Shown piece by piece: positions 1 through 64,000 of a stretch of 64,000 nt of DNA; position 1 is the stretch's first letter; the number at the start of each line of letters is the position of its first letter. This stretch comes from Candidatus Latescibacterota bacterium (GTDB taxonomy: Bacteria > Latescibacterota > UBA2968). The stretch is from assembly GCA_965204745.1 (NCBI GenBank), contig OZ242010.1:5152001-5216000 (forward strand). Reading direction: 5' to 3'. Below the pieces are notes generated by a model. It searched no databases. It had not been told where the DNA came from and worked only from the letters and a program-made list of their open reading frames with translations. Both the position numbers and the translations under genes were made by a program.

Positions 1-220
1 ACAAGAGGGGAGACGGGAGAGGGAAGACGGGAGAGGGGAGACGGGAGAGGCAGTAGTCAGTTGCCAGTAGTCAGTGGTCAGTCCGCCCCGCCCAACTCCC
101 TTCGGTAAGAGGGAAGACGAGAAATACAAGAGGGAAGACGCAAGAGGGAAGACGCAAGAGGGGAGAGGGGTGGCCTTCTTGCCTCTTGCCTCTTGCCTCT
201 CACCTCTTGCCTCTCACCTT
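1..220. repeat. Degenerate heptamer tandem repeats (GGGAGAC/GCAAGAG/CCTCTTG family)
   Basis: gggagacgggagag..., caagagggaagacg... and ggtggccttcttgcctcttgcctcttgcctctcacc; the same family recurs at ~2712-2836, 15517-15540, 18843-18880, 22827-22864, 24600-24637, 46924-46950, 48241-48260, 51470-51500. Confidence 0.8.
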
Positions 221-344
221 TTTGGGCGATGCTCCCGTGCGCCCGAAGATACAAGAGGTGAGGCAACACCGCCCAACCGCATACCCATCCCAACACCGCC
301 GTGTGCATTGGCGATCAGTAGTCCCTCTCTCCAAGGAAAAAATT

Positions 345-2729
345 ATGCACCTCTATGTGAAAATGCTCGCTCTGAGTTTCTGCTTGGTTCAAGCGGCAGA
401 TGCGGAAACAAATTGGTCGAATTGGGGCGGGCCCAATCGAAATTTTCGGATTGACGACGCAGGCGTTTTTCCAGCCGATCAGCCCTACGCACTGCGGGTC
501 GTTTGGAAAAAGCCGCTCGGTGCGGGATATTCGCCCGTTTCCGTGCGCGGGGATCTGGCAGTGACGATGTTTTCCGACGAAATTTTTGATTACGTCATCG
601 CCTTCAACGCAAGAGACGGATCGGAGCGATGGAAACACGACATCGGCGCCGCGTATTTGGGGCATTACGGCTCGCAAAGCGGCCCCTTGTCAACGCCGGT
701 TTTGACCGAGGATAAAGTCATCGCCCTAGGCCCTCGGGGCAACCTGTTCGCGCTCGATGCAAAGACGGGCGAAAAACTCTGGGCGGTCGATCTCGTTGCG
801 GACTATGGGGCCAAAGCGCCGTTTTGGGGCTTTACCTCATCGCCGATTTTATACGACAATCGCCTGATCGTGCAAACGGGGGGTACGCACGCGATTTCGG
901 CGTTTGACCCCGAATCCGGCGGTTTGATCTGGTCGGCCCTTGCCGATGCGGTCAATTACCAATCCCCGGGCTTGTTCGCGGTTGGCAATCGCAACCACTT
1001 GGTCTTTTTGGGCAACACCTATCTCGCGGGGCTATGGCCCGAAACCGGTGACGTACTCTGGCAATTTGCCCATCGCGGGCATACCGGCGCGGTCAACGCG
1101 AGCGGGCATCCGGTCGCGGTTGGCGAAGGCCGGTATTTTGTGAAGAACGGCGGGATGCTGGTGGGCGTGCGCGCAGATGGCGACATGTTTGCAGTTGGGG
1201 AAATTTGGCGCACGCGCCACATCCGAGGAACGTACATCGACGCGGTTTTTAATAAGGGCCTGCTGTTTGGCTACAACCGCCGCATTCTCACTTGCATCAG
1301 CGCGGACACGGGAGAACGCTTGTGGCAATCGCGCGAACCGGGCGATGGGTTGCCCATTGTCGTGGACGATCATCTCGTCATCATAACAAAAGACGGCAAA
1401 TTGGCGGTGGCACGGGCTTCGGGCGAGGGGTATCGGGAAACCGCTCGGTTGGCACTCTTTGACGATATCGCCTGGTCACACGCCAGCTTTGCCCATGGCG
1501 GGTTTTACGCGCGCAGCATGTCGGAAATCGCCCGCGTTGAGGTCATACCCGGAATCGCAACGGCAAGGGGCAAACCGGATGGGATGATGGCGAACTCGCG
1601 GTTTGCGCGCTTTGTCACAGAGGTCAATCGAGCCACCCATAAGAAAGCGCGGATCGACTCGTTTATGGCGCGGCAAAAGACCTTTCCGATTTTGGAAGGC
1701 GATCAACTCGCGCATTTTGTGTATCGCGGCGACGCGGACGAGGTAAGCGTAACGGGCGATCACACCGGGCGGCGATTCGATCAGCCCATGCGCCGCATTG
1801 AGGGAACAGATTTGTTTTATCACACGGCCCGCCTCGACGCGGACGCCCGCATCACCTATCACTATACGCTCAACTTACAGCGCGTCGTTCCGGACCCGCA
1901 CAATCCGCGACAACTTCGCTCGCTCTTTTTTGGGCGCGCCTCCTGGTTTGGGATGCCGCGCTGGCGGTTTCCCGATCATCTGAAAAAGCGGCGAGATGGG
2001 GTTCGCGGCCAAATCGATTCCCTCGGCTTTGAGAGCGCGGCGATTCCGGACTATCGCAAATTGGAGGTCTATCTGCCTGCGGGGTACGCGGAAGGCGATG
2101 ATCGCCATCCCGTTGTGTACGTCCACGCGGCGCGCCGACAGTGGTCATTGGGGAAAGTGGACGTTTCGCTGGACAATATCCTCGGCGCGAGCGTGCGACC
2201 CGTCATCGTGGTTTTTGTTCCGTCTCTTTTTGGCGGCGGATATTCCGAGTACGTGGGGGAAAAGCGCGATGCTTACCTGCGGGTTTTCACCGATGAGGTC
2301 GTGCCTTATATCGATCAGACGTATCGCACGCTCAAGCACCGCGAAGGCCGGGCAAATATGGGAACCATCTACGGCGGGTTTATGGCTTTTTACGCGACCT
2401 TTAAGCATCCGAAATTGTTTGGCAACCTCGCCATCCAATCCATGTCATGGGATCAGACCGCCGAGGCCAACGACGCCGCGCTGGTCTTTGAGGCGTCATC
2501 CCAATGGCCGATGAAAATTTATTTGGACTGGGGAAAGTACGATTTGCGAAGCCCAATGGAGGGCAATGACTTGGGCGAGAGCACGGCGTCCTTTGCGCGC
2601 CTGCTGCACGCCAAGGGATACGCGTTCACAGGCGGCGAAGTCAACGACGGCGCGGGTTGGGCGAGTTGGCGAAACCGCACAGACGAGGTGTTTGAGGCAC
2701 TCTTTCCTTCGGTGAGACGTAAGAGGTGA
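345..2729 (+). CDS. Secreted PQQ-like beta-propeller + CBM48/Ig-like + Fes-type alpha/beta-hydrolase-fold fusion (catalytic residues apparently lost)
   Basis: ATG at 345 after AAGGA; signal peptide; NWSNWGGP and repeated 'DAKTGEKLW'-type PQQ blades; C-terminal 'EVYLPAGY...HPVVYV...EVVPYID' esterase-like region. Confidence 0.75.
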   Translation: MHLYVKMLALSFCLVQAADAETNWSNWGGPNRNFRIDDAGVFPADQPYALRVVWKKPLGAGYSPVSVRGDLAVTMFSDEIFDYVIAFNARDGSERWKHDIGAAYLGHYGSQSGPLSTPVLTEDKVIALGPRGNLFALDAKTGEKLWAVDLVADYGAKAPFWGFTSSPILYDNRLIVQTGGTHAISAFDPESGGLIWSALADAVNYQSPGLFAVGNRNHLVFLGNTYLAGLWPETGDVLWQFAHRGHTGAVNASGHPVAVGEGRYFVKNGGMLVGVRADGDMFAVGEIWRTRHIRGTYIDAVFNKGLLFGYNRRILTCISADTGERLWQSREPGDGLPIVVDDHLVIITKDGKLAVARASGEGYRETARLALFDDIAWSHASFAHGGFYARSMSEIARVEVIPGIATARGKPDGMMANSRFARFVTEVNRATHKKARIDSFMARQKTFPILEGDQLAHFVYRGDADEVSVTGDHTGRRFDQPMRRIEGTDLFYHTARLDADARITYHYTLNLQRVVPDPHNPRQLRSLFFGRASWFGMPRWRFPDHLKKRRDGVRGQIDSLGFESAAIPDYRKLEVYLPAGYAEGDDRHPVVYVHAARRQWSLGKVDVSLDNILGASVRPVIVVFVPSLFGGGYSEYVGEKRDAYLRVFTDEVVPYIDQTYRTLKHREGRANMGTIYGGFMAFYATFKHPKLFGNLAIQSMSWDQTAEANDAALVFEASSQWPMKIYLDWGKYDLRSPMEGNDLGESTASFARLLHAKGYAFTGGEVNDGAGWASWRNRTDEVFEALFPSVRRKR

Positions 2730-2836
2730 GACGTGAGAGGGGAGAGGCAAGAGGTGAGACGTAAGAGGTGAGACGTAAGAGGTGAGACGTAAGAGGTGAG
2801 ACGTGAGACGTGAGACGTGAGACGTAAGAGGTGAGT
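2712..2836. repeat. Tandem heptamer array (GTGAGAC/GTAAGAG)n between convergent genes
   Basis: gtgagacgtaagaggtgagacgtgagag... repeated directly in the sequence. Confidence 0.9.
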
Positions 2837-2989
2837 TTAGCCACGACTGGCGACAGCCTGTTCAAAGGCGAGCAGTTCGCCCAAAGATACAAGGTCAGTC
2901 ACCACCTATCTGCCCCGAAGATCGAAAAAACAAAAAAGCGGAGAAATCTACGATTAGATTTCTCCGCTCTCTTTTTGTGTATTTGGTCG

Positions 2990-3307
2990 TTATTGCAAGT
3001 AGTGGCTCACCGGGATGCCGAGCCAGCCGCGGCTGACGTAATCGGCCATCGCAAAGGCAAAGAGAATCAGCAAAAACAAGATGCCCGCGCCTGCGAGCAA
3101 CCAAGTCAAGCGGCTGGCGTATTTGACGTGCATAAAAAACAGAATCACAATCGTGGCTTTGGTGCAGGCAATGCCCAGCGCGACCACGTCGTTGAACAGC
3201 CCCAAATCTCTGAAAGCCACCCAAACGGTCAAGCCCGTCAAAAACATCAGGGCAACGAACACCGCGAGATAAACGCGAACCGTGGGCCCGTGGTGATGAT
3301 CAGCCAT
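2990..3307 (-). CDS. ctaF: Cytochrome c oxidase subunit IV (caa3-type)
   Basis: Start MADHHH overlaps the subunit III stop; three TM helices; 'KATIVILFFMHVKY' COX4_pro motif. Confidence 0.85.
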   Translation of the reverse strand: MADHHHGPTVRVYLAVFVALMFLTGLTVWVAFRDLGLFNDVVALGIACTKATIVILFFMHVKYASRLTWLLAGAGILFLLILFAFAMADYVSRGWLGIPVSHYLQ

Positions 3308-3978
3308 CAGTGTCCTCCCTGTGTGCCCAGAAGGTAGAGCAGTGGAAACAGGAAAATCCAGACGATATCGACAAAGTGCCAATACAGGCCAAAAATTTCT
3401 ATGGGGGCATTGTACTCGGCTGTGTACGTCCCCTGTGCGGTTTTGACAAATACCCAAATCAGCAGACCGATGCCCACGACCATGTGCAGCGCGTGCATGC
3501 CGGTCATCCCGAAATACAGGGAAAAGAAAAGCGCGAGTTGCGGCGAATAGTCGCCGTGCGGATGCCAGACCAAGCCGGGCACCAAGCCGTGCTCGACCTT
3601 TGAGGCATACTCGAAATATTTGATCACCAAAAACGTCAGCCCCAAAATCCCGGTCAAAGTCAGATAGAACAGAATCCGATTTTTACGCCCCTGGTGCGAT
3701 TCGTGAACGGCCATCGCCATCGTCAAGCTGCTGATGATCAACACCGCCGTATTGATCCCCCCGAGCAAAATATCGAGATGGCTACTGCCTTCAAAAAACG
3801 CATAGGGATAGTGCGAGCGATAGATCAAATACGTGGCAAAAAAGCCGCCGAAAAACAGAATTTCCGTAATCAGAAAACTCCACATGCCGATCACAGCGGA
3901 TTCCTTTTGTTGCGGCATGTCTTCAAACTGGTGCGCCAGCCCGTGTGGGTGATCGCGATGTGTTGCGTGCTCGGCCAT
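3307..3978 (-). CDS. ctaE: Cytochrome c oxidase subunit III
   Basis: '[15 protein letters not shown]', 'GMHALHM', '[19 protein letters not shown]'. Confidence 0.95.
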
Positions 3979-5618
3979 TAGTGCTCCTCAATTGGTCCGT
4001 ACTGATAGGCTTCTTCGGTCACGACGGGCGTTTCGTCAAAATTAAACGTGGGCGGCGGCGAAGTCGTTTCCCATTCCAAGCCCTTGGCGCCCCAGGGATT
4101 ATCGGGTGCTTGTGGCCCCTTGAAGATCGACCACGTCAAATACGCGCCGGGAATCAAATACCCCAGGGCCAAAATCGAAGCCCCCAGCGACGATGCCACA
4201 TTCAGAACCTGAAATTCGTCGGGATAGACGTGATAGCGCCTAGGCATGCCCAGGTACCCCAAAATAAACTGCGGGAAAAACGTCAGGTTAAACCCGAGGA
4301 ACACCAGCAGGGCCGACACGCGGCCCCAAATATCGGGATACATCTTGCCCGTAATTTTCGGCCACCAAAAATGCATGCCTCCCAAATACCCCATCACCTG
4401 CCCGCCGACCATGATATAGTGGAAGTGCGCCACCACAAAATACGTATCGTGCAAGTGGATATCCAAGCCCATGCTCGACAAAAACAGCCCGGTCAAGCCG
4501 CCCACCAAAAACAGGCCCAGATACCCGTACACGTAAAACATCGGCGTGTCATAGACAATAGACCCCTTGTATAGGGTCGCGGTCCAGTTGAACGTTTTGA
4601 TCGCAGAAGGCACGGCCACCAAAAATGTAATGACGGAAAACACCATCCCAGCGTACGTGGATTGGCTGCTCACAAACATGTGGTGGCCCCACACCAGAAA
4701 GCCCAAAATGGCGATTGCCACGCTCGAAAACGCGACGAACTCGTAGCCAAAAACGCGCTTGCGCGCAACGCACGCCACCATCTCGCTCATCACGCCCATC
4801 GAGGGCAAAATCATGATGTACACGGCCGGATGCGAATAGAACCAGAACAAATGCTGGAACAACACCGGATCCCCGCCCAGGTTGGGATCGAAAAACCCAA
4901 AGCCAAACCCGCGCTCGAGCATCAGCAACACCAGCGTAATCGCGATCACCGGCGTGCCCAACAGCATGATCAAACTGGTGGCATAATGCGACCACACGAA
5001 CAGGGGCAAGCGGAACCACGTCATCCCGGGCGCGCGCATGGTGTGGATCGTCACCACAAAATTAAGCCCGGTCAGGATGGACGAGAAACCCGCGAGAAAT
5101 GCCGCCATCGCGGCCAGGATCACATTGGAGTTGGAATAGGTGCTACTATACGGGGTGTAAAACGTCCAACCCGTGTCCACGCCCCCGCCGACCACGGCTA
5201 TCGTGCCCAAAATACCGGCGCCGACATAGACGTACCAACTCAAGAGATTGACGCGCGGAAACGCGAGGTCTTTCGCGCCGACCATAATGGGCACCAAAAA
5301 GTTGCCGAGGGTCGCGGGAATGGAGGGCACCAAAAAGAAAAAGACCATGATGATGCCGTGCATGGAAAACACCTTGTTGTACGTATCCGAAGACATCAAA
5401 TCGCCTTCGGGGGTCATCAGTTCAAAGCGCACCAAACTGGCAAACAACCCGCCGAGGGCGAAAAAGATGGAAATGGAAATGATGTACAACACCGCGATGC
5501 GCTTGTGATCCTTGGTCAGCAACCACGACGTCAGCCCATAGCCGTTGTTCAGATAATTGACGCGCGGCGCGCCTGGCGCGTCTTCTGAGGTGCGAATGTC
5601 TCGTTCCAAAATTGCCAT
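3978..5618 (-). CDS. ctaD: Cytochrome c oxidase subunit I (heme-copper oxidase, type A2)
   Basis: 'TGWTFYTP', '[10 protein letters not shown]' (YS motif of A2), 'WGHHMF', 'VVAHFHY', 'GMPRRY'. Confidence 0.97.
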
Positions 5619-5624
5619 AGCGCA

Positions 5625-6575
5625 TTACTCCAGATTCGTGAGTTCAGGGGCTTTCAGGGATTTGATATAGGCGATCAACTGGATGATGCCCTCTTCGCTG
5701 ATCTGACCCTTAAACGTCGGCATAATGGGTTTGTAGCCGGCCATCACTTTGTCCGCGGGGTTCAAAATGGATTCTCGGATATAGGCTTCGTCCACCAAAG
5801 CCGTGCCGCCGCCTTCCAATGCCACGGTTTTGCCAAACAGCCCGGCCAGCGATGGCCCGCGACCGGACCCGTCCGTCTTGTGGCAGGTGTGGCACGCGTA
5901 CTGTTCAAACAATCTTTCCCCGGCCACTTCCATCGGTTCGTTTGCCGTTCCCCCGGTCAACCAGGCTTCGTAATCCTGCGGTTCCAAAACGTGAACCGTG
6001 CCGATCATCCGCGAATGCTCTGTGCCGCAAAACTCCGCGCAGAACAGATGGTACGACCCGACCTGCGTGGGCTTAAACCACAAATTGGTATATCGCCCGG
6101 GCACCACGTCTTTCTTCACGCGAAACGCGGGGATGTAAAAACTGTGCAACACGTCTTCCGAGGTCATCGTCAAGCGCACGGATTCGCCGAGTGGCACATG
6201 CAACTCGTTGATCTCCTTTTTGCCTTCCGGGTGCTGCAATTTCCACATCCACTGCTTGCCCACCACGTACATTTCCAGCGCGTTTGCCGGGGGCGTAATC
6301 AGGTGGAAGTACACGACCGTGGCCCACGCGAACACCCCGAGCGCGAGCACGAGCGGAATCGCGGTCCAAAAGATCTCCAAGCCGAGATGCCCGGCGATTT
6401 GCCGCGGCACTTCGTCGTCGGATTTGCGCTGGTACTTGATCGCAAAGACGACCACCAAGATAACGACCAAGAGCGCGAAAAACACGCACAGGGCCAGAAT
6501 GCCAAAATAAAGCGCGTCAACGTGAAAGGCAAAACTCGATGCGCTATCTGGAAAGAGGGGAAAATCGGTCTGCAT
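5625..6575 (-). CDS. ctaC: Cytochrome c oxidase subunit II with C-terminal cytochrome c domain (caa3)
   Basis: CuA motif 'DVLHSF...CAEFCGTEHSRM'; CxxCH 'CHTCH'. Confidence 0.95.
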   Translation of the reverse strand: MQTDFPLFPDSASSFAFHVDALYFGILALCVFFALLVVILVVVFAIKYQRKSDDEVPRQIAGHLGLEIFWTAIPLVLALGVFAWATVVYFHLITPPANALEMYVVGKQWMWKLQHPEGKKEINELHVPLGESVRLTMTSEDVLHSFYIPAFRVKKDVVPGRYTNLWFKPTQVGSYHLFCAEFCGTEHSRMIGTVHVLEPQDYEAWLTGGTANEPMEVAGERLFEQYACHTCHKTDGSGRGPSLAGLFGKTVALEGGGTALVDEAYIRESILNPADKVMAGYKPIMPTFKGQISEEGIIQLIAYIKSLKAPELTNLE

Positions 6576-6616
6576 GCGCCAACCCAAGCGGTTAGAGGTC
6601 TGGTGGATGGATCAAA

Positions 6617-7411
6617 TCAACGCGCTTGCAACGGCGACCGCTCGCGGCGCACCATCGCAAAAACAAACGCCAAAATACAAATCACAGTGATCGCGCCGGC
6701 AATGCGAACCAGCCGATAAATCGCCAGCGTGTATTTTCCAGTTAGGGGATTGTACTGAAAACAATAGAGCAAAACCGCATCTATCGGGGAACTGATCTCG
6801 TCTCGCGTGGCTTCCAGAAGCCCCAGTTGCAAATCGCGCGGTGCAAATTCGACCCCAAACAAGTAGCGCGCAATTTTTCCACGGGGCGTCAAAATCGCGA
6901 TGGTGCTGGCGTGGATGTATTCATCGGTTTCGGGATCGTACAAATAGCGATACCCCATCGCGTGCGTCAAGGCGTGGATAGATGCGCGGTCGCCGGTGAG
7001 AAAATGCCAGCCTTCAGCTCCGCCTTCTCGGCCATAGCCCTCGACATAAGTCACCTTCTTCGCCGCTGCCAATGCCGGTGATTCCTCGGGGTCGATGCTG
7101 ACGATTACCACCAAAAAATCCGATCCCGCAGCGAGAGACAAGGGCCGCAACCCGGACAACAAGCCATTCAAGATCTGGGTACACAACATCGGGCATTCGT
7201 AATACGCGGGGACCAAAATAACCGGTTTATCGCGCAAGTACCGCGCCAGCGCGACCTCGCTGCCCTGCTCGTTGCGAAACGCCAAATTGACCGGCACAGC
7301 CGCGCCCAACTTTTGATCGACGCCAACCGAATCGAGCACCGTGGGCTTGGGCGTGAGGTCTTGCCCGTGGGCGACGGCGATCAACGTCATCCATGCCAAT
7401 AAAACGCGCAT
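6617..7411 (-). CDS. SCO1/SenC family copper chaperone
   Basis: 'YYECPMLC' CxxxC, 'SIDPEE', 'YIHAS'; position in the ACIII-cox operon. Confidence 0.9.
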   Translation of the reverse strand: MRVLLAWMTLIAVAHGQDLTPKPTVLDSVGVDQKLGAAVPVNLAFRNEQGSEVALARYLRDKPVILVPAYYECPMLCTQILNGLLSGLRPLSLAAGSDFLVVIVSIDPEESPALAAAKKVTYVEGYGREGGAEGWHFLTGDRASIHALTHAMGYRYLYDPETDEYIHASTIAILTPRGKIARYLFGVEFAPRDLQLGLLEATRDEISSPIDAVLLYCFQYNPLTGKYTLAIYRLVRIAGAITVICILAFVFAMVRRERSPLQAR

Positions 7412-7414
7412 GCC

Positions 7415-7792
7415 TTACTCCCGCGCGGGCAACCCGCGCTCGAGCGTGAGATCCATCGCCCTCTCGATGGGAATGTGCACCACGCCCGCGTCTCTATCTA
7501 CCCAACCGTATTCGGATAGGGTGCGCTGTGTTTCGGCGCGCACCTGCGCCAACTCGGCAGGCGGTACGGTTTGAATCAACGGGCCGCGATGGGGTTCTTG
7601 GTGGGCAGCCATCGGCGGCGGGTCGTCCGACAGATAAATCGAAGCCTGTTCCAGGGCGTGAAACATCGCCCACATCGCGATAAAAGACAGGATGGCGACC
7701 GCGACAATCGCCGCTGTGGCGATGAGCACCGGCCCAATTTTGAGGTGATAGTCTTCGTAGCCCTTTTCCCGGGCATCGTGAATTTCCGCCAT
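7415..7792 (-). CDS. Small single-TM protein, ActG-like ACIII accessory subunit
   Basis: One TM helix, 'YGWVDRDAGVVHIPIERAM'; lies between actF and SCO as in other ACIII-cox operons. Confidence 0.7.
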   Translation of the reverse strand: MAEIHDAREKGYEDYHLKIGPVLIATAAIVAVAILSFIAMWAMFHALEQASIYLSDDPPPMAAHQEPHRGPLIQTVPPAELAQVRAETQRTLSEYGWVDRDAGVVHIPIERAMDLTLERGLPARE

Positions 7793-7793
7793 A

Positions 7794-8984
7794 TCAGTGA
7801 CCTTCTCCGGCAAAGGTTTCCGCCATGCGCGGGTCGTGCAAGGGCATGAGGGGCACGCCCCTCAGTTGCATGGAGAAAAACGCCAACCACAGCCCGCCGA
7901 TTCCAACGAGGGCCGACAAGTCCAACCAATGGGGATGCAATCCGCCAGAACCGCCGTGCCCAAAAGCGGGGGCGATGAAATAGTACAGATCGACATAGCG
8001 CATCAGCAGCATAAAAACCGCGATCAGTAGCATCAGCGCGGCGCGGCGTTTGATCGCCCGCTGCAACAGCAAGAAGAAGGGCACAAAAAAGTGGAAGAGA
8101 ATCAACGCCGTGCCCACGTATTGCCATCCGCCGTGCGACCGCCGAATGTACCATGGCGCTTCTTCGGCCAAGTTGCCGGACCACGTAATCAAAAATTGCG
8201 AGAAGCTGACATACGCCCACAAGCACGTAAACGCAAACATCAACGTGCCCAAGTCGCTCAAATACTTAAAGGCGTCGACGTTTCGATAGACCTCGACATC
8301 CCGCAATTTAATCACCCACAAGATGCACAATGCCAACGCGCCCAACGCGCCGCCCACCACAAAAATCAAGCCGTAAATCGTGGAAAACCAGTGCGGCTCC
8401 AAAGACATGACCCAATCGGTCGACGCAAAGGTCACCGTTAAAATAAACATGGGAATGCCCGGCCCGCTCATGTTGATCATCCGGCTTTTCAGCCCTGGAT
8501 CCCCGGTTTCATCTTGCTGGCGCGACCACTTCGTCAGCAAAAACATCCACAGCAGCCAGAGGGCGAAATAAACCACTGCGCGCACGTAAAACCCGGCCTC
8601 GTTCAAATACGGCGCCTTAAAGGTCAAAATGGGATCTTTGGCGACGACCTCGGCGTGCGTCCATTCGTACAAATGGTGCATGCCAAAGAACGCGATGGGA
8701 ATGAACAAAACCGCCATGAGCCACAGGGTGCGCGCGCCCGACTCCAACAGCCGCCGGATCACGAACCCCCACCGCCCGCTGACCAAGTGGTGCAACATCA
8801 ACAAGCCCAAACAGCCCAGGGAAATGACCAACCAGTACATATAGCCCACGAGATACGATTGGAAAAACTGTTGCGGATTGGCAAACGCGCCGATGCCAGA
8901 CAAAACCGCGGCGGCCGCGCCGATCAACAGGCCCCGTTGTTGAATGTGATTGACAAATGGATGGTCAAAGGATTGGGTAGCCAT
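7794..8984 (-). CDS. actF: Alternative complex III subunit ActF
   Basis: Polytopic; 'DWVMSLEPHWFSTIYG', 'WAYVSFSQFLITWSGNL.EE..WY'. Confidence 0.9.
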   Translation of the reverse strand: MATQSFDHPFVNHIQQRGLLIGAAAAVLSGIGAFANPQQFFQSYLVGYMYWLVISLGCLGLLMLHHLVSGRWGFVIRRLLESGARTLWLMAVLFIPIAFFGMHHLYEWTHAEVVAKDPILTFKAPYLNEAGFYVRAVVYFALWLLWMFLLTKWSRQQDETGDPGLKSRMINMSGPGIPMFILTVTFASTDWVMSLEPHWFSTIYGLIFVVGGALGALALCILWVIKLRDVEVYRNVDAFKYLSDLGTLMFAFTCLWAYVSFSQFLITWSGNLAEEAPWYIRRSHGGWQYVGTALILFHFFVPFFLLLQRAIKRRAALMLLIAVFMLLMRYVDLYYFIAPAFGHGGSGGLHPHWLDLSALVGIGGLWLAFFSMQLRGVPLMPLHDPRMAETFAGEGH

Positions 8985-8990
8985 AATTTT

Positions 8991-9605
8991 CTACTCGTTT
9001 TCGAGGCGGTCGCGCACATCCGCGGGAACATCGTCTAGCGTGGCGTTTTGACTCAGTTGCAAGGCCCGGATATAGGCCGCAATGGCCCAGCGGTCGCGCG
9101 CTTTGACGCGAGACGCATAGCTATACATCGCGCCGAAGCCATTGGTCATCACGTCAAAAAAGTACCCCGGCGTCTCGTTTTGCAGGCGTTCGATGTGGTA
9201 GGACGGGGGTTGTTTCATGCCGCGCCGCACCACCATCCCGCGCCCATCCCCCTGTTGCCCGTGGCAAGGCGTGCAGTAAATAGTGTAGCGTTCTCGGCCG
9301 CGCTGGAGCACCTCGCGCGTAATGGGAAACGGAAAGGTCTCGGCCGGTTGGCCGTTCACCATGCCCGTGTAGAGATGCGCGTCTGTACGCAACTGCCCGC
9401 GTGCGACCGTGCCCTTGATCCAGGGGCGAGAGGACCGCTGATCCGCGAAAAAGGCGTTCTTCTCTAGGGGTTCAAACCGCGACTGGTTGTACATTTCCTG
9501 CCGCAGACGCTCGATATCTGTCGTGCCTTCGCAGCCGAGCAGCAGGCATAGCGCCAGTGTTGCGAGTGTGGATCGACCGATGTGAATTTTACGGTTCGAC
9601 ATCAT
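8991..9605 (-). CDS. actE: Alternative complex III monoheme cytochrome c lipoprotein ActE
   Basis: Lipobox-like LLLGC; CTPCH; 'GFGAMYSYA...DRWAIAAYIRALQ'. Confidence 0.9.
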   Translation of the reverse strand: MMSNRKIHIGRSTLATLALCLLLGCEGTTDIERLRQEMYNQSRFEPLEKNAFFADQRSSRPWIKGTVARGQLRTDAHLYTGMVNGQPAETFPFPITREVLQRGRERYTIYCTPCHGQQGDGRGMVVRRGMKQPPSYHIERLQNETPGYFFDVMTNGFGAMYSYASRVKARDRWAIAAYIRALQLSQNATLDDVPADVRDRLENE

Positions 9606-10119
9606 CTACCTTTTTTGCGTTGAGCCCTTCGAGAAATTCGCGGGTCTTGGAAACGTCAAATTGCGGGTCTTCGGCTTCGATGCACAAAAAGAACCCATCG
9701 CCAGAAGCGCGTTCAAAATTGGGCACATTGAAAACCGGATGGTAGGGCCGCGGCAAGCCATTGAGGATGAGCATGCCGATCAACGCGCCAAAAGCGGAAA
9801 ACAACACGCCGAGTTCAAAGGTCACGGGAATAAAAGACGGCCAACTCAACAGGGGCCGCCCGCCCACGTTGAGCGGATAGTCAATCGCGGAAACCCAGTA
9901 CTGAAGCCCAAACCCGGAACACGCGCCGATCAACGCGCAAATCAACACAATCGCGGGCACGCGATGCTTGTCATAGCCCAGGGATTCCGACAAGTCGTGG
10001 ATGGGCATCGGGGAATACGCATCCATCTTGCGATACCCGGCGCGATACGCGCCTTTCGCGGCTTTGAGCAAGTCGTCAGGCCCATCAAATTCGGCCAACA
10101 GACCGTATAAATCAGCCAT
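9589..10119 (-). CDS. actD: Alternative complex III subunit ActD (DUF3341)
   Basis: 'DAYSPMPIH', 'DYPLNVGGRP', 'FIPVTFELGVL'. Confidence 0.92.
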   Translation of the reverse strand: MADLYGLLAEFDGPDDLLKAAKGAYRAGYRKMDAYSPMPIHDLSESLGYDKHRVPAIVLICALIGACSGFGLQYWVSAIDYPLNVGGRPLLSWPSFIPVTFELGVLFSAFGALIGMLILNGLPRPYHPVFNVPNFERASGDGFFLCIEAEDPQFDVSKTREFLEGLNAKKVDDVEP

Positions 10120-10131
10120 AATCACACCCGA

Positions 10132-11529
10132 TTAGTCATCGGCAGACGCCGCTCCGCGTTCTGCGTGGCTTTGATTGGACACCAGTTGCCGAATTTCAAA
10201 AATGTTGATCACGGGCATCACCCGGATAAACAGGATCATCATAAAGAGGAAAAACCCAATCGTGCCCGCGTACAGGCCCCAGTCCCAAGGCGTGGAGTGG
10301 TACAGGTCCCAAGACGAAGGCAGGAAATCTCGGTGCAAACTCGTCACCACGATGATGAACCGCTCGAGCCACATGCCCACATTGATAAACATCGAAATCA
10401 CAAACAGGCCGAGTGGGCTGAGGCGCACCCGTTTGATCCACAGCAGTTGCGGCACGGCCACATTGCACAAGATCAACGACCAATACGTCGAAGCATAAGG
10501 GCCGTGCATGCGATTTTGCATCATGTAGCCCTCGTAGGGGCTCGCGCTGTACCACGCGAAAAATTGCTCCATCGCATAGCCGTACGCCACGATTAGCCCG
10601 GTGGCGAGCATGACCTTGCCCATGTTGTTCAAATGCCGATCCGTGATGTAATCGTGCAAGCCGTAAAAATAGCGGATGGGCAACCCCAAGGTCAGCACCA
10701 TCGCAAAGCCCGCGTACACCGCGCCCGCCACAAAATAGGGCGGGAAAATGGTCGCGTGCCAGCCGGGAATCAGCCCCACGGAAAAGTCAAAACTCACGAT
10801 GGAATGCACGGACAGCACCAGCGGCGTGGAGACGCCCGCCAAGAGCAGGGACGCCATTTCGTAGTTAAACCAGTGCTTGGCGGAGCCGCGCCATCCCATC
10901 GACAACACCCCGTAGATCAGTTGTGAAATTTTGTGCTTGGCCTTGTCGCGCAAGGTGGCAAAATCCGGAATCAACCCCAGATACCAGAAGATCAGGGACA
11001 CGGTAAAATACGTGCCCACGGCGAACACGTCCCAAATTAGAGGACTGCGAAACTGCGGCCACACGGACATCGTATTGGGATAGGGCAACAGCCAATACGC
11101 CGCCAACCACGGGCGGCCCGTGTGCAACAGCGGAAACATCCCCGCGCACATCACGGCAAAAATGGTCATGGCTTCGGCAAACCGGTTGATGGAATTGCGC
11201 CACTGCTGGCGCATCAGCAACAAGATCGCCGAAATCAACGTGCCCGCGTGCCCGATGCCGATCCACCACACGAAATTGATAATCGCCCAGCCCCAGCCGA
11301 CTGGGACATTCAACCCCCAGATGCCCGTGCCTTTGATCAGCAACCACGTTGCCGACAACATCAACAACTGCAAGATGCCGCCCGCGATCAACATCGCGGC
11401 AATCCACCCCAAGGGCGTGCGACTGGTGATGATCGCGCTGAGTTTTTGCGTCACCGTCGTATAGGTCTGCCCCGGGCCGAGCACGGGGGCCGGCATGGTC
11501 GGGTCTTTGAGAGGCGCGGAACTACCCAT
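10132..11529 (-). CDS. actC: Alternative complex III NrfD-like subunit ActC
   Basis: 'NFVWWIGIGHAGTLISAIL', 'RFAEAMT', 'SPLIWDVFAV', 'GMWLERF'. Confidence 0.95.
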   Translation of the reverse strand: MGSSAPLKDPTMPAPVLGPGQTYTTVTQKLSAIITSRTPLGWIAAMLIAGGILQLLMLSATWLLIKGTGIWGLNVPVGWGWAIINFVWWIGIGHAGTLISAILLLMRQQWRNSINRFAEAMTIFAVMCAGMFPLLHTGRPWLAAYWLLPYPNTMSVWPQFRSPLIWDVFAVGTYFTVSLIFWYLGLIPDFATLRDKAKHKISQLIYGVLSMGWRGSAKHWFNYEMASLLLAGVSTPLVLSVHSIVSFDFSVGLIPGWHATIFPPYFVAGAVYAGFAMVLTLGLPIRYFYGLHDYITDRHLNNMGKVMLATGLIVAYGYAMEQFFAWYSASPYEGYMMQNRMHGPYASTYWSLILCNVAVPQLLWIKRVRLSPLGLFVISMFINVGMWLERFIIVVTSLHRDFLPSSWDLYHSTPWDWGLYAGTIGFFLFMMILFIRVMPVINIFEIRQLVSNQSHAERGAASADD

Positions 11530-14518
11530 GCTGTGCGATCTCCGGATTGGGGTTGGTCAACCGCGCCAAGTACGTGGTGCGCGGCTCGGTGTTCAACTCG
11601 GTCAAAATGCCGTAATTTCTCTGTTGGGCCTTGAGCTTGGCAACGCGGCTATTGGGGTCTTTGATATCGCCAAACGCGATGGCGTCTGTGGGGCACGCGC
11701 CTTGGCAAGCGGTGGTGATGTCCCCGTCTTTCAAGTCTCGGTCGTCGACCTTGGCCTCGATGCGCGCCGCGCTGATGCGCTGGACGCAATACGTGCATTT
11801 CTCCATCACCCCGCGACCCCGCACGGTCACATTGGGGTTGCGCTGCAACTTGAAACTGTGGGTTTTCTCATCCGCGTAGTGCAAGAAATTGAACCGCCGC
11901 ACCTTGTACGGGCAGTTGTTGGAGCAATACCGCGTGCCCACGCACCGGTTGTACGCCATGTCGTTGAGGCCCTCCGCGCTGTGGACGGTCGCGCCGACCG
12001 GACAAACCAGTTCGCACGGCGCGTTCTCGCACTGCATGCAGGGCACGGGTTGGTTGACGAGTTCGGGATTGTCCAAATCGCCCTTGTAGTATCGGTCGAT
12101 GCGGATCCAGTGCATTTCCCGGCCGTTGAGCACTTGATCTTTGCCCACCACCGGGATGTTGTTTTCCGACTGGCAGGCCACGGTGCAGGCATTGCATCCA
12201 TTGCACGCATTCAGGTCAATCGCCATGCCCCAAGCCTTGCCATCGTTGTCGTGAACCCCGTCAAAAAAGTTGGCATCCGGGCCGGGCGCGTGCCCCATTT
12301 CATGCACAAAGTGCGGGTTGCTTTCGTATTCGCCAACTGTGCCCGAGCGCACCAAAGCGCGGCCTTCCATGCTGTGGTGATCCTGCGTGCAGGCAAGGGG
12401 ATGCGTCTGCCCGGTCTTGGTCATTGACGCGCCCGCAGCGAGCCACGGCGCGTTTGACGTTTGGAGCGCGTACGCATTGAACCCCACGCCATTGCCCACG
12501 CGCCCGGCAACCGTGCGCCCAAACCCGAGATGCACTGTCACCGCGTCTGCGGGATGGCCCGGCGCGATCCACACCGGGGCTTGCACCGAGCGGTCATCGA
12601 CGCGCAACGCGACCACGTCGCCATTTTGAAGCCCCATGCCCTCGGCTGTTGCCGGCGCGATGAGTGCCGCATTGTCCCAGGTTAAGCGCGTGTGGGGCTT
12701 GGGCAATTCCTGCAACCAGCCATTGTTGGCGTATCGCCCGTCGCCAATTGTGGGATCTAGCCGAAAACTCACTTCGAGGCCCTCGCCCGCAGATGAGGGC
12801 GCGCCGTAATTTCCGGTCAAACGCACAGAACGCACGGGCAAAGCCGTATCCGCGACAATGCCATCGTGTAACCACGTCTGCCACGCGGTTTCAAAATCCC
12901 GGCCTTTGTATTGCGCCTGCCAGTATTCCTTGACCCTGTCGTAAGCCGCACGCCCATCCCCGAGCATCATCGCCACCAATTCCGCACTTGACTTGCCCCC
13001 GTAGAGCGGCTCGATCAACGGCTGTACTATCGACACCGTGCCATCAAAAGCGCGCACATCGCCCCACGCTTCCAGGGCGTGGGCTTCGGGCAAATGCCAA
13101 TGGGACAATCGCGCGGTTTCATTTTGGGATTGGCCCAGGTGAACGCGCATGGCGACCTTTTGATACGCATCCGCAAAATCGAGATCCGCAGGCGCGTTGT
13201 AAACCGGATTCCCGCCCAAAACGATGAGCGTAGAAACTCGGCCCTCGACCATATCCACGGCCAAATCTTTGAGGGAAGCGTATTGATTGGTCGGTTCGGC
13301 TTCAACGGGATCCGTGTACGTCACGGTCTTGCCCACATTGCCCAGCGCGCTGTTGATCGCATGGGCGAGCGCGTGAACCGCGGGCGGTTGGTGATCCCCG
13401 GCAATGACCAATGACGCGCCCAGACGCGCCTGCAAGTCTTTGACCAGCGCGTTGAGCCACGCATCATGGCCGGCAGCATTGCCCCCGGGCACCTCGATGC
13501 CCAGCGCAACCGCGATAGCCCGCGCAAAGCCCTCGATCCGACTCGCCTTCAATGGCAAGCGGTGATCCGCCACGGCGCCGGTATTGGAGGGCGTGGATTC
13601 CACGACATAGAGCCGATTCATCTCGGCTTTTTGCCCGTCGACAACTCGCCGACCGAGCGCGAAGTGCCGCGCATGCCGCACACTCGCCGCGCCGGATTCC
13701 GTAAAATCCGCGTCCAATGACAAGACGCGCTTGGCTTTGTCGAAGTGATACTGCGTCTCGACCACCTCGCCAAACGCCATCCTCGCGCCTTCGCGCACAT
13801 TGTCGCGCGTACCCGGTTCAAATTGATGCCATCTGGCATTGGGATATTTGTCCAAGAGCAATTGGATCTGGGCGGTCAAAACGGGCGAGGTCACGGTTTC
13901 CGTCAACAAGCGCAATCCCGCCCCCCGATCCAAATCGAATTTTGCCACCTCGGTCGCGAGCGCGGCGGAAAACCGCGCCCAGGTGCTCGCGCGTCCATTT
14001 GCCACCGGCACCTGCGTGCGGTCCGGATCGTAGAGATCGAGGATTTGGGCCTGCGTGATCGCATCCACAGGTCCAAAAGTCGCATCGCCTTCTCGGGGGG
14101 TCGCCGGATGAATCGGGTTGCCCTCAATTTTCGTGGGCCGCCCCGCATGGCTTTCGACCAACACGCCGCGGGCGAATCCGCCTTGCGACAGCGCAGACGC
14201 AAAAAACAGGGGTTTTCCGGGGATCAACTGCTCGGGCGCACGCACGTAAGGGACGATTTTTTCTGGAGGCTGGCGCGTGCAAGAGGTCAACCCGGCAAAA
14301 GCCAGAGACGCGCCCATCACCTGCAAAAATTTGCGCCGACCGACTTTGTCGCCCCATTCGGAAGCGCCTTCGGGAAACTCGCGGTGCAAGTAGTTGCGAA
14401 ATTCGTCCGTATCGGCCAACTCGTTCAGGCTACGCCAATAATCCCGACCCTTATTTTGGGCCAGGCGTTCCCGAATCGCAGAGAGGTCCAAACCGTTTTT
14501 GTGCGCTTTGCGCGTCAT
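11522..14518 (-). CDS. actB: Alternative complex III subunit ActB (molybdopterin-oxidoreductase-like + Fe-S)
   Basis: 'YWRSL', Tat-like 'GRRKFLQ', C-terminal CxxCxxCxxxC clusters, 'CVGTRYCSNNCPYKVRRFN'; ATGA overlap with actA. Confidence 0.95.
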   Translation of the reverse strand: MTRKAHKNGLDLSAIRERLAQNKGRDYWRSLNELADTDEFRNYLHREFPEGASEWGDKVGRRKFLQVMGASLAFAGLTSCTRQPPEKIVPYVRAPEQLIPGKPLFFASALSQGGFARGVLVESHAGRPTKIEGNPIHPATPREGDATFGPVDAITQAQILDLYDPDRTQVPVANGRASTWARFSAALATEVAKFDLDRGAGLRLLTETVTSPVLTAQIQLLLDKYPNARWHQFEPGTRDNVREGARMAFGEVVETQYHFDKAKRVLSLDADFTESGAASVRHARHFALGRRVVDGQKAEMNRLYVVESTPSNTGAVADHRLPLKASRIEGFARAIAVALGIEVPGGNAAGHDAWLNALVKDLQARLGASLVIAGDHQPPAVHALAHAINSALGNVGKTVTYTDPVEAEPTNQYASLKDLAVDMVEGRVSTLIVLGGNPVYNAPADLDFADAYQKVAMRVHLGQSQNETARLSHWHLPEAHALEAWGDVRAFDGTVSIVQPLIEPLYGGKSSAELVAMMLGDGRAAYDRVKEYWQAQYKGRDFETAWQTWLHDGIVADTALPVRSVRLTGNYGAPSSAGEGLEVSFRLDPTIGDGRYANNGWLQELPKPHTRLTWDNAALIAPATAEGMGLQNGDVVALRVDDRSVQAPVWIAPGHPADAVTVHLGFGRTVAGRVGNGVGFNAYALQTSNAPWLAAGASMTKTGQTHPLACTQDHHSMEGRALVRSGTVGEYESNPHFVHEMGHAPGPDANFFDGVHDNDGKAWGMAIDLNACNGCNACTVACQSENNIPVVGKDQVLNGREMHWIRIDRYYKGDLDNPELVNQPVPCMQCENAPCELVCPVGATVHSAEGLNDMAYNRCVGTRYCSNNCPYKVRRFNFLHYADEKTHSFKLQRNPNVTVRGRGVMEKCTYCVQRISAARIEAKVDDRDLKDGDITTACQGACPTDAIAFGDIKDPNSRVAKLKAQQRNYGILTELNTEPRTTYLARLTNPNPEIAQHG

Positions 14519-15183
14519 CGATGACATGTCGAGCAATCCGTAGAGGGGTTGATGTCGTATGCTTTGACCAGTTGCGCGCCCAGCGCGACTTGAGAGACCA
14601 CATGCCCGTGTTCGTCAGTGGGTTGCCACGTCATGTTGAAAACCTCTTCGCGGGGCCGCACAAATTTCTCGGGCGCTCGGTGACAGTCCAAGCACCATTC
14701 CATGTTGAGGGTGTTCACCTTCCACATCAGCGGCATCTGATCGACCTGCCCGTGACAGGTCTGGCAACCAATGCCTTTGTGAACGTGAATGCTGTGGTTG
14801 AAATAGACGAAATCGGGAAGATCGTGGACGCGCACCCATTCGATGGGGTTGCCCGTGCGATAACTCTCGCGGATGGGTTCGAGCAGTGGGCTTTCCGTCC
14901 AGATTTGGGAGTGGCAGGTCATGCAGGTTTCAACAGGAGGGATATTGGCAAAAGAGGATTCTTCTACCGAGGTGTGACAATACCGACAATCGATGCCCAC
15001 GCCCGTCACATGGTGCTTGTGACTGAAGGGAACCGGCTGTTTTTTCGCAACCTGAACATCGGTTGTGTAGTGCAATCGGTTGGTGTTGAGCAAAATGGAG
15101 AGGCCCGTTCCAACGACAACCAGAACCGCGACAATGCTGACTCTGGCAAATGCGTTGCTACCACGCGGAAAAAGCTGCGCCAT
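14515..15183 (-). CDS. actA: Alternative complex III pentaheme cytochrome c ActA
   Basis: Five CxxCH motifs (CRYCH, CMTCH, CQTCH, CLDCH, CSTCH); 'QPVPFSHKHH'. Confidence 0.95.
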   Translation of the reverse strand: MAQLFPRGSNAFARVSIVAVLVVVGTGLSILLNTNRLHYTTDVQVAKKQPVPFSHKHHVTGVGIDCRYCHTSVEESSFANIPPVETCMTCHSQIWTESPLLEPIRESYRTGNPIEWVRVHDLPDFVYFNHSIHVHKGIGCQTCHGQVDQMPLMWKVNTLNMEWCLDCHRAPEKFVRPREEVFNMTWQPTDEHGHVVSQVALGAQLVKAYDINPSTDCSTCHR

Positions 15184-15251
15184 TGATGGAGACCTTGTAA
15201 AATGAAGATGAAAACATTAAGAATAAATCAGCTCGAGCATACGCAAAGTCT

Positions 15252-15279
15252 AATATACAGGAATGCCTTTACGAGTCAA
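15252..15279 (-). promoter_or_regulatory. Putative sigma70 promoter of the act-cox operon
   Basis: Minus strand TTGACT-N16-TATATT about 70 bp upstream of actA. Confidence 0.5.
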
Positions 15280-15336
15280 GCAATAAGTTTTGCTCTAAAA
15301 AAGCTGTTCGCTGTCACCAGTTTTGTTTGGTGAATC

Positions 15337-15417
15337 AGTTGTCAGTTGTCAATGCGAATTAAGAGTAGAAAGCGAGTAAGAAGCAAGCCGCGGTCAATCG
15401 TCCAAAGACAAGAACGA
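15337..15417 (+). repeat. ~80-bp dispersed repeat, copy 1 (copy 2 at 51375-51455, minus)
   Basis: agttgtcagttgtcaatgcgaattaagag...ccaaagaca.gaacga aligns with the reverse complement of 51375-51455 with 3 mismatches. Confidence 0.85.
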
Positions 15418-15539
15418 CTCATCCATTATAGGATCGCACTTTAGAACTCGTCAAAAAAACGATGTCCCCTCCTCCGGCTCTTCCCCGCAACGGAGAGATG
15501 TTATTCCCCCTTGTATCTCCCCTCTTGCCTCTCCCGCCT

Positions 15540-16538
15540 CTATTCCTCAAACGCCGCGTCGAACGCCACATCCGAGGGTTCAAAGTCGATCTCATTGACA
15601 AAGGCGCAGGCTTCGGTCGCGCCGTGTTCGCGGTCCATCCCGGAATCCTCCCACTCGACCGAGAGCGGGCCGTCGTAGCCAATGTCGTTGAGCGCGCGGA
15701 TGATCTCTTCAAACGCCACGCTGCCGCGTCCGAGGGAGCGAAAATCCCAACTGCGGTCTGGATCCCCAAAATTGGTGTGCCCGCCAAAAATGCCCGCGCG
15801 CTTGGGATAGGGCGACAAGTACGCGTCTTTCATGTGGACGTGGTAAATCCGATCCCTGAACGTGTGGATAAATCCCACGTAATCCACATTTTGATAGACC
15901 AGATGGCTCGGATCGTAATTGAACCCGAACTCGGGGCGATTGTCCAATGCGGTCAATGCCCGTGCAGAAGACGAAATATCAAACGCGATTTCCGTTGGAT
16001 GCACCTCCAGGCCAAAACGCACGTCGCAGGCTTGAAACACATCCAGGATCGGATTCCAGCGATCCGCAAAATCCCGAAAGCCGGCGTCGATCTGATCGGG
16101 TGACACCGGGGGAAACGAATACAACAAATGCCAAATCGACGACCCGGTGAACCCGTTGACCACCTCGAGGCCCATCGCTTTTGCGGCTTCGGCGGTCGTC
16201 TTCATCTCTTCCGCAGCGCGTTGGCGCACGCCTTCTGGATCCCCATCATCCCACACATGGGGCGGCAAAATGGCCTGATGCCGCGCGTCGATATTGTCGC
16301 ACACGGCTTGCCCGGCAAGGTGATTGCTGATGGCAAAGCACTGCATGCCGTATTGCTCGAGCAACTCCTTTTTCTCGCGCACGTACCCATCATTAGACGC
16401 GGCTTCGCGCACGTCCATGTGATCGCCCCAACACGCGAGTTCCACGCCGTCATAGCCAAAATCCCTGGCCTTTTGCAACATCTCGTCCAGCGGCAAATCC
16501 GCCCACTGTCCTGTGAACAACGTCACTGGTCTTGCCAT
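15540..16538 (-). CDS. Sugar phosphate isomerase/epimerase (xylose-isomerase-like TIM barrel, IolE-like)
   Basis: '[10 protein letters not shown]', '[11 protein letters not shown]', 'NYDPSH', 'HVHMKD', 'LSVEWED'. Confidence 0.9.
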
Positions 16539-16650
16539 TTCTCACTCCTTGTTGAAAGCAAATCAAAGTGCGTCGGGTCTTGAGAAGCGGGGAAGCTCTC
16601 CCTTCTTGTATCTTTGACCGAGCACGGGGCATCGCCCCTACACACCGCTC

Positions 16651-16720
16651 GCCTTTGAACTGGCTGTCTGCCAGTTGTACCCCTTTTGTGCCTTTTGTGC
16701 CTTTTGTGCCTTTTGTGGCT
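16651..16720. repeat. REP-like hairpin (AACTGGC-loop-GCCAGTT) with (TTTTGTGCC)n tail
   Basis: Same element at 21246-21304 and, inverted and duplicated, at 32220-32348. Confidence 0.75.
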
Positions 16721-16748
16721 AAAATCCCTTCTCACCTCTCCCCTGTCG

Positions 16749-17906
16749 TTACACCCGCGGCACATCCATCCACCTGCCGGACTTCGCCGAATCCACGACC
16801 GCTTCCAAAACAGCCTGAACCTTTGTGCCCTCGGCAAAGTCGGGCGAGAATGTCTCGTCCTTTGCAATGGCCTCAAAGAAATCCCGAAATTCGTGCGTGA
16901 ACGTGTGTTCCCAACCGATGATGTGCCCCGGCGGCCACCACGCGGACATAAAGGGTTGGCTGCCCTCGCCCACGATAATCTCGCGGAACCCCTGAATGTG
17001 ATCCTCGTCTTCGCGCGAATAGAATTGCAACTCGTTCATCTTTTCCAAATTGAACGCAATGCTCCCCTTGCTGCCGTTGATTTCAAACCGGTTGTGATTG
17101 CGCCGCCCGGCTGCAAATCGCGTGGCTTCAAACGAGCCGAGCGCGCCATTGGCAAATCGCGCCAAAAACAAGGTGGCATCATCCACAGTCACGCGGCCCA
17201 TTGTGTCGCCGGCCTTCGCGCCCAATCCCGCGTCGACCGCTTCGAGGGTGGGACGTTCTTTGATAAACGTGGTATCCGCGCCGACCACGCTGTCGATATC
17301 CCCTACGAGGTGTAGCGCGAGGTCGATGATATGCGCGTTCAAATCCCCGTGCGGCCCGGACCCGGCCTTGTCTTTTTCCAACCGCCAGACCAGCGGGAAA
17401 TCCGGATCGATGATCCAGTCTTGCAAATACACGGCGCGCCAGTGGTAAATTTTTCCAATCCGCCCTTCGGCGATCAACTGTTGCGCCAAAGCCACCGCGG
17501 GCACGCGCCGATAGTTGAACGCCACCATCGTCTTTTTCGACGCGTTCGCGGCCACGGCCAGCAATTCTCGGGCTTCTTCAAGGGTGTTTGCCAGCGGCTT
17601 TTCGCAAATCACATGCTTGCCCGCTTGCAACGCGGCCAGTGCCATGGGCAAGTGCAGGTTGCCGGGCGTGCAAATGTCGACGATGTCGATGTCGTCTCGG
17701 GCGATGACCTTTTCCCAGTCGGTCTCCCATTCCGCCCAACCGTACGTTTGGGCCGCGTCTTGCACCGCGTCTCGGTTGCGCCCGCAGATCACTTTCAACA
17801 CGGGTTTCACGTCGAGTTCGGGAAAAAACGCGGGCACTTGTCGAAACCCATTGCTGTGCGCCTTGCCCATAAACGAATACCCGATCATGCCGATATTGAG
17901 TTCCAT
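16749..17906 (-). CDS. Gfo/Idh/MocA family oxidoreductase
   Basis: 'IGMIGYSFMGKAHS', 'HVICEKP', 'GDLNAHIID'; GGAGG RBS before MELNIG. Confidence 0.92.
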   Translation of the reverse strand: MELNIGMIGYSFMGKAHSNGFRQVPAFFPELDVKPVLKVICGRNRDAVQDAAQTYGWAEWETDWEKVIARDDIDIVDICTPGNLHLPMALAALQAGKHVICEKPLANTLEEARELLAVAANASKKTMVAFNYRRVPAVALAQQLIAEGRIGKIYHWRAVYLQDWIIDPDFPLVWRLEKDKAGSGPHGDLNAHIIDLALHLVGDIDSVVGADTTFIKERPTLEAVDAGLGAKAGDTMGRVTVDDATLFLARFANGALGSFEATRFAAGRRNHNRFEINGSKGSIAFNLEKMNELQFYSREDEDHIQGFREIIVGEGSQPFMSAWWPPGHIIGWEHTFTHEFRDFFEAIAKDETFSPDFAEGTKVQAVLEAVVDSAKSGRWMDVPRV

Positions 17907-18024
17907 AACACCTCCTCGTTTGAAATCCAAAATGGTTGTCGATATTCCCGAAAAAATTCAGCGATGGTCACGTCTGCGATAGCCTGTTTCAGTTCATCAT
18001 TGGCGCGTACGCATTGGGCATCCC

Positions 18025-18798
18025 CTATCCCGATTGCGATGCCGCGTGGGAAAGATCTGGGGGTTGGGGTTGGGAGTGGAAGCCGTAGATGCGTTTCATC
18101 TCTGGCGTGGCGCGGGCGATCACTTCGGGCTTGAGGTAGTGGACAAAATCGAACATCGGCTTGAGAAAGGACCGGCAACAAAAGCAGATCAAACACATCC
18201 GCGGTTCACCTGTGCGGTTGGCTCCTGTGGCGTGCCAAATCGCGCCGTTGAACAAAAACACCGATCCCTTGGGCGCGGAGAGGCGAACCTCATCTAAATG
18301 AGACGAGGGATCGTCCTTGGATGGCGGCTTTTTCAAAAACCGATGGCTACCCGGCACAAACCGCGTGCCTCCGTTTTCGGGTGTAAAATCATTCAAAAGC
18401 CACAGGCTGTTGACGAACATCGGAAATTCGGGCAGGGGTTCTGGCATCTGGCTCAAGGCATTATCCACATGAAACGCATTGTCCTCTGCACCTGGGTAAA
18501 TCACGTTTGACGTCAGCGTACTGAGCGTGTAATCCTCGCCGAGCATATATTCAAAATAGGGCACGACTTTGGGATGTGCCACCAGCTTTTCAAATCCCTC
18601 GCCCTTGTTCACCAACCACCGCACATGTTGGCCCCTGCCCTGCGTATGCACGCGGCCCGACCCATCTGCCCGCTCTTGTTCGGCAAGGCGCGACAGCGTT
18701 GCTCGGTAGTCCGCGATCTCGGCTTCAGAGAGCACATCGGGAATGATCACATACCCTTGCTCGTCCAATTGTCGTCGGTGTTTAGGTGGGATTTTCAT
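18025..18798 (-). CDS. Phytanoyl-CoA dioxygenase (PhyH) family Fe(II)/2OG dioxygenase
   Basis: 'FHVD' HxD, 'ENGGTRFVPGSH', 'WHATGAN'. Confidence 0.9.
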   Translation of the reverse strand: MKIPPKHRRQLDEQGYVIIPDVLSEAEIADYRATLSRLAEQERADGSGRVHTQGRGQHVRWLVNKGEGFEKLVAHPKVVPYFEYMLGEDYTLSTLTSNVIYPGAEDNAFHVDNALSQMPEPLPEFPMFVNSLWLLNDFTPENGGTRFVPGSHRFLKKPPSKDDPSSHLDEVRLSAPKGSVFLFNGAIWHATGANRTGEPRMCLICFCCRSFLKPMFDFVHYLKPEVIARATPEMKRIYGFHSQPQPPDLSHAASQSG

Positions 18799-18911
18799 CG
18801 TGAGGCTCCAAGCAGGTTGCCATCCCGCCTAACCCCCTTCGGGAAGAGGGAAGACGGGAGAGGTGAGAGGCAAGAGGGGTAGGTCCCAATGGATTCAATG
18901 CTTAATTCGCA

Positions 18912-20174
18912 TTACAACCCGTAATACTCGTTGATCTCTTTTTGATACCCTTCTACCTCGCCGGTCAACATCTCGTCTAAGGTCACGGCGCGGTGGAGCA
19001 AGCCGGATTCGAGGATCGCGTAACTCAATGCCAGATCAATCGCGCCTTCCTCGCCGCTCATCTGCGCGGCCTTGCCTTCTGCTATGGCTTGGAGCCAGTT
19101 CAGATTCTCGAGGGCAAACGCATCGGCAATCCCCCGCGGCATCACCTGATCGACGCGAGATGGATCGGCCTCCCGTTGAAAGCGATCCTCCACATTTTCC
19201 GATGCGCCATCTTCCCCAAACAACTGCCCGTCTGAAATCGCCCCCTTACTGCCCCAGATATTCGTCCCGCCCGGCACGCCTATCTGCGTTCCGCGCGCGC
19301 TTCTCGACACCGCGAGATGCCCAATGCCGCCCGCTTCAAATTCAAAATTGGCAAAAAACGCATCATCCACCTGATTTTTAACATGGGCAACCACAGCGCG
19401 GTCGTCGTCAGACATCAACACGCGCACGGGCTCCAGCGTTCGCCACACGGCTTGCACGGACTCGACCGGCCCGCAAATCGCGCGAACCCCATTGAACAGA
19501 TGCACCCCCAAATCGATGGCAACGCCCCCACCCGCGCCCAATTTGCTCTGCCGCCAAGGCGTGCGCGCAGCGACGAGATCGGGCCGCGCATTGCGAAATC
19601 CGATCACCCCGCGATACAGCATTTGCACATCCCCGATCAGCCCGGTTTGCACGGCCCATTGGCTCGCCCAGGTGCCGGGGTTGAAATTCACATTCTCGGC
19701 AACGGACAAAACGCGCCCGGTCTCGTCCGCGACCTCGCACATCCGCTGCGCGGCTTTGACCGAAATCGCCATCGGCTTTTCCACCGAGACGTGCTTGCCC
19801 GCCCGCATCGCGTCTATGGCAATGCCGTGGTGGTTGTCGTGCCCGGTCAAAACGATCACCGCGTCGATCCCGGCCTGTGCGAGCATCGCGTTGTAATCCG
19901 TATAAACCCCTGCATCGCGCTCTGGGTGCAAATCGCTGATATACGCATGGGGCGCGTTGAGCGGATCCCCGGGCGCGTCAACCGGCGCGGGACGAGGCCC
20001 CGGCCCTTGCCCCCGTCTGCGAAACCGATGGGCGTCTTCTTCCTTGCGCGCACACAACGCGGCAATCTCAAACAGGTCGCCAAACCCGTTTGCCTGCAAA
20101 ATTTTGTACCCGCGCAAATGGGCGTTCAAAATCCGCGCACACCCGATAATGCCAATCTGCACTTTGGAAGACAT
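18912..20174 (-). CDS. Gfo/Idh/MocA family oxidoreductase
   Basis: 'IGIIGCARI', 'HVSVEKP', 'DLGVH'. Confidence 0.88.
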   Translation of the reverse strand: MSSKVQIGIIGCARILNAHLRGYKILQANGFGDLFEIAALCARKEEDAHRFRRRGQGPGPRPAPVDAPGDPLNAPHAYISDLHPERDAGVYTDYNAMLAQAGIDAVIVLTGHDNHHGIAIDAMRAGKHVSVEKPMAISVKAAQRMCEVADETGRVLSVAENVNFNPGTWASQWAVQTGLIGDVQMLYRGVIGFRNARPDLVAARTPWRQSKLGAGGGVAIDLGVHLFNGVRAICGPVESVQAVWRTLEPVRVLMSDDDRAVVAHVKNQVDDAFFANFEFEAGGIGHLAVSRSARGTQIGVPGGTNIWGSKGAISDGQLFGEDGASENVEDRFQREADPSRVDQVMPRGIADAFALENLNWLQAIAEGKAAQMSGEEGAIDLALSYAILESGLLHRAVTLDEMLTGEVEGYQKEINEYYGL

Positions 20175-20277
20175 GTAAAATTCCTTCTTCAGAGGGCCTA
20201 CCCCCGGCCCGGTTATTCGCTTCGTTGTAGGCTACGCCCGTGCGTACGAAAAATGGGGGAAGAATGTCTCCCCCGTT

Positions 20278-21072
20278 TCAAAGCCGCCAGACCAGCAACA
20301 ACTGCACGGCATTCTCGTCGACCGTCGTGCCCAACTTGTTCTGCCAGTACTGGTACTCGATGCCGACGAAAAACGCATTGCCCGTGCCACTTATGGCCTT
20401 GCTAAAATCCCACATGAGTTGCGGCTGTGCGAGAATCCACGCCTCTACGTCTTGGGGGGGTAAGAGCTCGTTGGTCGTGCTGCTACTGTATTCCGCATGG
20501 CCTGTGAACGTGAAGGACTGACTGCCGAGCATGAAGGCCGCGCCCCAACTGATGTCGAACAGGAAATTGTCTTCTGTCTTGGGCGCGCCGCCGCGTCTAA
20601 GCCCACTGCTGGCGTCGAGCACTGCGGTAAAGTCCGTATTCAAAAAGTAAAAGCCCGGGATAGTCCATGACGCCCGGATGCCGGGCAGGTACTTCAGGAC
20701 ATTGGCATCGCCATCGACATTGACCCCGCCGATGATGGCAATGTCCCGAATCGGCCCCAGACTGATTTCCTTGTTCACCAATTTGCCAATGCTCAAGGTC
20801 GGATACCATTCGCCGTAAAAGTTCTTGTCATTAAAACCATCTGAGCCGCCGTCGTCCGAAAAGTCGATAAAAAAGAAACTGTCGCCAAACCGCCACTGCG
20901 CGGCATGTTGCAAGGTGAGGATGGACGTAAATTCTTTGTTATCGGTGAACGGGTTTGTGAGGTTGCCATACTGAAATTGAAATTCAAACTGCGCGTGTGC
21001 TGCGCCCGGTTGCAGGGCCATAAAAGCGATCAATGCGAACGCGCAAAAGCCAAAGCGTTGGTATTTTTGCAT
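20278..21072 (-). CDS. Tsx-like outer-membrane nucleoside channel family protein
   Basis: Signal peptide (AHA/Q); amphipathic beta strands; 'GDSFFFID', 'YGEWYP', 'GIEYQYWQNKLG'. Confidence 0.7.
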   Translation of the reverse strand: MQKYQRFGFCAFALIAFMALQPGAAHAQFEFQFQYGNLTNPFTDNKEFTSILTLQHAAQWRFGDSFFFIDFSDDGGSDGFNDKNFYGEWYPTLSIGKLVNKEISLGPIRDIAIIGGVNVDGDANVLKYLPGIRASWTIPGFYFLNTDFTAVLDASSGLRRGGAPKTEDNFLFDISWGAAFMLGSQSFTFTGHAEYSSSTTNELLPPQDVEAWILAQPQLMWDFSKAISGTGNAFFVGIEYQYWQNKLGTTVDENAVQLLLVWRL

Positions 21073-21245
21073 CGTTACGACTCCTTTGCAAATGGGGTGA
21101 TGAGGTAACTACATGGACAAATGATCGGGTCAACAGGTCATCTACATTCCTCAGCCTCCTTTCAGATAGGGAGACAAATGGGCGCGACGGAACTCGCGCT
21201 CTGCGTGATGGATTTGGATGGGCATCGGGGGAATGTCCTTACATT

Positions 21246-21530
21246 GCTTTTGTGCCTTTGAACTGGCTGTCGCCAGTTGTACCCCTTCTGTGCCTTCTGT
21301 GGCTCGCCTTTCACCAATTCGTAGCCTTTTGTGCCTTTTGTGCCTTTTGTGGCTCGCCTTTCACCAATTCGTAGCCTTTTGTGCCTTTTGTGCCTTTTGT
21401 GCCTTCTGTGGCTCGCCTCACCAATTCGTAGCCTTTTGTGCCTTTTGTGCCTTTTGTGGCTCGCCTTTCACCAATTCGTAGCCTTTTGTGCCTTTTGTGC
21501 CTTTTGTGGCTCGCCTTTCACCAATTCGTA
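21246..21530. repeat. Composite tandem repeat: 5 copies of ggctcgcct(tt)caccaattcgta separated by (ttttgtgcc)n
   Basis: Visible directly; the unit includes the last 13 nt of the adjacent gene. Confidence 0.9.
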
Positions 21531-22657
21531 TAAGACCCATCCGCACGGCGAAATCCCGCGCCTGTACTCGGTTCGGGCGGAGCCACATCTGCGAGCGCGT
21601 CTTCGTTAAATTCAATGCCCAACCCCGGCCCGGCTGGAACGAGCAGATGGCCGCTGTCGTAAGGCACTTGCTTGGGAAATACATCGGTCAACGCGCTCAT
21701 CGGCGGCCGGGGCAATTCTTGCACGCCCACGAGCGAAGACGACAAACACAAGTGCAAGCACGCCGCAGTTGACACGGGCCCCAAGGGATTGTGGGGGGCC
21801 AAGTGAATATAATGCGTTTCGCACCAACCCGCGATCTTTTTGGCCTCGGTCAATCCCCCCGCAATGCAGAGATCCACGCGGCAATAGTCCATCAAATCCT
21901 CTTCGATCACCTGCTGAAACTTCCACTTGCTGTCGAACTGCTCGCCTATCGCCAGCGGCACATGCGTGTTCTGCCGCACGAGGCGCAAACTCTGCGTGTT
22001 CTCGCTCCGCAACGGGTCTTCGATGAAAAACGGGCGATACGCCTCCACGCCCTTGCAATACGGGATCACCCATGCGGGGTCCAAGCGCGTGTGAACATCC
22101 ACGCAGATTTCCAACTCGTCGCCACATGCCTCGCGCACGGCTTTCACCTGTTCGATGCCATAACGCACAGCGCGCGCCGGCTCAAAGACCTGTGCATCCG
22201 CGGGATCGCTCATGCCCCAACGCACGAACTTCCAACCCTCTTTTTGGCGTTGCAAACAATTTGCCACCAACCGGTCGATATTATCCCGCTCCCCAATATG
22301 CGGATAACACGCCACCTTGTCGCGGGTTCTGCCGCCGAGCAACTCGTACACGGGCACGCCTAGGGCCTTGCCCTTGATGTCCCACAGCGCGATGTCAACC
22401 GCGCTGACCGCCGAGGATTGCACCACGCCGCCGGGGAAAAACCCCCCGCGAAACATCACCTGCCACAAATGCTCGATCCGAAACGGATCCTGCCCGATCA
22501 CGTCCGGCGAAAACGAGCGGATCACCTCGGCGATAGCCGCGCCTCGGCGTTTCAAACCCGCCTCGCCCATGCCGTAAATCCCCTCGTCCGTTTCCACCTT
22601 GACGAAAAAGTTCCCGGTTGGGGGAACGACGAATGTTTTGAGTGCCGTAATTTTCAT
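21518..22657 (-). CDS. Mandelate racemase/muconate lactonizing family dehydratase (galactonate dehydratase-like)
   Basis: 'SAVDIALWDIKGKALGVPVYELLGG', 'VDVH', 'FIEDP', 'IGE', 'APHNP'. Confidence 0.9.
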   Translation of the reverse strand: MKITALKTFVVPPTGNFFVKVETDEGIYGMGEAGLKRRGAAIAEVIRSFSPDVIGQDPFRIEHLWQVMFRGGFFPGGVVQSSAVSAVDIALWDIKGKALGVPVYELLGGRTRDKVACYPHIGERDNIDRLVANCLQRQKEGWKFVRWGMSDPADAQVFEPARAVRYGIEQVKAVREACGDELEICVDVHTRLDPAWVIPYCKGVEAYRPFFIEDPLRSENTQSLRLVRQNTHVPLAIGEQFDSKWKFQQVIEEDLMDYCRVDLCIAGGLTEAKKIAGWCETHYIHLAPHNPLGPVSTAACLHLCLSSSLVGVQELPRPPMSALTDVFPKQVPYDSGHLLVPAGPGLGIEFNEDALADVAPPEPSTGAGFRRADGSYTNW

Positions 22658-22800
22658 AACCATCCTCCATAAGTGAATCGACGAATCGATCTGTCGGTGA
22701 ACTGCTAAATTGTCGTACTTCGTTCCGCACATTCGGCTGAGCACGGAGGCATCGCCCCTACGACGGGGAGTGGGCGGGGCGGACTGACAACTGACGACTG

Positions 22801-22896
22801 ACAACTGACAACTTGAGAGGAACAGCGCGGTGGCCTTCTTGCCTCTTGCCTCTCACCTCTTGCCTGGCGGTTGGGCGAACGGGTGGAAACTGACCT
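22801..22896. repeat. 96-bp direct repeat, copy 1 (copy 2 at 24574-24669) flanking the first AAA gene
   Basis: acaactgacaacttgagaggaacagcgcgg...gggtggaaactgacct identical except 2 nt. Confidence 0.9.
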
Positions 22897-24490
22897 ACAT
22901 GCCCCATACAGTGATTTTCGTATCCCCCATGCCTTTCTCGCGGCAAAATACCTTCTCGTCCCACGACATCCCCGCTGTGCGGTTGAAGACTACGAGATGG
23001 CCTTCTTTGGCGGCGCAACGATCCATGTACGCACGGGTTTGCGCGAGGCCCTCGCGCACGGTTTGTTCCAGACTTTTGTAAAGCAATTTGCATTCGATCA
23101 CCGCCTTTTGAACCGCTTGATCGGATCGGGCGTCGCTGGGTGCCGGCCATAGAATCAGCAGATCGGTACGCATCCGCCCTAGGCCATACTCGCGCTCAAT
23201 GCGCCCGCCGCTGTTGACGATGCGTTGGAGAAACGCTTGGAGCAACAACTGCGGCCCGGCCTCCTTATACTGAAAGCGTTCGACCCAGTGCTCGGAGTGC
23301 TCGCGGAAAAAGGTCTGGAACGCGGTCAGCAAATCGGCGAGGCGCAAATTGCCATTCGCATCCACGTACCAGGCCGGATCTTGCGCGAGATATGCCTGTG
23401 TGGTGTAGATGAGGGCGCGGGGGATGACCTCCCGATAGATCGGATTGGCGATAGCGATGGGGTTGTGCTGGCGCAAGAGACCCAAATCGCGGACATAGTC
23501 CACATCGTCTTCGAGAATTGCATCGGTGGGTTCGATGCCGCTCAATAGGGGTTCGACCACGCGCTGAACGCGCTTCTCTTGGAGTTTGTCCGCAAGTTGG
23601 TCGAGGTGCGTCTCGCGGCGCAGAATGAGTTGCTCACGGGCATCGCATATCGCGTTGGCCGCGATGGCCCGGTTGCGGTCTCGGCCCGCCTTGTTTTTAA
23701 AGCAGGCTTCGTACGCCAAGGCATTTACGAGCCACGGCTGGCCCTGCGTCTGTTCCCAAATTTCGTTCTGAGCGTCCTCGTGGAACACCTGACCTGTCGC
23801 TTCGGTGTGTTGCGATAGCAGGGTTTGCACTTCATCCGCGGTGAAATTGCCCAGGCGCAGGGACTCGGCGCGAATGTTAAACGCGCTACCGCCTGCGATG
23901 ATCGCGTTCTCTGCGGTGGATCGGATGCGGTAGTCGCGCACATCGCGCACCCCGCACAGGATGACGGTTTGCGGGTATTGGCGCGGCCGGTCTGGATAGC
24001 CTGCGCGGAGTTGCCGCAACACGGATAAGAGGGTGTCGCCGATCAGCGCGTCGATCTCGTCGATCATCAGCACCAGCGGCTTGGCGTCGGCCGCGGCCCA
24101 ACGGGTCAGCACCTCTTGCAATGCGCTGTGAGGGCCGCCCTCCTCAAACGCTTCACGCCAGACCTCTTTCACGATCCGATCACCGAGAAAGCGTTCTGCC
24201 CGCGAAGCCAACTGACTCAGTATGGCCCGCATGGCCTCACCCACATCCTCGCGGGCGGCCTGACCGATCTCCACATTGACGTACAAGCAACGATACCGCC
24301 CACTGCTGTTCAATTCGTCCATCAGAGCCAGCAGTGCAGATGTCTTGCCCGTTTGCCGAGGCGCGTGCATGACGAAGTATTTTTTTTGCTGAATCAACAT
24401 CAAGACCTCGTCGAGATCAATCCGTTCCAGCGGCGGGACATAGTAGTGAATATCCGTCATGATGGGGCCGGCCGTGTTGAAGAAACGCAT
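22895..24490 (-). CDS. AAA-type ATPase with C-terminal PD-(D/E)XK nuclease-like domain ('MRFFNTAGP' family)
   Basis: Walker A 'APRQTGKTS', Walker B 'LMIDEID'; C-terminal 'EREY...RTDL...IECK'. Confidence 0.85.
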   Translation of the reverse strand: MRFFNTAGPIMTDIHYYVPPLERIDLDEVLMLIQQKKYFVMHAPRQTGKTSALLALMDELNSSGRYRCLYVNVEIGQAAREDVGEAMRAILSQLASRAERFLGDRIVKEVWREAFEEGGPHSALQEVLTRWAAADAKPLVLMIDEIDALIGDTLLSVLRQLRAGYPDRPRQYPQTVILCGVRDVRDYRIRSTAENAIIAGGSAFNIRAESLRLGNFTADEVQTLLSQHTEATGQVFHEDAQNEIWEQTQGQPWLVNALAYEACFKNKAGRDRNRAIAANAICDAREQLILRRETHLDQLADKLQEKRVQRVVEPLLSGIEPTDAILEDDVDYVRDLGLLRQHNPIAIANPIYREVIPRALIYTTQAYLAQDPAWYVDANGNLRLADLLTAFQTFFREHSEHWVERFQYKEAGPQLLLQAFLQRIVNSGGRIEREYGLGRMRTDLLILWPAPSDARSDQAVQKAVIECKLLYKSLEQTVREGLAQTRAYMDRCAAKEGHLVVFNRTAGMSWDEKVFCREKGMGDTKITVWGM

Positions 24491-24573
24491 GGGTTATCCC
24501 TCAATTCATCTACAAATCCTCAAAGTGCGTCGGATGTTGGGGTTGTTGGGAGAGGACCGACAACTGACGACCA

Positions 24574-24669
24574 ACAACTGACAACTTGAGAGGAACAGCG
24601 CGGTGGCCTTCTTGCCTCTTGCCTCTCACCTCTTGCCTGGCGGTTGGGCGGCCGGGTGGAAACTGACCT
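24574..24669. repeat. 96-bp direct repeat, copy 2 (overlaps the 3' end of the 24626-26191 gene)
   Basis: See copy 1 at 22801-22896. Confidence 0.9.
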
Positions 24670-26191
24670 GACGTGCTTCCACCGTCGCATCCCGCCAGTC
24701 CGCGTTCTCAAATCGCCATGAAAACGCGACATCCGCATCGCTCCCATTGTAAAACTTCGCGCCATCCACCTCTGTGCCCGAATGCGTCATCAGCGGGAGA
24801 ATTGAGTCGGGAACACCGCGCCTGCCATCGACCTGCTTGATCTCGATTGTCGGCGTCACCTCGCCCTTGAGTTCTCGCGTGCCCAAAAGCAACGGGCCAT
24901 AACACCCGGTCACGGCGCCGATGCCCCAGTTGCGCCCGTGCCCGGCGGCTGTCGAACAAATCGCGCCGCCCATATCCGCGTGTTCGCGCCCCCCGCGCAA
25001 CACCCGGCGCGCCATCGCCAGCTTATTCGCGGCCTGCTTGAGTGCGCGTGTGACATAGCCCTCATCGCCCGTCACCTGATAGGCCAGGGCCAACGCCGCG
25101 GTGCTCGGTTCAGTCGTGGGCGTTACAGAGCCATCGCCATTCCAAATTCCCCAATAGGTCATGTCATTGCGCTTGCCCACGCCGGGCCAATCGCGGCGGC
25201 GCGCCTGCGGAAAGACCATGGCCAGTTCGCCTTCTCGTTCGGTTGGAAACTGCGCGAGTTGCGCTCGGATTGCCGAATCGAGCGAGGCATCGGCAAATTG
25301 CCGGCGAAAATGCGAAATCGCGGCGGCGCCCGGATCGGAATACGGATCGCGCAATTGATCGACCATCGGTTCTGCAATCCGCTGTGCCGCGCGGTGAAAG
25401 ACCGCATCGCCCGACGCCTGAAACAGATCGCCCAGCGCGTATATCACGCCCGACGCCAGCAGGACTTCCACGCCCACGAGCGGATCGCCCGGAACGTGGT
25501 GCCCGGCCTGCGCCGCCCGTTTTTGTCGGTGCGTGGCCCGCTTTGCAAACATCGGTTTGCCATCCACATCCCAAGAGAGAGGCAATGGGCCATCGGGCAC
25601 GGCGACGATCATCTCGGCTCTGCGCCTGCCGTATTGCAAGGCCCAGTCCAAATACCGATCATCGCCCGTCATGCGGTGCGCGGCCAAGGCAATGTGGACA
25701 AAGCGGAAGTGCTCGGCAATTTCGCCGTCATAACCATCGTTTCGCCCCACCGTGCGCGTGCCGATATAGTAGCCGTAAAACCGGTTGCGCGCCCAGTCAA
25801 ACCATTCGGGAATGCCCGCGACCCAGTTGCCGATGTGTTCGGCGGCGTCTTCCAACAGGGCGGCGGCTTTTTCATCGCTGGGAAACAAGCCCAAATAGCG
25901 CGGCAAAAACAGGAGAAACGGCTCGGTGCCATGATGGGCTTCGGCTTCGGGTTCATAACCGTGCAGGCAATCCCGTTCCACCCACCCGGCCAGCATATCG
26001 CGCAGATGTTCAAAATGCTCGCGCACGCCCTCATTCCCGGTGATGAGATAGTGCGGGAACCACGCCAGCGAATAATTCGCCTCGTCCTCGCCCCCGCCAT
26101 GCTTGCTCGGCGGATCCATGCGCCTGCTTTGATCCAACCACGCATCCATCTCTTTTCGCAACGCCCGATAATATTCAAAACACGATTTCAT
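24626..26191 (-). CDS. Hypothetical protein, possibly an alpha/alpha-barrel glycosidase/lyase-like fold
   Basis: 521-aa ORF with GGAG RBS; repeated 'AHRMTGDDRYLDWA' / 'AYQVTGDEGY' helix-pair motifs. Confidence 0.7.
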   Translation of the reverse strand: MKSCFEYYRALRKEMDAWLDQSRRMDPPSKHGGGEDEANYSLAWFPHYLITGNEGVREHFEHLRDMLAGWVERDCLHGYEPEAEAHHGTEPFLLFLPRYLGLFPSDEKAAALLEDAAEHIGNWVAGIPEWFDWARNRFYGYYIGTRTVGRNDGYDGEIAEHFRFVHIALAAHRMTGDDRYLDWALQYGRRRAEMIVAVPDGPLPLSWDVDGKPMFAKRATHRQKRAAQAGHHVPGDPLVGVEVLLASGVIYALGDLFQASGDAVFHRAAQRIAEPMVDQLRDPYSDPGAAAISHFRRQFADASLDSAIRAQLAQFPTEREGELAMVFPQARRRDWPGVGKRNDMTYWGIWNGDGSVTPTTEPSTAALALAYQVTGDEGYVTRALKQAANKLAMARRVLRGGREHADMGGAICSTAAGHGRNWGIGAVTGCYGPLLLGTRELKGEVTPTIEIKQVDGRRGVPDSILPLMTHSGTEVDGAKFYNGSDADVAFSWRFENADWRDATVEARQVSFHPAAQPPGKR

Positions 26192-26381
26192 GGTGATCTC
26201 CAGTTGTTAGTCTGTGTGTCCTCACCTCGCCACCCATCCGCCCATGCGGCCTCACCTTTCTACTCATCCGGCCCGCCGCCCGTGCGTGCCCCCGGCCTCA
26301 TGCCCCAAGGGGTCAGCGATCAGCGTGGTGTCCGTCTTACGTCTCACCTCTAGGCCGGGTGGAAGGGTGGGGAACTCTTCC

Positions 26382-27956
26382 TCACATCCCCCAAACGCCG
26401 ATCTCAACCCCGCTGCTCGACATCCGGCGGCAGTGGAAAATTTTGTCCTTCCAACGCTTCCCCTCGCGCCGATCAAAAATCACCAAATGACCCGCCTCTG
26501 CATCGCAACGATCCATATACTCGGCGGTCTTTTCCAAGCCCTCGGCGATAGTGCGCTTCAAACTCTTGTGCAGAATTTTGCACTCGACCACGAACTTGCG
26601 CGGGCGCTCGCCCTGCGGCCAAATAATGTGCAAATCCGTACGCATGTGACCCAAACCATACTCGCGCTCGATATGTCCCCCACTGTTCACGATCCGTTGC
26701 AAAAACGCCTGCAACAACAACTGCGGTCCGGCCTCTCTGTATTGAAATCGCCCGACCCAGTGCTCGGAGTGCTCGCGGAAAAACACCTGAAACTCGACCA
26801 TCAACTTTTCCACATCCAAGCTGCCATCGGCATTCACATACCAAGCGGGGTCTTGGACGAGGCCCGTCTGCGTGGCGTACGTCAGTTCGCGCGGCACGAC
26901 CTCCGCGTAGATGGGATTGGCAATGCGGAGTGGGGTGTCTTGGGCGACCAAACCCAAGTCGCGGACGTACTCGAGGTCTCGGGTCGAAAACGCGCTCTGT
27001 TCGGTCCCGCTCAACAGCGGCTCAACAACGCGCCGCACGCGCTCCTCTTGGAGTTTGTCCGTCAGTTGATCGAGGTGCGTTTCCCGGCGCAGGATGAGTT
27101 GCTCGCGTGCGTGGAGGATGTCCGCATCGGTGATCTCGCGCCTCCGGTCTTCTGTAGCTTCGCCATAAAAGCAGGTCTCATCCGCCAGTGCGTTGACCAG
27201 CCACGGTTGCCCCTGCGTCTGCGTCCAAATCGTTTCCCGTGCGTCGGACGTGAACACCTGACCCGTCTCTTCGGTGTGCTGCGCGAGCAGGGCGAGCACT
27301 TGGTCCCGCGAAAAATCGCCCAAGCGCAAAGACCGCGCCTTAATGTTAAACGCACTCCCCCCAGTGATAATCGCATTGGACGAACGAGAGCGAATGCGGT
27401 AATCGCGCACGTCGCGTACTCCGCACAAAATCACACTTTGCGGAAAACGCTGCGGACGACGGTCATAGCCTGCGCGCAACTGTCGCAGCACGGACAGCAG
27501 GGCGTCTCCGAGCAGCGCGTCAATTTCGTCGATGAGCAACACGAGGGGCTTTGGGGCCGCCTCGGCCCAGCGCGTCAATGCCTCCTGTAAAGCAGCACCC
27601 GGTCCAAATTCAGCGAGGATATCGGACCATGCCTGGGACAAATATTCGTCGCCTATTGCGCGCGCCCGAGACGCCAACCCGGCCAAAATGGTGCGCGTCA
27701 CTTGTTCCACATCTTCGCGCATGGCCTGCCCGCCTTCGACATTGACATACACGCAACGGTAGTCGGCCTCGGCATTGAGCAAATCGCGCAGGGCGAGCAG
27801 GCCGGAGGTCTTGCCCGTCTGCCGGGGCGCGTGCATGACGAAATAGCGTTTGTCGCGGATGAGCCGGCGAATCTCATTGAGATTCAACCGTTCCAATGGC
27901 GGAATGCAGTAGTGATCCGCAACCACCACCGGCCCACTCGTATTAAAAAAGCGCAT
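26382..27956 (-). CDS. Second AAA-type ATPase with PD-(D/E)XK-like C-terminus (paralog of 22895-24490)
   Basis: 'MRFFNTSGP', 'APRQTGKTS', 'LLIDEID', 'EREYGLGHMRTDL...VECK'. Confidence 0.85.
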   Translation of the reverse strand: MRFFNTSGPVVVADHYCIPPLERLNLNEIRRLIRDKRYFVMHAPRQTGKTSGLLALRDLLNAEADYRCVYVNVEGGQAMREDVEQVTRTILAGLASRARAIGDEYLSQAWSDILAEFGPGAALQEALTRWAEAAPKPLVLLIDEIDALLGDALLSVLRQLRAGYDRRPQRFPQSVILCGVRDVRDYRIRSRSSNAIITGGSAFNIKARSLRLGDFSRDQVLALLAQHTEETGQVFTSDARETIWTQTQGQPWLVNALADETCFYGEATEDRRREITDADILHAREQLILRRETHLDQLTDKLQEERVRRVVEPLLSGTEQSAFSTRDLEYVRDLGLVAQDTPLRIANPIYAEVVPRELTYATQTGLVQDPAWYVNADGSLDVEKLMVEFQVFFREHSEHWVGRFQYREAGPQLLLQAFLQRIVNSGGHIEREYGLGHMRTDLHIIWPQGERPRKFVVECKILHKSLKRTIAEGLEKTAEYMDRCDAEAGHLVIFDRREGKRWKDKIFHCRRMSSSGVEIGVWGM

Positions 27957-28075
27957 AGCGATATTTCCTTCCGTGCGTGTTCTCATCCTCTCCGCCTCGC
28001 CACCCGTGCGTGCCCAACCTCTCCGCCTATCCGGCCGTGCCCCGCTCATCCACCCTGCCACCCGTGCGTGCCCAT

Positions 28076-28252
28076 CCCCCCGGCCCCGTTATTCGCTTCG
28101 CTCATTGTAGGCTACGCCTGTGCCTACAAGGAAAGGGGAGCATAGCTTGCTTGATGGATGAGAACAAGGGCTGTTTTTATGGCTTTGAGCCAGCGCATCC
28201 TGCGATTAAAAACCCGTCACACCACCCCTCGCAAAACCCATCTTCATTCCCC
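28076..28252. mobile_element. MITE-like repeat, copy A (right end truncated)
   Basis: Shares the core aaggaaaggggagcatagcttgcttgat...ctcgcaaaacccatc with copies B, C and D. Confidence 0.7.
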
Positions 28253-28253
28253 G

Positions 28254-28877
28254 TTAGCGGGGTATATTGGCACGCTGAATCTTATCCGTGCCCCGGTCTG
28301 TCCAGTACATCTTTCCGCGTTCCACATCCAGCGCGATGCCAACTGGATTGCTCGATGTTCTGATGATGAGGTCTTCGACATTCGAGCCATCGAGGTTGGC
28401 ACGCTGAATCTTAGCCGTGCCAACTATTTCCTTTATGTCCATCCAGTACATCATTCCGCGTTCCACATCCAGCGCGATGCCAACTGGATTGCTCGATGTT
28501 CTGGTGATGAGGTCTTCGACAATTGAGCCATCGAGGTTGGCACTGAGCCGTTGATCTTCTTCGATAATCAAGCCATCAAGGTTGGCACGCTGAATCTTCC
28601 TCGTGCCATAGTCCGTCCAGTACACCTTTTCACATCCCACATCCAGCGCGATGCCAACTGGCCTACTCAATCCTGTGGTGATGAGGTCTTCGACATTCGA
28701 GCCATCGAGGTTGGCACGCTGAATCTTAGCCGTGCCAACTATTTCCCCTATGTCTGTCCAGTACATCATTCCGCGTTCCACATCCAGTGCGATGTCCAAT
28801 GGATCCTCCAATCCTGTGGTGGTGAGGTCTTCAATTGATTGTTGTTTCTCGACGTAAGTATAAATTGCAAGGACCAA
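28254..28877 (-). CDS. LDL-receptor class B (YWTD) repeat module; probably the frameshifted C-terminus of the adjacent kinase
   Basis: Repeats 'IALDVERGMMYWTD...KIQRANLDGSNVEDL'; no convincing RBS of its own; reading frame begins inside the kinase TM segment. Confidence 0.8.
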   Translation of the reverse strand: MVLAIYTYVEKQQSIEDLTTTGLEDPLDIALDVERGMMYWTDIGEIVGTAKIQRANLDGSNVEDLITTGLSRPVGIALDVGCEKVYWTDYGTRKIQRANLDGLIIEEDQRLSANLDGSIVEDLITRTSSNPVGIALDVERGMMYWMDIKEIVGTAKIQRANLDGSNVEDLIIRTSSNPVGIALDVERGKMYWTDRGTDKIQRANIPR

Positions 28878-29907
28878 TCATGAGCACAACCACGCCCACG
28901 ACGATCCACACCATGCGACCTTCCTTACGATCCTTAACCGATTCTTGATCATGTGCAGGCTCAGGACGCTCAACATCGGGCGGTGGCGAGATTTCCGGCG
29001 CAGGAACCGGCGACGGATCATCAACAGGCGTGTCGTTCAACTCGGCGCGCCATTCGGACACACTTTGCGGACGGGCAGTCTCATCCACTTGTAGCGCGTG
29101 ATCGATAGCGGCGAGAAATTGGTGGCTCGCACGGCCCTTGCACCGATCCGAAACCGGAATCAGCGGATCGCGGCGCACCCTATCCATTGCCGGAATCGGC
29201 ACATCGTCGGTCAAGGCGCGATAGCACACGCACCCCAACGCATAAATATCTGTCCAAGGCCCTTGATTGCCCCGGCTTTCATATTGTTCGATAGGCGCGT
29301 AACCCGGCGTCACAATGGCTGTCACCGAACGGCTCATCGCACCCACAGCTTGACGCGCCGCGCCAAAGTCGATCAACACGGGCGAGCGATCCTCGGCGCG
29401 AATGACGATGTTGCCCGGCTTGATGTCCCGATGCAAAAAATCCGCACGATGCACCGCCGCCAAGCCATCGAGAATCGGATTCAGAATCGCCTTGAGTTCC
29501 GATTCGGTCAGCACCCCTTTGCGGTTGAGATACTCGGACAAAGTCTCGCCCTCGGCGTATTCCATCACGATATACGCCGTGTTGTGTTCTTCAAAAAAGC
29601 GATGCACCTTGACGAGATGGCGATGGTCAAATCGGGCTAAGGTGCGCGCTTCGTCCAAAAAGCGTTCCAGACCCCACTCAAAGTCGCCTTGAAACTCGCT
29701 CGCCTGCGGCACGACGCTGTTGTCGCTTGTGCGGATGGCGATATCCGAAGGCAGATATTCCTTGATCGCCACGGGTTTGTCCAAGTTGTGATCATACCCC
29801 AAATACGTCATGCCAAATCCTCCAAACCCGAGCACGCGCACCAGTTCGTATTCCTGGAGCCGATACCCATTGGGCAGGGCATTGATGGGTTGTTGTGCGT
29901 CGTTCAT
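28831..29907 (-). CDS. Hanks-type Ser/Thr protein kinase with Pro-rich linker and truncated TM
   Basis: 'LGFGGFG', 'VAIKE', 'HRDIKPGN', 'DFG', 'GYAPIEQ', 'DIYALG'. Confidence 0.93.
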   Translation of the reverse strand: MNDAQQPINALPNGYRLQEYELVRVLGFGGFGMTYLGYDHNLDKPVAIKEYLPSDIAIRTSDNSVVPQASEFQGDFEWGLERFLDEARTLARFDHRHLVKVHRFFEEHNTAYIVMEYAEGETLSEYLNRKGVLTESELKAILNPILDGLAAVHRADFLHRDIKPGNIVIRAEDRSPVLIDFGAARQAVGAMSRSVTAIVTPGYAPIEQYESRGNQGPWTDIYALGCVCYRALTDDVPIPAMDRVRRDPLIPVSDRCKGRASHQFLAAIDHALQVDETARPQSVSEWRAELNDTPVDDPSPVPAPEISPPPDVERPEPAHDQESVKDRKEGRMVWIVVGVVVLMIGPCNLYLRRETTIN

Positions 29908-30094
29908 GGGATCTATCCCCCGGCCCCTTTCCTACAAGGAAAGGGGAGCATAGCTTGCTTGATGAATGAGAACAAGGGCTGTTTTTATGGCTTTGAGCCA
30001 GCGCATCATGCGATTAAAAACCCGTCACACCACCCCTCGCAAAACCCATCCTAGTTCCCCCTTCCTCGTAGGAAGGGGGTTAGGGGGTAGGTCC
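29908..30094. mobile_element. MITE-like repeat, copy B
   Basis: Terminal inverted repeats GGA(T/C)CTATCCCC...GGGGTAGGTCC; internal hairpins; abuts the kinase start codon. Confidence 0.75.
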
Positions 30095-30176
30095 TCATAA
30101 GGAAAGGGGAGAAGTGCTTCTTTGATGGCTTATATCAATAGCAGTTCCGATGGCTTTGTGCAAGGGCATGTGGCAT

Positions 30177-30398
30177 GGGACCTATCCCCCCGGCCCCCTT
30201 TCCTACGAGGAAAGGGGGAGCATAGCTTGCTTGATGAATGAGAACAAGGGCTGTTTTTATGGCTTTGAGCCAGCGCATCATGCGATTAAAAACCCGTCAA
30301 TCCCCTCTCGCAAAACCCATCCGCGTTCCCCCTTCCTCGCAGGCACAGGCGTAGCCTACAACGAAGCGTAGCGAGTAACGGGGTTAGGGGGTAGGTCC
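30177..30398. mobile_element. MITE-like repeat, copy C
   Basis: ggacctatccccccggcccc...gggttagggggtaggtcc; near-identical core to copy B. Confidence 0.75.
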
Positions 30399-30488
30399 TC
30401 ATAAGGAAAGGGAGAGTAGGGCTTTTTTGCTTAGGCTGTTTTTCATCGTCTTGCGCGAGTGAATAATGCCATGAAAAACCAAACCCTC

Positions 30489-31550
30489 TCATTCCCCGCT
30501 TGCAGAGGAGTCTGGGGTCGCTGGTTTCACGGCTTGCGAATCCGGAGGGGACATTTCCTCGCTGGGGGCCGGTGCATCCCGGTTGCTGGATTCTGCCGGC
30601 TGTGTGGAGTCGGCTTTTGCGGTTGGCGTTTCAACAGCAGGGGGCGTTTCAACAGCGGTTGGCGTTTCAACGGGCGTGGATTGCCAGAATTTGTATCCGA
30701 TCAGCGCGGCCAAAAAGACGGCGCTGATCGCGAGTCCGATCAGCCCTCGTTTGCGTTTTGCGGGTGGCTTGCCCGAGGCCGCGCCCCAGTCGGCTTCTGG
30801 GGTGTACAGCAAAACCGTCGCGTTGTCCTGATGGGGGTGTTCAACCGCTACCACGGCTTCGATGAGGGCGCGGGCGCTGTCTTCTAGTGTCGCGTTTCGC
30901 GTGTGCTGTAAAATGCGTGCGATCTCCTCATCGTCAAGCGTCATCAAGCCATCGCTTGCCAGCAACAGGCGGTCGCCTTTTTTGATTGCAACCGGTTGCG
31001 ACGAGACATCGATCAGGCGGATCTCATCGCCCATCACGGCCGAGCGCAGGGCGTGGCGTTTGGGATCGGTCGCCGCTTCTTCTGCGGTCATGCGCCCGGC
31101 CGCGACCAAATCCTCAAACACGGACGCCATAGAGTGATCCGCATTCAACCGGCGCAACCGACCTTCGCGGAACAACCACATCGGGGAATCGCCCACGCTG
31201 ATCCACTCGATGCCGCGCTGTGAAATGACCGCGGCCACCAATGTTGACCCCATGCCCATGAGGTGGGGATTTTCGGCTATGGCATCGGCAAGGGCGGCAT
31301 TGGCCTCGTCGAGGCAATCGCGCAGCCGATCCGCAATGGGCCCTGAAGCGCGTTGGTAGGACTCGACAAAGGTTTTGCACAACAGACTACTCGCTGTCGC
31401 GCCGCCGACGTGCCCGCCCATGCCATCGGCGACCACCACCATGCCATCGATGCCCAAGTCGCGCCCATCCAACAAGCCGTAATCGTCCTCTTGATACGGC
31501 CGGTTGCCGGGAATTTGCAATGCGGCGAAGCGCCCGTCTAATCGTTTCAT
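30489..31550 (-). CDS. PP2C/PPM family Ser/Thr phosphatase with C-terminal TM and Pro/Thr-rich tail
   Basis: 'RPYQED', 'VADGMGGH', 'MGST', 'VGDS', 'ASDGL', 'DNAT'; TM 'LIGLAISAVFLAALIGY'. Confidence 0.93.
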   Translation of the reverse strand: MKRLDGRFAALQIPGNRPYQEDDYGLLDGRDLGIDGMVVVADGMGGHVGGATASSLLCKTFVESYQRASGPIADRLRDCLDEANAALADAIAENPHLMGMGSTLVAAVISQRGIEWISVGDSPMWLFREGRLRRLNADHSMASVFEDLVAAGRMTAEEAATDPKRHALRSAVMGDEIRLIDVSSQPVAIKKGDRLLLASDGLMTLDDEEIARILQHTRNATLEDSARALIEAVVAVEHPHQDNATVLLYTPEADWGAASGKPPAKRKRGLIGLAISAVFLAALIGYKFWQSTPVETPTAVETPPAVETPTAKADSTQPAESSNRDAPAPSEEMSPPDSQAVKPATPDSSASGE

Positions 31551-32185
31551 TTTGTCGCGCTCTCTTTGAGGTCTTGCCAATCAAACCCGTCGCCGCACAG
31601 GGGCACAAAGCGCAACACGGTGTTGCCGATGGCGATGTGGCTCAGTGCGGGCAATTCGACCGGCGTCAGCACGGGGACATCGCCCAGATAGGTCAAATTA
31701 GTGCCGCCGCCGTGTTGCACGTAAAATTTTCTGCCGCGCGGATCGTACGTGACAACGGCGTGTTCGTTGCGCGAAATTTGATCATCGCCAAAATCGAGCT
31801 TGACGCGGTCCGTTGCCCCGCGCCCAATGGCATTCATGCCATAGCCGAGTTGCATCGCCCGCCCCTTTCCCGGCCCTTCAACGACGACCAGCCACCCCAC
31901 GACCGGGTCGGACATGGCATCGGATTTCTCGGCGCGTTCTCGCATGCGCGCCCTGTCTTCCCGCCGGTCGCGCCCTCCGACGATCTGCGTCTTTTCCTGA
32001 TCCTGAACAGGGCGCGGCGAATCGCTTTCGCCCACCTTCACGGTCGGCGCGTCAAAATGCCCGGCATGCCGCTCTCCCGGCGGCGCGGGCGGCTGGGGCC
32101 TTTGGGGAGAGTCGGTCGGTTTGGTCGCCGCCTCCACGGTCTGCTCTTCGATGATCTTGCCATCGGGGCCTCGATAAACAGGCAT
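31547..32185 (-). CDS. FHA domain protein with disordered Thr-containing N-terminus
   Basis: 'VVGWLVVVEGPGKG', 'IGRG', 'ISRNEHA', 'TN'. Confidence 0.88.
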   Translation of the reverse strand: MPVYRGPDGKIIEEQTVEAATKPTDSPQRPQPPAPPGERHAGHFDAPTVKVGESDSPRPVQDQEKTQIVGGRDRREDRARMRERAEKSDAMSDPVVGWLVVVEGPGKGRAMQLGYGMNAIGRGATDRVKLDFGDDQISRNEHAVVTYDPRGRKFYVQHGGGTNLTYLGDVPVLTPVELPALSHIAIGNTVLRFVPLCGDGFDWQDLKESATK

Positions 32186-32219
32186 AGCGATATTCTCCTA
32201 TAAAGATGGGGTTGGCGTG

Positions 32220-32348
32220 AGCCACAAAAGGCACGAGCGGGGTACAACTGGCAACAGCCAGTTCAAAACACAAAAGGGGTACACCGTTCAAAGGCACGAG
32301 CGGGTACAACTGGCGACAGCCAGTTCAAAACACAAAAGGGGTACAACT
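32220..32348. repeat. Duplicated REP-like hairpin element (inverse of 16651-16720)
   Basis: gtacaactggc(a/g)acagccagttcaaaacacaaaagggg occurs twice. Confidence 0.75.
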
Positions 32349-32555
32349 GACGACTGACGTTCGCAGTTCAAATAAGGCATCAAACAAGTGCCCTCGCAAA
32401 ACACCCTCCGATCAAGCCATCACGCACAGCGCGTAAGTCCGTCTCGCAACCAACGTCCATTATGCAACCCACCTTGCAGGCTGGCGCATGTCGTTTTGTT
32501 ACAAAAGCGATTTGCGCTGTGCAAGCCCCTCGGCGTTTGAGAGCGGCATTTTTTG

Positions 32556-32587
32556 CTTACTTTTTTTTGCTGTTGAAAAAAAGTAAG
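32556..32587. terminator. AT-rich hairpin CTTAC-T8-loop-A7-GTAAG (possible terminator or repeat-element arm)
   Basis: Near-perfect inverted repeat in the gap downstream of the MotA-like gene. Confidence 0.35.
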
Positions 32588-32715
32588 TCGCCGAAGGCAT
32601 CGAAAGCAACAAACGAGGCTACAGGACCAAACGCATTAAATCAGCAAGCAACACATTTGCTAATCTGTGTGTAATGCAAAAAAAGGAGAATCGCGTCTCC
32701 CTCTCCGCCTCGGGA

Positions 32716-33492
32716 TCACTGCTCGTAGAGCCGGTTGATCAAATTGTCCAAACAGTATTGTCCAGACAGGTTCAGGGCCATCTCTTCTCGGTTTTGGGCA
32801 ATGTGCAGGGCAAACACCAGCACTGCCGATTGGATCAGCGCGAGCAAGGTCGTGTAAAACGCGACGCCCAGTCGCCCGGTGATTTCTGCCAACAACGTCG
32901 GATCCTGTGGATTTTGGACATTGGCAGCATAATCCAGCGCGAAGGCAATGCCCACAACCGTGCCGATAAACCCCAGCGTTGGGATCAGCCAAACGAGGTA
33001 CCGCACCATCGTGTATTTGAGTTCGAGTTCGTGCTGAAACAATTCGAGAGAGGAATTTAACAGCGCATTGGTCTGATTGACGGATCGGCTCCCCTGAAAT
33101 TGCAAAATACAGCGCGCGATCAACCGCGGCAAAAAGAACCGCCGGTCATCGGCCCGCGGGCGCACCTTTTGGTAAAACTCACCCAAGTCTCGCGCCCGCA
33201 ACATAATCGCATCCTCCTCCGGCAAATAGCGTTTGGATATTTGCGCCAGTTCCAGATGGGATTGGCGAAACCGCATCCACAATTCGCCACAGCCGACGAA
33301 AAACATCAGCCACATGACATTTTGAATCGTGAAGGGATAGGGGAAATTGTCCGTGTGGCGGTCGATCAAAAACGCACCCACTTGGGAATCGGGATGATCG
33401 AAAAGAAGGGTCATGATCGCGATGGCGAAACCGCCCGCGGCCGCGCTGATGCCGACTGCCGTTAAGCGTTGGTTTAATGCGCTGTCAACCAC
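32716..33492 (-). CDS. MotA/TolQ/ExbB proton channel family protein
   Basis: 'IPTLGFIGTVVGI' and 'LGVAFYTTLLAL' channel helices. Confidence 0.88.
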   Translation of the reverse strand: MVDSALNQRLTAVGISAAAGGFAIAIMTLLFDHPDSQVGAFLIDRHTDNFPYPFTIQNVMWLMFFVGCGELWMRFRQSHLELAQISKRYLPEEDAIMLRARDLGEFYQKVRPRADDRRFFLPRLIARCILQFQGSRSVNQTNALLNSSLELFQHELELKYTMVRYLVWLIPTLGFIGTVVGIAFALDYAANVQNPQDPTLLAEITGRLGVAFYTTLLALIQSAVLVFALHIAQNREEMALNLSGQYCLDNLINRLYEQ

Positions 33493-33856
33493 ATCGATCT
33501 CCTATGATTTCTCCGGTGTCGGGATTGCGCCGCACAGGGCCTCGGTGTCTGTCTTCTTTGGGAATGGGCGTTGACCGTGCCGCTGAACCCCGACCGACCA
33601 TGGCGATGAGTTGGCGCGCCGTGGTCTGATAACGACCGAGCATAATGACCTCTGTCGGACTGATAAAGGCTTGTCTGATGGGGACCCAAGCGCCGTCCCG
33701 CGCGACATAGCTCCCGCCCGTGCTGCCGCAATCCGTGAGGTAGAACGCGCCCTGCCGGGTCGCGATCAACTCGGCATGAACGCGGGAAACCGACTCATCG
33801 CGGAGTTGAATATCCACATCCGAACCGCGCCCGATTCGATAAATCGCATCCTTCAT
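33485..33856 (-). CDS. Small FHA domain protein
   Basis: 'IGRG...DESVSRVHA...DCGSTGGS'. Confidence 0.85.
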   Translation of the reverse strand: MKDAIYRIGRGSDVDIQLRDESVSRVHAELIATRQGAFYLTDCGSTGGSYVARDGAWVPIRQAFISPTEVIMLGRYQTTARQLIAMVGRGSAARSTPIPKEDRHRGPVRRNPDTGEIIGDRCG

Positions 33857-33860
33857 CTCA

Positions 33861-34214
33861 TCACCCCGGTTTTGCCCCCACCAGCGTGCCGCCATTGCGC
33901 GTTGTCAACTGCACCAAAAATTCGATAAAATCGCGTTGTCCAACGTAATTGCCAACCGCGGCGGCGTGGATGGGGATTCGCTGTGCGTTGCGGCGCGTGA
34001 CCGCATCGACCACGTCGATCCATGGCTCTGAGGGCGCGCCATCGCTCAACAAGATAATCGCTTCGGGCCGAAGTTCAATTGCCGCGAGCAATGCCGCGCG
34101 CGTGGGCGTGCCGCCAGCTACGCGCCTCATCCACCGATTGATCGTAGATGTAATGCGCCCGTGCGCCTGCTTTTCCACCTGAAAATACTGCCTATTTTCG
34201 GGCCAATAGTGCAA
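33861..34214 (-). CDS. VWA domain C-terminal half (in frame with 34215-34703, separated by one TAG)
   Basis: 'GGTPT..AL' and 'IILLSDGAP' MIDAS elements. Confidence 0.7.
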   Translation of the reverse strand: MHYWPENRQYFQVEKQAHGRITSTINRWMRRVAGGTPTRAALLAAIELRPEAIILLSDGAPSEPWIDVVDAVTRRNAQRIPIHAAAVGNYVGQRDFIEFLVQLTTRNGGTLVGAKPG

Positions 34215-34703
34215 CTACGTCACCCTATTTGGGGCGTGAAACCCGATCATACACAATTCGATTTTCGACCGAAAGGCATCGAGCATCGCCTGCACAGACA
34301 ATTTTATGAATTGGCGATAATCCTGTCTGCCCGCCTGATAAATACTGCCCGACATATCCACGACCAGCACGAGTTTCTGCGCTTTCGTCTCGATGCCCAA
34401 CAAAACAGCGGTGTTGTCGATCTCCCGTTGCAGTTTGGCGTTTTCGCGCTTCAACTTCTCGTTCTCTGAATTCGGCGATTGGCTCGAGCGTCGCATGGCT
34501 TCAACCCGTTTTTCGAGTTGTTCGTTTTCCGCTTTCAACTTCTCGTTCTCGCGTTTCAATTTCTCGCTGTCTATGTTCGCGTTCAGGTTGGGAAAAAACG
34601 GCAACAAGATGATGGCGATGAGGATAAAGGCCCCCAGCGCCGATGCGAACAAATCGAGCGCGGACATGCTGAAGATATTGATCTCTCGGTTGCGCGTTTT
34701 CAC
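34215..34703 (-). CDS. N-terminal TM (ExbD/MotB-like Asp) + coiled coil + VWA N-terminal half; interrupted by an amber codon
   Basis: 'REINIFSMSALDLFASALGAFILIAIILLP'; 'VLVVDMSGS' DxSxS; ACG-TAG-TTG-CAC at 34220-34209. Confidence 0.75.
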   Translation of the reverse strand: MKTRNREINIFSMSALDLFASALGAFILIAIILLPFFPNLNANIDSEKLKRENEKLKAENEQLEKRVEAMRRSSQSPNSENEKLKRENAKLQREIDNTAVLLGIETKAQKLVLVVDMSGSIYQAGRQDYRQFIKLSVQAMLDAFRSKIELCMIGFHAPNRVT

Positions 34704-34718
34704 GGCCAGGCCCTCTCG

Positions 34719-36095
34719 CTAAAGTTTTGAGACCATGAACGCCAAGGTGCCCAGCGCGACCGTGGCGCCGTAGTCCAACTGCGCGGGGCGAAATGGCGAC
34801 AAGCGGCGAGCGTTCAAAAATGTGCCGTTGCTCGAGTTCAAATCCTCGACGTAAAACCGATCATCCCGAACCGAGATTCGCACATGCCGTCTGGATACAT
34901 TTTCATCTCGAACGACTTCATCCACCAAGTCGGGATGCCGCCCGAGCGAAAGCCCCAGGCGTTGCCCCGCGAATCTCTCGGGCGATAGTGCGATGCGAAC
35001 GCGATTGCCCCGGCTGTCAAAACCGGACAGCACCAGACCGCGGTTTGGCAGGGGGCTAGTGGCTGGTTTTTTTGCGACTGGCTGAGGTTGCCCGGCGGAT
35101 CGTTTTTGCACCATCTCACCGCCGCCTCGTCGGCTGATCCGCCGGCTCATGCCTTCTGCTATGCGGACGATCTGTTGCCTGGGTTTTCTGAGGGCGAGTG
35201 CCAAGGCGACCAATGTCAGGAGGCCCAAGAATATCCCCCATGTCAGAAATTGATCGCGTGCCTCTTCGGCTTGGATCCGCGCTCGTTCCGCTTGTTTCGC
35301 GGCGCGATCCGCCCCTCGCAGTGCCTTTTGCATCTCTTCGGTACTGCCCACGCCAGTTGCCGGCAAGCACGCATGGGTCTCTGATCGAAAGGCGATATTG
35401 TGCGTTTGCAAGAGCCTTGCGAGTTCCTCGATGTGCGAGGACCAGTAAATCCCCATGGCATGGGGCACGCGCTCGGTCCCACCGGAAGGACTACGAATGA
35501 CGATGAGAGACGCTTGTGTGTTCACGCCGATCACCCTGCCGCAATCATCCACCAAGGGGCCGCCGCTGTTGCCCGGATTGGTCGGCGCGTTGTGTTGAAT
35601 AATCCCGAGGTTTTGGCTGTGCCACGCGCCCGTAAAAACGCGCCCAATGACGCCGTCCTGCACGGTTGGATCGTGCGCGGGCCTTTCCCTGTCCGCGCCG
35701 CCGGGATAGCCGATGGCCCAGACTTTCTGCCCTTTTTTGGGTTGTGCGAGCGAAAATGTGATGGGCGGGAGGGTTATCCCCAAAACGCGGACAATAGCCA
35801 AGTCGAGTTGCCGGGAGGTGGCGATCACTTCGGCGTCATACATCCTGCTCGAATTTGTCGGTATGGCTTTGACCTGCCGCCCGCCCGCAATGACGTGGGC
35901 GTTTGTGGCGATATAACCGCGATTGTCGATCACGAATCCCGTGCCCGCCCCAACGCCCCGATGCGTCCGCGTGACGATCCGCACGACACTCTTTTCAAGC
36001 GCGGCAAAATCCGGCTCGGCCATCGCATCGCGCCCGCAACAGAGAACGGATAGGACCAGAACGGCAAAACGCCAATAGTTGAATTGGCACGGCAT
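34719..36095 (-). CDS. Trypsin-like (S1) serine protease + TM + cytoplasmic FHA domain
   Basis: Signal peptide; triad 'TNAHV', 'DLAIV', 'GNSGGP'; TM 'WGIFLGLLTLVALALAL'; FHA 'LGR...VSRRH...DLNSSNGT'. Confidence 0.9.
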   Translation of the reverse strand: MPCQFNYWRFAVLVLSVLCCGRDAMAEPDFAALEKSVVRIVTRTHRGVGAGTGFVIDNRGYIATNAHVIAGGRQVKAIPTNSSRMYDAEVIATSRQLDLAIVRVLGITLPPITFSLAQPKKGQKVWAIGYPGGADRERPAHDPTVQDGVIGRVFTGAWHSQNLGIIQHNAPTNPGNSGGPLVDDCGRVIGVNTQASLIVIRSPSGGTERVPHAMGIYWSSHIEELARLLQTHNIAFRSETHACLPATGVGSTEEMQKALRGADRAAKQAERARIQAEEARDQFLTWGIFLGLLTLVALALALRKPRQQIVRIAEGMSRRISRRGGGEMVQKRSAGQPQPVAKKPATSPLPNRGLVLSGFDSRGNRVRIALSPERFAGQRLGLSLGRHPDLVDEVVRDENVSRRHVRISVRDDRFYVEDLNSSNGTFLNARRLSPFRPAQLDYGATVALGTLAFMVSKL

Positions 36096-36096
36096 G

Positions 36097-37629
36097 TCAC
36101 GCCTCCACCAAACGCACCTGAAAAACGACCGGTCCCAGTTCGAGTTGATCATTGCTTTGCAACACCATCGGTTCACCCGGATCGAGCGCATGCCCATTGA
36201 TCCGCGTGCCATTTAGGGTATTCAAGTCCTCGGCATAGAGATCGCCGCCGGAAACGGTCAGCCTGACGTGGGCGCGGGAAATGGATTCGTGGTCGATCAC
36301 AAAATCGGCTTTGTCCGGGCTCCGCCCGAGGATCGCGCCGGATTGATCGCCCAATGCAAGCGCCGATAGACGCAACGCGAATGGCCTATCAGCGTGGTCT
36401 CGACCTTCCAACACGCAGCCAAAAGGCGCGGGTTGCGCTGCGGCTCTTCGCGCTGCTACGGCCTCTTGTTCTGCCTCGCTCAAGCGGGACTCGGCGCTTT
36501 GCAACCGCGCTTTCTTGCGGCGGGAAGAAATCAGCCAGCCGAGCAATGCGATCAGCAGCAAGGCCGCGCTGATGGCGATAACCCATTGCGACCGCTGCGC
36601 GGTCCTCTCCTCGACGACTGCGAGGCTATCGGCTTTTGCTTTGGCCTGCTCTCGCGCTGTTTTGACGCTGTTAGCTGCCGCGGCTTTGATGCTGTCCGCC
36701 CGTGCCCGATTGACCGAATCCGCCCGCGCTTGTTCTGCTTTGAGACTGTCTGCCACCGCTCGTTTGACCGAATCCGCCCGCGCCTTGGCGCGTTCTGCTT
36801 TTAGGCGTGCGGCGCGTTCTGCGCGTACTCGCTTCTCTGCGGCTTGGACGCTGTCCGCCATCGCTCGCTTCACGGAATCCGCCTGCGCCTGTGCTGCTTT
36901 GACGCTGTCCGTTGCGGCTTTGCGCGCTTGTTCGGCGCGTTCAATCGCGCTTGAGCACGCTTCTTCAACGACGGTGTAGGCAATGCCCCGGCCCATCAGC
37001 GCGGCGATGATGTCGTTGCTGCGTAGGGCAAAGACCGTCCCGCGCGGCTCTGCGTTTTTGCGAAACGGCCAGCGTCCGCGTTCCAAGTCCGGCGTGTTGA
37101 TGCCGACCACGTCCCCGCATTCATTGAACACGGGCATCCCAAAGGCTTTGGACGTCACGACGGCATTGTGATGGAGCAGGTGGACCACGGGATCGCCCGC
37201 TTTCTCACCCGGCAAAGTGTGGTAAGTGCCGATGGTCCCCTGAGAAATCCGCACGCTGTCGCCCATGCCAAACCCCAAGGTCCTCACGGCGCGGCCCACA
37301 GCGGCCCCTTGTTCGGACAAGTTCAGCGCGGGCAAGCCCAACCCCTGCACGCGCAACAGCGCCAAGTTCATCTCCCGCTTGGCAAACACTTGCCGCGCCA
37401 CGATTTCAGCGCCCGTCTTCAGGGATACGACCGTGAATCGCTCTGCATCAGCCAAGAGATGGGCATTGGTCAGCACATACCCCGCTTCATCGACGACAAA
37501 GCCACTTCCTTCCGCCGCGAGTCGGCTACCATCATGAGCACGCACCCGCACAATGCTTTCTACCTGCGCCCAAGCAGAACTCGCGAACAGGAACACCACA
37601 AGATGCACCATCACAGCAACGACACGCAT
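36097..37629 (-). CDS. Inactive trypsin-like domain + Ala-rich coiled-coil stalk + TM + FHA domain
   Basis: 'TNAHL' kept, 'NLALL' (D to N), 'KAFGMP' instead of GNSGGP; (A)DSVK repeats; FHA 'LGR...ISRAH...DLNTLNGT'. Confidence 0.85.
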   Translation of the reverse strand: MRVVAVMVHLVVFLFASSAWAQVESIVRVRAHDGSRLAAEGSGFVVDEAGYVLTNAHLLADAERFTVVSLKTGAEIVARQVFAKREMNLALLRVQGLGLPALNLSEQGAAVGRAVRTLGFGMGDSVRISQGTIGTYHTLPGEKAGDPVVHLLHHNAVVTSKAFGMPVFNECGDVVGINTPDLERGRWPFRKNAEPRGTVFALRSNDIIAALMGRGIAYTVVEEACSSAIERAEQARKAATDSVKAAQAQADSVKRAMADSVQAAEKRVRAERAARLKAERAKARADSVKRAVADSLKAEQARADSVNRARADSIKAAAANSVKTAREQAKAKADSLAVVEERTAQRSQWVIAISAALLLIALLGWLISSRRKKARLQSAESRLSEAEQEAVAARRAAAQPAPFGCVLEGRDHADRPFALRLSALALGDQSGAILGRSPDKADFVIDHESISRAHVRLTVSGGDLYAEDLNTLNGTRINGHALDPGEPMVLQSNDQLELGPVVFQVRLVEA

Positions 37630-37754
37630 GGAGACCTCCTCTTGTATCGTAAGCAGTCAGCAAAACAATCGGTCAGCACATCCATTGCCTTGGGGTGGAA
37701 AGGGGGGACTGACAACTGACAACTGACAACTGACCACTGCATCTCCCCTCTTTG

Positions 37755-39293
37755 CTATTGCTCTTTTTTTAGAAGACGCATGCCAGCGTTCTTCATTTGC
37801 CACAGAGTAATCAACCAGACCACAACCATAATAATCGCTGTGATTACCCAAATGCCCGCTATCGTAATTATACGCTCATCATTGCTGTTTATCACCGCTA
37901 GTAGTATTGCCGATAGTAGTATTGCCAACCACGGCAAGCAACAGAATGACAAACTGAAAAATGTACTGATCTTTGGATCTGTGATCTCGGCATTGAGGGC
38001 TTTGGCGAGACCGTGAATTGCAACGAAGTACCAGTAGAAATTGAATAATGGAATAAAGAGAAAGCCAATGGCTTTGCCTGGGGTTGTCCTCGCTTTGTCG
38101 GCGGGGATGAGCGACCACAATTTGTGCAGAACGAGGCAACCGAACACGTCAGCAATGATCACGGCTATGGTGTCCAACGCCAACGACCCTGAGATAAGCG
38201 GCAGGGGTACCGTAGCAACAAGGAAAATCCAGTGGGTACTGAACCACGTTTGCAAACGCTTCGCGTCGTCGACTTTGGGGGCTGAAGGAGGGCGATTGGG
38301 CAATTCGTCAATGGTCCTTTCATTTTTGAAATGCCCTTGCGGCAGTGCCGAATCCACCGCCAACTCGGCGTGCCATTCGGACGCCGCCGAGGAGCCGCTT
38401 GGGGAGGAGATTGAAGCGGTGTCGGTCAACGCATCGCGCCATTCGGACACACTTTGCGGCCGGGCATCCTCATCTACTTGTAGCGCGTGATCGATAGCGG
38501 CGAGAAAATGTTGGCTCGCACGGCCCTTGCACCGATCCGAAACTGGAATCAGCGGATCGCGGCGCACCCTATCCGTTGCATCAGCGGGCACCTCATCCGT
38601 CAACGCGCGATAGCACACCCCGGCCAATGCGTAAATATCCGTCCAAGGCCCTTGATTCCCGCGGGTCGAATACTGCTCTATCGGCGCGTATCCCGGCGTC
38701 ACAATGGAGGTCACAGAACGGCTCTTCGCACCCACCGCTTGACGCGCCGCGCCAAAGTCGATCAACACGGGCGAGCGATCCTCGGCGCGAATGACGATGT
38801 TGCCAGGTTTGATGTCCCGATGCAAAAAATCCGCACGATGCACCGCCGCCAAGCCGTCGAGAATCGGATGCAGAATCGCCTTGAGCTCCGACTCGGTCAA
38901 GATGCCCTTGCGGTTGAGATACGCGGACAGGGTCTCGCCCTCGGCGTATTCCATCACGATATACGCCGTGTTGTGCGCTTGAAAAAAATGATGCACGCGC
39001 ACGATATTTGGATGCTGAAACCGCGCCAAAATTCGGGCTTCATCTACAAATCGATCCAGCCCCCACTGAAAGTCCGCTACAACTTGAGACGACTGCGGCA
39101 CCACGGACAGATCGCTTTCGCGGATCGCGAGATCAGCGGGCAGATACTCCTTGATCGCCACGGGAATATCCAGCGCGTGATTCCAGCCGAGGTAGGTAAT
39201 GCCAAACCCGCCGTGCCCGAGGACGCGGTGAAACTCAAAATCCCCAATGCGCGTGCCCTGCGGCAAGGCCAATCTGTGTTGTGCTTCGTCCAT
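37755..39293 (-). CDS. Hanks-type Ser/Thr kinase with multi-TM C-terminal module
   Basis: 'LGHGGFG', 'HRDIKPGN', 'DFG', 'GYAPIEQ'; C-terminal hydrophobic helices with 'TPGKAIGFLFIPLFNFYW'. Confidence 0.92.
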   Translation of the reverse strand: MDEAQHRLALPQGTRIGDFEFHRVLGHGGFGITYLGWNHALDIPVAIKEYLPADLAIRESDLSVVPQSSQVVADFQWGLDRFVDEARILARFQHPNIVRVHHFFQAHNTAYIVMEYAEGETLSAYLNRKGILTESELKAILHPILDGLAAVHRADFLHRDIKPGNIVIRAEDRSPVLIDFGAARQAVGAKSRSVTSIVTPGYAPIEQYSTRGNQGPWTDIYALAGVCYRALTDEVPADATDRVRRDPLIPVSDRCKGRASQHFLAAIDHALQVDEDARPQSVSEWRDALTDTASISSPSGSSAASEWHAELAVDSALPQGHFKNERTIDELPNRPPSAPKVDDAKRLQTWFSTHWIFLVATVPLPLISGSLALDTIAVIIADVFGCLVLHKLWSLIPADKARTTPGKAIGFLFIPLFNFYWYFVAIHGLAKALNAEITDPKISTFFSLSFCCLPWLAILLSAILLAVINSNDERIITIAGIWVITAIIMVVVWLITLWQMKNAGMRLLKKEQ

Positions 39294-39331
39294 GGCGTCC
39301 CTCCGATATTATGGTACCTATCCCCTTGTTC

Positions 39332-39387
39332 AGTGATCCGCAACCACCGGCCCACTCGTATCAAAAAAGCGCGTAGCGATATTCCTT
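39332..39387 (-). pseudogene. Degenerate stub of the 5' end of the AAA gene at 27956
   Basis: Matches 27911-27970 with ATG to ACG, a 3-nt deletion and an immediate TGA. Confidence 0.75.
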
Positions 39388-39471
39388 GTCCGAGCGCGGA
39401 AAATAAAAGAAAGAGACAAGGGGAGCAGGGCTTGCTTGAAGGATGGCCGCAAGGGCTGTTTTAATGGGTTG

Positions 39472-39691
39472 GGGACCTATCCCCCCGGCCCCCTTTCCTA
39501 CAAGGAAAGGGGGAGCATAGCTTGCTTGAGTGATGGATCAAGGGCTGTTTTAATGGCTTTGAGCGAGGGCGTTATGCGATTAAAACCCGTCACATTCCCT
39601 CTCGCAAAACCCATCTGCGTTCTCCCTTCCTCGCAGGCACAGGCGTAGCCTACAACGAGTGAAACGAGTAACGGGGGTAGGGGGTAGGTCC
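39472..39691. mobile_element. MITE-like repeat, copy D
   Basis: gggacctatccccccggcccc...gggggtagggggtaggtcc; core as in copies A-C. Confidence 0.75.
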
Positions 39692-39795
39692 TGATAATGT
39701 TAAAAAGGAACGGGGAGCAGGGGTTTCTTAAAGGGTGATCGCATTGGCTATTTTGATGGCTTTGGATGAGTGCTCGACAGCCGCATGGGTATATA

Positions 39796-41124
39796 TCATT
39801 GGGGGCGACGCGCGGCATCCTCGGCGATGTTGTATCCGCCTTCTCCTGTGCGGCGGTAACGCTCGATCATTCGTTCGCGCTCTTCCGTCGGCTGTGCATC
39901 GTAAACGCGCCAGACGTGATCTATCTCTTCAAAAGGGATTTCAAAATCGAGTTCCGCCGCGTAGCGGTGCATCCGTTCCAAGGTGGTCAGCGCGTATTTC
40001 CAGTTGACAAGAGGCTTTAAGAGAAGCACTGCCCGCCGTTGCAACGATAGCTGGGCAAGGGGATGAATGCGAGCAGTCCACTGTTCGTTGGGGCGATGCT
40101 CAACGCCGATGGCCGAAATCGCGATATCGGATAGCCCAAGTCGAGCGTCGAGGGTCGGCGGTCCAATTTCGTGTGGGACTTCTACAACGCGATCTCGGAT
40201 CTGGAACGCATCGGCGAAGGGAGGTGCCGGAAGATGGCGGGATCCCTTGAGGTCCAGCGTCTCGATTAGGGCTTTGCGGTCTTGGTCTGAGGGCGCCCAG
40301 AGATCTAGATCCTTCGGAGGCTGTCCCGTTAGCAAAGTCTTGAATGCACCGCCGGCGAGAAAAAACCTGGCACCAGTGTCAAAACCGATAGTCGCGGCAA
40401 CTTCACGGCGTGCGAACTCAATCACGTCGGACTCTTCAAGTGGGCAAAGAGGATCCAAATCATGGCGAACCGCCTCAAAGTCACGGTAGGCTGTATTCAA
40501 TCCGTCTTCTTCGCGCCAGAAAAACGCGCCCTCAAGGTACCAGGGCCAGTCATTCTTCCCAAGAGGTTGCTTCAACAGCCGCGCTGCCGTTACAGTCACC
40601 AACGAGTCGTGCGTGACAAACACATGAATCCCGGGAATATCGTTCGCTACGGCGAACATGTGTTGTACGAGAAACCGCGCCGCTTCGTCGGGCCGCGACA
40701 ACCCTGGCAACGGGTCAGCCCCCGACACCAGACGCGCCATGACATCTTCATGGTCGCGTTCGGTCCAGATGCATTCGGCACGCTTACTATCGAGGACATA
40801 AATGCCCGGATCGCCGAGTAATTGGTCGGGCACTATGCGGCAGTTGCCCCCAGAACCATCCCGCAGAACTTCGGCGGTCTGAACACACCTAATGAGGGGA
40901 CTCGCGTGAAGCGTACGCAATCTGTCGCCGATCAGGGTGCCGAACTTGCGTCCAAGCCTTCGTCCAATATTGTTAATCGGAAGAGTATAACCCACCATAT
41001 CCCCGGGCGGAAGAGGGTCGCGGACCGAGTGGCGGAGCAAAAAGACCACCGGGCGATTGCGAGGCACCCGTTTGAGAATCGGAGGTATCCAAGACGGGAT
41101 TTGATAACAGATGGTATCGTTCAT
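39796..41124 (-). CDS. Histidine phosphatase family domain fused to a nucleotidyltransferase-like domain
   Basis: 'LLRHS', 'SPLIRCVQTA', 'VTHDS'; C-terminal 'LAGGAFKTLL...KDLDLW'. Confidence 0.8.
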   Translation of the reverse strand: MNDTICYQIPSWIPPILKRVPRNRPVVFLLRHSVRDPLPPGDMVGYTLPINNIGRRLGRKFGTLIGDRLRTLHASPLIRCVQTAEVLRDGSGGNCRIVPDQLLGDPGIYVLDSKRAECIWTERDHEDVMARLVSGADPLPGLSRPDEAARFLVQHMFAVANDIPGIHVFVTHDSLVTVTAARLLKQPLGKNDWPWYLEGAFFWREEDGLNTAYRDFEAVRHDLDPLCPLEESDVIEFARREVAATIGFDTGARFFLAGGAFKTLLTGQPPKDLDLWAPSDQDRKALIETLDLKGSRHLPAPPFADAFQIRDRVVEVPHEIGPPTLDARLGLSDIAISAIGVEHRPNEQWTARIHPLAQLSLQRRAVLLLKPLVNWKYALTTLERMHRYAAELDFEIPFEEIDHVWRVYDAQPTEERERMIERYRRTGEGGYNIAEDAARRPQ

Positions 41125-42785
41125 TGCGCCACCCCCACCAACACCGAGACGAGCGATTCCAGAGTTTGAACCTCTTTTATTTTGAAATCCGCGTTATTGA
41201 GCAAGTGCCCGTATTCTGCGGTCGTGCGTTCCTTCCCCCCGCTTGTCATGAGCAGATGCAGGCTACACAACGCGCCCGCGATGCCAGTCTTGGGAATCAA
41301 CATCTCGACGATGTAGATGTGCCCCCCGCGGGGCAGGGCTGCCCGGGCGTTTTGCAGTATCCGGATCGCCTTTGCATCTGCCCAATCGTGAAGGACGCGG
41401 GCGAGTACAACCGCATCGGCCTCAATGCCCCACGGCTCAAATAGATCGCCCGCATACCATGCGAGCCGTTCGCGTTTTCCTTGCTCCTGAATTGCCCGAG
41501 CGATCACCTCGGGGCGGTCGAGGACGGTCACCTGGAGATGGGGATGTGCGTCGAGCATGAGATTTGCCAACACACCCAACCCACCGCCGGCATCAATAAC
41601 GCGCTCGCGCCCCTGAAGACCCAATGCGCTCGTCACACTTGAATAGTCGTGCCGAGCGTAACTTTGCAACATTCGATGATGCCCTTCGCAACGCTGTTCA
41701 TCGCGGGCGACTTCGGCGAAAACATCGGGTGCGTTCTCGTTGCCGTGCAGGGCTTGCGGAAGCGAAGCCCACATTTCCGAAAACGGCCCTGCGTATTCAA
41801 GGGCTGCATCTGCCAATGTGAGCGGATGCTCCATACAGAGAAATTCTCCGCGGGCGGTCAGGTGCCAAATGCCTTCCCGCATCGAGACGAGGGATAACTC
41901 TCCCAGTGCCCGCAGAAGTCGTTGGACAGCACCGATCCGCAATTTGCACTTGTGCGCGACCTCGACAGTGCTCGCGGGGAGTAACTCAATGACGCCGAGT
42001 TTGACTGCGGCGGCGATGGTTTGCGTTCGCCAAAAGCCGACCATGTCCCCAGAGAGTACTGCGAACTCGGAGCGACGGGGTGAACGGAGCGCGACCATGG
42101 ACTCGCCCATCTCGTCGATGACCTCGAATGCCCCGTCGAATCGCTCCACGCGGGCTTGACCGTTGTAGAAGGGTTCCACCGTTGCGAAACGGCGCGAATA
42201 GATGGGGGTGCCGGTGCGATTGACATGTGCCCAACCTGCTTCATCCCGGGCGCGTGCAAAACCTTTGTGGAATACATCGAGATCTGAGAACCATTGACCG
42301 TGTATTTGTCGACCATCCGCGTCGATATGCGTAGATCGGCCATCTTTGGCCTGAATAACGGCGATGCCGTCGCGGTAATCGCCAGCATAACGCCACCGCG
42401 CCTGATAAACCGGAATGCCGTCGTATGCGATGTGAAAGTACGAATTGTCGTTATCGCGTACCGCACATCGTCCTTCTTGAAAGTTGCCGCACCAAGCGTA
42501 TCGCTGTGGGTACGCATCTTTGCCGGATGGCTGAATATGGTGCCAGCCATCTTTGCCAATAACAGCAGCACGGTTTTCGTAGAAGCCAAACGTTCGCCGA
42601 AAATGCCGTTTATAGGCCGGTCTGCCATCCGGCCCGATGTGCCATGCCTTTGATCCTCGGAGGACTGGTGCCAACCCCGGTGCGCGAAACTTCAGGACTT
42701 CGTCAAATCGTTCTTCATAAGCGGGAATGCCGTTAATGACGTGATGGGAGCCTTCCGGTGCGATGTCCAAAAATTCAGGATTCAT
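41121..42785 (-). CDS. WG-repeat-like domain + SAM-dependent O-methyltransferase (Methyltransf_2-like)
   Basis: Repeats 'FYENRAAV...GWHHI', 'FQEGRCAV', 'FHKGFARA...GWAHV'; 'IDAGGGLG', 'GDLF', 'RVLHDW', 'GGKERT'. Confidence 0.85.
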   Translation of the reverse strand: MNPEFLDIAPEGSHHVINGIPAYEERFDEVLKFRAPGLAPVLRGSKAWHIGPDGRPAYKRHFRRTFGFYENRAAVIGKDGWHHIQPSGKDAYPQRYAWCGNFQEGRCAVRDNDNSYFHIAYDGIPVYQARWRYAGDYRDGIAVIQAKDGRSTHIDADGRQIHGQWFSDLDVFHKGFARARDEAGWAHVNRTGTPIYSRRFATVEPFYNGQARVERFDGAFEVIDEMGESMVALRSPRRSEFAVLSGDMVGFWRTQTIAAAVKLGVIELLPASTVEVAHKCKLRIGAVQRLLRALGELSLVSMREGIWHLTARGEFLCMEHPLTLADAALEYAGPFSEMWASLPQALHGNENAPDVFAEVARDEQRCEGHHRMLQSYARHDYSSVTSALGLQGRERVIDAGGGLGVLANLMLDAHPHLQVTVLDRPEVIARAIQEQGKRERLAWYAGDLFEPWGIEADAVVLARVLHDWADAKAIRILQNARAALPRGGHIYIVEMLIPKTGIAGALCSLHLLMTSGGKERTTAEYGHLLNNADFKIKEVQTLESLVSVLVGVAQ

Positions 42786-45133
42786 GAGGTTCCTCCCACG
42801 GGTTTACGCATGTTGCAACCCAGGCAAAGGGAGCGGTTGCGGTATGTTGCCATGAGTTCTCGGTACGCGTCGCCGTTCCATATTTCCATCAATCCTCGCT
42901 CGTGCAGATTGCCAAATTCGCCCAGGGTGCGGCGTTGGGCATCCGGCGCGCAACACGGGTCAAAGCGGCCCATCGCACTCACCCATACCTCTTGACCCAA
43001 AAATGGACACTGCCCGCCGGGGGCGAGATCGTCAACCGCATCTTCATCGAGTGGGAAAATGTTCTCGAGCAAAATGTACTGTCCATTCGGAAGCGTCCGT
43101 TCCACGGCCGCCTCGCGCGCTTTGAAAACCGCCTCATTCCATCGGCGAATGGCTGAGGGGTCGCGGCGCATGGATTGCTTTTTGATTTCGTCGAAGTGGA
43201 CCCACAGGTGGTGCCCTTTCACGCGGTCCACGCCAAGGTCAATGGCGAGTCTCACCGTGTCGGCGAGTTCCCCTACATTGGCTTCGAGAAAAGTTAGTTG
43301 AAAGGTGACGCGACAGCGATTGCCACCGTGGGCCGCGTGTGCGTCTCTCACTGCGATGAATGTCCGTGCGTTTTCCAGCACCTTTTCCCAGTTGGCACCG
43401 ATCATGATGGTCTCCTGCGTCTCTTTCGTCGATCCATTCCAAGAGATTTTGACATCTGACGTCACGGGTACAATTTGCTCTGCCCATTTGCGTGCGCCAA
43501 GGCGCGGGAAGGTGCCGTTGGTCGTGAGGTTGAGCCTAACACCGTAGCGTTTACAAAGATCGAGAATGTCCTCGAATTGATCGTAGAGCAACGGTTCGCC
43601 CATCGTTGACGGAATGATCTCCTCAAGCCCGTGCGGTGCCGCATCTGCGACAACCCGCTCGATCATCTCGAAGGACATCAGCCGCCTAGGCCGGCCTTCG
43701 GTTCTTCTCAAGTCTTGAAGTGGGCTGTGCGGCGAGTGCTCCTCGCACATGATACAGCGCAGATTGCAAGTGTCCGGGTTTGTGTCGAAAGTGATCCGCC
43801 ACGGCCCTTTTCGTCGCTGAAGGCGTGCGGTATCTCGCCGTTTCATCACTTGGTCGTAAAGTGCCTCAATCCGACGAACGTGTGTCTCTATCGCCGGTAC
43901 ATCTCCGGTTGCGCTGGACAGATAGCCCCTCGCGCCGAGTTTGGCGGCGAGTTCGGGCGCATCGACGAATCGTTGCATTTGTTCGGCGAGTGAAGCGGAT
44001 GAGCGATGTTCAAACAGGAGGCCGTTGATCTCGTGATGGACATACTCGCCCATGCCGCCTGCATTGGCGGTGATAACCGGCACGCGGGCCTGTTGCGCCT
44101 CGTGGATGACCAGCGGTGAATTTTCCACCCAAACCGAAGGCACGACGATGGCGTCGCAACGATCAAAAACATCGCGCACAATATTCCAATTTTTGTACTC
44201 GGGCATCCATTCAATGCGCCTGGTCGCGTGTTCTGGCAACGAATTTGCCATCTCTTTTAGCGCGACGGTGTCCTGCCCGCTCGGCCGTCCCCAAATACGC
44301 AAACGCGCATCTCCGCCAATGGTGCTGAACGCCCGAATGAGATCGTGAATACCTTTGGCCGGAATGTGCGTCCCAATGTAGCCAAAGGTAAACGGTTCGC
44401 ACGGAGCTCGGTTGCGGCCCATCATTCGTTTTTGATCGAAACCGTAGTCGAGATAAACGAGTTTGCGTTCGGGCAAACCGAAAGCGTCTCGGTAACGGTC
44501 GTGGAGATAGCGGGCCGGCGCGATAAAAAGATCGATCAACTCGGCCATTTCACGCACATGTTGCATGCGCCGCCCGACCCAGTCGGTCCAGTAGGTGACA
44601 TCGGCCTCGTATTCGTCGGGGGCACCGCTGAAGTAACGGGCATAGCAACGCTCGGCGCACTTGCGATCATCTTGTCCGTCGCAAGCGGCCCAGAGATTGT
44701 TTGGATCTTCGGGAAACATCTGCATAAACTGACCGCGGGGGCACATCAGCCAGTAGTCGTGCAGGGTATAGATGATCGGCACTTCCCGGCGTGCCACTTC
44801 TCGCACCAGCGAGGTCGAGAGGTGGTTGAGATGACCGATATGCACCAGATGCGGTTGCAACCGATCCAGCACTTCGGCAAAGCATTGGTCAACCCCAACG
44901 GCTCGATATCGATCCTTGAAACGGGGATTGTTGACAACATGGAGCGCGACCCGCGGATCTTCGGTATCTCGTTCCACGCGCAAGCGAAAATCCGGCGCAA
45001 AGGGATCTTCTTCACGGGTGAAGACATGCACCTCGTGGCGATTGGCGAGCCCTTGGCACAACATCTGGCTGTACACCTCTGACCCGGCGTTGTAGCGCAT
45101 GGGGTAACCATGAATGACTTTCAGAATTTTCAC
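42782..45133 (-). CDS. GT4 glycosyltransferase fused to a radical SAM domain with SPASM/twitch-like C-terminus
   Basis: GTG after AGGAGG; 'TLHDYWLMCPR', 'PSVWVENSPLVIHEA'; 'CNLRCIMC' CxxxCxxC, 'GEPLL', 'TTNG', C-terminal 'CPF...PCC...CLGC'. Confidence 0.9.
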   Translation of the reverse strand: MKILKVIHGYPMRYNAGSEVYSQMLCQGLANRHEVHVFTREEDPFAPDFRLRVERDTEDPRVALHVVNNPRFKDRYRAVGVDQCFAEVLDRLQPHLVHIGHLNHLSTSLVREVARREVPIIYTLHDYWLMCPRGQFMQMFPEDPNNLWAACDGQDDRKCAERCYARYFSGAPDEYEADVTYWTDWVGRRMQHVREMAELIDLFIAPARYLHDRYRDAFGLPERKLVYLDYGFDQKRMMGRNRAPCEPFTFGYIGTHIPAKGIHDLIRAFSTIGGDARLRIWGRPSGQDTVALKEMANSLPEHATRRIEWMPEYKNWNIVRDVFDRCDAIVVPSVWVENSPLVIHEAQQARVPVITANAGGMGEYVHHEINGLLFEHRSSASLAEQMQRFVDAPELAAKLGARGYLSSATGDVPAIETHVRRIEALYDQVMKRRDTARLQRRKGPWRITFDTNPDTCNLRCIMCEEHSPHSPLQDLRRTEGRPRRLMSFEMIERVVADAAPHGLEEIIPSTMGEPLLYDQFEDILDLCKRYGVRLNLTTNGTFPRLGARKWAEQIVPVTSDVKISWNGSTKETQETIMIGANWEKVLENARTFIAVRDAHAAHGGNRCRVTFQLTFLEANVGELADTVRLAIDLGVDRVKGHHLWVHFDEIKKQSMRRDPSAIRRWNEAVFKAREAAVERTLPNGQYILLENIFPLDEDAVDDLAPGGQCPFLGQEVWVSAMGRFDPCCAPDAQRRTLGEFGNLHERGLMEIWNGDAYRELMATYRNRSLCLGCNMRKPVGGTS

Positions 45134-45161
45134 AGCGATCTCCTCCTTTGTATTTCGCGCA

Positions 45162-46154
45162 TCATATCGCCACATCCACGCTTTTGCCGGACGCGCCTGA
45201 GATGCGGGCCGCGTGCAAGACCTGCATCACGCGCAAGCCGTGTTCCGCGGTGATGATCAAGTCTTCGCCCTCGCGCAGGTGCCGGGCGATGTTCACGTGC
45301 AGATTTTCCCGCGGCACGGCCTCCGTGCGAACATCCCGTCCGTTTTCACTGTAGATGGTGACTTCGCCCGCGCCGCCACGTCCGCACACGAGCGTGGCTT
45401 CTGTGCCGAGAACGATCCACTTGTACGGCAGTGCGTAATGGGAAATATCGGCCTTGGCCGCGCGGGCGCGCACCCCATTGTCAAAGACCATGACGATATC
45501 GAACAAATCGTCGGCATCCCCCCATTTGGTATGCCGCACATCGGCAAAGACCGAGACGATGCGATGCCCCGCCATCAAGTCGATCACCTGCTCGACCCAG
45601 TGCGGCCCAAAATCCAGCAAAGTGCCTCCGCCCGCGGCCGCGGTCACGCGCCATTGTCGGTCGTAGTCCGCGATGCCGAACCCCACGGCCGGGCGCGCGC
45701 CCAGCGTGCGATTTTCAATGGCGACGACCTCGCCAACGGCCCCGTCCAAAACCGCGCGCTTCACCAGACAATAATCCCGGTCAAAGTGCCGGTTGTGGTG
45801 CAGCGTCAGCATCACGCCATTGTCCTTTGCCGCCTGCACCATCTCCTCGGCCTGGGGCCCGGTCAGTGCCATGGGCTTTTCGATCAGCATGTGCTTTTTC
45901 GCCGCGGCCACCTTGAGCGCGTCTGCATAGTGCGCTGCCGAATGCGTGGCGATCAACACCAATTCGATGTCCCAAGTCAAAAACGCGTCGAGGTCATCGG
46001 TCGCGCGCAGGCCCTCGCCCATCGCCGCGTCTCGTCTGGACGCCGTAATATCGCACACCCCCACCACCTCGTACACCCCGGTCTCGCGCATGATTCGCAG
46101 ATGGTTGCCGGCCACGCGCCCAAATCCAATTATGCCCGCTTTGATTTTTTTCAT
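45162..46154 (-). CDS. Gfo/Idh/MocA family oxidoreductase
   Basis: 'GIIGFGRV', 'HMLIEKP', 'DFGPH'. Confidence 0.9.
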   Translation of the reverse strand: MKKIKAGIIGFGRVAGNHLRIMRETGVYEVVGVCDITASRRDAAMGEGLRATDDLDAFLTWDIELVLIATHSAAHYADALKVAAAKKHMLIEKPMALTGPQAEEMVQAAKDNGVMLTLHHNRHFDRDYCLVKRAVLDGAVGEVVAIENRTLGARPAVGFGIADYDRQWRVTAAAGGGTLLDFGPHWVEQVIDLMAGHRIVSVFADVRHTKWGDADDLFDIVMVFDNGVRARAAKADISHYALPYKWIVLGTEATLVCGRGGAGEVTIYSENGRDVRTEAVPRENLHVNIARHLREGEDLIITAEHGLRVMQVLHAARISGASGKSVDVAI

Positions 46155-46880
46155 TTATTTTTCCTCGTCGTCTCCGTATTCCTCGCCGCGATAGGCCGCC
46201 CGCACTTGGGCTATCGTGGTCGCCTTTTTCACCCGCGCTTGCAGGGCCTCTTCCGTTGCGATCAACAGGTTGACATTCGCCAGCACCTCGGCCATTCGAT
46301 TCGCCGGAAACTTGACCGCGCCATTTTCATCCATGTGGATGATCTCCCCGGGCGCGACATCCATGCCGCAAATCGACACCGGCACGTTCACCGCTTGCAC
46401 GGCCTGATCCCCGTGCCCGGGGGAGATGCCGGTCAACAAATACTGAAATCCCATCGGCCGGATTTCGTCAATGTCCCGCGATGGCCCGTTCGACACGCAA
46501 CCTATGCAGCCCAACGCCTGCATCGTGGTCGTCATATTGCCGCCCGCAAGCCCGACCTTGCCCGCAATCTCGGCCGGGAACTTCTGCTCCAGCGCGAGGA
46601 TAGTAGGCTTTGGCGACGCGTCCAATGCCTCGGCCACGTCCATGAACGACAACCGCTTAAACCCCGCGTCTGGCAAGCCAAACGCACACGTCACCGCGTA
46701 CCCGCACCGCGCGCCGAGTTCCGGATACATGCACTTGATCGTCTGATCCGTGTACCAATTCTCGGTCCAGGGATTGTAAAGCCCCAAACACAGCGGATTA
46801 TTCGGATACGTCGCCACCACATTGGTGATGGATGGCGTATCGAATTTCTCCAACGCCTTCAAAATTTCCCGATCCGTCAT
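46155..46880 (-). CDS. RraA-like / HMG aldolase family protein
   Basis: 'DTPSITN', 'GGNMT', 'GPSRDIDEI', 'PGEIIHMDENG'. Confidence 0.85.
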   Translation of the reverse strand: MTDREILKALEKFDTPSITNVVATYPNNPLCLGLYNPWTENWYTDQTIKCMYPELGARCGYAVTCAFGLPDAGFKRLSFMDVAEALDASPKPTILALEQKFPAEIAGKVGLAGGNMTTTMQALGCIGCVSNGPSRDIDEIRPMGFQYLLTGISPGHGDQAVQAVNVPVSICGMDVAPGEIIHMDENGAVKFPANRMAEVLANVNLLIATEEALQARVKKATTIAQVRAAYRGEEYGDDEEK

Positions 46881-46966
46881 GACTTCCTCCTTTGAAAATC
46901 AGTGGTGCTCTGCCCGGCCCAAAGGCAAGAGGCAAGAGGTAAGAGGCAAGATACTCTCTTAAAAGG

Positions 46967-47974
46967 TCAAGGGGTTTTCGGGGTGATTCGATAGAATTTT
47001 TCGCCCTCAAAATCTTGGTCATGGCGCAACATGCCCCAGATCGAATGGAGCAACTTTCGCATCACCGCAACGATAGCCTGCAAAGGTTTCTTGCCGCGGG
47101 CGATGAGTTGGTCATAGAAGGCTTTGACATGGCCTTCGTGTCTGATGGCCACCCAGGCAGGCATATAGAGGGCATGGCGGAGGTACTTATTCCCGGTTTT
47201 CGAGATGCGTCTTTGTGGATTGGCGGTTCCGGATTGTTTGGGTTTGGGATCCAGGCCTGCATGTGCGACCCACTGGGGCGGTTGCATCTCCTCTGGCAAA
47301 AGGGTCAACTCGGCCAAGAGCCGCAAGGCACTCGTTTGCGCGATGCCAGGCGTCGAGCAGAGGCGTTGGTAGGCACGCTTGAGGGGCTCATCGTGCAAAA
47401 CGAGATCGAGGGCTTGGCTTTCCAAGTATGCAATCCGGCGTTTGAAGTGTCGAATATTCACCTGAATATCGCGTGCGATGAGACGTGTGCTGCGGATGTG
47501 GTAGCTCTGCGCGTGGTTGCGGCTCTGTTCGCGGATGATCTCCTGCTTGAGTTGGTCAATGCGTCTGGTGAGGGCTTGCAGTTGAAGCCGTTGCTCGCTC
47601 GGCGCTTGCCAAGGCACAAAAGGCATGCGCTCGGCATAGTCGAGGATCAACAACGCATCCTTCGCATCCGTCTTCGCCCGTTGCATGCAGGCTTGGGCGT
47701 ACTTGCTCATCGCTTTGGGATTGACGACCATGACCTTTGTGTGGCGATGCCGATGCAAGGCCAAGGCCACCCCCAAACTGTAAAGCCCGGTCGCTTCGAG
47801 GCACACAGAGACCATGTGCCCGCCCTTCGTGAGCCACTTCAGCAACCGCTTATGCGCTTGGGGATCATTGGCAAAGGTCGCTTGCATGACAGCTTGTCCG
47901 GGTCTGGACAGGGCAACGGACAACGTGCGGGCACTGACATCAATGCCGGCAAAAGCGGGGTGAGATTTCGACAT
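46967..47974 (-). CDS. IS110 family DEDD recombinase/transposase
   Basis: 'GIDVS', 'CLEATG', 'KTDAKDA', 'AGLDP...QSG', 'SKTGNKYLRHALY', 'AVMRKL'. Confidence 0.95.
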   Translation of the reverse strand: MSKSHPAFAGIDVSARTLSVALSRPGQAVMQATFANDPQAHKRLLKWLTKGGHMVSVCLEATGLYSLGVALALHRHRHTKVMVVNPKAMSKYAQACMQRAKTDAKDALLILDYAERMPFVPWQAPSEQRLQLQALTRRIDQLKQEIIREQSRNHAQSYHIRSTRLIARDIQVNIRHFKRRIAYLESQALDLVLHDEPLKRAYQRLCSTPGIAQTSALRLLAELTLLPEEMQPPQWVAHAGLDPKPKQSGTANPQRRISKTGNKYLRHALYMPAWVAIRHEGHVKAFYDQLIARGKKPLQAIVAVMRKLLHSIWGMLRHDQDFEGEKFYRITPKTP

Positions 47975-47999
47975 GGGGGCCTCCTGTGATGAGGGGGTT

Positions 48000-48225
48000 G
48001 TAAGGGATCTGGTGCGCGCTCGGGGTCGCGTCCCGACCATTGACGCCAAGTCTACCGGTCTTGTATATGCAGCCTCAAGGGGCTTAGATACTCTTCGGCA
48101 TAGACCCGGCGGTCGGGGGGCCTATCTTACCTACAAGGTCATCGCCTTCAAGAGGGGCCGGCCTTCCCCGAGCCGGGCATCAAGATGGCTTATCTCGATA
48201 CGAGGGCGCAACTCCTAATTAACCC
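48000..48225 (-). ncRNA. Putative IS110 bridge RNA (ends approximate)
   Basis: Ordered guide-like segments on the minus strand: GGCCCCTCT (48159-48151), AGGTAAG (48132-48126), AGAGTATCT (48094-48086), ATACAAG (48066-48060), matching target and donor junctions. Confidence 0.7.
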
Positions 48226-48318
48226 TTACTTCCAAGATAGCAAGAGGGGAGAGGGCCACCCACAGCACGCTCCCCTAGCTCTTAGGGGTCAGTAGAGCGA
48301 AGGACGCAGTAGGTGTGG

Positions 48319-48900
48319 TCATGGCATCCTCGCCATCTGGGTTTCGAGTCGCTGGGCAAGGGCGTCGAAATCCTCGGGGCACTTCTGTCGGATCGCGCTT
48401 ATTCGGCGTGCGGCTTCGCGTCCGAAGGTATCGCGGCCGCCGCCAAGGCGATTGGCGATGCCGCGTTGTTGTGCCAGAACCTCAAAGTAATTTTCCTTGA
48501 CATGAATCTCTGCGCGAACGTCCGCCCAACGCCAATTATGAGACAAGTTCAAGCCCGCGAGAACCCAAGTCTCGATCTCTTCCCAAGCGTTCTCAGCCAA
48601 GAAAACCCGTTGACCTCCGAACCGCGCCTCGAGCTGGTTGAGCCTTTGTCGTCTCTGTGTGTTGCCATCGCGGTCGACGCATAAGATGAAAATGTCTATC
48701 ATGCCTCGATATTGTTCTACGATTTCTGCCATGCGTCTCGATTTTAGGGCTTCCCCAATGCCGCCGAGCAATGGGTCCTGACAAATTCGAATATGTGCGG
48801 AAGGTCTCGGTCTCTTGAAGGTTCTCATAAGCCGAGAGAAAAGCGGCTTGAGAATGTACTGGTCTTTGCGAAAGTCTTCCGGGATGATGAGGATGTTCAT
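48319..48900 (-). CDS. Hypothetical TOPRIM-like (DUF4276/RloB-like) partner of the ATPase
   Basis: 'ILIIPED', 'ILCVDRDG' DxD, 'EEIETW'; ATGA overlap with the ATPase. Confidence 0.65.
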   Translation of the reverse strand: MNILIIPEDFRKDQYILKPLFSRLMRTFKRPRPSAHIRICQDPLLGGIGEALKSRRMAEIVEQYRGMIDIFILCVDRDGNTQRRQRLNQLEARFGGQRVFLAENAWEEIETWVLAGLNLSHNWRWADVRAEIHVKENYFEVLAQQRGIANRLGGGRDTFGREAARRISAIRQKCPEDFDALAQRLETQMARMP

Positions 48901-50129
48901 TCTCTGATCCTCTCATCTTGAGCACGCGCCAAGTTGAGCATATCTTCCAGCCACCCACTCGTGTGGAGTCGTCCCAAGCCTTGAGATCGCCGCAACTTCT
49001 GTGCGTTGGGCAGACTAGCTACAGATCGGATGACAGCGTCGTCAGTGTCCTCAAGTCGGCAGATGACGGAGGTGTTTTCGAATGTCCTATCATCGATAAG
49101 GGCCAGCATGTCGGGCGAGTGGGTGGTGGTAATCACTTGGATGCCGTTCTGCGCGGTCTGTTTTTCGATCAGTTCGAGGAGTAGCCACAGGCGGTTGGGA
49201 TGAATGCCATTGTCGAGTTCCTCAAAAAAATAAATGCCCGATGGGTTCGTGCCGAGCAACGCGGTCAGCATAGCCAGAAAGCGCAGCGTGCCATCCGACG
49301 CGCTGTAAGCCGATACTTTTCTGCCATTCGCTTCGCAAATCATGAGATGGACCCGTCCACTGGGATCGCGCAAAAACTCAAAACCCGCCACATCCATCTG
49401 CGTGAGTTCCGCCAGCCACTCAGCGAGAATCTCCTGCTGCCGCGGATCAATACAGATTTCCGCCAGTACTGTAGGCAAGTTCTCGCCGCCGTCGCCCAAG
49501 ACAGTCGCATCGGGGAAAGCAGGCACCCGCATCTGTTCCGGCGACAATTCCAGAAAGCGGATGTTGGCGAGAACGCCAATTACTTGCGCGGCGAGATTCC
49601 CATAGTCTTGGTCGTGCCAAACCCCGAGGGGGTAACTTTGAATCTGTGTCAGTGCCGGTTGGTCTGGGCGCACCGCGATTATCTGATTAGTCTCTCCGAG
49701 GCGAAGGCATATAGCTTTTCTATGAGCAAGGCTATCTGGCTGGGTCGTGTAGATCGGCCTCCCATCGGCGTTTAGTTCTTCTCGCGCAACCCTGAATGTA
49801 CCCAGCCTGGTTTTATCGCGTCTGACTTTGATGGCGTAATTAAAGCGGTGATTCTCGACCCGAAATTTGACGCAAAGGGAGAGTGACGGTTGCCCAAAGC
49901 GGATGACTTCATCGGTAGCACCGCGGATCGGTTTCCAACCAGCCTCGTGCTTCCCGCCAAAAATCTCGGCTAAAGTGTAGCCACGACCAATGCCCTGTAA
50001 GAAGCGGAACGCGTCGCGGATGTTGCTCTTGCCGCTGGCGTTCTCTCCCACGAGTACGGTGAACGGACCTACGCGAAGCGTTTCGTCTGCGAAGTTCTTG
50101 AAATTGACGAGTCGGAGCGAAGTGATCAT
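48897..50129 (-). CDS. ABC-type (AAA_21/AAA_15-like) ATPase
   Basis: 'NFKNF', 'GENASGKSN', signature 'SDGT', 'FFEELDNGIHP', 'ITTTHSP'. Confidence 0.9.
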   Translation of the reverse strand: MITSLRLVNFKNFADETLRVGPFTVLVGENASGKSNIRDAFRFLQGIGRGYTLAEIFGGKHEAGWKPIRGATDEVIRFGQPSLSLCVKFRVENHRFNYAIKVRRDKTRLGTFRVAREELNADGRPIYTTQPDSLAHRKAICLRLGETNQIIAVRPDQPALTQIQSYPLGVWHDQDYGNLAAQVIGVLANIRFLELSPEQMRVPAFPDATVLGDGGENLPTVLAEICIDPRQQEILAEWLAELTQMDVAGFEFLRDPSGRVHLMICEANGRKVSAYSASDGTLRFLAMLTALLGTNPSGIYFFEELDNGIHPNRLWLLLELIEKQTAQNGIQVITTTHSPDMLALIDDRTFENTSVICRLEDTDDAVIRSVASLPNAQKLRRSQGLGRLHTSGWLEDMLNLARAQDERIRE

Positions 50130-50205
50130 GGTGCTTCTCCAAGTGGACTGTTTCCGCGCTTCGGGCAGGCACGGGGCGCCGCCACTACCTGCTTTTCATC
50201 CGCGG

Positions 50206-51183
50206 TTATCCACGGTTGCTTTTCCCCACCTTTACCACATGTTCCCGTTGCCAGTCTTTGACCAGCGGTTGCAGGTCGTTCCAGAATGCTTCGGGAATTT
50301 CAACCGTGCCTGCTGCGGCGTTTTGGCGGGTCTCGGCTTTGTCGCGCCCGCCGCAAAGGGTGGTTGCGATGAGGGGATGCCGCGTACACCACTGCAAAGA
50401 CGCGGCCACCAGTGGAATGCCGTAATCCGCGCACAGGGCTTGGATTTTGCCGACGTGATCCAACACGGCCCGGCTGAAATTGCGATTCACGTACGACCGC
50501 CCGGGGATGGGGCCCGTTGCCAGCAAACCGCGCTCGAGCGGCGTTGCAAGGGCGATCCCGACATCGTGTTTTGCCGCACTGGGGAAAATGAGCGCGTCTG
50601 CGGTGCGATTCAACAGGCTCCACGCATCCGGCACCACGGCCGCGTCGAACTCGCCGGTTTCGATGTACGGGCCATTGGACTCGGGGTCATTGGCCGCAAT
50701 GCCCACAAAGCGCAACACGCCCTCATCCTGCAATTTTCGCAGTGCGCCGAGCGCGCTGTTTTTTGCCATGACCTGTTGCATGGGAAAATCCATTGGGTCG
50801 TGGATGTACAGCACGTCAAACGCATCGACCCCCAAGCGCGCCCGACTGTCTTGGACTTGCCGCATCACCCCGTCATAAGAATAATCGTGCCCGTCCGGCA
50901 AATTGCCCACCTTGGTCGTCACCGTGCACTTTGCGGCCAAGTCGGGCCGCTCGCGCAACACGCGCCCGATGATTTTTTCACTCGCGGTGCTCCCGTAGAG
51001 CGGCGCCGTATCGATCAACGTGCAACCGGCCTCAATCGCAGCCACCACATTCTCCGCGCCTGCATCTTCGTCAACCCGCGCAGACAAGCCGCCATCCGCG
51101 CCCATGACGCGCCCGAGAAACGCCGTGCCAAACCCGACAATGGGCACGCGCAACCCGGTTCTGCCCAAAACCTTTGTCTGCAT
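50206..51183 (-). CDS. Aldo/keto reductase
   Basis: 'LGRTGL', 'IDTAPLYG', 'TTKVG', 'YIHDP'. Confidence 0.92.
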   Translation of the reverse strand: MQTKVLGRTGLRVPIVGFGTAFLGRVMGADGGLSARVDEDAGAENVVAAIEAGCTLIDTAPLYGSTASEKIIGRVLRERPDLAAKCTVTTKVGNLPDGHDYSYDGVMRQVQDSRARLGVDAFDVLYIHDPMDFPMQQVMAKNSALGALRKLQDEGVLRFVGIAANDPESNGPYIETGEFDAAVVPDAWSLLNRTADALIFPSAAKHDVGIALATPLERGLLATGPIPGRSYVNRNFSRAVLDHVGKIQALCADYGIPLVAASLQWCTRHPLIATTLCGGRDKAETRQNAAAGTVEIPEAFWNDLQPLVKDWQREHVVKVGKSNRG

Positions 51184-51292
51184 TGCAACGCTCCTGTGCC
51201 GAACAGAAATGGGGGAATCATTCGTCTTAAAACCGTCTCTCAAAAACAAAAAACCCACGCATAATAGACGACCGAACACCATGAGTCAACGC

Positions 51293-51327
51293 AAAAAATC
51301 CCCTGCTCCGCATTGGAGAACAGGGGA
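51293..51327 (-). terminator. Rho-independent terminator-like hairpin upstream of the AKR gene
   Basis: Minus strand TCCCCTG-TTCTCC-loop-GGAG-CAGGGGA followed by T6. Confidence 0.5.
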
Positions 51328-51374
51328 GACGAACATCTCTATGGCGTCTCGGGTACGATCAGAGGATGGCTTAC

Positions 51375-51455
51375 TCGTTCATGTCTTTGGGCGATTGACC
51401 GCGGCTTGCTTCTTACTCGCTTTCTGCTCTTAATTCGCATTGACAACTGACAACT
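51375..51455 (-). repeat. ~80-bp dispersed repeat, copy 2
   Basis: Reverse complement of 15337-15417. Confidence 0.85.
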
Positions 51456-51627
51456 TGAGAGAGATAGCGCGGTGGCCTTCTCCCGTCTCCCGTCTCGCCT
51501 GTTGCTTTTGAACTTGTACCCCGTGCGTGTTTTTTGTGCCTCTGTATTGGCACGCGCTTGTTTTGCCTCTTTTATTTTCTTGTGAAGATGGCAAAACGAT
51601 TCTATTTTTTGCGCGGAGGTGATCTCA

Positions 51628-52428
51628 ATGTCTGCCAAAGCACGTCTCTACGCGATTATGGAAAAGGCCGAGGAGGGGGATCGGCTGAGTCGCATCTTTG
51701 ACATCTGCATTGTGACGCTCATCGTGCTGAATGTGACGATGGTCATTTTGGAGACGGTCAAAGGGGTAAAAGAGGTTTACGGTGGGTTTGTCGATGGTTT
51801 TGAAGCGATCTGTGTGCTGATCTTCACGGTTGAATACGCGCTGCGAATCTGGTGTTGCACCGCAGATGTAAAATTCGCGCGGCCCATCCGGGGGCGGTTG
51901 GCATTTATGCTGACGCCGTTGGCACTGATCGACCTGATCGCCATCTTCCCCTATTACGTTTTTTTGCTCGTGCCCGTGCCGCCCAATTACACCCTGCCCT
52001 TGCGCTTGTTGCGGCTATTCCGCCTGCTCAAAGTGGGGCGGTACTCGCGGTCGATGCGCTTGTTTGGCGGGGTCATCTGGCAAAAACGCCAAGAGCTTTA
52101 CATCGTGGCATTTGCATTGACGCTTTTGTTGGTGATCGTCTCGAGTTTGATGTATTTTGTCGAACACCACGCACAGCCCGATGCCTTTTCGAGCATTCCC
52201 AAAACCATGTGGTGGGGCATCGTCACCCTCACAACCGTGGGCTATGGCGACGTGTTTCCCATCACCCCATTGGGCAAGTTCTTGGGCGCGCTGATCGCGG
52301 TGCTCGGCGTGGGCATGTTCGCCTTGCCCGCGGGCATTTTGAGTTCCGGATTTGTCGAAGCCATGCAACACATTGACCGCGACCACAAGTGCCCGCATTG
52401 CGGAAAGGAAATCGGTAGCCAAAAATAA
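51628..52428 (+). CDS. Voltage-gated-type potassium channel (ion transporter)
   Basis: S4 'LRLLRLFRLLK', filter 'TTVGYGD'; C-terminal CPHC. Confidence 0.93.
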   Translation: MSAKARLYAIMEKAEEGDRLSRIFDICIVTLIVLNVTMVILETVKGVKEVYGGFVDGFEAICVLIFTVEYALRIWCCTADVKFARPIRGRLAFMLTPLALIDLIAIFPYYVFLLVPVPPNYTLPLRLLRLFRLLKVGRYSRSMRLFGGVIWQKRQELYIVAFALTLLLVIVSSLMYFVEHHAQPDAFSSIPKTMWWGIVTLTTVGYGDVFPITPLGKFLGALIAVLGVGMFALPAGILSSGFVEAMQHIDRDHKCPHCGKEIGSQK

Positions 52429-52454
52429 ACGCAAAGATGAGAAAGGAGTCAAAA

Positions 52455-53255
52455 ATGAAATGGGTCATTGGCAGCACCACGCGCCCCTATAACGCCTTGT
52501 CATTTGCCGAGGCGTGCGAGCGGATCGCCCGTGCGGGATATGCGGATGTGGCTGTATTCGCACACAACCGGGTGATGCCCGTGGACGCTGACAGCAGCGC
52601 GGCAGAGGTCGCAGATGCCAAAAAGGCCGCTGCCCACGCCGGGCTTCATCCCTCCATGTTGCTCGGGCAAGCGCGGTTGGATCGCGGCGTTGAAGGCGCT
52701 GTGACCGCGTACAAACACTTGTTGAACAACGCCGCCGAACTGGGCGCGCAGTGGGTCTTGGAATTGGGAACGAGCAAGGAAGCGCATTACGGCATCTATC
52801 CCGAAGTGATGCGCCGAGCCGCCGAACACGCAGAGACTGTAGGCGTGGGGATTTCCCTGAAGCCACACGGCGGCATCAGCCTGACCGCGAAAGAACTCAT
52901 CGACCTGTACCATCGCGTGGATCGCCCGGCATTTGCGGTGAGCTACGACCCGGGCAATATCATCCACTACACCCGCGGCGACGTGCGCCCAGAGCGAGAA
53001 GTGGATGAGATCGCCCCCTACACTTCAACGGCCATTGTGAAAGACTGCGCGCTCGATGCCGAGAACAATCCCGATGTGAACACCACAGCAGGCGATGGCG
53101 AAGTCGATTTTCACCGCATACTCTCCGGATTGACCCGCGGCGGCTTCACCGGGCCTCTGTACGTGGAATGCGTCGGCTCCAAAGACCATGAGGGCATAGA
53201 CCGCGACCTGGCCTTTACGCTTGGATATATCAAAGGGATTCTGTCAGGGCTGTAA
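52455..53255 (+). CDS. Sugar phosphate isomerase/epimerase (TIM barrel)
   Basis: 'KPHGG', 'YDPGN', 'VKD', 'GDGEVDF', 'GFTGPLYVE'. Confidence 0.82.
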   Translation: MKWVIGSTTRPYNALSFAEACERIARAGYADVAVFAHNRVMPVDADSSAAEVADAKKAAAHAGLHPSMLLGQARLDRGVEGAVTAYKHLLNNAAELGAQWVLELGTSKEAHYGIYPEVMRRAAEHAETVGVGISLKPHGGISLTAKELIDLYHRVDRPAFAVSYDPGNIIHYTRGDVRPEREVDEIAPYTSTAIVKDCALDAENNPDVNTTAGDGEVDFHRILSGLTRGGFTGPLYVECVGSKDHEGIDRDLAFTLGYIKGILSGL

Positions 53256-53267
53256 AAGGAGGATGTT

Positions 53268-54269
53268 ATGCCAAACAAAATTCGGGTTGCAGTGATTGGA
53301 ACCGGGCAGCGAGGGCCGGCGCATGCGCGGGCCTTGTTGGGATGCGACAACGCCGAACTCGCCCTCGTGTGCGATATAGACGAAGCGCGGGCCAAAAACG
53401 CGGCTGAGAATTTCAATGTGGAGTACGTGCTCGATCACCGCGAGGCGATAGCGTGCGAGGATATCGACGCGCTGGGCATTGCAACGCACACGCGCCACCA
53501 TGCAGGGGTTATGCGAGACGTTGCCGCAGCGGGCAAGCCGTTTCTGGTCGAAAAGCCATATTGCGAAAGCATCGAATCCGGCAAAGAAATTTGCGAGATC
53601 GCAGAGCGGCAAGGCGTCGTCGCGATGGTGGGCTATCAATCGCGCTTCACCGCGTTTGCCCAAGAGATGAAGGCACTCGCCGAGCAAATCGACTTGGTGC
53701 AGACCAATGTCACGCTTCAGCGCGGATTTTTCAACCCGCAATACTTTTTCCCCGAACATTACAGCGGCATCATAGACGCGCTTTCGCATACGATGGACCT
53801 GGCACTGTGGTGGACGGGCGCGTTGCCTGTGGAAGTGATGGCGCACGAGCGATGCGGCTTGTTCAAACCCGATAAAGGTGCCGTGGAATTTGTCAACATC
53901 ATCGCCCGGTGCGAAGGCGGGCAAATCGCGTGTATGACGGGCAGCATGGCCGGATTGCAAATGCAGAACATCTTTCAAATGGCGGGTTTGCGGGGCAATA
54001 TCTCGGCCACAGACCGCAACCGGATCCGGTACGTCACCCATCGCGGATTTAACGAAGACAAAACCCCAATCGATCTCAAAGCGGGCGAATGGACCGGATC
54101 TCGCAACGAAGGCATGGATATGTGGACGCACTTTGCCCAATGCGTGCGAGAAGGGCGAACCGATGTCTCGCCCGGAGCGAGCCTGCGAGAAGGCCTGGCG
54201 CAAGTGGCGGTGAGCGAAGGCGCGTATCGCTCGTCCAACGAAGGGAAAGCCATCGCCATCGCGCTTTAG
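53268..54269 (+). CDS. Gfo/Idh/MocA family oxidoreductase
   Basis: 'AVIGTGQRG', 'LVEKP', 'SHTMD'. Confidence 0.9.
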   Translation: MPNKIRVAVIGTGQRGPAHARALLGCDNAELALVCDIDEARAKNAAENFNVEYVLDHREAIACEDIDALGIATHTRHHAGVMRDVAAAGKPFLVEKPYCESIESGKEICEIAERQGVVAMVGYQSRFTAFAQEMKALAEQIDLVQTNVTLQRGFFNPQYFFPEHYSGIIDALSHTMDLALWWTGALPVEVMAHERCGLFKPDKGAVEFVNIIARCEGGQIACMTGSMAGLQMQNIFQMAGLRGNISATDRNRIRYVTHRGFNEDKTPIDLKAGEWTGSRNEGMDMWTHFAQCVREGRTDVSPGASLREGLAQVAVSEGAYRSSNEGKAIAIAL

Positions 54270-54324
54270 GGCGCGCTCAACCTGATGGGAGACGAGCTGA
54301 ATCCCGGATTGAGATCGCGAGGTC

Positions 54325-55161
54325 TTACAAGAGCGGCAATTGCGGGGTCTTGGGAGGATAGAAAACGCCAATGATAATGAAAGGATTTCGCGATCTGCGA
54401 TGATGTTGTAGCGTAGTACCCAAAAAGAGATACACGTCATTCTTCTCGAGAAACGTATCGAAATATTTCTTGCGAACAAGCGCGTTGGCTTCTGCTTCAT
54501 CTCCATCGGTTTGTTTCAAGCAATTCCAGAACAGCGCGCCGATTTCCCAATCTTCAATCATCATTCTACGTGGCTGATCATCGCCTTCCGAAAGAAGCTT
54601 ATAGGAATACTTGTAAGGCAATTTTCGCACAACCGGACGCGATTGCATCTCCCCCAGTTCATTGGTTTCAAAAATATCACCCTGTTGATTTTGAGCGATA
54701 AATTTATCGTTCCAATCGCGATCTGTTTCTTCGATCACAAAATCGACAATTTCAGCGGGTTTAAGCGTAGCGAGCGATTTGAATTCCTCACTCTTGGCCC
54801 GTGCGATAAGTTCTTTCATCGATGTAAAAACTTCCTTCAGCACAAGGTTCTTGCGTTCAGCCCATGCATTTTGCGTACCCAGCTTATCGCCTACTTGAAT
54901 CAATTCATCGATGCCCCGATGTGGTCGATAGCTTTCGGGGCGAAAATCCTGTTCTCTTCTTTGCAAATCAAGCGTAATCCAACTGTATTTCGGATACTGC
55001 TGGCTATCCTGTAAAAACCGAAACGGAACCGGATAAATCCGAATCCACTGTTCGCCATTGAGCAATCCCGCTGTACAAACCAATTCTCCATACTTGCTCG
55101 AAGGCTGGGGATAGGTCTTAACCGTGATAAACACCTTTGCCTGGGGAATTTCACGATTCAT
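54325..55161 (-). CDS. Hypothetical protein coupled to a DUF488 gene
   Basis: 278-aa ORF, GGAGG RBS, 'KTYP..S.KY.E.VCTAG', 'WIRIYP..FR', 'IEDWE', 'GVFYPP'; AT-richer than flanks. Confidence 0.75.
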   Translation of the reverse strand: MNREIPQAKVFITVKTYPQPSSKYGELVCTAGLLNGEQWIRIYPVPFRFLQDSQQYPKYSWITLDLQRREQDFRPESYRPHRGIDELIQVGDKLGTQNAWAERKNLVLKEVFTSMKELIARAKSEEFKSLATLKPAEIVDFVIEETDRDWNDKFIAQNQQGDIFETNELGEMQSRPVVRKLPYKYSYKLLSEGDDQPRRMMIEDWEIGALFWNCLKQTDGDEAEANALVRKKYFDTFLEKNDVYLFLGTTLQHHRRSRNPFIIIGVFYPPKTPQLPLL

Positions 55162-55170
55162 TTTTGCCTC

Positions 55171-56055
55171 CTATAAATGGATAACTCGGGTGTCAAAGGC
55201 CGCGCTTTTTTTTAAGTATTCCGTCACCTGATTGCGATGACAGCAGTGATGATCTCTTTCAAAGCACGTTAATGCAATGCGCGTGTGTTCGTCCAATAAT
55301 ATCTCGACATCTTTGAGACACTCGCGTTGGTTTGGCAAAATTTCTGTGCTATAATATTCAAACAAATCTCGATACGCCCTTGGCGAATTTAGATCGCGCC
55401 GCAAATTTGATGGAATGCCCAACTCTGGCAGGTGGTAATATTGAAGACCGGCGCGTTCTGTATAACGTTGGAATTTCGCTTTGGAAAACCCATATTTCAT
55501 AGAGAATGGATTTTTTCGCACATCGACGAGTGCCTTGACGTGATGGGCGATCAACTGATTCAGATAGGCGTCAATGCTTTTGCCCTCGTATCCAATTGTG
55601 AAAAGACACGGCGATGTATCTCGCAAAAACCACGGTTGCAAGGACGCGATTTCATCTTGGCTTAACACCTCGGAAAGAATCGCACTTCGACAGGCGTAGT
55701 GAGGAAATTCGAGATATGTTTTTCGAATGAGTGGATTGCCGCGCAACCCATTTGTTTTTGCGACAAAAGTTTTAAGAGCAATTTGATCTTTGGGCTTGAG
55801 TTGCTCAATGAAAGACGCATCTGCGACAACCACAAAATTCTCATTCTCGCCCAAAAGTCCTCGTGATTCCAAACGACTCTTATCCCAATAAGACAAAAAA
55901 CTAAACCCACCGTATTTGTAGGGAAAAAAATCGTAGAAATTTTGCTTGGTATATTGGCAAAACAAAAAGAGCAATTTTTGAAAATCCGTCCGCTTTAATT
56001 TTTTCCCACATGCCTCAACCAATGCCAATAGAATTTTTTGCCGATAATACATCAT
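55171..56055 (-). CDS. DUF488 domain protein with N-terminal wHTH/SocA-like domain
   Basis: 'FTIGYEG', 'LVDVR.NP.S.K.GFSK', 'LGIPS', 'LTCFE...CHR'; N-terminal 'FQKLLFL...PYKYGGFS'. Confidence 0.85.
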   Translation of the reverse strand: MMYYRQKILLALVEACGKKLKRTDFQKLLFLFCQYTKQNFYDFFPYKYGGFSFLSYWDKSRLESRGLLGENENFVVVADASFIEQLKPKDQIALKTFVAKTNGLRGNPLIRKTYLEFPHYACRSAILSEVLSQDEIASLQPWFLRDTSPCLFTIGYEGKSIDAYLNQLIAHHVKALVDVRKNPFSMKYGFSKAKFQRYTERAGLQYYHLPELGIPSNLRRDLNSPRAYRDLFEYYSTEILPNQRECLKDVEILLDEHTRIALTCFERDHHCCHRNQVTEYLKKSAAFDTRVIHL

Positions 56056-56161
56056 AGCACACCTCACATTGAGCAACCCAAGGATCACAAACGCACATCG
56101 TGCAATTTACTACACGAATGTTCAGTTGTCAAGTTTGTTTTTTTCCACGCAAAGGAAGGAT

Positions 56162-56692
56162 ATGGACTTCGTTCAAAAAGACGCGCGGATAACACCGCAT
56201 TATTTTGCGGACGACGGGCGGATTCCGAACAGCGCGTTTCCCCTGTTGGTCTATCGCGGCGCCCTGTCATTGCCCAACGACGATCCCGCTTGGGCATTTG
56301 AACAGGTGTTTGCGACCAATCGCTGGTCGCGCTCGTGGCGCGATGGGATTTATACCTTTCACCACTATCACGCGACCGCCCATGAAGTGCTGGGCATTGC
56401 GCGGGGAAGTGCCGAGGTGTGTATGGGAGGCGAACGCGGGGCGCGGTTGACAATCGGGCCTGGCGATGTGATGGTCATTCCCGCGGGCGTGGGACACAAA
56501 AACTTGGGCGCGAGTGCGGATTTGCTGGTGGTCGGCGCCTATCCCGATGGGCAGCATCCGGACTTGTGTCGGGACAGCGCGAGCGACCACGAGCGCGCAC
56601 TGGATCACATCCCCAACGTGTCGATGCCGGATTCCGATCCGGTCTTCGGCGTCGCGGGCGGGTTGGTGACATTGTGGAACCGCGAACTCTGA
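56162..56692 (+). CDS. Cupin domain protein (YjlB-like)
   Basis: 'FHHYH...HEVL', 'GDVMVIPAGVGH', 'VVGAYP'. Confidence 0.85.
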   Translation: MDFVQKDARITPHYFADDGRIPNSAFPLLVYRGALSLPNDDPAWAFEQVFATNRWSRSWRDGIYTFHHYHATAHEVLGIARGSAEVCMGGERGARLTIGPGDVMVIPAGVGHKNLGASADLLVVGAYPDGQHPDLCRDSASDHERALDHIPNVSMPDSDPVFGVAGGLVTLWNREL

Positions 56693-56728
56693 TGCACGCG
56701 ACGCGATCCATCGAATAAGAGGATAACA

Positions 56729-58978
56729 ATGGCCGTCCAACTATCAGAACCCGAACGACTCGACTTGGCGATAGAGGGCATGACGTGTAGCGCGTGCTCG
56801 GCGCGTCTCGAACAGGCGTTGATCAACGCAACCGGCGTCTTGGAAGCCACCGTCAACTTGGCTTTGGAACGGGCGATAGTCAGCATTGACCCGGCGCAAA
56901 CCGACCGCGATTCGGTCGTCGATGCGGTGCGCCGCTGTGGGTTCGACGTCGGCATGCAAACCGGCACCTCGCCAGACGCGGGCGAGCCTGATACCGAGCG
57001 CAGGGCGATTCTGATCGCGGCGATCTTGACCGCGCCATTCATCATCCAGATGGCGGGCATGTTCGCCAACGCCCCATATTTGCACCTGCCGCCGTGGGTG
57101 CAACTAACATTGGTCATCCCCATCCAATTCGCACTCGGCTCGCGCTTCTACCGCGGCGCGATCAACGCACTGCGCGGCGGCGGGGCCAACATGGACGTGC
57201 TCGTCGCACTGGGAACCACCGCAGCATTCGCTTACAGCGTCTATCAGATGGTCATCCCCGGCGCGGGCCATCTCTACTTCGAGGCATCGGCGGTCATCAT
57301 CACCCTCGTCCTGGTCGGCAAGCACATCGAGGCACGGGCCAAGCGCGGGGCCTCGGCCGCGATTCGGGCACTCTTGGCCCTGCGCCCCGACACCGCCCTC
57401 ATGCGGCTCCCGAATGGCGAACTCATAGAACGCCCGGCGCGCGCCTTAAAGGTGGGCGACATCGTCGTCTGCCGCCCTGGCGATCAAGTGGCTGTCGATG
57501 GCATCATCGCACGCGGAGAAGCCGAAATTGACGAATCCCTCATCACTGGCGAAAGCAATCTCATCCCCAAAATGACGGGCGATTCGGTCACGGCCGGCGC
57601 CATCAACATCGACGGCTTCATCGACATCGAGACCCGGGCCGTCGGCGACAACGCCACGCTTGCCAAAATGATCCGCTTGGTCGAAACCGCGCAAGTCGGC
57701 AAACCAGCGGTGCAACGCCTCGTGGATCGCATCAGTGCCATCTTCGTCCCCGCGGTCGTTTCCATCAGCGCGGTCACATTCGCGGGTTGGTACCTAGCCG
57801 GCGCGCATCTCCAACGCGCCATCGTTCACCTCGCCGAGCTCACGGGCTTCGCGCCCCCGAGTTTTGCCGGCGACATCATCGAACACGCACTCATCAGCGC
57901 CGTCGCCGTGTTGGTCATCGCCTGCCCCTGCGCCTTGGGCTTGGCGACGCCGACCGCAATCATGACCGGCGCTGGCGCGGCAATGCGGGCCGGCATCTTG
58001 ATCAAAGACATCGCCACCTTAGAGCGAGCACACGACTTGTCGCATGTGGTCTTCGACAAAACCGGCACCCTAACCGAAGGCAAGCCGGCTATCGCCGAAA
58101 TCGAATTGCTGTCCGATCTCAAAGAAAACGAAGTCCTCCAAATCGCGGCAACATTGCAACAGGGAAGCGAACACCCCATCGCCGAGGCATTTCGCACGGT
58201 TGCAACCCATCGGGGGCTTGGACTCTCAACAGTCGAGCACTTCAAAAGCACGGTGGCACGCGGCATTGAAGGCGACATCGACGGCATCCGCTACTTCATC
58301 GGCAATGACCGCATGGTCCGGGGCAAGGGCCTGGACTTACCCCAACGCACGTTGTCGCACCGCGGGGCAGACGTGTATCTCGGTGCTCGTCTCAAAGAGG
58401 GGAATGTCCTGCTCGCCCGGTTTGAACTTGTCGATGCCGTGCGCGCAGAGGCCAAAGCCGCTATCCGGCAACTCGAGCGGCTCGGCGTCATTCCCTTGTT
58501 GGTATCCGGCGATGCCGCGCCCGCAACCGAGCGAGTCGCCAAAGAATTGGGCATTGACGACATGCACGCCGAAGCCGGGCCGGAAGACAAGGCCGCGATC
58601 ATCCAACGCCTGACCGACAACGGCGCGTGCGTCGGCATGGTGGGCGATGGGATCAACGACGCCCCCGCACTCGCCCAAGCCACTGTCGGCATCGCGATGG
58701 GCTCGGGCACCGATGTGGCAATGGAAACCGCCGCCATCACCCTCATGCGCCCCGATCCCCGGCTCGTGCCCGCCGCCATCGAAGCGAGCCGCAAAACCTT
58801 TCGCAAGATCAAACAAAATCTGTTCTGGGCCTTTTTGTACAATGTCATCGGCCTGCCCCTCGCCGCACTCGGCTTCCTAAGCCCGTCTCTGGCCGGCGCA
58901 GCGATGGCCTTTTCGAGTGTCAGTGTCGTAACCAACTCGCTCTTATTGCGCTCTTGGCAACCCAAACGCGATGCGTAA
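56729..58978 (+). CDS. copA: Heavy-metal P1B-1 (Cu+) transporting ATPase
   Basis: HMA 'GMTCSAC', 'TGES', 'CPCALGLATP', 'DKTGT', 'SEHP', 'GDGINDAP', 'YN', 'MAFSS'. Confidence 0.9.
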   Translation: MAVQLSEPERLDLAIEGMTCSACSARLEQALINATGVLEATVNLALERAIVSIDPAQTDRDSVVDAVRRCGFDVGMQTGTSPDAGEPDTERRAILIAAILTAPFIIQMAGMFANAPYLHLPPWVQLTLVIPIQFALGSRFYRGAINALRGGGANMDVLVALGTTAAFAYSVYQMVIPGAGHLYFEASAVIITLVLVGKHIEARAKRGASAAIRALLALRPDTALMRLPNGELIERPARALKVGDIVVCRPGDQVAVDGIIARGEAEIDESLITGESNLIPKMTGDSVTAGAINIDGFIDIETRAVGDNATLAKMIRLVETAQVGKPAVQRLVDRISAIFVPAVVSISAVTFAGWYLAGAHLQRAIVHLAELTGFAPPSFAGDIIEHALISAVAVLVIACPCALGLATPTAIMTGAGAAMRAGILIKDIATLERAHDLSHVVFDKTGTLTEGKPAIAEIELLSDLKENEVLQIAATLQQGSEHPIAEAFRTVATHRGLGLSTVEHFKSTVARGIEGDIDGIRYFIGNDRMVRGKGLDLPQRTLSHRGADVYLGARLKEGNVLLARFELVDAVRAEAKAAIRQLERLGVIPLLVSGDAAPATERVAKELGIDDMHAEAGPEDKAAIIQRLTDNGACVGMVGDGINDAPALAQATVGIAMGSGTDVAMETAAITLMRPDPRLVPAAIEASRKTFRKIKQNLFWAFLYNVIGLPLAALGFLSPSLAGAAMAFSSVSVVTNSLLLRSWQPKRDA

Positions 58979-59006
58979 TGCGAATTTCGCTTCTTACGAG
59001 GTATTC

Positions 59007-60464
59007 ATGCAACCGACAAATCTGCTGTACATCATCTCCGACCAACACAATCGCAACTTGCTCGGGTGTTACGGACACCCGATGGTGCAAACGCCCAACT
59101 TGGATCGCTTGGCCGAGCGCGGCACGCGATTTGCCAATGCCTATACCAACTGTCCGATTTGCGTGCCCGCCCGCGCATCTTTGGCTACGGGTCGCTACGT
59201 GCATCAAATCGGCAACTGGGACAACGGACAACCCTATGATGGCAGCGTTCCGAGTTGGCATCACCGCTTGCGCGAGCAGGGGGTTCACGCGGCGTCAATC
59301 GGCAAATTGCACTTTCAGGGGCACGGCGCAGATCACGGGTTTGGGGAGGAAATCGAGCCGTTGAACGTCGTAGATGGCGTGGGCGATGTCTTGGGCTGCA
59401 TTCGAGATCTGCCCCCCTTTCGCAACAAGCGGCCGGGCATCCGCGAAGCCGGGCCAGGGGACTCCACGTACTTGCAATACGACCAGCGCAATGCGGACAA
59501 CGCGATCAAGTGGCTGCGCGCCCATCGGAATGACGAAAAGCCCTGGTGCCTGTTTTTGTCCTTTGTGTGCCCGCACCCGCCGTACATCGCCCCGCCGGAC
59601 TTGTACGATATTTACGACCCCGACGAGTTGCCCATGCCCCCGCAGTGGCGCGCCGAGGATTGGCCCGATCATCCCGCAATGGATTATTTCAGGCGATTTT
59701 TCACCTTCGATCCCCAGTTCGCAGAACCCATCGTGCGGCAACTGAACGCGGCCTATTACGCGGTGTGTACGTACTTGGATCGGCAAATTGGTCGCGTGCT
59801 CGATTCATTGGACGAGTTGGAATTGACCCACAACACGCGCGTGATCTACACGTCTGACCACGGCGAGCACCTAGGCGGCCGCGGGATTTACGGCAAATTT
59901 ACCATGTATGAAGACGCCGCAGCCGTGCCCTTTTTAGTTGCCGGGCCAGAGGTGCCCGCCGGCAAAGTGGTGGCAACCCCCGTGTCGCTCATCGACAGTT
60001 TTCCGACAATTGTGGAAGCCGTGGGCGCGCAGCAAACCGCCGCAGACGCGGATTTGCCGGGCGAATCCCTGTGGGTTATCGCCCAAGACGGAAACCGCGA
60101 CCGCACGGTCTTTGGCGAATACCACGCGGTTGGAGCAAAACACGGCGCGTACATGCTACGAAATCTGCAATACAAATACATCTACTATGTCAACGACCCG
60201 CCGCAACTGTTCGACGCGACAACTGACCCCGACGAATGCGATGATCTCGCGCCATTGCCCGACAGTCGGGACGCGCTGGAAATTTTGGAGTACGAACTGC
60301 GAGAAATCGTCGATCCCGAAGCCGCGGATGCCCAAGCCAAAGCCGCGCAAAAAGCCACCATAGACGCCTTGGGTGGCAAAGAAGCCGTAATTCAACGCGG
60401 GGCATTTGACAACTCACCCGTGCCCGGAGAAGCCCCTGCGTTTCGGCAACACGGCGCCGAGTAA
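59007..60464 (+). CDS. Sulfatase (choline-sulfatase-like)
   Basis: 'SDQH', 'CVPAR' CxPxR, 'GKLH', 'PHPP', 'SDHGE'. Confidence 0.92.
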   Translation: MQPTNLLYIISDQHNRNLLGCYGHPMVQTPNLDRLAERGTRFANAYTNCPICVPARASLATGRYVHQIGNWDNGQPYDGSVPSWHHRLREQGVHAASIGKLHFQGHGADHGFGEEIEPLNVVDGVGDVLGCIRDLPPFRNKRPGIREAGPGDSTYLQYDQRNADNAIKWLRAHRNDEKPWCLFLSFVCPHPPYIAPPDLYDIYDPDELPMPPQWRAEDWPDHPAMDYFRRFFTFDPQFAEPIVRQLNAAYYAVCTYLDRQIGRVLDSLDELELTHNTRVIYTSDHGEHLGGRGIYGKFTMYEDAAAVPFLVAGPEVPAGKVVATPVSLIDSFPTIVEAVGAQQTAADADLPGESLWVIAQDGNRDRTVFGEYHAVGAKHGAYMLRNLQYKYIYYVNDPPQLFDATTDPDECDDLAPLPDSRDALEILEYELREIVDPEAADAQAKAAQKATIDALGGKEAVIQRGAFDNSPVPGEAPAFRQHGAE

Positions 60465-60604
60465 GTGCCATCCCAACAGGAGATCGCCGTGTCCGAAACC
60501 GTTAAGCCATTGATCGATGGGCTTTCGTTTTTCACCCGGCAAAAGGTCGCGATCAGCCGGTGGATGGACGCAAAGCGACCATTTTTTTCTTTGGGAAGCC
60601 CATA

Positions 60605-61126
60605 ATGCACGCGCTCGATTTTTGGAAAACCGTGACGATGGACCAGAGTCATTTTTTAGATCAGTTGATCGATTTGCTGACCGCGCACGAGATTGCGTAT
60701 TGCGTGATCGGTGGGCAAGCTGTCAATGCCTATGCCGAGCCAGTGGTCAGTCTCGATCTCGATCTGGTCGTCGCCATAGCACATCTCGACCGGGCAGTGG
60801 CCCTGCTAAAAGGGAATTTCGCACTCAAAAAATTTCCCCATAGCCTCAACGTGTACCAAGAGGGATCGGATTTGCGCGTGCAAATTCAAACCGATGCGCG
60901 ATATTTTGATTTTCCAGACCGCGCTGAACCGTGCGAAATTCTCGGTCTCGAACTGCCGGTCGCCTGCCTTGAAGACACCTTGCAAGGCAAGATATGGGCC
61001 GCACTGGATGCGGATCGCCGAAGCAGCAAACGGCAAAAAGACCTCGCCGACATCGCACGCCTCATCGAAACCCACCCCTTTCTCCAATCGCAAGTTCCCG
61101 CGGAAATTCTCTCAAAACTGGTATAA
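60605..61126 (+). CDS. Nucleotidyltransferase-like hypothetical protein
   Basis: 'YCVIGGQAVNAY...SLDLDL', C-terminal 'KRQKDLADI'. Confidence 0.75.
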   Translation: MHALDFWKTVTMDQSHFLDQLIDLLTAHEIAYCVIGGQAVNAYAEPVVSLDLDLVVAIAHLDRAVALLKGNFALKKFPHSLNVYQEGSDLRVQIQTDARYFDFPDRAEPCEILGLELPVACLEDTLQGKIWAALDADRRSSKRQKDLADIARLIETHPFLQSQVPAEILSKLV

Positions 61127-61128
61127 GC

Positions 61129-61587
61129 ATGGCAAGTCGGCACGCAGATTGGTTTCGGCAGGGACAGCGCGACCTAGCGCACGCCCGCAGAGCAACAGAG
61201 GATGGCGATTGCGAATGGGCCTGTTTTGCCGCGCAACAAGGCGCGGAGAAAGCGGTTAAAGCCGTTTTTCAAAAGATCGGTGCTGAAGCCTGGGGGCATT
61301 CCGTCACGGTGTTATTAGAGGCATTGCCCAATTCTTCCGCCTTTGAACCCGACCTTTTAGACGCGGCAAAAGAATTGGACAAACACCACATCCCGGCGCG
61401 GTATCCCAATTCTCATCCCCAAGGCGCGCCGTTTGAATACTATACGCGAGGAGAAGCGCGTCGTGCTGTATCAAACGCGGACAAAATCATCGCCTTCTGT
61501 TCGGGTCTTCTATTTGAACCGCCCCAAGACGATCCAGCGGCTTCGGCAGGCGATGGCGATGTTGAAGAGTCGGCACCCCGAGATTGA
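61129..61587 (+). CDS. HEPN domain protein
   Basis: 'WACFAAQQGAEKAVKA', 'GHSV', 'LDKHHIPARYP'. Confidence 0.88.
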   Translation: MASRHADWFRQGQRDLAHARRATEDGDCEWACFAAQQGAEKAVKAVFQKIGAEAWGHSVTVLLEALPNSSAFEPDLLDAAKELDKHHIPARYPNSHPQGAPFEYYTRGEARRAVSNADKIIAFCSGLLFEPPQDDPAASAGDGDVEESAPRD

Positions 61588-61831
61588 GCGTGCGGTTCTG
61601 TTCGGTTCTCTGTGCCGCGGAGATGCCGTTCCCGGAAGCGATGCCGACGTGTTGCTCGTCCTCCGAGAAAGCGCGTTGCCTTTCCGCGAACGCAGTGTTT
61701 ATTACGCGCCCCAACACATCGGCATCGGCATACATATTTTTGCGTACACGCGCTCTGAATTGAACGCGATGCACACCGCGAAAAACACTTTTGTTCGCCG
61801 AGCACTACGAGAGGGAATGGATTTGGTTTGA
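61463..61831 (+). CDS. Minimal nucleotidyltransferase (MNT); start uncertain
   Basis: 'LFGSLCRGDAVPGSDADVL' GSx10DxD. Confidence 0.82.
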   Translation: MLYQTRTKSSPSVRVFYLNRPKTIQRLRQAMAMLKSRHPEIERAVLFGSLCRGDAVPGSDADVLLVLRESALPFRERSVYYAPQHIGIGIHIFAYTRSELNAMHTAKNTFVRRALREGMDLV

Positions 61832-61868
61832 TGACCCATTCGTTCAACCGCCACCATCAGGAGGAATC

Positions 61869-63206
61869 ATGGCAGATGATATCAAAGCCGTTGCGAAAAC
61901 CGCGCGGCGGGTTGCTTTGGCATTGCGTCAGGCCACGGAAAACCAGCGCAATGCCGCGCTCGAAGCCATTGCCCAAGCCTTGACCGCCAATCGCGACAAA
62001 ATTTTAGATGCCAACAAACGCGACATGGTCGCCGCAGAAGATATGCGCGCCCAGGGGAAAATCACCCTGCCCTTGATCAAGCGGCTGAAAGTGGATGCTG
62101 AAAAACTGCACAGCGAAATCATCGTCGGCGTCCGCAGCGTCGCAGTTCGAGAAGACCCCATCGGCAAAACGCAGGCCGCCACCGAATTGGACGCGGGCTT
62201 AACCCTGTATCGCGTGACCGTGCCCATTGGCGTGATCGGCGTGGTCTTCGAGTCGCGCCCAGACGCGCTCGTGCAAATTGCGACCCTGTGCTTAAAATCG
62301 GGCAACGCCGTCCTGCTCAAAGGCGGCAGCGAAGCCCTGCACACCAACCGCGCATTGGCCCAGGTTATGGCGGCGGCAACGGCCGGGATGGACGGCATCC
62401 CCGAAGGCTGGATGCACCTCTTGGAAACCCGCGAAGAGGTGACGGGCATTCTCGACTTGCACGACCTCATCGACCTGATCATCCCGCGCGGGGGCAATGA
62501 GTTGGTGCAACATGTGATGAACAATACCAAAATCCCGGTGATGGGACACGCCGACGGCATCTGCCATGTGTACGTGGACAAGGCCGCGGATTTGGCCAAG
62601 GCCGTGCGTATCGTCGTCGATTCAAAAACCCAGTACGCAGCCGGTTGCAATGCCGCCGAAACCCTACTGGTCCACGCCGAGATCGCCGCCCCCTTTTTTG
62701 CCACAGCACTGCGGGAACTCGCGGACCACGGCGTCTTGATCCGCGGCGACGCCCGCACCCGAAAACTGGCGTCCAACGCGGGCGGCCTGACCCCGGCCAC
62801 AGACGCGGATTGGTCAACCGAATACCTCGACTACATCCTCTCGGTCAAGGTCGTGGATTCGGCTCAAGAAGCCATCGCGCACATCAACGACTACGGTAGC
62901 CACCACACCGATTCAATCGTCACCGAAAACCAGCGGGCAGCGAATCAATTCTTGCAAGGCGTGGATTCGGCTTCGGTCATGCACAATGCCTCCACGCGCT
63001 TTGCCGATGGCTTCCGCTATGGCCTGGGGGCCGAAGTGGGCATCAGCACCAACCGCTTGCACAGCCGCGGCCCCGTCGGCCTCGAGGGCTTGGTCATTTA
63101 CAAATACATCGTCACGGGCGATGGGCATATTGCCGGCGACTACATCGGCGAATCCAGCAAGACATTCACCCATCGGAAATTGGATGCGGTATGGGCGGAG
63201 CAGTAG
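61869..63206 (+). CDS. proA: Gamma-glutamyl phosphate reductase
   Basis: 'VPIGVIGVVFESRP', 'LKGGSEA', 'IIPRGG', 'CNAAE', 'NASTRFADG', 'EVGIST..LHSRGPVGL'. Confidence 0.96.
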   Translation: MADDIKAVAKTARRVALALRQATENQRNAALEAIAQALTANRDKILDANKRDMVAAEDMRAQGKITLPLIKRLKVDAEKLHSEIIVGVRSVAVREDPIGKTQAATELDAGLTLYRVTVPIGVIGVVFESRPDALVQIATLCLKSGNAVLLKGGSEALHTNRALAQVMAAATAGMDGIPEGWMHLLETREEVTGILDLHDLIDLIIPRGGNELVQHVMNNTKIPVMGHADGICHVYVDKAADLAKAVRIVVDSKTQYAAGCNAAETLLVHAEIAAPFFATALRELADHGVLIRGDARTRKLASNAGGLTPATDADWSTEYLDYILSVKVVDSAQEAIAHINDYGSHHTDSIVTENQRAANQFLQGVDSASVMHNASTRFADGFRYGLGAEVGISTNRLHSRGPVGLEGLVIYKYIVTGDGHIAGDYIGESSKTFTHRKLDAVWAEQ

Positions 63207-63229
63207 TCAGTGGTCAACGGAGGAATACA

Positions 63230-64000
63230 ATGATTAAAAAATGGTTCGGTCTGATCTGTTGCGCGTGTGTTGTCGCGGCGTGTGCGACCACGCAAAAGGT
63301 TGAAACACCTCGGCCACAAGTCGTCCCAAAGCCCGAAACACTGCCCATTGACCCGGCAGTGCGCTCGGGCAAATTGGCAAATGGGCTTCGCTATGTGATT
63401 CGGGAAAACAAACGCCCCGAGAACCGCGCCGAGTTGCGCCTCGTGGTAGATGCAGGCTCCATTTTGGAAGATGCGGACCAACAGGGCCTGGCCCATTTTG
63501 TCGAACACATGGCCTTTAATGGCACGGCCAATTTTCCCAAACAAGACATCGTCAATTTCCTCGAAGGCATCGGCATGCGATTCGGCCCGGATTTGAATGC
63601 GTACACCAGTTTTGACGAAACCGTCTATATGTTGCAAGTGCCCACGGACAGCGCGGCGGTGATGGAAAAGGCATTTCGCATCTTGGGCGATTGGGCGCAT
63701 CGGGTCGAGTTTGACCCCGAAGAGATCGAGAAGGAAAGGGGCGTGGTCATCGAAGAATGGCGTTCCGGGCGCGGTGCAGGCGCGCGCATGCGCGACGAAC
63801 AACTGCCGGTCTTGCTCAAAGATTCGCGGTATGCCGAGCGGTTGCCCATCGGTCAAAAGGCATTGCTCGACACGTTTAAGCACGCATCCCTCACGCGCTA
63901 TTACCGCGACTGGTATCGGCCCGACCTCATGGGCGTGATCGCCGTAGGGGATTTCAGCGCGGACGCCATCGAGGCCCTCATCAAAAAGACATTTGCGCCG
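63230..64000 (+). CDS. M16 (insulinase/PqqL-like) zinc peptidase lipoprotein, truncated by the window end
   Basis: Translated by hand (absent from the ORF track): MIKKWFGLICCACVVAAC...GKLANGLRY...AGSILE...GLAHFVEHMAFNG (HxxEH). Confidence 0.9.
   Translation, partial: MIKKWFGLICCACVVAACATTQKVETPRPQVVPKPETLPIDPAVRSGKLANGLRYVIRENKRPENRAELRLVVDAGSILEDADQQGLAHFVEHMAFNGTANFPKQDIVNFLEGIGMRFGPDLNAYTSFDETVYMLQVPTDSAAVMEKAFRILGDWAHRVEFDPEEIEKERGVVIEEWRSGRGAGARMRDEQLPVLLKDSRYAERLPIGQKALLDTFKHASLTRYYRDWYRPDLMGVIAVGDFSADAIEALIKKTFAP

Follow-up and report, generated by a model that had tools for sequence, protein, structure and literature searches.

Which function could bring protein kinases, a PP2C phosphatase, FHA proteins, trypsin-fold proteins and a MotA/ExbB-like subunit together at one place in a bacterial chromosome? 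We addressed this question in a window of 64,000 nucleotides from a Candidatus Latescibacterota genome, in which a first-pass annotation had read a run of genes as a candidate undescribed envelope system.

Gene content and inheritance of the cluster

A Pfam search of positions 28254-39293 recovered all nine genes that had been listed, co-oriented on the minus strand and with the domains ascribed to them (Table 1). Their spacing within blocks had been described as very short or overlapping. This held: the dead and live protease genes are 1 nt apart, the F1 stop overlaps the MotA start and there are further overlaps elsewhere. The row as a whole is broken by three longer gaps of 125 nt, 530 nt (MotA to F2) and 581 nt (PP2C to STK2). 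Repeats are present in all three. The MotA-F2 gap is about 16 nt in relatives other than the two closest species. The 530-nt insert has no Rfam family match, and we conclude that it is repeated DNA because contig depth there was very high in public sequencing runs.

Table 1. Features of the cluster and their positions in the window.
Feature	Position	Strand	Evidence
Hanks Ser/Thr kinase STK1, multi-TM C-terminal domain (DUF4328-like)	37755..39293	-	Pkinase 130 bits
Pseudoprotease: signal/TM, trypsin-like domain, coiled repeats, TM, cytoplasmic FHA	36097..37629	-	Trypsin_2 74 bits, FHA 58 bits
Active HtrA-like protease (no PDZ), TM, cytoplasmic FHA	34719..36095	-	Trypsin_2 109 bits, FHA 62 bits
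Axle/stator subunit, TM-coiled coil-vWA	33861..34703	-	VWA_3 24 bits; fold from model
Small FHA protein F1	33485..33895	-	FHA 53 bits
TolQ/ExbB/MotA-like channel subunit	32716..33492	-	PF01618 39 bits
Intergenic insert MotA-F2, 530 nt	32186..32715	no strand	62-nt tandem duplication
FHA protein F2	31547..32185	-	FHA 29 bits
PP2C phosphatase, C-terminal TM, periplasmic tail	30489..31580	-	PP2C_2 46 bits
Hanks kinase STK2 with TM segment	28831..29907	-	Pkinase 139 bits
YWTD (LDL-receptor class B) beta-propeller repeats	28254..28877	-	Ldl_recept_b 98 bits

We found the MotA subfamily at 564 confirmed places in contigs representing one genome per species, and took the best 80 of the 564 for locus layouts. 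By the submitters' labels, these 80 loci belong to Latescibacterota (34), Gammaproteobacteria (19), Acidobacteriota (14), Alphaproteobacteria (7), Binatia (3), Gemmatimonadota (2) and Acidimicrobiaceae (1). Co-occurrence was scored by tblastn with the window's proteins in a full-flank set of 56 loci that have 10 kb on either side. All six component types were present together in 48 of the 56 loci: F2 and a kinase were each found in 55, PP2C and the axle protein each in 53, a trypsin-FHA protein in 51 and F1 in 41, and F2 comes after MotA in 55. The genes flanking the cluster in the window occurred in at most one of the 56 loci, and a search within the clusters turned up no additional conserved gene family. 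When 55 ORFs from six distant loci were scanned with Pfam, the domain set was identical to that of the window.

The genes could be chance neighbours, or separate modules that do not cooperate. Such an explanation would fit the gene order, which varies among lineages, and the loci that miss one or more parts, among them a Marithrix locus (L091) with no kinase, PP2C or F2 nearby. However, in seven labelled phyla or classes the MotA-like gene is accompanied by the component set but not by the same surrounding genes, which contradicts the chance-neighbour explanation and leaves it a negligible probability. Because the same set recurs around this gene in other phyla, the arrangement is beyond chance. 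Judged by gene neighbourhoods, we conclude that the cluster is a co-inherited system of a predicted TolQ-like motor, kinases, PP2C, FHA readers and proteases, present across several bacterial phyla, in agreement with the first-pass reading of the genes as one system.

The channel-type protein and its predicted axle partner

The MotA_ExbB protein (258 aa) scored 39.0 bits against a PF01618 cut-off of 22.9 and matched no NCBIfam model. Its structural model (pLDDT 84) was compared with the PDB using Foldseek. The top matches were to TolQ or TolQR, namely 9avi_A (TolQ; E 1.4e-3, probability 1.00) and 8vlw_B (TM-score 0.71 on the target); ExbB, MotA and PomA followed, and no match at all reached E 0.001. 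The modelled fold of the protein is thus TolQ-like. Members of the family are 58-96% identical across phyla and share the motif GQYCLDNLINRLYE, and 15 sequences show no variation at T172, T178, T214 or T215, which may be counterparts of the pore-lining Thr ring that ExbB/MotA proteins have in their last two TM helices. The protein has no conserved cytoplasmic threonine, which makes the motor itself an improbable target of phosphorylation.

Proteins of the MotA/ExbB type form ion-driven motors with an Asp-bearing single-TM partner, and such a partner had been proposed here. Pfam found no ExbD, TolR or MotB family gene in the cluster, either in the window or in the six distant loci. Judging by its N-terminal helix, the partner is the vWA protein itself. 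This single TM helix carries the conserved Asp within SALDLFASALGAF; in the helix NIFSMSALDLFASALGAF (Asp17), 57 of 59 sequences retain the residue, and both exceptions are mis-called ORFs. The protein has no ExbD or MotB Pfam match and matches the PADLOC ZorB models only weakly (E 6e-4 to 8e-4). The protein is predicted to have an ExbD/TolR-like trans-pore helix and a coiled-coil stalk leading to a vWA head in the periplasm, where B subunits of the ExbD/TolR/MotB type have an ExbD-like or OmpA-like domain.

The VWA_3 match of the window's protein lies under the cut-off of 27 bits, and its N-terminal half is 72% identical to the closest relative. In this assembly the ORF contains an in-frame TAG at 34215-34217. 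Position 34217 is G in contigs from all four public runs examined, which makes the codon CAG rather than TAG, and near-identical vWA proteins of 280 aa have Q at this position. In the model of a near-identical intact protein the head matched vWA domains, best ITIH1 (E 6e-8), which gives the axle head a predicted vWA fold. It contains a complete MIDAS motif (DMSGS...T...D). At SAR86, Pseudohongiella and Binatia loci, a small beta-rich head replaces the vWA domain on the axle.

Phosphorylation components and the trypsin-fold pair

The kinases, the phosphatase and the FHA proteins of the cluster exceeded the cut-offs of the Pkinase, PP2C_2 and FHA HMMs. Both kinases keep the HRD, DFG and VAIK catalytic motifs, as read in the translations. 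STK1 has five predicted C-terminal TM segments, to which DUF4328 is a weak match, and its ortholog in the closest relative is 69% identical, as compared with 79-91% for most core genes. The phosphatase retains the DGMGG, SDG and DN motifs, a TM segment at 280-298 and a periplasmic tail rich in Pro, Thr and Glu. The STK2 frame stops inside the TM segment, and the YWTD repeats, which contain an internal 251-nt duplication, lie in a different frame from the kinase and TM. A single public-run contig over the STK2/YWTD junction (28758-28982) was identical to the assembly. The YWTD repeats are probably the ectodomain of STK2, now out of frame.

Between one and six kinases were found per locus, with varied ectodomains (ankyrin, FGE-like, Sel1, YWTD, PDZ and multi-TM). 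The 101 kinase tails comprised 30 ankyrin, 25 FGE-sulfatase and 4 Sel1 tails, a few other types and 34 without a Pfam match; among those examined for TM segments, 21 of 28 ankyrin and 19 of 22 FGE tails have one ahead of the ectodomain. The ankyrin, Sel1 and YWTD ectodomains are eukaryote-like, which could be explained if symbionts used the system for adhesion to, or remodelling of, the surface of a host or partner, with kinases sensing host molecules and the vWA protein and proteases modifying the surface. The stretch is present in runs labelled as sponge metagenomes (two studies) as well as in other marine runs, and a variant is carried on a plasmid in the plant symbiont Rhizobium leguminosarum, both of which agree with this explanation. 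However, ankyrin ectodomains are matched in frequency by FGE-like ones, the members from SAR86, Pseudohongiella, LSUCC0112, Vicinamibacterales and Binatia are not known to be symbionts, and the conserved components include none that is secreted or located in the outer membrane. We consider a symbiont surface function very unlikely.

The proposed role of the FHA domains as readers agrees with their sequences, since all four (29-62 bits) have an intact GR...SxxH...N signature. FHA domains prefer a hydrophobic +3 residue. Two near-invariant threonines with FHA-type +3 residues are candidate phosphosites. The first lies in the C-terminal tail of F1 (VRRNPxTGEII), where 45 of 47 sequences have the Thr, 39 of these 45 with I, V or L at the +3 position. 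The second is Thr66 of F2 (T-Q-I-V), present in 69 of 70 sequences; it lies in a disordered region that follows the conserved N-terminal peptide MPVYRGPDGKIIEE and precedes the FHA domain and a C-terminal CGxxFxW. In this layout F2 resembles the GarA/OdhI switches, which are small proteins with a phospho-acceptor Thr in a disordered N-terminus, then FHA. Those switches are tied to metabolic enzymes or the divisome, whereas F2 is linked to a membrane motor and showed no sequence-family membership, matches of F1 and F2 to the NCBIfam OdhI and FhaB/FipA models being under the cut-offs.

The soluble proteins F1 and F2 flank MotA in nearly every locus, which raises the alternative that signals pass from the outside in. 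The motor, with its periplasmic heads and proteases, would detect envelope damage or a bound ligand, and FHA proteins, kinases and PP2C would relay the signal inward, with the kinases not gating the motor. ZorAB of Zorya has been proposed as an envelope-side sensor, and F1 and F2 resemble outputs of the GarA/OdhI or FipA type at their sub-cut-off scores. In addition, the available text on Esr, an actinobacterial threat-sensing system, describes an FHA output protein that is phosphorylated after threat sensing (PMC13622651). In contrast, the diverse ectodomains belong to the kinases, which fits kinases as inputs, and the cluster has no conserved transcription factor or other cytoplasmic effector. 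We regard inward relay as unlikely and favour a motor switched by the kinases, as set out below.

The catalytic residues of the two trypsin-FHA proteins differ. The live protease has an H-D-S triad, as do 39 of 43 relatives in its group. In the pseudoprotease the triad is H-N-F, without Asp and Ser; among relatives of the dead group H-N-F occurs in 31 of 53 and H-D-S in only 2 of 53. By these residues, a putative live/dead protease pair is conserved. The ORF of the live protease reaches 36212, and its start is probably the Met at 36095, 1 nt past the stop of the upstream gene. The pseudoprotease has predicted TM segments at 3-21 and 350-368 and periplasmic coiled repeats rich in Ala, Asp, Ser, Val and Lys. 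The trypsin-FHA proteins have no PDZ match, a TM helix and FHA occupying the C-terminal part; their scores against the HtrA/DegS NCBIfam models were all far under the cut-offs, and no TolA/TonB-like polar motif was found in their TM helices. At 10 of the best 80 loci (layout 'Y Td Vn Vc M F2 P K'), a lone protease-like gene matches the inactive paralogue, with an H-N-F triad in the one designated L043, and F1 was also not seen at these ten loci. The Rhizobium variant has an X-TM-FHA protein that is not a protease. The single dead-type loci and the Rhizobium protein argue against proteolysis as the essential output.

Relation to known machines and a proposed mechanism

A 2025 paper in Mol Biol Evol predicted that TolQ-like pentamers pair with vWA proteins bearing a trans-pore helix, termed TPH-vWA (PMC12204202). 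By the features described in the available text, the window's motor is alike: a tolQ-like gene adjoins a TM-anchored vWA gene with no tolR or exbD nearby, and the anchor helix, with its conserved Asp, is proposed to lie inside the pentamer. The TPH-vWA family is said there to occur 'predominantly in heterologous pairs'. The window, by contrast, has a single vWA gene; we found two axle-type matches per locus in L060, L061, L079, L090, L092, L098 and L101. In that text the word 'kinase' is absent, and the sole match beginning with 'FHA' is FhaC.

A precedent is the gliding machine Agl-Glt of Myxococcus xanthus. The available text on it (PMC11761067) describes a TolQ/TolR-type proton motor with inner-membrane proteins that bear cytoplasmic FHA domains, the FHA of GltG being predicted to attach to the pentamer of TolQ-like AglR from the cytoplasmic side, and a vWA protein, CglB, as the working end. 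Agl-Glt differs in that its TolR-like subunits are separate, its transducers are TonB-like, many of its Glt proteins lie in the periplasm and outer membrane, and its vWA adhesin sits in the outer membrane. The cluster has its vWA on the axle subunit, adds kinases, PP2C and trypsin-fold modules, and has no conserved outer-membrane part. In Esr and in MoxR-vWA conflict systems, as far as the available texts describe them, diversified extracytoplasmic sensors likewise feed a vWA protein, a kinase/phosphatase and an FHA output, but their vWA proteins are cytoplasmic and a MoxR AAA+ ATPase is employed (PMC13622651, PMC7159879). We found no MoxR gene in the cluster, where energy would come from proton motive force through the TolQ-like channel. 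The first-pass annotation knew of no characterised system with this combination. For the full set this stands in our searches, which found it described in no paper; the motor core had been predicted in 2025, and a TolQ-like motor, FHA and a vWA adhesin are already joined in the described parts of Agl-Glt.

In T6SS, the Hanks kinase PpkA, the PP2C PppA and the FHA protein Fha1 switch a membrane machine post-translationally, and PpkA has a periplasmic vWA domain. The cluster is alike in placing kinase, PP2C and FHA around a membrane machine. The sheath gene TssC (PF05943) was not found in the 5.48-Mb single-contig genome, while a control search found PF05943 in E. coli, so the cluster is not a T6SS module; the annotation had also noted no T6SS genes adjacent. 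The TagH model TIGR03354 scored 33-38 bits against a cut-off of 120, and the ORFs flanking the cluster are unrelated. We rejected a T6SS regulatory module.

The Zorya core is a MotAB-type motor (ZorA/ZorB), and Zorya has a long ZorA tail, a peptidoglycan-binding ZorB domain and ZorC/D or ZorE effectors. Like Zorya, the cluster is an accessory motor of MotAB type, unlinked to flagella, Ton or Tol and patchily distributed. It could serve defence of this kind against phages or other invaders, with variable receptors that detect them at the envelope, the infection then being aborted or blocked by the motor and proteases. We found the system in 10 of 20 genomes of the genus, in 0 of 4 from the family's other genera and in 1 of 16 from the sister family. 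Such patchiness favours defence, as do the diversified sensors, the presence of two or three copies in some genomes (three in CBDCDC010000002.1, two each in OZ244561.1 and CBDETY010000003.1) and the toxin-antitoxin-like or AAA ATPase neighbours at some loci (RES, UPF0175, DUF4143). However, the PADLOC check that had been suggested yielded generic kinase models (PD-T4-6, mad6) and weak ZorA/ZorB matches, with no effector; ZorA2 matched at E 3e-5 over 85 residues, and no Zor model beyond ZorA/ZorB matched among 11 proteins. The cluster lacks any conserved nuclease, NTPase or NADase, and a search of 50,697 phage records found no homolog. We judge a defence function decidedly unlikely. Membership of Zorya itself was rejected, as the MotA lacks the long tail and there is neither a peptidoglycan-binding ZorB domain nor ZorC/D/E.

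Tentatively, and with a confidence just short of even, we favour a single machine in the inner membrane with a TolQ-like ion-driven motor at its core, switched by kinases and equipped with tethered periplasmic modules. The MotA/ExbB-like protein most likely forms a pentameric channel, whose two central trans-pore helices, both bearing the invariant Asp, most likely come from the vWA protein; a coiled-coil stalk and two MIDAS-bearing heads of this protein would reach into the periplasm. We infer this 5:2 stoichiometry, and likewise the kinase-substrate pairs, the direction of signalling and the target. Membrane kinases would sense periplasmic ligands and phosphorylate threonines, for which F2 Thr66 and the F1 tail Thr are the best candidates. 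The FHA domains of F1, F2 and both trypsin-fold tails would read these marks, and reading them would cause the motor and its tethered modules to be assembled, engaged or released, with PP2C resetting the switch. The first-pass interpretation is thereby partly supported: as it proposed, phosphorylation may bring the proteases together with the motor, and the output may be proteolysis, adhesion or defence. In the periplasm, the vWA heads and the live/dead HtrA-like pair may act on an envelope protein or a foreign one, and proton motive force would provide the energy or the positioning for this action.

Gene content and surroundings of the cluster

The first-pass annotation had listed nine co-oriented items, and we found all of them on the minus strand, between 28254 and 39293, with topologies that hydrophobicity scans reproduced. 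Within blocks, adjacent genes are 1 nt apart or overlap, and three wider gaps of 125, 530 and 581 nt contain local repeats. The change of frame from the second kinase (STK2) to the YWTD repeats falls within the TM-coding stretch, and the one short public contig that spans the site shows the same sequence. Among public sequencing runs, no RNA run containing the stretch was listed. The vWA ORF is interrupted by an in-frame TAG. Because plus-strand position 34217 is G, not A, in contigs from four of four public runs (four studies), giving CAG (Gln), and near-identical 280-aa proteins in public collections carry Q at this position, we conclude that the TAG is private to the assembly or strain, or an error. 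The same evidence ruled out decay of the system as its explanation.

Features of the cluster and its surroundings (positions in the window)
Feature	Positions	Strand	Remark
Hanks kinase STK1, multi-TM tail	37755-39293	minus	1st in transcription order
Trypsin-fold/TM/FHA protein, dead (pseudoprotease)	36097-37629	minus	2nd
Trypsin-fold/TM/FHA protein, live	34719-36212	minus	3rd; probable start 36095
TM/coiled-coil/vWA (axle) protein	33861-34703	minus	4th
In-frame TAG in vWA ORF	34215-34217
Small FHA protein F1	33485-33895	minus	5th
MotA/ExbB-family protein	32716-33492	minus	6th
Second FHA protein F2	31547-32185	minus	7th
PP2C, C-terminal TM	30489-31580	minus	8th
Second kinase STK2, with TM	28831-29907	minus	9th
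YWTD repeats	28254-28877	minus	after STK2; different frame
41-nt direct repeat, two copies	39343-39383, 27925-27965		95% identical
AAA-like ATPase gene	26382-28061
Intergenic repeats, 70-130 nt	28123-28284, 29931-30404, 39413-39775		flank both kinase genes
MotA-F2 insert	32186-32715		530 nt
62-nt tandem duplication	32240-32345		within the insert
STK1/pseudoprotease spacer	37630-37754
Two paralogous AAA_35/AAA_22-type ATPase genes around an ORF	22895-28061		531 and about 525 aa; ORF 521 aa, no Pfam domain
WG-repeat/O-methyltransferase fusion	41121-45175		554 aa; positions cover this row and the next together
GT4 glycosyltransferase ('GT4-conflict' match included) and radical-SAM/SPASM fusion	41121-45175		797 aa
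Low-G+C stretch	54001-56000		0.464 vs 0.54-0.61 across rest of window

The cluster is flanked by two AAA-like ATPases, a domain-less ORF, the WG-repeat O-methyltransferase and the glycosyltransferase/radical-SAM fusion; in three related loci (L035-L037), a homologue of the flanking ATPase also adjoins the system. One copy of the 41-nt repeat spans the start and first codons (MRFFNTSGP...) of the ATPase gene, and an orphan second copy is found immediately upstream of STK1. The 11.4-kb cluster thus lies between two copies of the 5' end of this gene. A 22-nt core of the intergenic repeats was rejected as a genome-wide element, as four of its five copies in the source genome are inside the cluster. 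The MotA-F2 insert is common to the closest species only. Both the insert and the STK1/pseudoprotease spacer fall in bins with a summed contig depth in public runs about 9-300x that of neighbouring bins, and because contigs connect the two, they share a repeated element.

Co-inheritance across genomes

The MotA-like protein falls in a subfamily that is sharply conserved, with 58-96% identity among the best 120 of 2845 matches. It is present as one copy in the source genome, and homologues turned up in 10 of the 20 other genomes of the same genus, in 1 of 16 from the sister family and in none of four from the family's other genera. In a contig scan that took one genome for each species, 564 of 589 candidate places for the subfamily were confirmed, and the best 80 of these became our locus set. 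By submitters' labels, these comprised Latescibacterota (34), Gammaproteobacteria (19), Acidobacteriota (14), Alphaproteobacteria (7), Binatia (3), Gemmatimonadota (2) and Acidimicrobiaceae (1). Identity near 77-79% across phyla we take as a lead to transfer, short of proof, because short contigs may have been assigned to the wrong bin.

One rival reading, highly improbable, is that the genes of the cluster are chance neighbours. We searched the 56 loci having 10 kb on either side by tblastn with the window's proteins, and detected F2 and a kinase in 55 each, PP2C and the axle protein in 53 each, a trypsin-FHA protein in 51 and F1 in 41. All six component types (F1 lies outside the six) occurred together in 48 of the 56. 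The eight incomplete loci lack a protease, axle protein or PP2C, and one in Marithrix (L091) is without kinase, PP2C and F2. Each gene flanking the cluster in the window recurs in at most one of the 56; the co-conservation that had been proposed as a check holds for the cluster and stops at its borders. Six distant loci, scanned with Pfam over 55 ORFs, likewise yielded the same domain set, with unrelated genes at the borders. Clustering of 346 unassigned ORFs within the clusters revealed no further widely shared family and no conserved outer-membrane part; it recovered only smaller groups, namely stand-alone ankyrin proteins in 11 loci, a lipoprotein of collagen-like/YWTD type in 7 and, in 4, a protein with a PPC domain. 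Taken together, we conclude that the cluster genes almost certainly form one system.

A putative motor, phospho-switch and periplasmic modules

The predicted structure of the MotA-like protein (pLDDT 84) best matched TolQ, followed by TolQR, ExbB, MotA and PomA. The cluster has no ExbD/TolR/MotB gene. The vWA protein begins with R-E-x-N-I-F-S-M-S-A-L-D-L-F-A-S-A-L-G-A-F, and its helix Asp is conserved in 57 of 59 sequences, the other two being mis-called ORFs. Heptad-like repeats of variable length follow the helix and lead to a head, which in the window's lineage is a vWA domain with the MIDAS motif D-M-S-G-S...T...D, and its model resembles the vWA domains of ITIH1, CLCA1, alpha2-delta and BatB. 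In other lineages the head is either of a second vWA type or small, beta-rich and non-vWA. We regard a 5:2 motor whose axle is the vWA protein as probable. 'TPH-vWA' motors with this arrangement were predicted in 2025 (PMC12204202); in that paper, the term 'kinase' is absent and the sole match beginning with 'FHA' is FhaC. The nearest studied parallel is Agl-Glt, in which a TolQ-like pentamer is predicted to bear an FHA domain of GltG on its cytoplasmic face and the working end is a vWA adhesin (PMC11761067).

As read from the translations, both kinases retain VAIK, HRD and DFG, PP2C retains its metal-binding Asp motifs, and all four FHA domains retain GR...SxxH...N. F2 starts with a conserved peptide, MPVYRGPDGKIIEE, followed by a disordered stretch; its Thr is present in 69 of 70 sequences, with chiefly V, A, Y or I at +3. 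The F1 C-terminus reads VRRNPxTGEII, with the Thr in 45 of 47 sequences and I/V/L at +3 in 39 of those 45. We found no conserved cytoplasmic Thr in the MotA-like protein. The F2 and F1 Thr residues are the best candidate acceptor sites, and we infer their phosphorylation; whether an FHA/pThr switch operates at them we regard as evenly balanced.

Loci carry one to six kinases. Among 109 kinase ORFs, eight were too short for a tail, and a Pfam scan of the remaining 101 tails identified ankyrin (30), FGE-sulfatase (25), Sel1 (4) and PG_binding_1 (2) domains, one each of PDZ, PEGA, TM2, DUF4328, TerB+DnaJ and beta-helix, and no match in 34. Of the 30 ankyrin tails, 28 were examined, and 21 of these have a TM segment ahead of the domain; of the 25 FGE tails, 22 were examined and 19 have one. 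In the comparison with the closest relative, STK1 is 69% identical and the vWA N-terminal half 72%, whereas most core proteins are 79-91% identical. A rival reading, in our view unlikely, takes the cluster for an outside-in sensor.

The live protease group has the triad H-D-S in 39 of 43 sequences, and the dead group has H-N-F in 31 of 53 and H-D-S in just 2. Ten of the 80 loci have a single protease-like gene, for which the inactive paralogue is the best match; the one triad checked among them, in L043, is H-N-F. A sub-lineage (L043, L044, L049, L050, L058, L065 and L066) has no match to the active protease or F1; in their place it encodes, upstream of the pseudoprotease or vWA gene, a lipoprotein that contains long collagen-like repeats (GPQ/GPE); all of these loci but L049 have YWTD repeats. 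A variant in Rhizobium leguminosarum, on a conjugative 1.33-Mb plasmid, encodes a non-protease X-TM-FHA protein. Because of this variant and the loci with a single protease-like gene, we conclude that the constant theme is 'periplasmic module - TM - cytoplasmic FHA', and that proteolysis as such is not constant. The divergent Rhizobium locus (strain BT01, a cultured bacterium; plasmid pRlBT01d, 153390-174055) comprises two kinases and two PP2C genes, together with three FHA proteins, an axle protein of 245 aa, a MotA about 51% identical and a protein of 1610 aa that has no Pfam domain. Another rival reading, a symbiosis factor, we consider improbable. The trypsin-FHA proteins were searched for a TolA/TonB-like polar motif in their TM helices and none was found, so their docking on the pentamer in the manner of TolA or GltG is an inference. 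An FHA-FHA-trypsin architecture listed in Bacteroides (PMC2605481) is unlike the trypsin-fold/TM/FHA order of the cluster.

Comparison with known systems and possible function

In the genome, a single contig 97.65% complete, we found no T6SS sheath gene, which argues against a T6SS regulatory module. For a defence system, a rival that we consider improbable, PADLOC gave only generic kinase models and weak ZorA/ZorB matches, with no system-level match, and tblastn found no MotA homologue in phage records. NCBIfam gave no model at cut-off and no equivalog match for the cluster proteins, and Rfam no family in 27000-41000. The earlier statement that no characterised system has this combination agrees with our finding no paper on the full cluster among CC-licensed PMC papers and bioRxiv.

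We tentatively propose that the cluster encodes a phosphothreonine-gated TolQ-like motor. Sensor kinases would write phosphothreonine marks on F1, F2 or both, and the four FHA domains would read them, so that the pentamer is assembled or engaged with the tethered periplasmic modules; PP2C would reset the switch. Output in the periplasm would come from the vWA heads together with the live/dead pair of proteases; that it consists in proteolysis or binding of an envelope or foreign target is possible though doubtful. An improbable extension is a machine that handles proteins in the ATP-free periplasm at the expense of energy: one of many interchangeable kinase ectodomains would catch a ligand, capture would lead to phosphothreonine-dependent docking of the rotary motor, vWA heads on its axle would grip the ligand, and the motor would pull or present it to the membrane-tethered, HtrA-like live/dead pair. 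If true, cytoplasmic AAA+ unfoldase-proteases would have in it a proton-powered counterpart, serving as a programmable device for surface surveillance or remodelling.

Ion-driven 5:2 motors drive flagella, Ton uptake, Tol-Pal, gliding and Zorya defence, and we know of none under Hanks kinase, PP2C and FHA switching. If the phosphothreonine-gated motor is borne out, it would be the first such member of this class, and a rare case of cytoplasmic phospho-signalling that controls periplasmic protease modules via a transmembrane tether. Because the family is widespread (564 places) and sharply conserved, it offers a defined, testable entry to the function of 'orphan' TolQ-like motors, and since some carriers of variants are in culture (Nioella ostreopsis, strain LSUCC0112 and, on the plasmid, R. 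leguminosarum), genetics is feasible.

Follow-up and report, generated by a model that had tools for sequence, protein, structure and literature searches.

The Undecim Cluster of Wolbachia prophage WO consists of WD0611-WD0621, also designated UC1-UC11 (PMC9203015). Copies of WD0612-WD0618 are carried on Rickettsia plasmids (PMC4701759). Where these papers treat function, they offer annotation-based predictions and proteomic detection only (PMC9203015, PMC4701759). The literature on members of the cassette described here is likewise at the level of annotation, and names no product, substrate or phenotype.

The cassette lies in a window of 64,000 nucleotides (the whole stretch of DNA analysed) from a Candidatus Latescibacterota bacterium. 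The first-pass annotation did not recognize it as a described cluster, a statement that fails for its core, in which gene 1 is homologous to Undecim UC3/WD0613 and gene 2 to UC4/WD0614. Gene 1 matches UC3 over its full length as the same glycosyltransferase family 4 (GT4)-radical SAM/SPASM fusion, with 51.7% identity over 98% of the query (GT4 49%, radical SAM 56%). Gene 2 shares with UC4 the fusion of a WG-repeat domain (45% identical) to an O-methyltransferase (20%). The two genes are adjacent and in identical order in both systems. Both are also mobile: WO phage and Rickettsia and Arsenophonus plasmids carry the one, whereas the other is a block flanked by insertion sequence and MITE-like elements. 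Unlike the Undecim Cluster, the window has no phage context and lacks UC1 (GlmU-like), UC2 (SDR epimerase), UC5 (PhyH), UC6 (ABC exporter) and UC7/8 (threonine aldolases). The ABC exporter and two threonine aldolases added in the WO version are a small-molecule sign. Conversely, the histidine phosphatase-nucleotidyltransferase (NTase) gene of the window is absent from the WO and pRA1 loci, and the MocA and RraA-like pair upstream is a further difference. We give a probability of about 55% to the joint reading that this accessory mobile cassette is a free-living variant of the conserved UC3 and UC4 core and serves to make or modify a small metabolite of nucleotide-sugar or nucleoside origin.

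Layout of the locus

The features of the locus, with the source of each call where one applies, are as follows.

42782..45133, minus strand: gene 1, 783 aa, GT4 and radical SAM/SPASM fusion (ORF list, Pfam)
43814-45133, minus strand (~aa 1-440): GT4 half of gene 1 (Pfam), with a conserved Cys4 insert
42782-43813, minus strand (~aa 441-783): radical SAM half of gene 1, with a SPASM/twitch-type C-terminal Cys cluster
41121..42785, minus strand: gene 2, 554 aa, WG-repeat and plant-type O-methyltransferase fusion (Pfam)
42072-42785, minus strand (~aa 1-238): WG-repeat domain of gene 2
41121-42071, minus strand (~aa 239-554): O-methyltransferase and dimerisation domain of gene 2
39796..41124, minus strand: gene 3, 442 aa, branch-1 histidine phosphatase and pol-beta-type NTase
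40459-41124, minus strand (~aa 1-222): histidine phosphatase half of gene 3 (His_Phos_1 match, motifs)
39796-40458, minus strand (~aa 223-442): predicted NTase half of gene 3, resembling a class II CCA-adding head and neck (predicted fold)
45162..46154, minus strand: GFO/IDH/MocA-family NAD oxidoreductase, 330 aa (Pfam/NCBIfam)
46155..46880, minus strand: RraA-like aldolase/decarboxylase-family protein, 241 aa (Pfam/NCBIfam)
46967..48049, minus strand: IS110-family transposase gene, the upstream bound of the packed five-gene block (Pfam)
39471..39697, no strand assigned: dispersed MITE-like repeat of ~225 nt, in the 500-nt spacer past gene 3
39410-39473, 39500-39563 and 39702-39765: three 64-nt direct repeats in the same spacer

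The ORF of gene 1 extends over 42782..45175 (minus strand); within it, translation begins at the GTG at 45133. This GTG is preceded at 7 nt by a strong Shine-Dalgarno sequence, AAGGAGGAG, and the full-length homologues (n=66) measure 775-789 aa against 783 aa predicted here, all in agreement with the start first proposed. The ATGA stop/start overlaps said to join the three fusion genes are both present in the sequence, at 42785-42782 (genes 1/2) and 41124-41121 (genes 2/3). The adjoining MITE is also confirmed: the element at ~39471-39697 has 58 matches genome-wide, its own copy included. A 106-aa ORF (39498-39818) overlies the repeats; it has a marginal PADLOC match (E 0.007) and no Pfam or NCBIfam family match.

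Upstream, the RraA-like stop codon directly abuts the MocA start, and the MocA stop lies 28 nt before the gene 1 start on the same minus strand. The unit at this locus may thus comprise five genes. MocA is possibly co-transcribed with the cassette, an association drawn from spacing alone. Among 79 loci compared, MocA stands beside the cassette only in L007 and L008, which are also the only two with the RraA-like gene. L007 has a 76% identical IS110 copy upstream of the cassette, and L008 has a MazF-type gene that separates MocA from the cassette. The spacing-based association, its 2/79 loci and the intervening gene in L008 are a counterpoint to a MocA step in the pathway. An SDR gene is located upstream in 46/79 loci and is missing from the window; MocA occupies the place that most relatives give to this SDR sugar epimerase/dehydratase. 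The window contains no transporter or regulator; together with the missing SDR, this is a counterpoint to the small-molecule reading.

Conservation and mobility of the cassette

The 79 loci span more than 10 phyla, and their GT4-radical SAM proteins are 63-93% identical. The WG gene adjoins GT4-radical SAM in 76 of them, which is every locus where the contig continues (76/76); the other contigs, three in number, run out no more than 9 bases from the last match. The other domains come and go: the O-methyltransferase is present in 56/79 loci, the histidine phosphatase in 50/79 and the NTase in 34/79. All six domains co-occur in 27/79, and the exact architecture of the window recurs in 20/79. Eight loci are reduced to GT4-radical SAM and WG, the latter then a stand-alone protein of ~235 aa. 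Median identity declines from radical SAM (75%) and GT4 (72%) through WG (64%) to NTase (56%), O-methyltransferase (55%) and histidine phosphatase (52%), a gradient that would suit a fixed core that makes a scaffold and variable parts that tailor it. Found nowhere but in the cassette, the phosphatase-NTase gene is an optional component: it is single-copy and inside the cassette in 3/3 genomes that have it, and genome-wide searches did not find it in 7/7 genomes whose cassette lacks it.

Gene 1 was detected in 2/40 related genomes searched, both of one genus. Carriers include Latescibacterota, Myxococcota, Alpha-, Beta- and Gammaproteobacteria, Verrucomicrobiota, Planctomycetota, Gemmatimonadota (Longimicrobium) and Nitrospinae, among others, and the block in the window is flanked by an IS110 gene and the MITE-like repeat. 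Together, the three genes constitute a genuine cassette that moves horizontally and is met with in many bacterial phyla. Genes added in relatives, a further small-molecule sign, encode a class II aldolase, a UDP-glucose dehydrogenase and, in 4-5 loci, PhyH dioxygenases.

Domains, predicted folds and candidate substrates

In Pfam, gene 1 matches Glycos_transf_1 (85.6 bits), Glyco_transf_4, Radical_SAM (55.7) and SPASM (39.9). Its CxxxCxxC motif is C456/C460/C463, and five C-terminal cysteines (C709, C727, C728, C770, C773) are kept in homologues. The radical SAM domain was modelled with pLDDT 90; the folds closest to it, with Z ~23, are those of SuiB, BlsE and SkfB. Matches include the peptide maturases SuiB (Z 23.2), SkfB (22.9), PqqE (21.4), CteB (21.2) and anSME (20.3), tied with the sugar- or nucleoside-acting enzymes BlsE (Z 23.2, 295 aligned of 327), DesII, MoaA and viperin. 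Since the domain fits peptide-modifying SPASM and small-molecule enzymes equally, the fold leaves the substrate class undecided.

The maturases among the best folds would suit a role in which the SPASM radical SAM and GT4 domains act on a protein or peptide, possibly with the WG-repeat domain as substrate rather than helper; WG is the sole invariable partner (76/76 loci), and in the eight minimal loci it stands alone. This role is nevertheless very improbable. A small-molecule enzyme, BlsE, ties for best match, and domain and neighbour scans revealed no precursor-peptide gene or RRE-type recognition domain. The number of cysteines reflects the number of auxiliary clusters, and just five conserved ones beyond the core would fit a single cluster, the situation in BtrN and other twitch enzymes. 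The tailoring set of SDR, O-methyltransferase, PhyH and aldolases is typical of small-molecule pathways.

By sequence profile, the nearest solved relatives of the GT4 half are cyanobacterial Tll1590 (6kih, which we take to be a sucrose-phosphate synthase), the 'predicted glycosyltransferases' 3c4q/3c48 (presumably MshA), BshA and PimB-type enzymes. The acceptors of sucrose-phosphate synthase, MshA, BshA and PimB-type enzymes are small and in many cases phosphorylated, with a phosphatase as the next pathway step; this kinship is a small-molecule sign. NCBIfam gives weak matches (~49 bits) to EpsE and PEP-CTERM-system glycosyltransferases. These matches, and the fact that GT4 is the commonest family in polysaccharide synthesis, would favour modification of a cell-surface glycan (exopolysaccharide or LPS), a role that the Wolbachia literature suggests for WD0611-WD0613 in proposals made from annotation (PMC9203015). 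A UDP-glucose dehydrogenase or GT2 also lies close by in single loci. Such a role is improbable all the same: scores for polysaccharide equivalogs are all far under their cut-offs, and a Pfam search of the three proteins found no transporter or other membrane-protein family. A scan of the 61 closest same-strand neighbours yielded few polysaccharide-type genes, namely one UDP-glucose dehydrogenase, one GT2 and two sulfatases, and no Wzx/Wzy-type or capsule export gene. No flippase, polymerase, chain-length, export or lipid-carrier enzyme genes appeared in the neighbours scanned (61 and 27). In the neighbourhoods scanned, homologues are thus not routinely embedded in LPS or capsule loci.

Gene 2 matches WG_beta_rep (30.5 bits), an O-methyltransferase dimerisation domain and Methyltransf_2 (121.2 bits). 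D398, G400, G402, G404 and H466 are invariant, His466 presumably being the catalytic base of the methyltransferase family. Methyltransf_2 with a dimerisation domain and this histidine is a small-molecule sign.

The only Pfam match of gene 3 is His_Phos_1, at 20.3 bits, just below the cut-off of 21.7. In 20 sequences R31-H32-S33-V34-R35, T171-H172-D173, G258-G259, K262, D272, D274 and D333 are invariant. The C-terminal half has no Pfam or NCBIfam match, and in sequence it shows no significant resemblance to CCA enzymes (E 0.3). Its NTase assignment is supported by a confident predicted fold (pLDDT 91) that matches the head and neck of class II tRNA nucleotidyltransferases (Foldseek E 3e-08 to 1e-06) and by the invariant GG, DxD and third Asp. 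The chains that it matches have 342-439 residues, whereas this half has ~220 aa and so lacks about half of the full enzyme; it is also fused to a histidine phosphatase. The missing part is presumably the tRNA-holding body and tail. The likeness of this half to an RNA 3'-end enzyme is a counterpoint to the small-molecule reading.

This likeness (the A-adding, CCA-adding and poly(A) polymerase head and neck, best E 3e-08 over ~200-217 aligned columns) and the invariant GG...DxD...D set are what would favour modification or repair of nucleic acid. The phosphatase would heal a 3'-phosphate, the NTase would extend RNA, and the methyltransferase, GT4 and radical SAM domains would decorate a nucleotide in RNA or DNA; two copies of the cassette placed beside DNA methylase and helicase genes in BREX loci would suit a DNA-marking role. 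We consider this unlikely, in view of the shortened NTase, the small-molecule COMT type of the methyltransferase and the lack of any nucleic-acid-binding domain detected by Pfam or NCBIfam in the three proteins. The NTase is also the least constant part: because it is present in 34/79 loci and was not found elsewhere in the seven genomes checked whose cassette lacks it, it cannot be the core activity.

A putative small-metabolite pathway

Of the roles first proposed, a compact small-molecule pathway remains the best reading, with a conserved unit and few polysaccharide-type neighbours; a possible defence role is suggested by the nesting of the cassette in type 3 BREX at two loci. Under the latter, a modified nucleotide or nucleoside analogue would block phage replication, as with prokaryotic viperins, or be supplied to a neighbouring defence system. 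In L057 (BrxC, PglXI, BrxHII, PglZ, BrxA) and L015 (whose contig shows BrxHII, PglZ and BrxA), the cassette sits between BrxHII and PglZ with overlapping gene ends and very high PADLOC scores. BrxE, BrxL or PglX/PglW adjoin it in three Sorangium loci. In L009 a candidate defence pair, PDC-M51A/B (B12-type radical SAM and dTMP-kinase-like), is nested between the SDR and GT4-radical SAM genes. Close neighbours elsewhere include ZorA, SspB, AbiEii, WYL regulators, MazF and a NACHT-TPR protein, and the window itself encodes a PDC-M07A-type ATPase 2 kb upstream.

Prokaryotic viperins (pVips) have a fold comparable to the radical SAM domain (viperin 5vsl, Z 19.4, 246 residues aligned), and a nucleotide-modifying radical SAM enzyme among defence genes is a candidate logic common to both. 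The viperin family models score far below cut-off, however (NCBIfam viperin_w_prok 27.5 bits against 180; PADLOC pVip 32.5 bits), and gene 1, unlike pVips, carries a GT4 fusion and a C-terminal Cys cluster that matches SPASM.

Defence is possible, though doubtful. The BREX cases may represent about two independent events, as the arrangement is the same in L015 and L057 and all of L033, L037 and L039 come from Sorangium, and the WO and Rickettsia versions reside in obligate intracellular hosts and carry an exporter. A crude count of PADLOC matches at E <= 1e-15 finds no excess: 16/112 nearest-neighbour ORFs (9/43 loci; 112 of 188 neighbour ORFs covered) against 15/101 control ORFs. The control consists of eight 20-kb regions, spaced evenly through the genome that contains the window, and 6/8 have matches. 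This single genome is defence-rich and one island supplies 10/15 matches, which makes the test weak in both directions.

For the small-metabolite pathway, we infer the chemical steps, their order and the nature of the product as follows. (i) An NAD-dependent sugar oxidoreductase, the SDR epimerase/dehydratase in most relatives and possibly MocA here, would ready an activated sugar. (ii) With a nucleotide-sugar as donor, the GT4 half of gene 1 would glycosylate a small acceptor that may carry a phosphate. (iii) The twitch/SPASM radical SAM half would carry out one radical step on the same sugar or nucleoside. (iv) The COMT-type methyltransferase would O-methylate the product. (v) The optional histidine phosphatase-NTase would take phosphate off and add or handle a nucleotidyl group. 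No partner of gene 1 is more constant than the WG-repeat domain, whose probable role is to bind substrate or to keep the enzymes in one assembly.

Precedents exist for such combinations. In polyoxin and nikkomycin biosynthesis, as far as the source describes it, the radical SAM enzyme PolH acts on a phosphorylated nucleoside, followed by the phosphatase PolJ (PMC5365060). In the chemistry described there, the pairing resembles that of radical SAM and histidine phosphatase in the cassette. PolJ presumably belongs to a different phosphatase family. The tunicamycin (tunicaminyluracil) cluster, tunA-N, gathers the same enzyme classes in one compact cluster, a resemblance in logic only. NCBIfam and PDB searches gave no link of the radical SAM, GT or phosphatase parts to tun proteins. 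The cassette SDR of L057 does match PDB 3vps, which we take to be TunA, at rank 11 (75.7 bits against 89.8 for the best match). The tun genes, in contrast to the cassette, are separate rather than fused, with neither a WG nor an NTase part among them. As tabulated for that cluster, they encode an SDR epimerase (tunA), a radical SAM protein of ~337 aa (tunB), a glycosyltransferase of ~450 aa (tunD), a histidine phosphatase (tunG), a methyltransferase in Streptomyces (tunM) and ABC transporters (tunI/J) (Table 2, PMC6965331). On that account, an enzyme set of this kind can make a glycosylated nucleoside from nucleotide-sugars.

Gene organization and genomic surroundings

The cassette comprises three genes on the minus strand. 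Gene 1 encodes a GT4 glycosyltransferase fused to a radical SAM (rSAM)/SPASM domain, gene 2 a WG-repeat domain fused to an O-methyltransferase (OMT), and gene 3 a histidine phosphatase (HP) fused to a nucleotidyltransferase (NT).

Features of the cassette and its flanks
42782..45175, minus strand: gene 1 ORF, with its start at GTG 45133 (ORF scan and start-site analysis)
41121..42785, minus strand: gene 2 ORF (ORF scan)
39796..41124, minus strand: gene 3 ORF (ORF scan)
45162-46154, minus strand: GFO/IDH/MocA oxidoreductase gene, stop 28 nt ahead of gene 1
46155-46880, minus strand: RraA-like aldolase-family gene, its end abutting the MocA start
46967-48049: IS110 transposase gene, next after the RraA-like gene (Pfam)
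Downstream of gene 3: repeat-filled spacer of 500 nt
39471-39697: dispersed repeat of ~225 nt, with further copies at about 29908-30404 (G000:C1:5181908-5182404 in the organism's own genome)

A ribosome-binding site, AAGGAGGAG, lies 7 nt ahead of GTG 45133. The product from this start has 783 aa and begins MKILKVIHGYP; full-length homologues measure 775–789 aa (n = 66). These lengths and the ribosome-binding site rule out a 797-aa product from ATG 45175. The ATGA overlaps read in the first-pass annotation are present in the sequence at both junctions: gene 1 stop with gene 2 start, and gene 2 stop with gene 3 start. The three genes of the proposed unit are likewise confirmed, but that frame is too narrow on one side, where the MocA and RraA-like genes are packed upstream.

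The neighbouring repeat, labelled a MITE at first pass, is a real element. The 5.48-Mb genome holds 58 matches, itself included, mostly 76–90% identical, and two more copies lie ~9 kb off inside the window. The element looks like a MITE/REP-type repeat of this Latescibacterota genus. A 106-aa ORF over the spacer belongs to no Pfam or NCBIfam family, its sole match being a marginal one (E 0.007) to the PADLOC defence-gene families. Nothing in Rfam matched between 38500 and 49000 at E ≤ 0.1, and promoter-like and terminator-like sites around the cassette are no more frequent than in shuffled sequence. Further out, window positions 48319-50129, upstream of the IS110 gene, carry an AAA_21 ATPase matching the PADLOC candidate family PDC-M07A (217 bits) and a family-less partner of 193 aa. 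Downstream of the cassette and on the same strand, 34719-39293 encodes a 512-aa Ser/Thr kinase and a pair of trypsin-like protease-FHA paralogues (510 and 497 aa).

Gene 1 is single-copy in its own genome. It was found in two of 40 related genomes searched (2/20 within the genus, 0/20 outside), which are mostly 91–100% complete, with two family members at 82% and 89%. Patchy occurrence among relatives, identity across phyla and the IS and MITE flanks together indicate that the cassette is accessory and moves laterally. Scanning a viral contig collection recovered five loci, three of the type found in Wolbachia prophage WO and two other cassette copies; broad phage carriage is therefore not shown.

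Domain architecture and predicted folds

Six domains had been assigned across the three genes. All are real, as family matches, the predicted fold of gene 3 and invariant catalytic residues attest.

Pfam matches of the three products
Gene 1, GT4 half: Glyco_transf_4, 62.2 bits, aa 31-247; Glycos_transf_1, 85.6 bits, aa 251-418 (residues numbered as in the 797-aa ORF)
Gene 1, C-terminal half: Radical_SAM, 56 bits; SPASM, 39.9 bits against a cut-off of 21.5
Gene 2: WG repeats; O-methyltransferase dimerisation domain; Methyltransf_2, 121 bits
Gene 3: His_Phos_1 only, 20.3 bits against a cut-off of 21.7

Both Rossmann-like halves of the glycosyltransferase match their models, which places it in the retaining, GT-B fold GT4 family. 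Within an insertion of its N-terminal half (gene 1, 43814-45133; aa 131-163), residues C131, C151, C159 and C163 are invariant; this Cys4 insertion could be a zinc or extra Fe-S site absent from ordinary GT4 enzymes. The C-terminal half combines a CxxxCxxC motif with a cysteine-rich extension typical of SPASM/twitch proteins, a pattern that does not itself give the number of clusters. C456, C460 and C463 are invariant, and C709, C727, C728, C770 and C773 are conserved. The modelled rSAM domain (pLDDT 90) matches SuiB, BlsE, SkfB, PqqE, MoaA and anSME at Z 20–23. SuiB and BlsE tie at 23.2, followed by SkfB, PqqE, CteB, MoaA, anSME, DesII and viperin. Because of that tie the fold leaves the substrate class undecided. 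Modification of a protein substrate is rated highly improbable. The domain lies outside the prokaryotic viperins (pVip): it reaches 27.5 bits with the NCBIfam model viperin_w_prok, which requires 180, and 32.5 bits with the PADLOC pVip model. Across the three proteins PADLOC returned weak pVip and mad2 matches only, and no NCBIfam model reached its cut-off with any of the proteins or single domains.

Neither Pfam nor NCBIfam matches the C-terminal half of gene 3, but the earlier nucleotidyltransferase call holds on a confident fold and invariant catalytic residues. The AlphaFold model, built from 20 homologues, reaches pLDDT 91.2 and pTM 0.90. Its N-terminal part matches the histidine phosphatases RosC, TIGAR, PhoE and Rv3214; R31-H32, R79 and H172, invariant in all 20 sequences, are those expected of a branch 1 enzyme. 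The full invariant set comprises RHSVR 31-35, R79, THD 171-173, GG 258-259, K262, D272, D274 and D333. The C-terminal part resembles class II tRNA nucleotidyltransferases in their head and neck: the A-adding enzyme 4wc2 (E 3e-08), CCA-adding enzymes, and 3aql/3aqk, entries titled 'bacterial protein' that correspond to bacterial poly(A) polymerase. The complete head/neck/body/tail arrangement is absent, since the match spans ~200–217 columns of chains of 342–439 residues. TM scores normalised to target length are 0.30–0.39, PolyA_pol gives no Pfam match, and the head motifs are present. The domain may work like a class II tRNA nucleotidyltransferase without being a member of the class. Nucleic-acid modification as the role of the cassette is considered unlikely.

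For the WG domain, an ESM Atlas search returned other WG-repeat clusters only. Complex prediction with WG aa 8-229 and GT4-rSAM aa 1-778, both as alignments, scored 0.00, which speaks neither for nor against binding.

Distribution and relation to the Undecim Cluster

Relatives of gene 1 are abundant, with at least 2,860 fused proteins at E ≤ 0.001 among 8,000 candidates scored. The 120 matches listed have 772–803 aa and share 76–98% identity; GT, rSAM and SPASM domains are present in every one of them. A locus scan, restricted to one genome per species, confirmed 130 places, from which 79 distinct loci were retained. Their gene 1 proteins are 63–93% identical over more than ten phyla, which is notably high for an accessory protein. 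Hosts include Latescibacterota (the closest), Myxococcota, Alpha-, Beta- and Gammaproteobacteria, Desulfobacterota, Verrucomicrobiota, Planctomycetota, Longimicrobium and Nitrospinae, among others.

Occurrence of the six domains in 79 loci, with median identity
GT4: 79/79 loci, 72%
rSAM: 77/79 loci, 75%
WG: 76/79 loci, 64%
OMT: 56/79 loci, 55%
HP: 50/79 loci, 52%
NT: 34/79 loci, 56%

In the three loci lacking WG, the contig stops at most 9 bases past the last match. The full set of six domains is found in 27 of the 79 loci, and the exact three-gene architecture of the window in 20. The parts are shuffled: WG stands alone in ~20 loci, and HP and NT may be split or one of them absent. In four loci (L019, L030, L080 and L082) the GT4 and rSAM halves fall in different frames or ORFs. 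Two of these, L080 and L082, come from large sulfur bacteria, and their full-length gene 1 match breaks at residue 431; such breaks could come from gene splitting, frameshifts or insertion of an element. Shorter, rSAM-only proteins (from a search of proteins 30–437 aa long) number at least 2,984 at E ≤ 1e-5 among 8,000 candidates, at 65–87% identity. Many may be contig-end fragments. Some are cut at contig ends, but others, of 345–365 aa, lie on megabase contigs. Gene 3 is cassette-specific: its profile finds a single copy, inside the cassette, in 3/3 genomes carrying HP-NT and none genome-wide in 7/7 genomes whose cassette lacks HP-NT.

An extended-SDR sugar epimerase/dehydratase, about equally similar to GalE, RmlB and UXS, lies directly upstream in 46/79 loci. 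In the window tblastn with two such proteins (UC2 of prophage WO and that of the Pseudodesulfovibrio locus L057) found no SDR, and the MocA oxidoreductase holds that position. The MocA/RraA pair is found only in the two closest relatives, in one of which a MazF-type gene lies between it and the cassette; both genes are therefore putative members. Two extras recur elsewhere and are absent from the window: a PhyH dioxygenase (4–5 loci) and an unannotated family of ~230 aa (12/79 loci). The latter comes after the cassette and in many cases overlaps the last gene's end (L043:15338-16030, L010, L016, L022, L045, L055, L059, L070, L074 and L083; partial in L030 and L048). It has no Pfam, NCBIfam or PADLOC match and may represent an unnamed seventh part with a tailoring role. 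When flanking ORFs were clustered all against all, the SDR and the 230-aa family were the only conserved neighbours to emerge, with a greedy choice of ORFs by which long antisense ORFs can displace real genes where a locus is GC-rich.

The core of this arrangement is known from the Undecim Cluster of prophage WO. UC1–UC11 correspond to WD0611–WD0621; UC3 is named as a GT-rSAM fusion, the functions given are predictions drawn from annotation, and a role in shaping the host–symbiont interaction is suspected (PMC9203015). The proteins were detected by mass spectrometry and are abundant in the symbiont proteome, and the KWG-repeat/OMT fusion and syntenic homologues in free-living bacteria were noted (PMC4701759). 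By tblastn, gene 1 is 51.7% identical to phage WO over 98% of the query, and matches Rickettsia plasmids at 51% and Arsenophonus plasmids at 55%. By domain, identity to WO is 49% for GT4, 56% for rSAM, 45% for WG and 20% for OMT, with no match to HP or NT in the WO locus. Gene 1 corresponds to UC3 in its N-terminal GT4, C-terminal radical SAM/SPASM and Pfam set. Gene 2, a WG-repeat/OMT protein entered through the ATGA overlap right after gene 1, corresponds to UC4, to which it is 30% identical along 540 residues. The WO and pRA1 loci, as annotated, carry an SDR, the GT/rSAM fusion, a WG-repeat protein, PhyH, an ABC transporter and two threonine aldolases. In the window, by contrast, tblastn finds no counterpart of the SDR upstream of UC3 (UC2), the PhyH protein UC5, the ABC exporter UC6 or the threonine aldolases UC7 and UC8; downstream, in place of UC5 to UC8, come HP-NT and the repeat spacer. 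Nor is the window a WO-like island or eukaryotic association module. It is Latescibacterota-type chromosome, with Latescibacterota MAGs as nearest relatives, and none of 12 window ORFs scanned is a phage gene.

The first-pass annotation, which did not recognise a described cluster, was correct in what it observed and partly right in its interpretation, but the core had already been described, though not characterized. Databases name the gene 1 family only 'glycosyltransferase' or 'radical SAM protein'. None of the papers found on the cassette and Undecim homologues, supplements aside, gives a substrate or product, and neither the HP-NT partner nor MocA/RraA in place of the SDR was found in print. 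The window holds a version, with HP-NT added and MocA/RraA replacing the SDR, of a known, very widespread and functionally unexplained mobile cassette.

Proposed chemistry and defence associations

Small-molecule biosynthesis, with no defence role implied, is the favoured reading of the cassette (probability roughly 0.55). The pathway would operate on nucleotide-sugar or nucleoside chemistry. Several features support this reading. A sugar oxidoreductase, SDR or MocA, accompanies the core, and the methyltransferase belongs to the COMT type. Among solved structures, the GT4 sequences closest to gene 1 (6kih, 3c4q/3c48, BshA and PimB) are those of enzymes that glycosylate small, often phosphorylated acceptors, which would give the phosphatase a job. 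Modification of a surface glycan is rated very unlikely. The extras (PhyH, aldolases, the WO exporter) are tailoring and export functions, and the conservation gradient, core above tailoring, resembles a scaffold with decorations.

Two known systems are comparable to the cassette by enzyme class. The tunicamycin cluster includes an SDR, an rSAM protein of ~337 aa, a GT of ~450 aa, a histidine phosphatase, a methyltransferase and ABC transporters (PMC6965331, Table 2). NCBIfam and PDB searches found no homology link to it. PolH/PolJ pairs an rSAM enzyme with a phosphatase acting on a nucleotide (PMC5365060). By analogy, both cases show that the proposed logic would be feasible.

The genomic neighbourhood bears on whether the same chemistry serves defence. 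In Pseudodesulfovibrio pelocollis (L057:5-21107) two cargos are nested in a type 3 BREX locus: PglXI is followed by an AriA/OLD-like ATPase, and BrxHII and PglZ flank the four-gene cassette. The genes run BrxC, PglXI, AriA-like ATPase, BrxHII, SDR, GT4-rSAM, WG-OMT, HP-NT, PglZ and BrxA, with overlapping gene ends; ZacA and ZacB follow. The same BrxHII ... PglZ-BrxA frame recurs in a second locus (L015:24-10671). The BREX cases overall may represent about two independent events. PglZ, BrxC/PglY and PglX surround the cassette only in L057 and L015 and are absent from the scanned window ORFs. In a Bradymonadia MAG (L009:3128-10436) the PADLOC candidate pair PDC-M51A/B lies between SDR and GT4-rSAM with overlapping gene ends. 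PDC-M51A is a B12-type radical SAM protein of 479 aa, PDC-M51B is dTMP-kinase-like and VakA-like, and PhyH separates GT4-rSAM from WG-OMT. The 479-aa protein is not a viperin, as its matches are to B12-type rSAM methyltransferase-like proteins. Cassette neighbours at other loci include ZorA, SspB, AbiEii, WYL, MazF and NACHT.

A defence role had been suggested together with a check for enrichment near defence genes. The nested BREX and PDC-M51 cases favour it, but the PADLOC count shows no excess. Matches at E ≤ 1e-15, in a test covering 112 of 188 neighbour ORFs, occur in 16/112 nearest-neighbour ORFs (9/43 loci) against 15/101 ORFs from eight evenly spaced regions of the organism's own genome, a small control from one defence-rich genome dominated by one island. 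Enrichment is therefore not claimed. One control region (L093, G000:C1:3400001-3420000) is a dense defence island with DarT-DarG, PDC-S35, a type I restriction system (two specificity genes), and a type II restriction enzyme and its methylase.

Service of this chemistry in defence is given a low probability. In this reading the cassette would be a portable module for 'chemical immunity'. The conserved core, a sugar oxidoreductase with the GT4-radical SAM and WG proteins, would make a glycosylated nucleotide or nucleoside analogue, and interchangeable tailoring enzymes (O-methyltransferase, histidine phosphatase, nucleotidyltransferase, PhyH dioxygenase and aldolases) would diversify the product, which would act against phages or competing cells. 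Such a module would explain the nesting in type 3 BREX between brxHII and pglZ, the PDC-M51 rSAM-kinase pair hosted in one locus, and the exporter-bearing version on phage WO and symbiont plasmids.

The Undecim Cluster is not open to genetics in the symbiont. Free-living, culturable carriers include Halomonas sp. 25-S5, Ramlibacter alkalitolerans, Ectothiorhodospira shaposhnikovii, Nannocystis, Sorangium and Myxococcus vastator, so the chemistry of the cassette is directly testable. The first three (for R. alkalitolerans strain KACC 19305, for E. shaposhnikovii strain DSM 243) each carry SDR, GT4-rSAM, WG-OMT and HP-NT. If the product is an antiviral or antibiotic nucleoside, chemical defence would gain a class that is both new and very widespread.

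Follow-up and report, generated by a model that had tools for sequence, protein, structure and literature searches.

Element and insertion site

We analysed a 64,000-nt stretch of contig OZ242010.1 (GCA_965204745.1, Candidatus Latescibacterota bacterium), hereafter the window; all coordinates are positions within it. The locus holds an IS110-family insertion sequence on the minus strand, the ends of which were set by 52 full-length copies with differing flanks in the same genome. The element, its junctions (as read in the sequence) and its gene are as follows.

46949..48244, minus: whole element, left core CT to right core CT
48245..48251, minus: left target flank CTCCCCT, of which the guide matches the inner five bases CCCCT only
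48251-48234, minus: left junction, CTCCCCT-CT-TGCTATCTT
46967..47974, minus: recombinase gene, 335 aa, with D12, E60, D103, D106 and S248-G249 (Pfam, NCBIfam and alignment to IS621 8wt6)
46949..46957, minus: left donor AGAGTAT followed by the right-hand CT core, matching the left donor guide at 9/9 positions
46957-46944, minus: right junction, AGAGTAT-CT-TGCCT
46923..46948, minus: right target TGCCT (46948-46944), then heptamers CTTACCT, CTTGCCT and CTTGCCT

All junction and guide strings reported in the original prediction were present at their places on this strand. A gene for an RraA-like protein (PF03737, 1.7e-20) lies directly downstream of the heptamer units of the right flank.

From core to core, the window copy measures 1,296 bp, whereas the other 36 members of its main subfamily are 1,295 bp long. 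The 335-aa frame is open in 51 of the 52 copies, and 34 of the 37 main-subfamily proteins are identical; the protein of the window copy is identical to the subfamily consensus. The ends read CT-TGTATC... and ...GAGTAT-CT in 51/52 copies and are not reverse complements of each other. The right-end string AGAGTAT-CT is common to 75 of 77 tabulated copies, with AGAGTTTCT in its place in the other two (L032 and L035). The same CT dinucleotide flanks the element on both sides, and comparison of the ends revealed neither terminal inverted repeats nor a target duplication. The heptamer phase continues unbroken across the element plus one CT in 16/52 copies, versus 0 to 7 at other offsets. We also considered a crossover dinucleotide shifted by one base, which was rejected, as the junction identity windows TCT (several classes) and CTT (the relative G082) intersect on CT. 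The noncoding left end is long (268 nt from the left core to the ATG) and the stop codon lies 16 nt from the right core, an arrangement of the IS110 group and not of the IS1111 group.

Recombinase

The original prediction of an IS110 recombinase was borne out by the protein. Pfam assigned PF01548 (1.2e-24; residues 9 to 154) and PF02371 (4.8e-20; residues 203 to 287), and the NCBIfam equivalog NF033542, "IS110 family RNA-guided transposase," scored 213.8 bits against a cutoff of 140. The closest solved structures were ISCro4 (9t56; E = 7.6e-40; residues 7 to 326) and IS621 (8wt6; E = 5.8e-36). The catalytic residues of IS621 are D11, E60, D102, D105 and S241/G242 (PMC11208158), and in our alignment to IS621 the D of GIDVS, the E of LEATG, both D residues of KTDAKDA and the S-G of KQSGT are identical. 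Judged by its sequence, the protein is an IS110-group DEDD/Ser recombinase with an N-terminal RuvC-like domain and a C-terminal Tnp domain.

Predicted bridge RNA and placement of the guides

The leader between the left core and the recombinase gene contains the following elements of a predicted bridge RNA.

48032..48232, minus: leader of ~200 nt, predicted bridge RNA, ends approximate (folding and pair counts)
48115..48168, minus: target-binding stem-loop (RNAalifold consensus and pair counts)
48159-48149, minus: 5′ internal loop of the target stem-loop, with the left target guide CCCCU-CU (48157-48151) and a U at 48150
48134-48123, minus: 3′ internal loop of the target stem-loop, with AGGUAAG as right target guide (48132-48126) and AU as handshake pair (48125-48124)
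48045..48110, minus: donor-binding stem-loop (RNAalifold, pair counts and comparison with the IS621 layout)
48095-48085, minus: 5′ internal loop of the donor stem-loop, with the left donor guide AGAGUAUCU (48094-48086)
48070-48058, minus: 3′ internal loop of the donor stem-loop, with AU-AU-ACAAG as right donor guide (9 nt; 48068-48060) and AC as handshake pair (48059-48058)
48159-48151, minus: DNA segment GGCCCCTCT, the left target guide as first read
48132-48126, minus: DNA segment AGGTAAG
48094-48086, minus: DNA segment AGAGTATCT, the left donor guide
48066-48060, minus: DNA segment ATACAAG

When 15 sequences representing 12 guide classes were folded jointly with RNAalifold, all four guides fell in internal loops of two stem-loops, the target-binding one first and the donor-binding one second. 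In pair counts, 93.5% of the cells were paired, versus 33 to 55% when the partners were slid, and compensatory changes occurred in 12 of 32 pairs, versus 5 to 7 in the slid controls; none of 500 shuffles was as good. The guides thus sit in two internal loops and not in stems, the point on which the original prediction had asked to be checked. This wider set replaced an alignment of 19 close relatives, in which an earlier alifold run had found only 2 compensatory pairs and had paired the core parts of the guides together. The single-sequence fold was undistinctive (minimum free energy, −74.8 kcal/mol; z = −1.38), with 18 of 200 shuffles equally good, and a permissive Rfam scan of positions 46500 to 48700 gave no match at an E value of ≤1. 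The putative handshake bases also follow the DNA. In every class, donor T7 is faced by the A that follows the right target guide. The right donor guide is followed by A in this element, which has T at target position 7, and by G in G082, which has C at that position.

Target guides and occupied sites

The guides follow a consistent strand logic, with left guides in sense and right guides in antisense, each containing the core. The left target guide had been reported as a 9-nt string with a 7/9 match. The string is present, and its pairing part is CCCCT-CT: the first two bases (GG) are unpaired with the flank CT, so only five noncore left positions are read. The left guide may also pair one base past the core, a suggestion that comes from a single covarying copy. 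For the right target guide, the reported AGGTAAG with one G:U wobble to CTTGCCT was confirmed; its perfect match is TACCT, of which the TGCCT flank of the window copy is the wobble variant.

In a single copy, such matches carry little weight. When the 267-nt leader of the window copy was dinucleotide-shuffled 5,000 times, 2,780 shuffles reached the 7/9 left-target match and 1,599 the 6/7 right-target match, which puts both at chance level. It takes the 52 genomic copies and their relatives to make the target guides solid. Were the window copy all there was, the leader segments could be read as protein-binding subterminal repeats or chance matches and not as RNA guides, and among the 23 runs listed, an RNA run containing the element was not found. 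We nevertheless regard this reading as very improbable, since the strand logic is exactly of the bridge RNA type, the G:U wobble is tolerated where it would be expected, the guides occupy loops in a scaffold of helices with covariation of its own, and the protein belongs to an RNA-guided equivalog family.

Across the genome, insertions sit at guide-matching sites, which again bears out the original prediction. In the main guide class (45 copies), the left flank is CCCCT-CT in 41 copies, and the right flank is TACCT in 24 and TGCCT in 17. The poorly fitting copies of this class comprise two with the right flank CCCGT (2/5 match) and four with the left flank TACCT (3/5 match); copy c602770 likewise fits its own guides poorly. 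Occupancy is graded. The perfect 12-mer CCCCT-CT-TACCT is occupied at 20 of its 25 genomic sites (80%), and the one-wobble site CCCCT-CT-TGCCT at 17 of 82 (21%) (P = 1.2e-7 by Fisher's test on 20 occupied and 5 empty versus 17 occupied and 65 empty sites), so that the U:G wobble at right position 2 has roughly a quarter of the perfect-site occupancy. With two left-arm mismatches (TACCT-CT-TACCT), occupancy is 4/87 (5%). The commonest heptamer pair, TGCCT-CT-TGCCT, is occupied at none of 241 sites, and CCCCT-CT-CCCCT has no occupied and 45 empty sites. Within arrays, occupancy tracks guide complementarity base by base.

Guides and flanks also change together. One class in the same genome has the guides CGCCU and AAGUAAG together with the flanks CGCCT-CT-TACTT, and another has UCCCU and AGGUGAG together with TCCCT-CT-CACCT. 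Over 12 guide classes from 10 genomes, 54/60 noncore positions agreed with the class's own guides for each of the two flanks, versus permutation means of 23.0 (left) and 33.0 (right), and none of 20,000 permutations reached the observed values. This set takes one majority target per family, and since the families are related and the representatives were hand-picked, the outcome of the permutations should not be read as a real probability.

Clustering in arrays could in principle reflect tolerated insertion sites, or a general attractiveness of arrays, instead of RNA guidance. Arrays are plentiful (533 with a period of 7 according to TRF; 607 runs of at least three CT-type units), and target words occur mainly inside them, so array preference and guide preference partly overlap. 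Tolerance would not explain why occupancy inside arrays falls from 80% through 21% and 5% to 0% with guide complementarity, nor why flank changes track guide changes in the 12 classes. Moreover, the relative G082, which has CT-TTTCT guides, is found at nonheptamer sites bearing that word in 6 of 7 copies. We consider array tolerance unlikely to account for the pattern and retain guidance by the leader RNA.

Donor guides, extra C and putative junction promoter

The 9/9 match of the left donor guide to its donor was confirmed and was reproduced in only 3 of 5,000 leader shuffles. In the relative G097, the left donor has changed to AGAAAAC-CT and the guide to GGAAAACC. The right donor guide keeps AU...RCAAG in 12/12 classes, with one to three variable middle bases; this variability fits the two bases that are flipped out of the IS621 right donor guide (PMC11208158). 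It matches the consensus right donor CTTGTAT at 7/7 positions, and an exact complement of that donor arose in 52 of 5,000 leader shuffles.

In the window copy, the right-donor match is only 4/7. Three further features bear on this arm and on a putative promoter at the circle junction.

48240..48240, minus: extra C in the right-donor arm (CTTG-C-TAT), in 1/52 copies
46965..46970, minus: −35 hexamer TTGACC, overlapping the stop codon; TTGACC or TTGAAC in all junction strings
48234..48239, minus: −10-like hexamer TATCTT of the putative circle-junction promoter (sequence, with function by analogy with IS621)

The extra C alters donor positions 12 to 14, and three of the seven right-donor pairs are lost. 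The original prediction had noted both the CTTG-only match of ATACAAG and a 19-nt promoter spacer; both are real, both result from this 1-nt insertion, and both are peculiar to the copy and not to the family. In junction strings built from the two ends of each copy, the distance from TTGACC to TATCTT is 18 nt for the main subfamily; relatives and a 96% subfamily have 17 nt, and the window copy has 19 nt. In IS621, a promoter is formed across the circle junction, with the −35 in the right end and the −10 in the left end (PMC11208160). Scanning the linear element for promoters and terminators gave one weak internal promoter-like site and no terminator, a result that is uninformative on a junction promoter.

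We considered whether the extra C is an assembly error. In public Logan contigs, it is absent from five contigs of run X3 and one of X5. It is kept in a locus-specific, separately built contig of X1, the sister run of X3, and the assembly error was rejected on this ground. Neither a joint between right and left ends nor a contig bridging an empty site was found in the Logan contigs of four runs over 46600 to 48600, a type of contig that drops rare forms. Three joints with intervening letters in contigs correspond to the heptamer flanks of other copies.

The recombinase and guides had been described as an apparently intact pair. They are intact, with the qualification that the right-donor arm carries a unique extra C. 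The window copy is thus probably a poor donor, as the C removes three of the seven donor pairs and stretches the spacer to 19 nt. A stronger version is that the copy is a dead end, in which the extra C and the 19-nt spacer block movement and which persists only as a source of protein and RNA in trans. The restriction of the C to one copy, the loss of three pairs through the change at positions 12 to 14 and the presence of the C in the X1 contig all agree with this, as does a preprint reporting that IS621 excision strictly needs recognition of the donor arm (10.64898/2026.08.31.748434). On the other side, the right donor guide already has two unpaired middle bases, so a one-base DNA bulge might be tolerated; the insertion also creates an extended −10 (TGn-TATCTT), which could offset the long spacer, and X1 is possibly the source sample of the genome and hence not independent proof. 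On balance, we lean slightly toward the dead end.

Proposed mechanism and significance

Family membership, fold, placement of the guides and guide-flank covariation are established, and the element is very probably an IS110-group insertion sequence whose leader encodes an IS621-type bridge RNA. By analogy with IS621, the element would be copied or excised as a circle, in which the right end, joined to the left one over the CT core, would set TTGACC 17 to 18 nt upstream of TATCTT. The resulting junction promoter would transcribe the ~200-nt RNA and the recombinase gene. The recombinase, with its DEDD RuvC-like domain and its Tnp domain carrying the catalytic serine, would bind the bridge RNA, the donor loop of which would read the circle junction AGAGTAT-CT-TGTAT and the target loop CCCCT-CT-TACCT, one U:G wobble being tolerated to give TGCCT. 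Recombination at the CT core would then insert the element without target duplication. The target words are two adjacent CT-rich heptamer units of the host, so insertions would accumulate in intergenic arrays. As the window copy encodes the consensus protein and guides, it could act in trans.

The original prediction called this a new natural recombinase and guide pair. The pair is better described as one more IS621-type bridge recombinase, a kind that has been catalogued since 2024, and NCBIfam already names the protein. Our literature search found no paper linking Latescibacter and IS110; the supplementary tables of predicted bridge RNAs of Durrant et al., and ISfinder, may already list the element. 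The mechanism has been textbook material since 2024, and the element therefore opens no new question; its value lies in the data. The 52 near-identical copies and ~25 relatives, with 12 guide classes phylum-wide and four within a single genome, provide an in-genome readout of the mismatches that a bridge RNA tolerates. They show that two left-arm mismatches are rarely tolerated by a natural bridge RNA and that a tandem microsatellite can serve as a bridge RNA target. They also explain part of the repeat and insertion sequence landscape in uncultured, probably sponge-associated Latescibacterota and add an orthologue with a 7-nt right target guide to bridge recombinase surveys.

More tentatively, and with fairly low confidence, the observations may together represent a natural titration series in one genome. 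IS110 sublineages would have retuned their loops to heptamer variants, with occupancy falling stepwise per lost pair. The left guide may extend its reading by one base beyond the core, and the arrays may be a shared, renewable safe harbor on which several unrelated insertion sequence families have converged. If so, arrays and mobile elements would be coevolving, and an orthologue with a 12-bp readout would be a distinct starting point for engineering.

Comparison with known systems

The closest known parallel is IS621 of Escherichia coli, an IS110-group element with a 177-nt bridge RNA (Durrant et al. 2024, PMC11208160; Hiraizumi et al. 2024, PMC11208158). The two share the two-domain DEDD/Ser recombinase with aligned catalytic residues. 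With what those papers describe for IS621, the element also has in common a long left end and a short right end, bounded on either side by a CT core, and an RNA that is predicted here to begin with a 5′ hairpin, ahead of target and donor stem-loops whose internal loops contain the guides. The right end of each also carries a −35 and the left end a −10, which are putative motifs in the element described here. In both, the left guides read the bottom strand and the right guides the top strand, the 9-nt right donor guide has unpaired middle bases, and handshake bases lie 3′ of both right guides. The right donor word is the same (C8 T9 T10 G11 T12 A13 T14), donor positions 6 and 7 are A-T in IS621 as well, and the natural targets are intergenic host repeats.

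The proteins are distant relatives (phmmer E = 5.8e-36). The right target guide covers the core plus five positions (7 nt) here, whereas it covers the core plus two (4 nt) in IS621, and longer right target guides are reported for some orthologues (PMC11208160). On the left, five noncore positions are read here versus seven in IS621, and the left guide here may, as judged from one covarying copy, reach one base further than the core. IS621 targets a REP element, the element described here a 7-bp microsatellite, and the host here is an uncultured member of the Latescibacterota, in whose genome the element has 52 copies.

ISCro4 (PDB 9t56), an IS110-group bridge recombinase, is the best match among solved structures, a comparison made by protein alone. 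ISPpu9 and ISPpu10 of Pseudomonas putida, likened here by their published description, are also multicopy IS110 elements with all insertions in a repeated intergenic host sequence; their targets, in contrast, are palindromic REP-type sequences or a single conserved intergenic sequence and not tandem heptamers (PMC12288879; 10.64898/2026.03.19.712850).

Element, recombinase, and genomic copies

The strings quoted in the original prediction are all present at the positions that it gave for them. The insertion and its neighbors are arranged as follows.

48244-46949, minus strand: IS110-family element, 1,296 bp, with CT at either side
47974-46967, minus strand: recombinase gene, 335 aa, the sole gene of the element
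48319-50129, minus strand: on one side, AAA_21-type ATPase gene and small partner of no assigned family
On the other side: RraA-like gene

The recombinase carries both IS110 domains (PF01548 at 1.2e-24 and PF02371 at 4.8e-20) and scores 213.8 bits against the NCBIfam equivalog "IS110 family RNA-guided transposase" (cutoff, 140). Its closest solved structures are ISCro4 (9t56; E = 7.6e-40) and IS621 (8wt6; E = 5.8e-36). When aligned, D12, E60, D103, D106, and S248-G249 lie opposite identical residues of IS621, whose catalytic residues are given as D11, E60, D102, D105, and S241/G242 (PMC11208158). The ATPase directly upstream of the insertion (AAA_21/AAA_15 type, 410 aa; PF13304 at 4.1e-33) shares a 4-base gene overlap with a 193-aa protein without a Pfam match, a layout that looks like a two-gene defense-type pair.

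The source genome is one contig of 5.48 Mb, in which blastn with the element gave 66 matches, 52 of them full length. Identity to the window copy was at least 98.8% in 37 copies, ∼96% in 8, 95.2% and 94.6% in one each, and ∼88.5% in 5. The 335-aa frame is open in 51 of the 52, and the protein is identical to that of the window copy in 34 of the 37 closest copies. Because the flanks vary between copies, the 52 copies fix the element ends as ...CT|TGTATCTTGG... and ...AAGAGAGTAT|CT. In 16 of 52 copies (other offsets, 0 to 7), heptamers on the two sides stay in one 7-base phase once the element and a single CT are counted in, which fits insertion at a CT core without target duplication. At G000:C1:1121571-1124187 (source genome contig), two copies of different subfamilies (99.8% and 95.8% identity) stand head to tail with only CT-TACCT-CT between them; the second landed in the target word remaining at the end of the first.

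Insertion sites follow the target guides

Bridge-RNA left guides are described as the top-strand sense and right guides as the top-strand reverse complement, with the core in each (PMC11208160). In the main guide class (45 copies), the left target guide is CCCCU-CU and the right is AGGUAAG. The guide-target reading of the original prediction extends to the other copies: on the left, 41 are flanked by CCCCT and 4 by TACCT; on the right, 24 are flanked by TACCT, 17 by TGCCT, 2 by CCCGT, and 1 each by TACTT and TGCCC. Counting occupied and empty sites for five site words, we found that occupancy is graded by guide match genome-wide, with perfect and wobble sites clearly separated (P = 1.2e-7 by Fisher's test). 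The window copy itself occupies a wobble site.

Occupied and empty sites in the source genome, by site word
CCCCT-CT-TACCT (perfect to guides): occupied 20, empty 5
CCCCT-CT-TGCCT (one U:G wobble): occupied 17, empty 65
TACCT-CT-TACCT (two left mismatches): occupied 4, empty 83
TGCCT-CT-TGCCT (commonest heptamer pair): occupied 0, empty 241
CCCCT-CT-CCCCT (right arm mismatched): occupied 0, empty 45

The two CCCGT-flanked copies match on the left half only; "half-match" insertions are described for IS621 in a 2026 preprint. One of the two, a main-subfamily copy at G000:C1:5150716-5152017, ends within the first bases of the window and has a 5-nt leader deletion downstream of the donor loop.

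TRF reported 533 period-7 arrays in the source genome, ∼200 with CT-rich units of the targeted kind and ∼300 of the CTGAC type; a pattern count gave 607 runs of at least three CT-type units. A G-rich motif with the pattern CACCGAAGGGGGTTGGGCGGGGYGG occurs repeatedly across the genome (e.g., plus-strand starts 296831, 1426442, and 1571296), its core pattern matching 116 times versus ∼31 expected from composition. As it often lies between a CT-rich and a CTGAC-type array, the two array types may together make up a single composite intergenic repeat, each forming one arm.

Target guides covary with their flanks

The 88% subfamily carries the loops CGCCU-CU (UGCCU-CU in one copy) and AAGUAAG and occupies CGCCT-CT-TACTT-type sites, with an exact left flank in 3/5 copies and an exact right flank in 4/5. 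Another source genome copy, c1297022, pairs the loops UCCCU-CU and AGGUGAG with the site TCCCT-CT-CACCT; in c602770, guides and flanks fit poorly. Guides in genome G082 read ...-CT-TTTCT, the right flank of 6/7 copies, at sites that are not heptamers, and those in G091 read CTCGCCT-CT-CCC.., another heptamer variant (right flank CCCGT in 14/18 copies). More distant elements read AGCAT-CT, ATAGT-CT, CT-AACGT, CT-CACGC, and others, each matching its own flanks.

For 12 classes, each with one hand-chosen representative (majority target if several copies), guides and flanks agreed at 54/60 noncore positions on each side, versus permuted means of 23.0 (left) and 33.0 (right); none of 20,000 permutations reached the observed values. 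This figure is not a formal probability because the classes share ancestry, and we take it as a strong indication of guide-flank covariation.

In a 54%-identical relative (G041), two of three copies (L081 and L086) have the left junction ...GCGCAT|TGTATC, with AT in place of the expected CT. Their left target guide likewise ends in AU, and the right junction and right guide retain CT, possibly a natural example of a target-side core whose first base departs from CT. Several G091 copies (L042, L047, L052, and L054) have a short repeat ∼60 to 90 nt upstream of the element. It opens with the ten bases that begin the element, CTTGTATCTT, and continues as a GC-rich hairpin, GGACAGGC...GCCTGTCC; it might be a remnant consisting of a left end alone or a small hitchhiker sharing the donor word.

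Donor guides and an extra C in the window copy

The predicted 9/9 match of the left donor guide, AGAGUAUCU, to the right end was borne out, being reached in 3 of 5,000 shuffles. In G097, the right end AGAAAAC-CT goes with the guide GGAAAACC, a case of donor-side covariation. All 12 classes share the right donor guide form AU-(1 to 3 variable bases)-RCAAG.

The left end reads CTTG-C-TATCTT in the window copy and CTTGTATCTT in the other 51, so the right donor of the family is CTTGTAT. The match of ATACAAG, originally limited to CTTG, is wider against this consensus, which it complements 7/7. The same extra C lengthens the −35/−10 spacing across the predicted circle junction: the 19-nt spacer originally noted is present in the window copy only, against 18 in the main subfamily (TTGACC-18-TATCTT) and 17 in both the 96% subfamily and the relatives found in other genomes. 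Among public contigs, the extra C is absent from five of run X3 and one of X5 and is kept in a locus-specific contig of X1, which may be the source sample. As judged from sequence, both recombinase and guides are intact in the window copy, but its donor arm is mutated.

Neither a circle junction nor an empty site was found among public contigs of four runs covering window positions 46600 to 48600, and the 23 public sequencing runs listed as containing the element included no RNA run. We infer transcription, circle formation, and catalysis from IS621. Copy-out, favored over cut-out in recent preprints, would fit the 52 copies.

Bridge-RNA fold and comparison with IS621

Folding the window-copy leader by itself yields the shape expected, though with a z score of −1.38 that does not set it apart statistically; relatives were therefore brought in. 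A first search gave 25 loci in two Latescibacterota chromosomes (76 to 84% protein identity) and one Gemmatimonadota match (48%). Of 168 genomes from the phylum, 12 had matches at E ≤ 1e-30 (down to 52% identity), including 2 of the 20 additional genomes belonging to the genus. The family is patchy yet multicopy where present, a pattern suggestive of recent bursts or horizontal spread.

The RNAalifold consensus of 15 leaders (12 guide classes) has two stem-loops, both opened by a large internal loop, and these loops contain all four guide segments. Of the cells in this structure, 93.5% are paired, and compensatory changes are seen at 12 of its 32 pairs; none of 500 shuffles was as good, and slid partners were 33 to 55% paired with 5 to 7 compensatory pairs. 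It is mainly the outer donor helix that covaries; the helices of the target loop are nearly invariant and so uninformative either way. No Rfam family matched window positions 46500 to 48700 at E ≤ 1.

The consensus has the same architecture as the IS621 bridge RNA, described as a 5′ stem-loop, a target-binding loop, and a donor-binding loop (PMC11208160). In the IS621 right donor guide, two middle bases are flipped out, so that 9 RNA bases read 7 donor bases (PMC11208160 and PMC11208158). The bases directly 3′ of the right guides act in the manner published for handshake guides: an A follows the right target guide opposite donor T7 in every class, and, following the right donor guide, the present element has A (target position 7, T), G082 has G (C), and G091 has G (T, wobble). 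Unlike in IS621, where the right target guide reads core+2, it reads core+5 here, and the first two bases (GG) of the nominal 9-nt left target guide are unpaired. A U-to-C change in the loop base that follows the core in c1297022 accompanies a T-to-C change in the first base of its right flank; this single copy, contradicted by the two CCCGT copies, hints that the left target guide reads one base beyond the core. Overall, the original observation and its bridge-RNA interpretation were both right, and the element adds one more, very thoroughly documented case to the IS621-type bridge-RNA IS110 group rather than representing a new kind.
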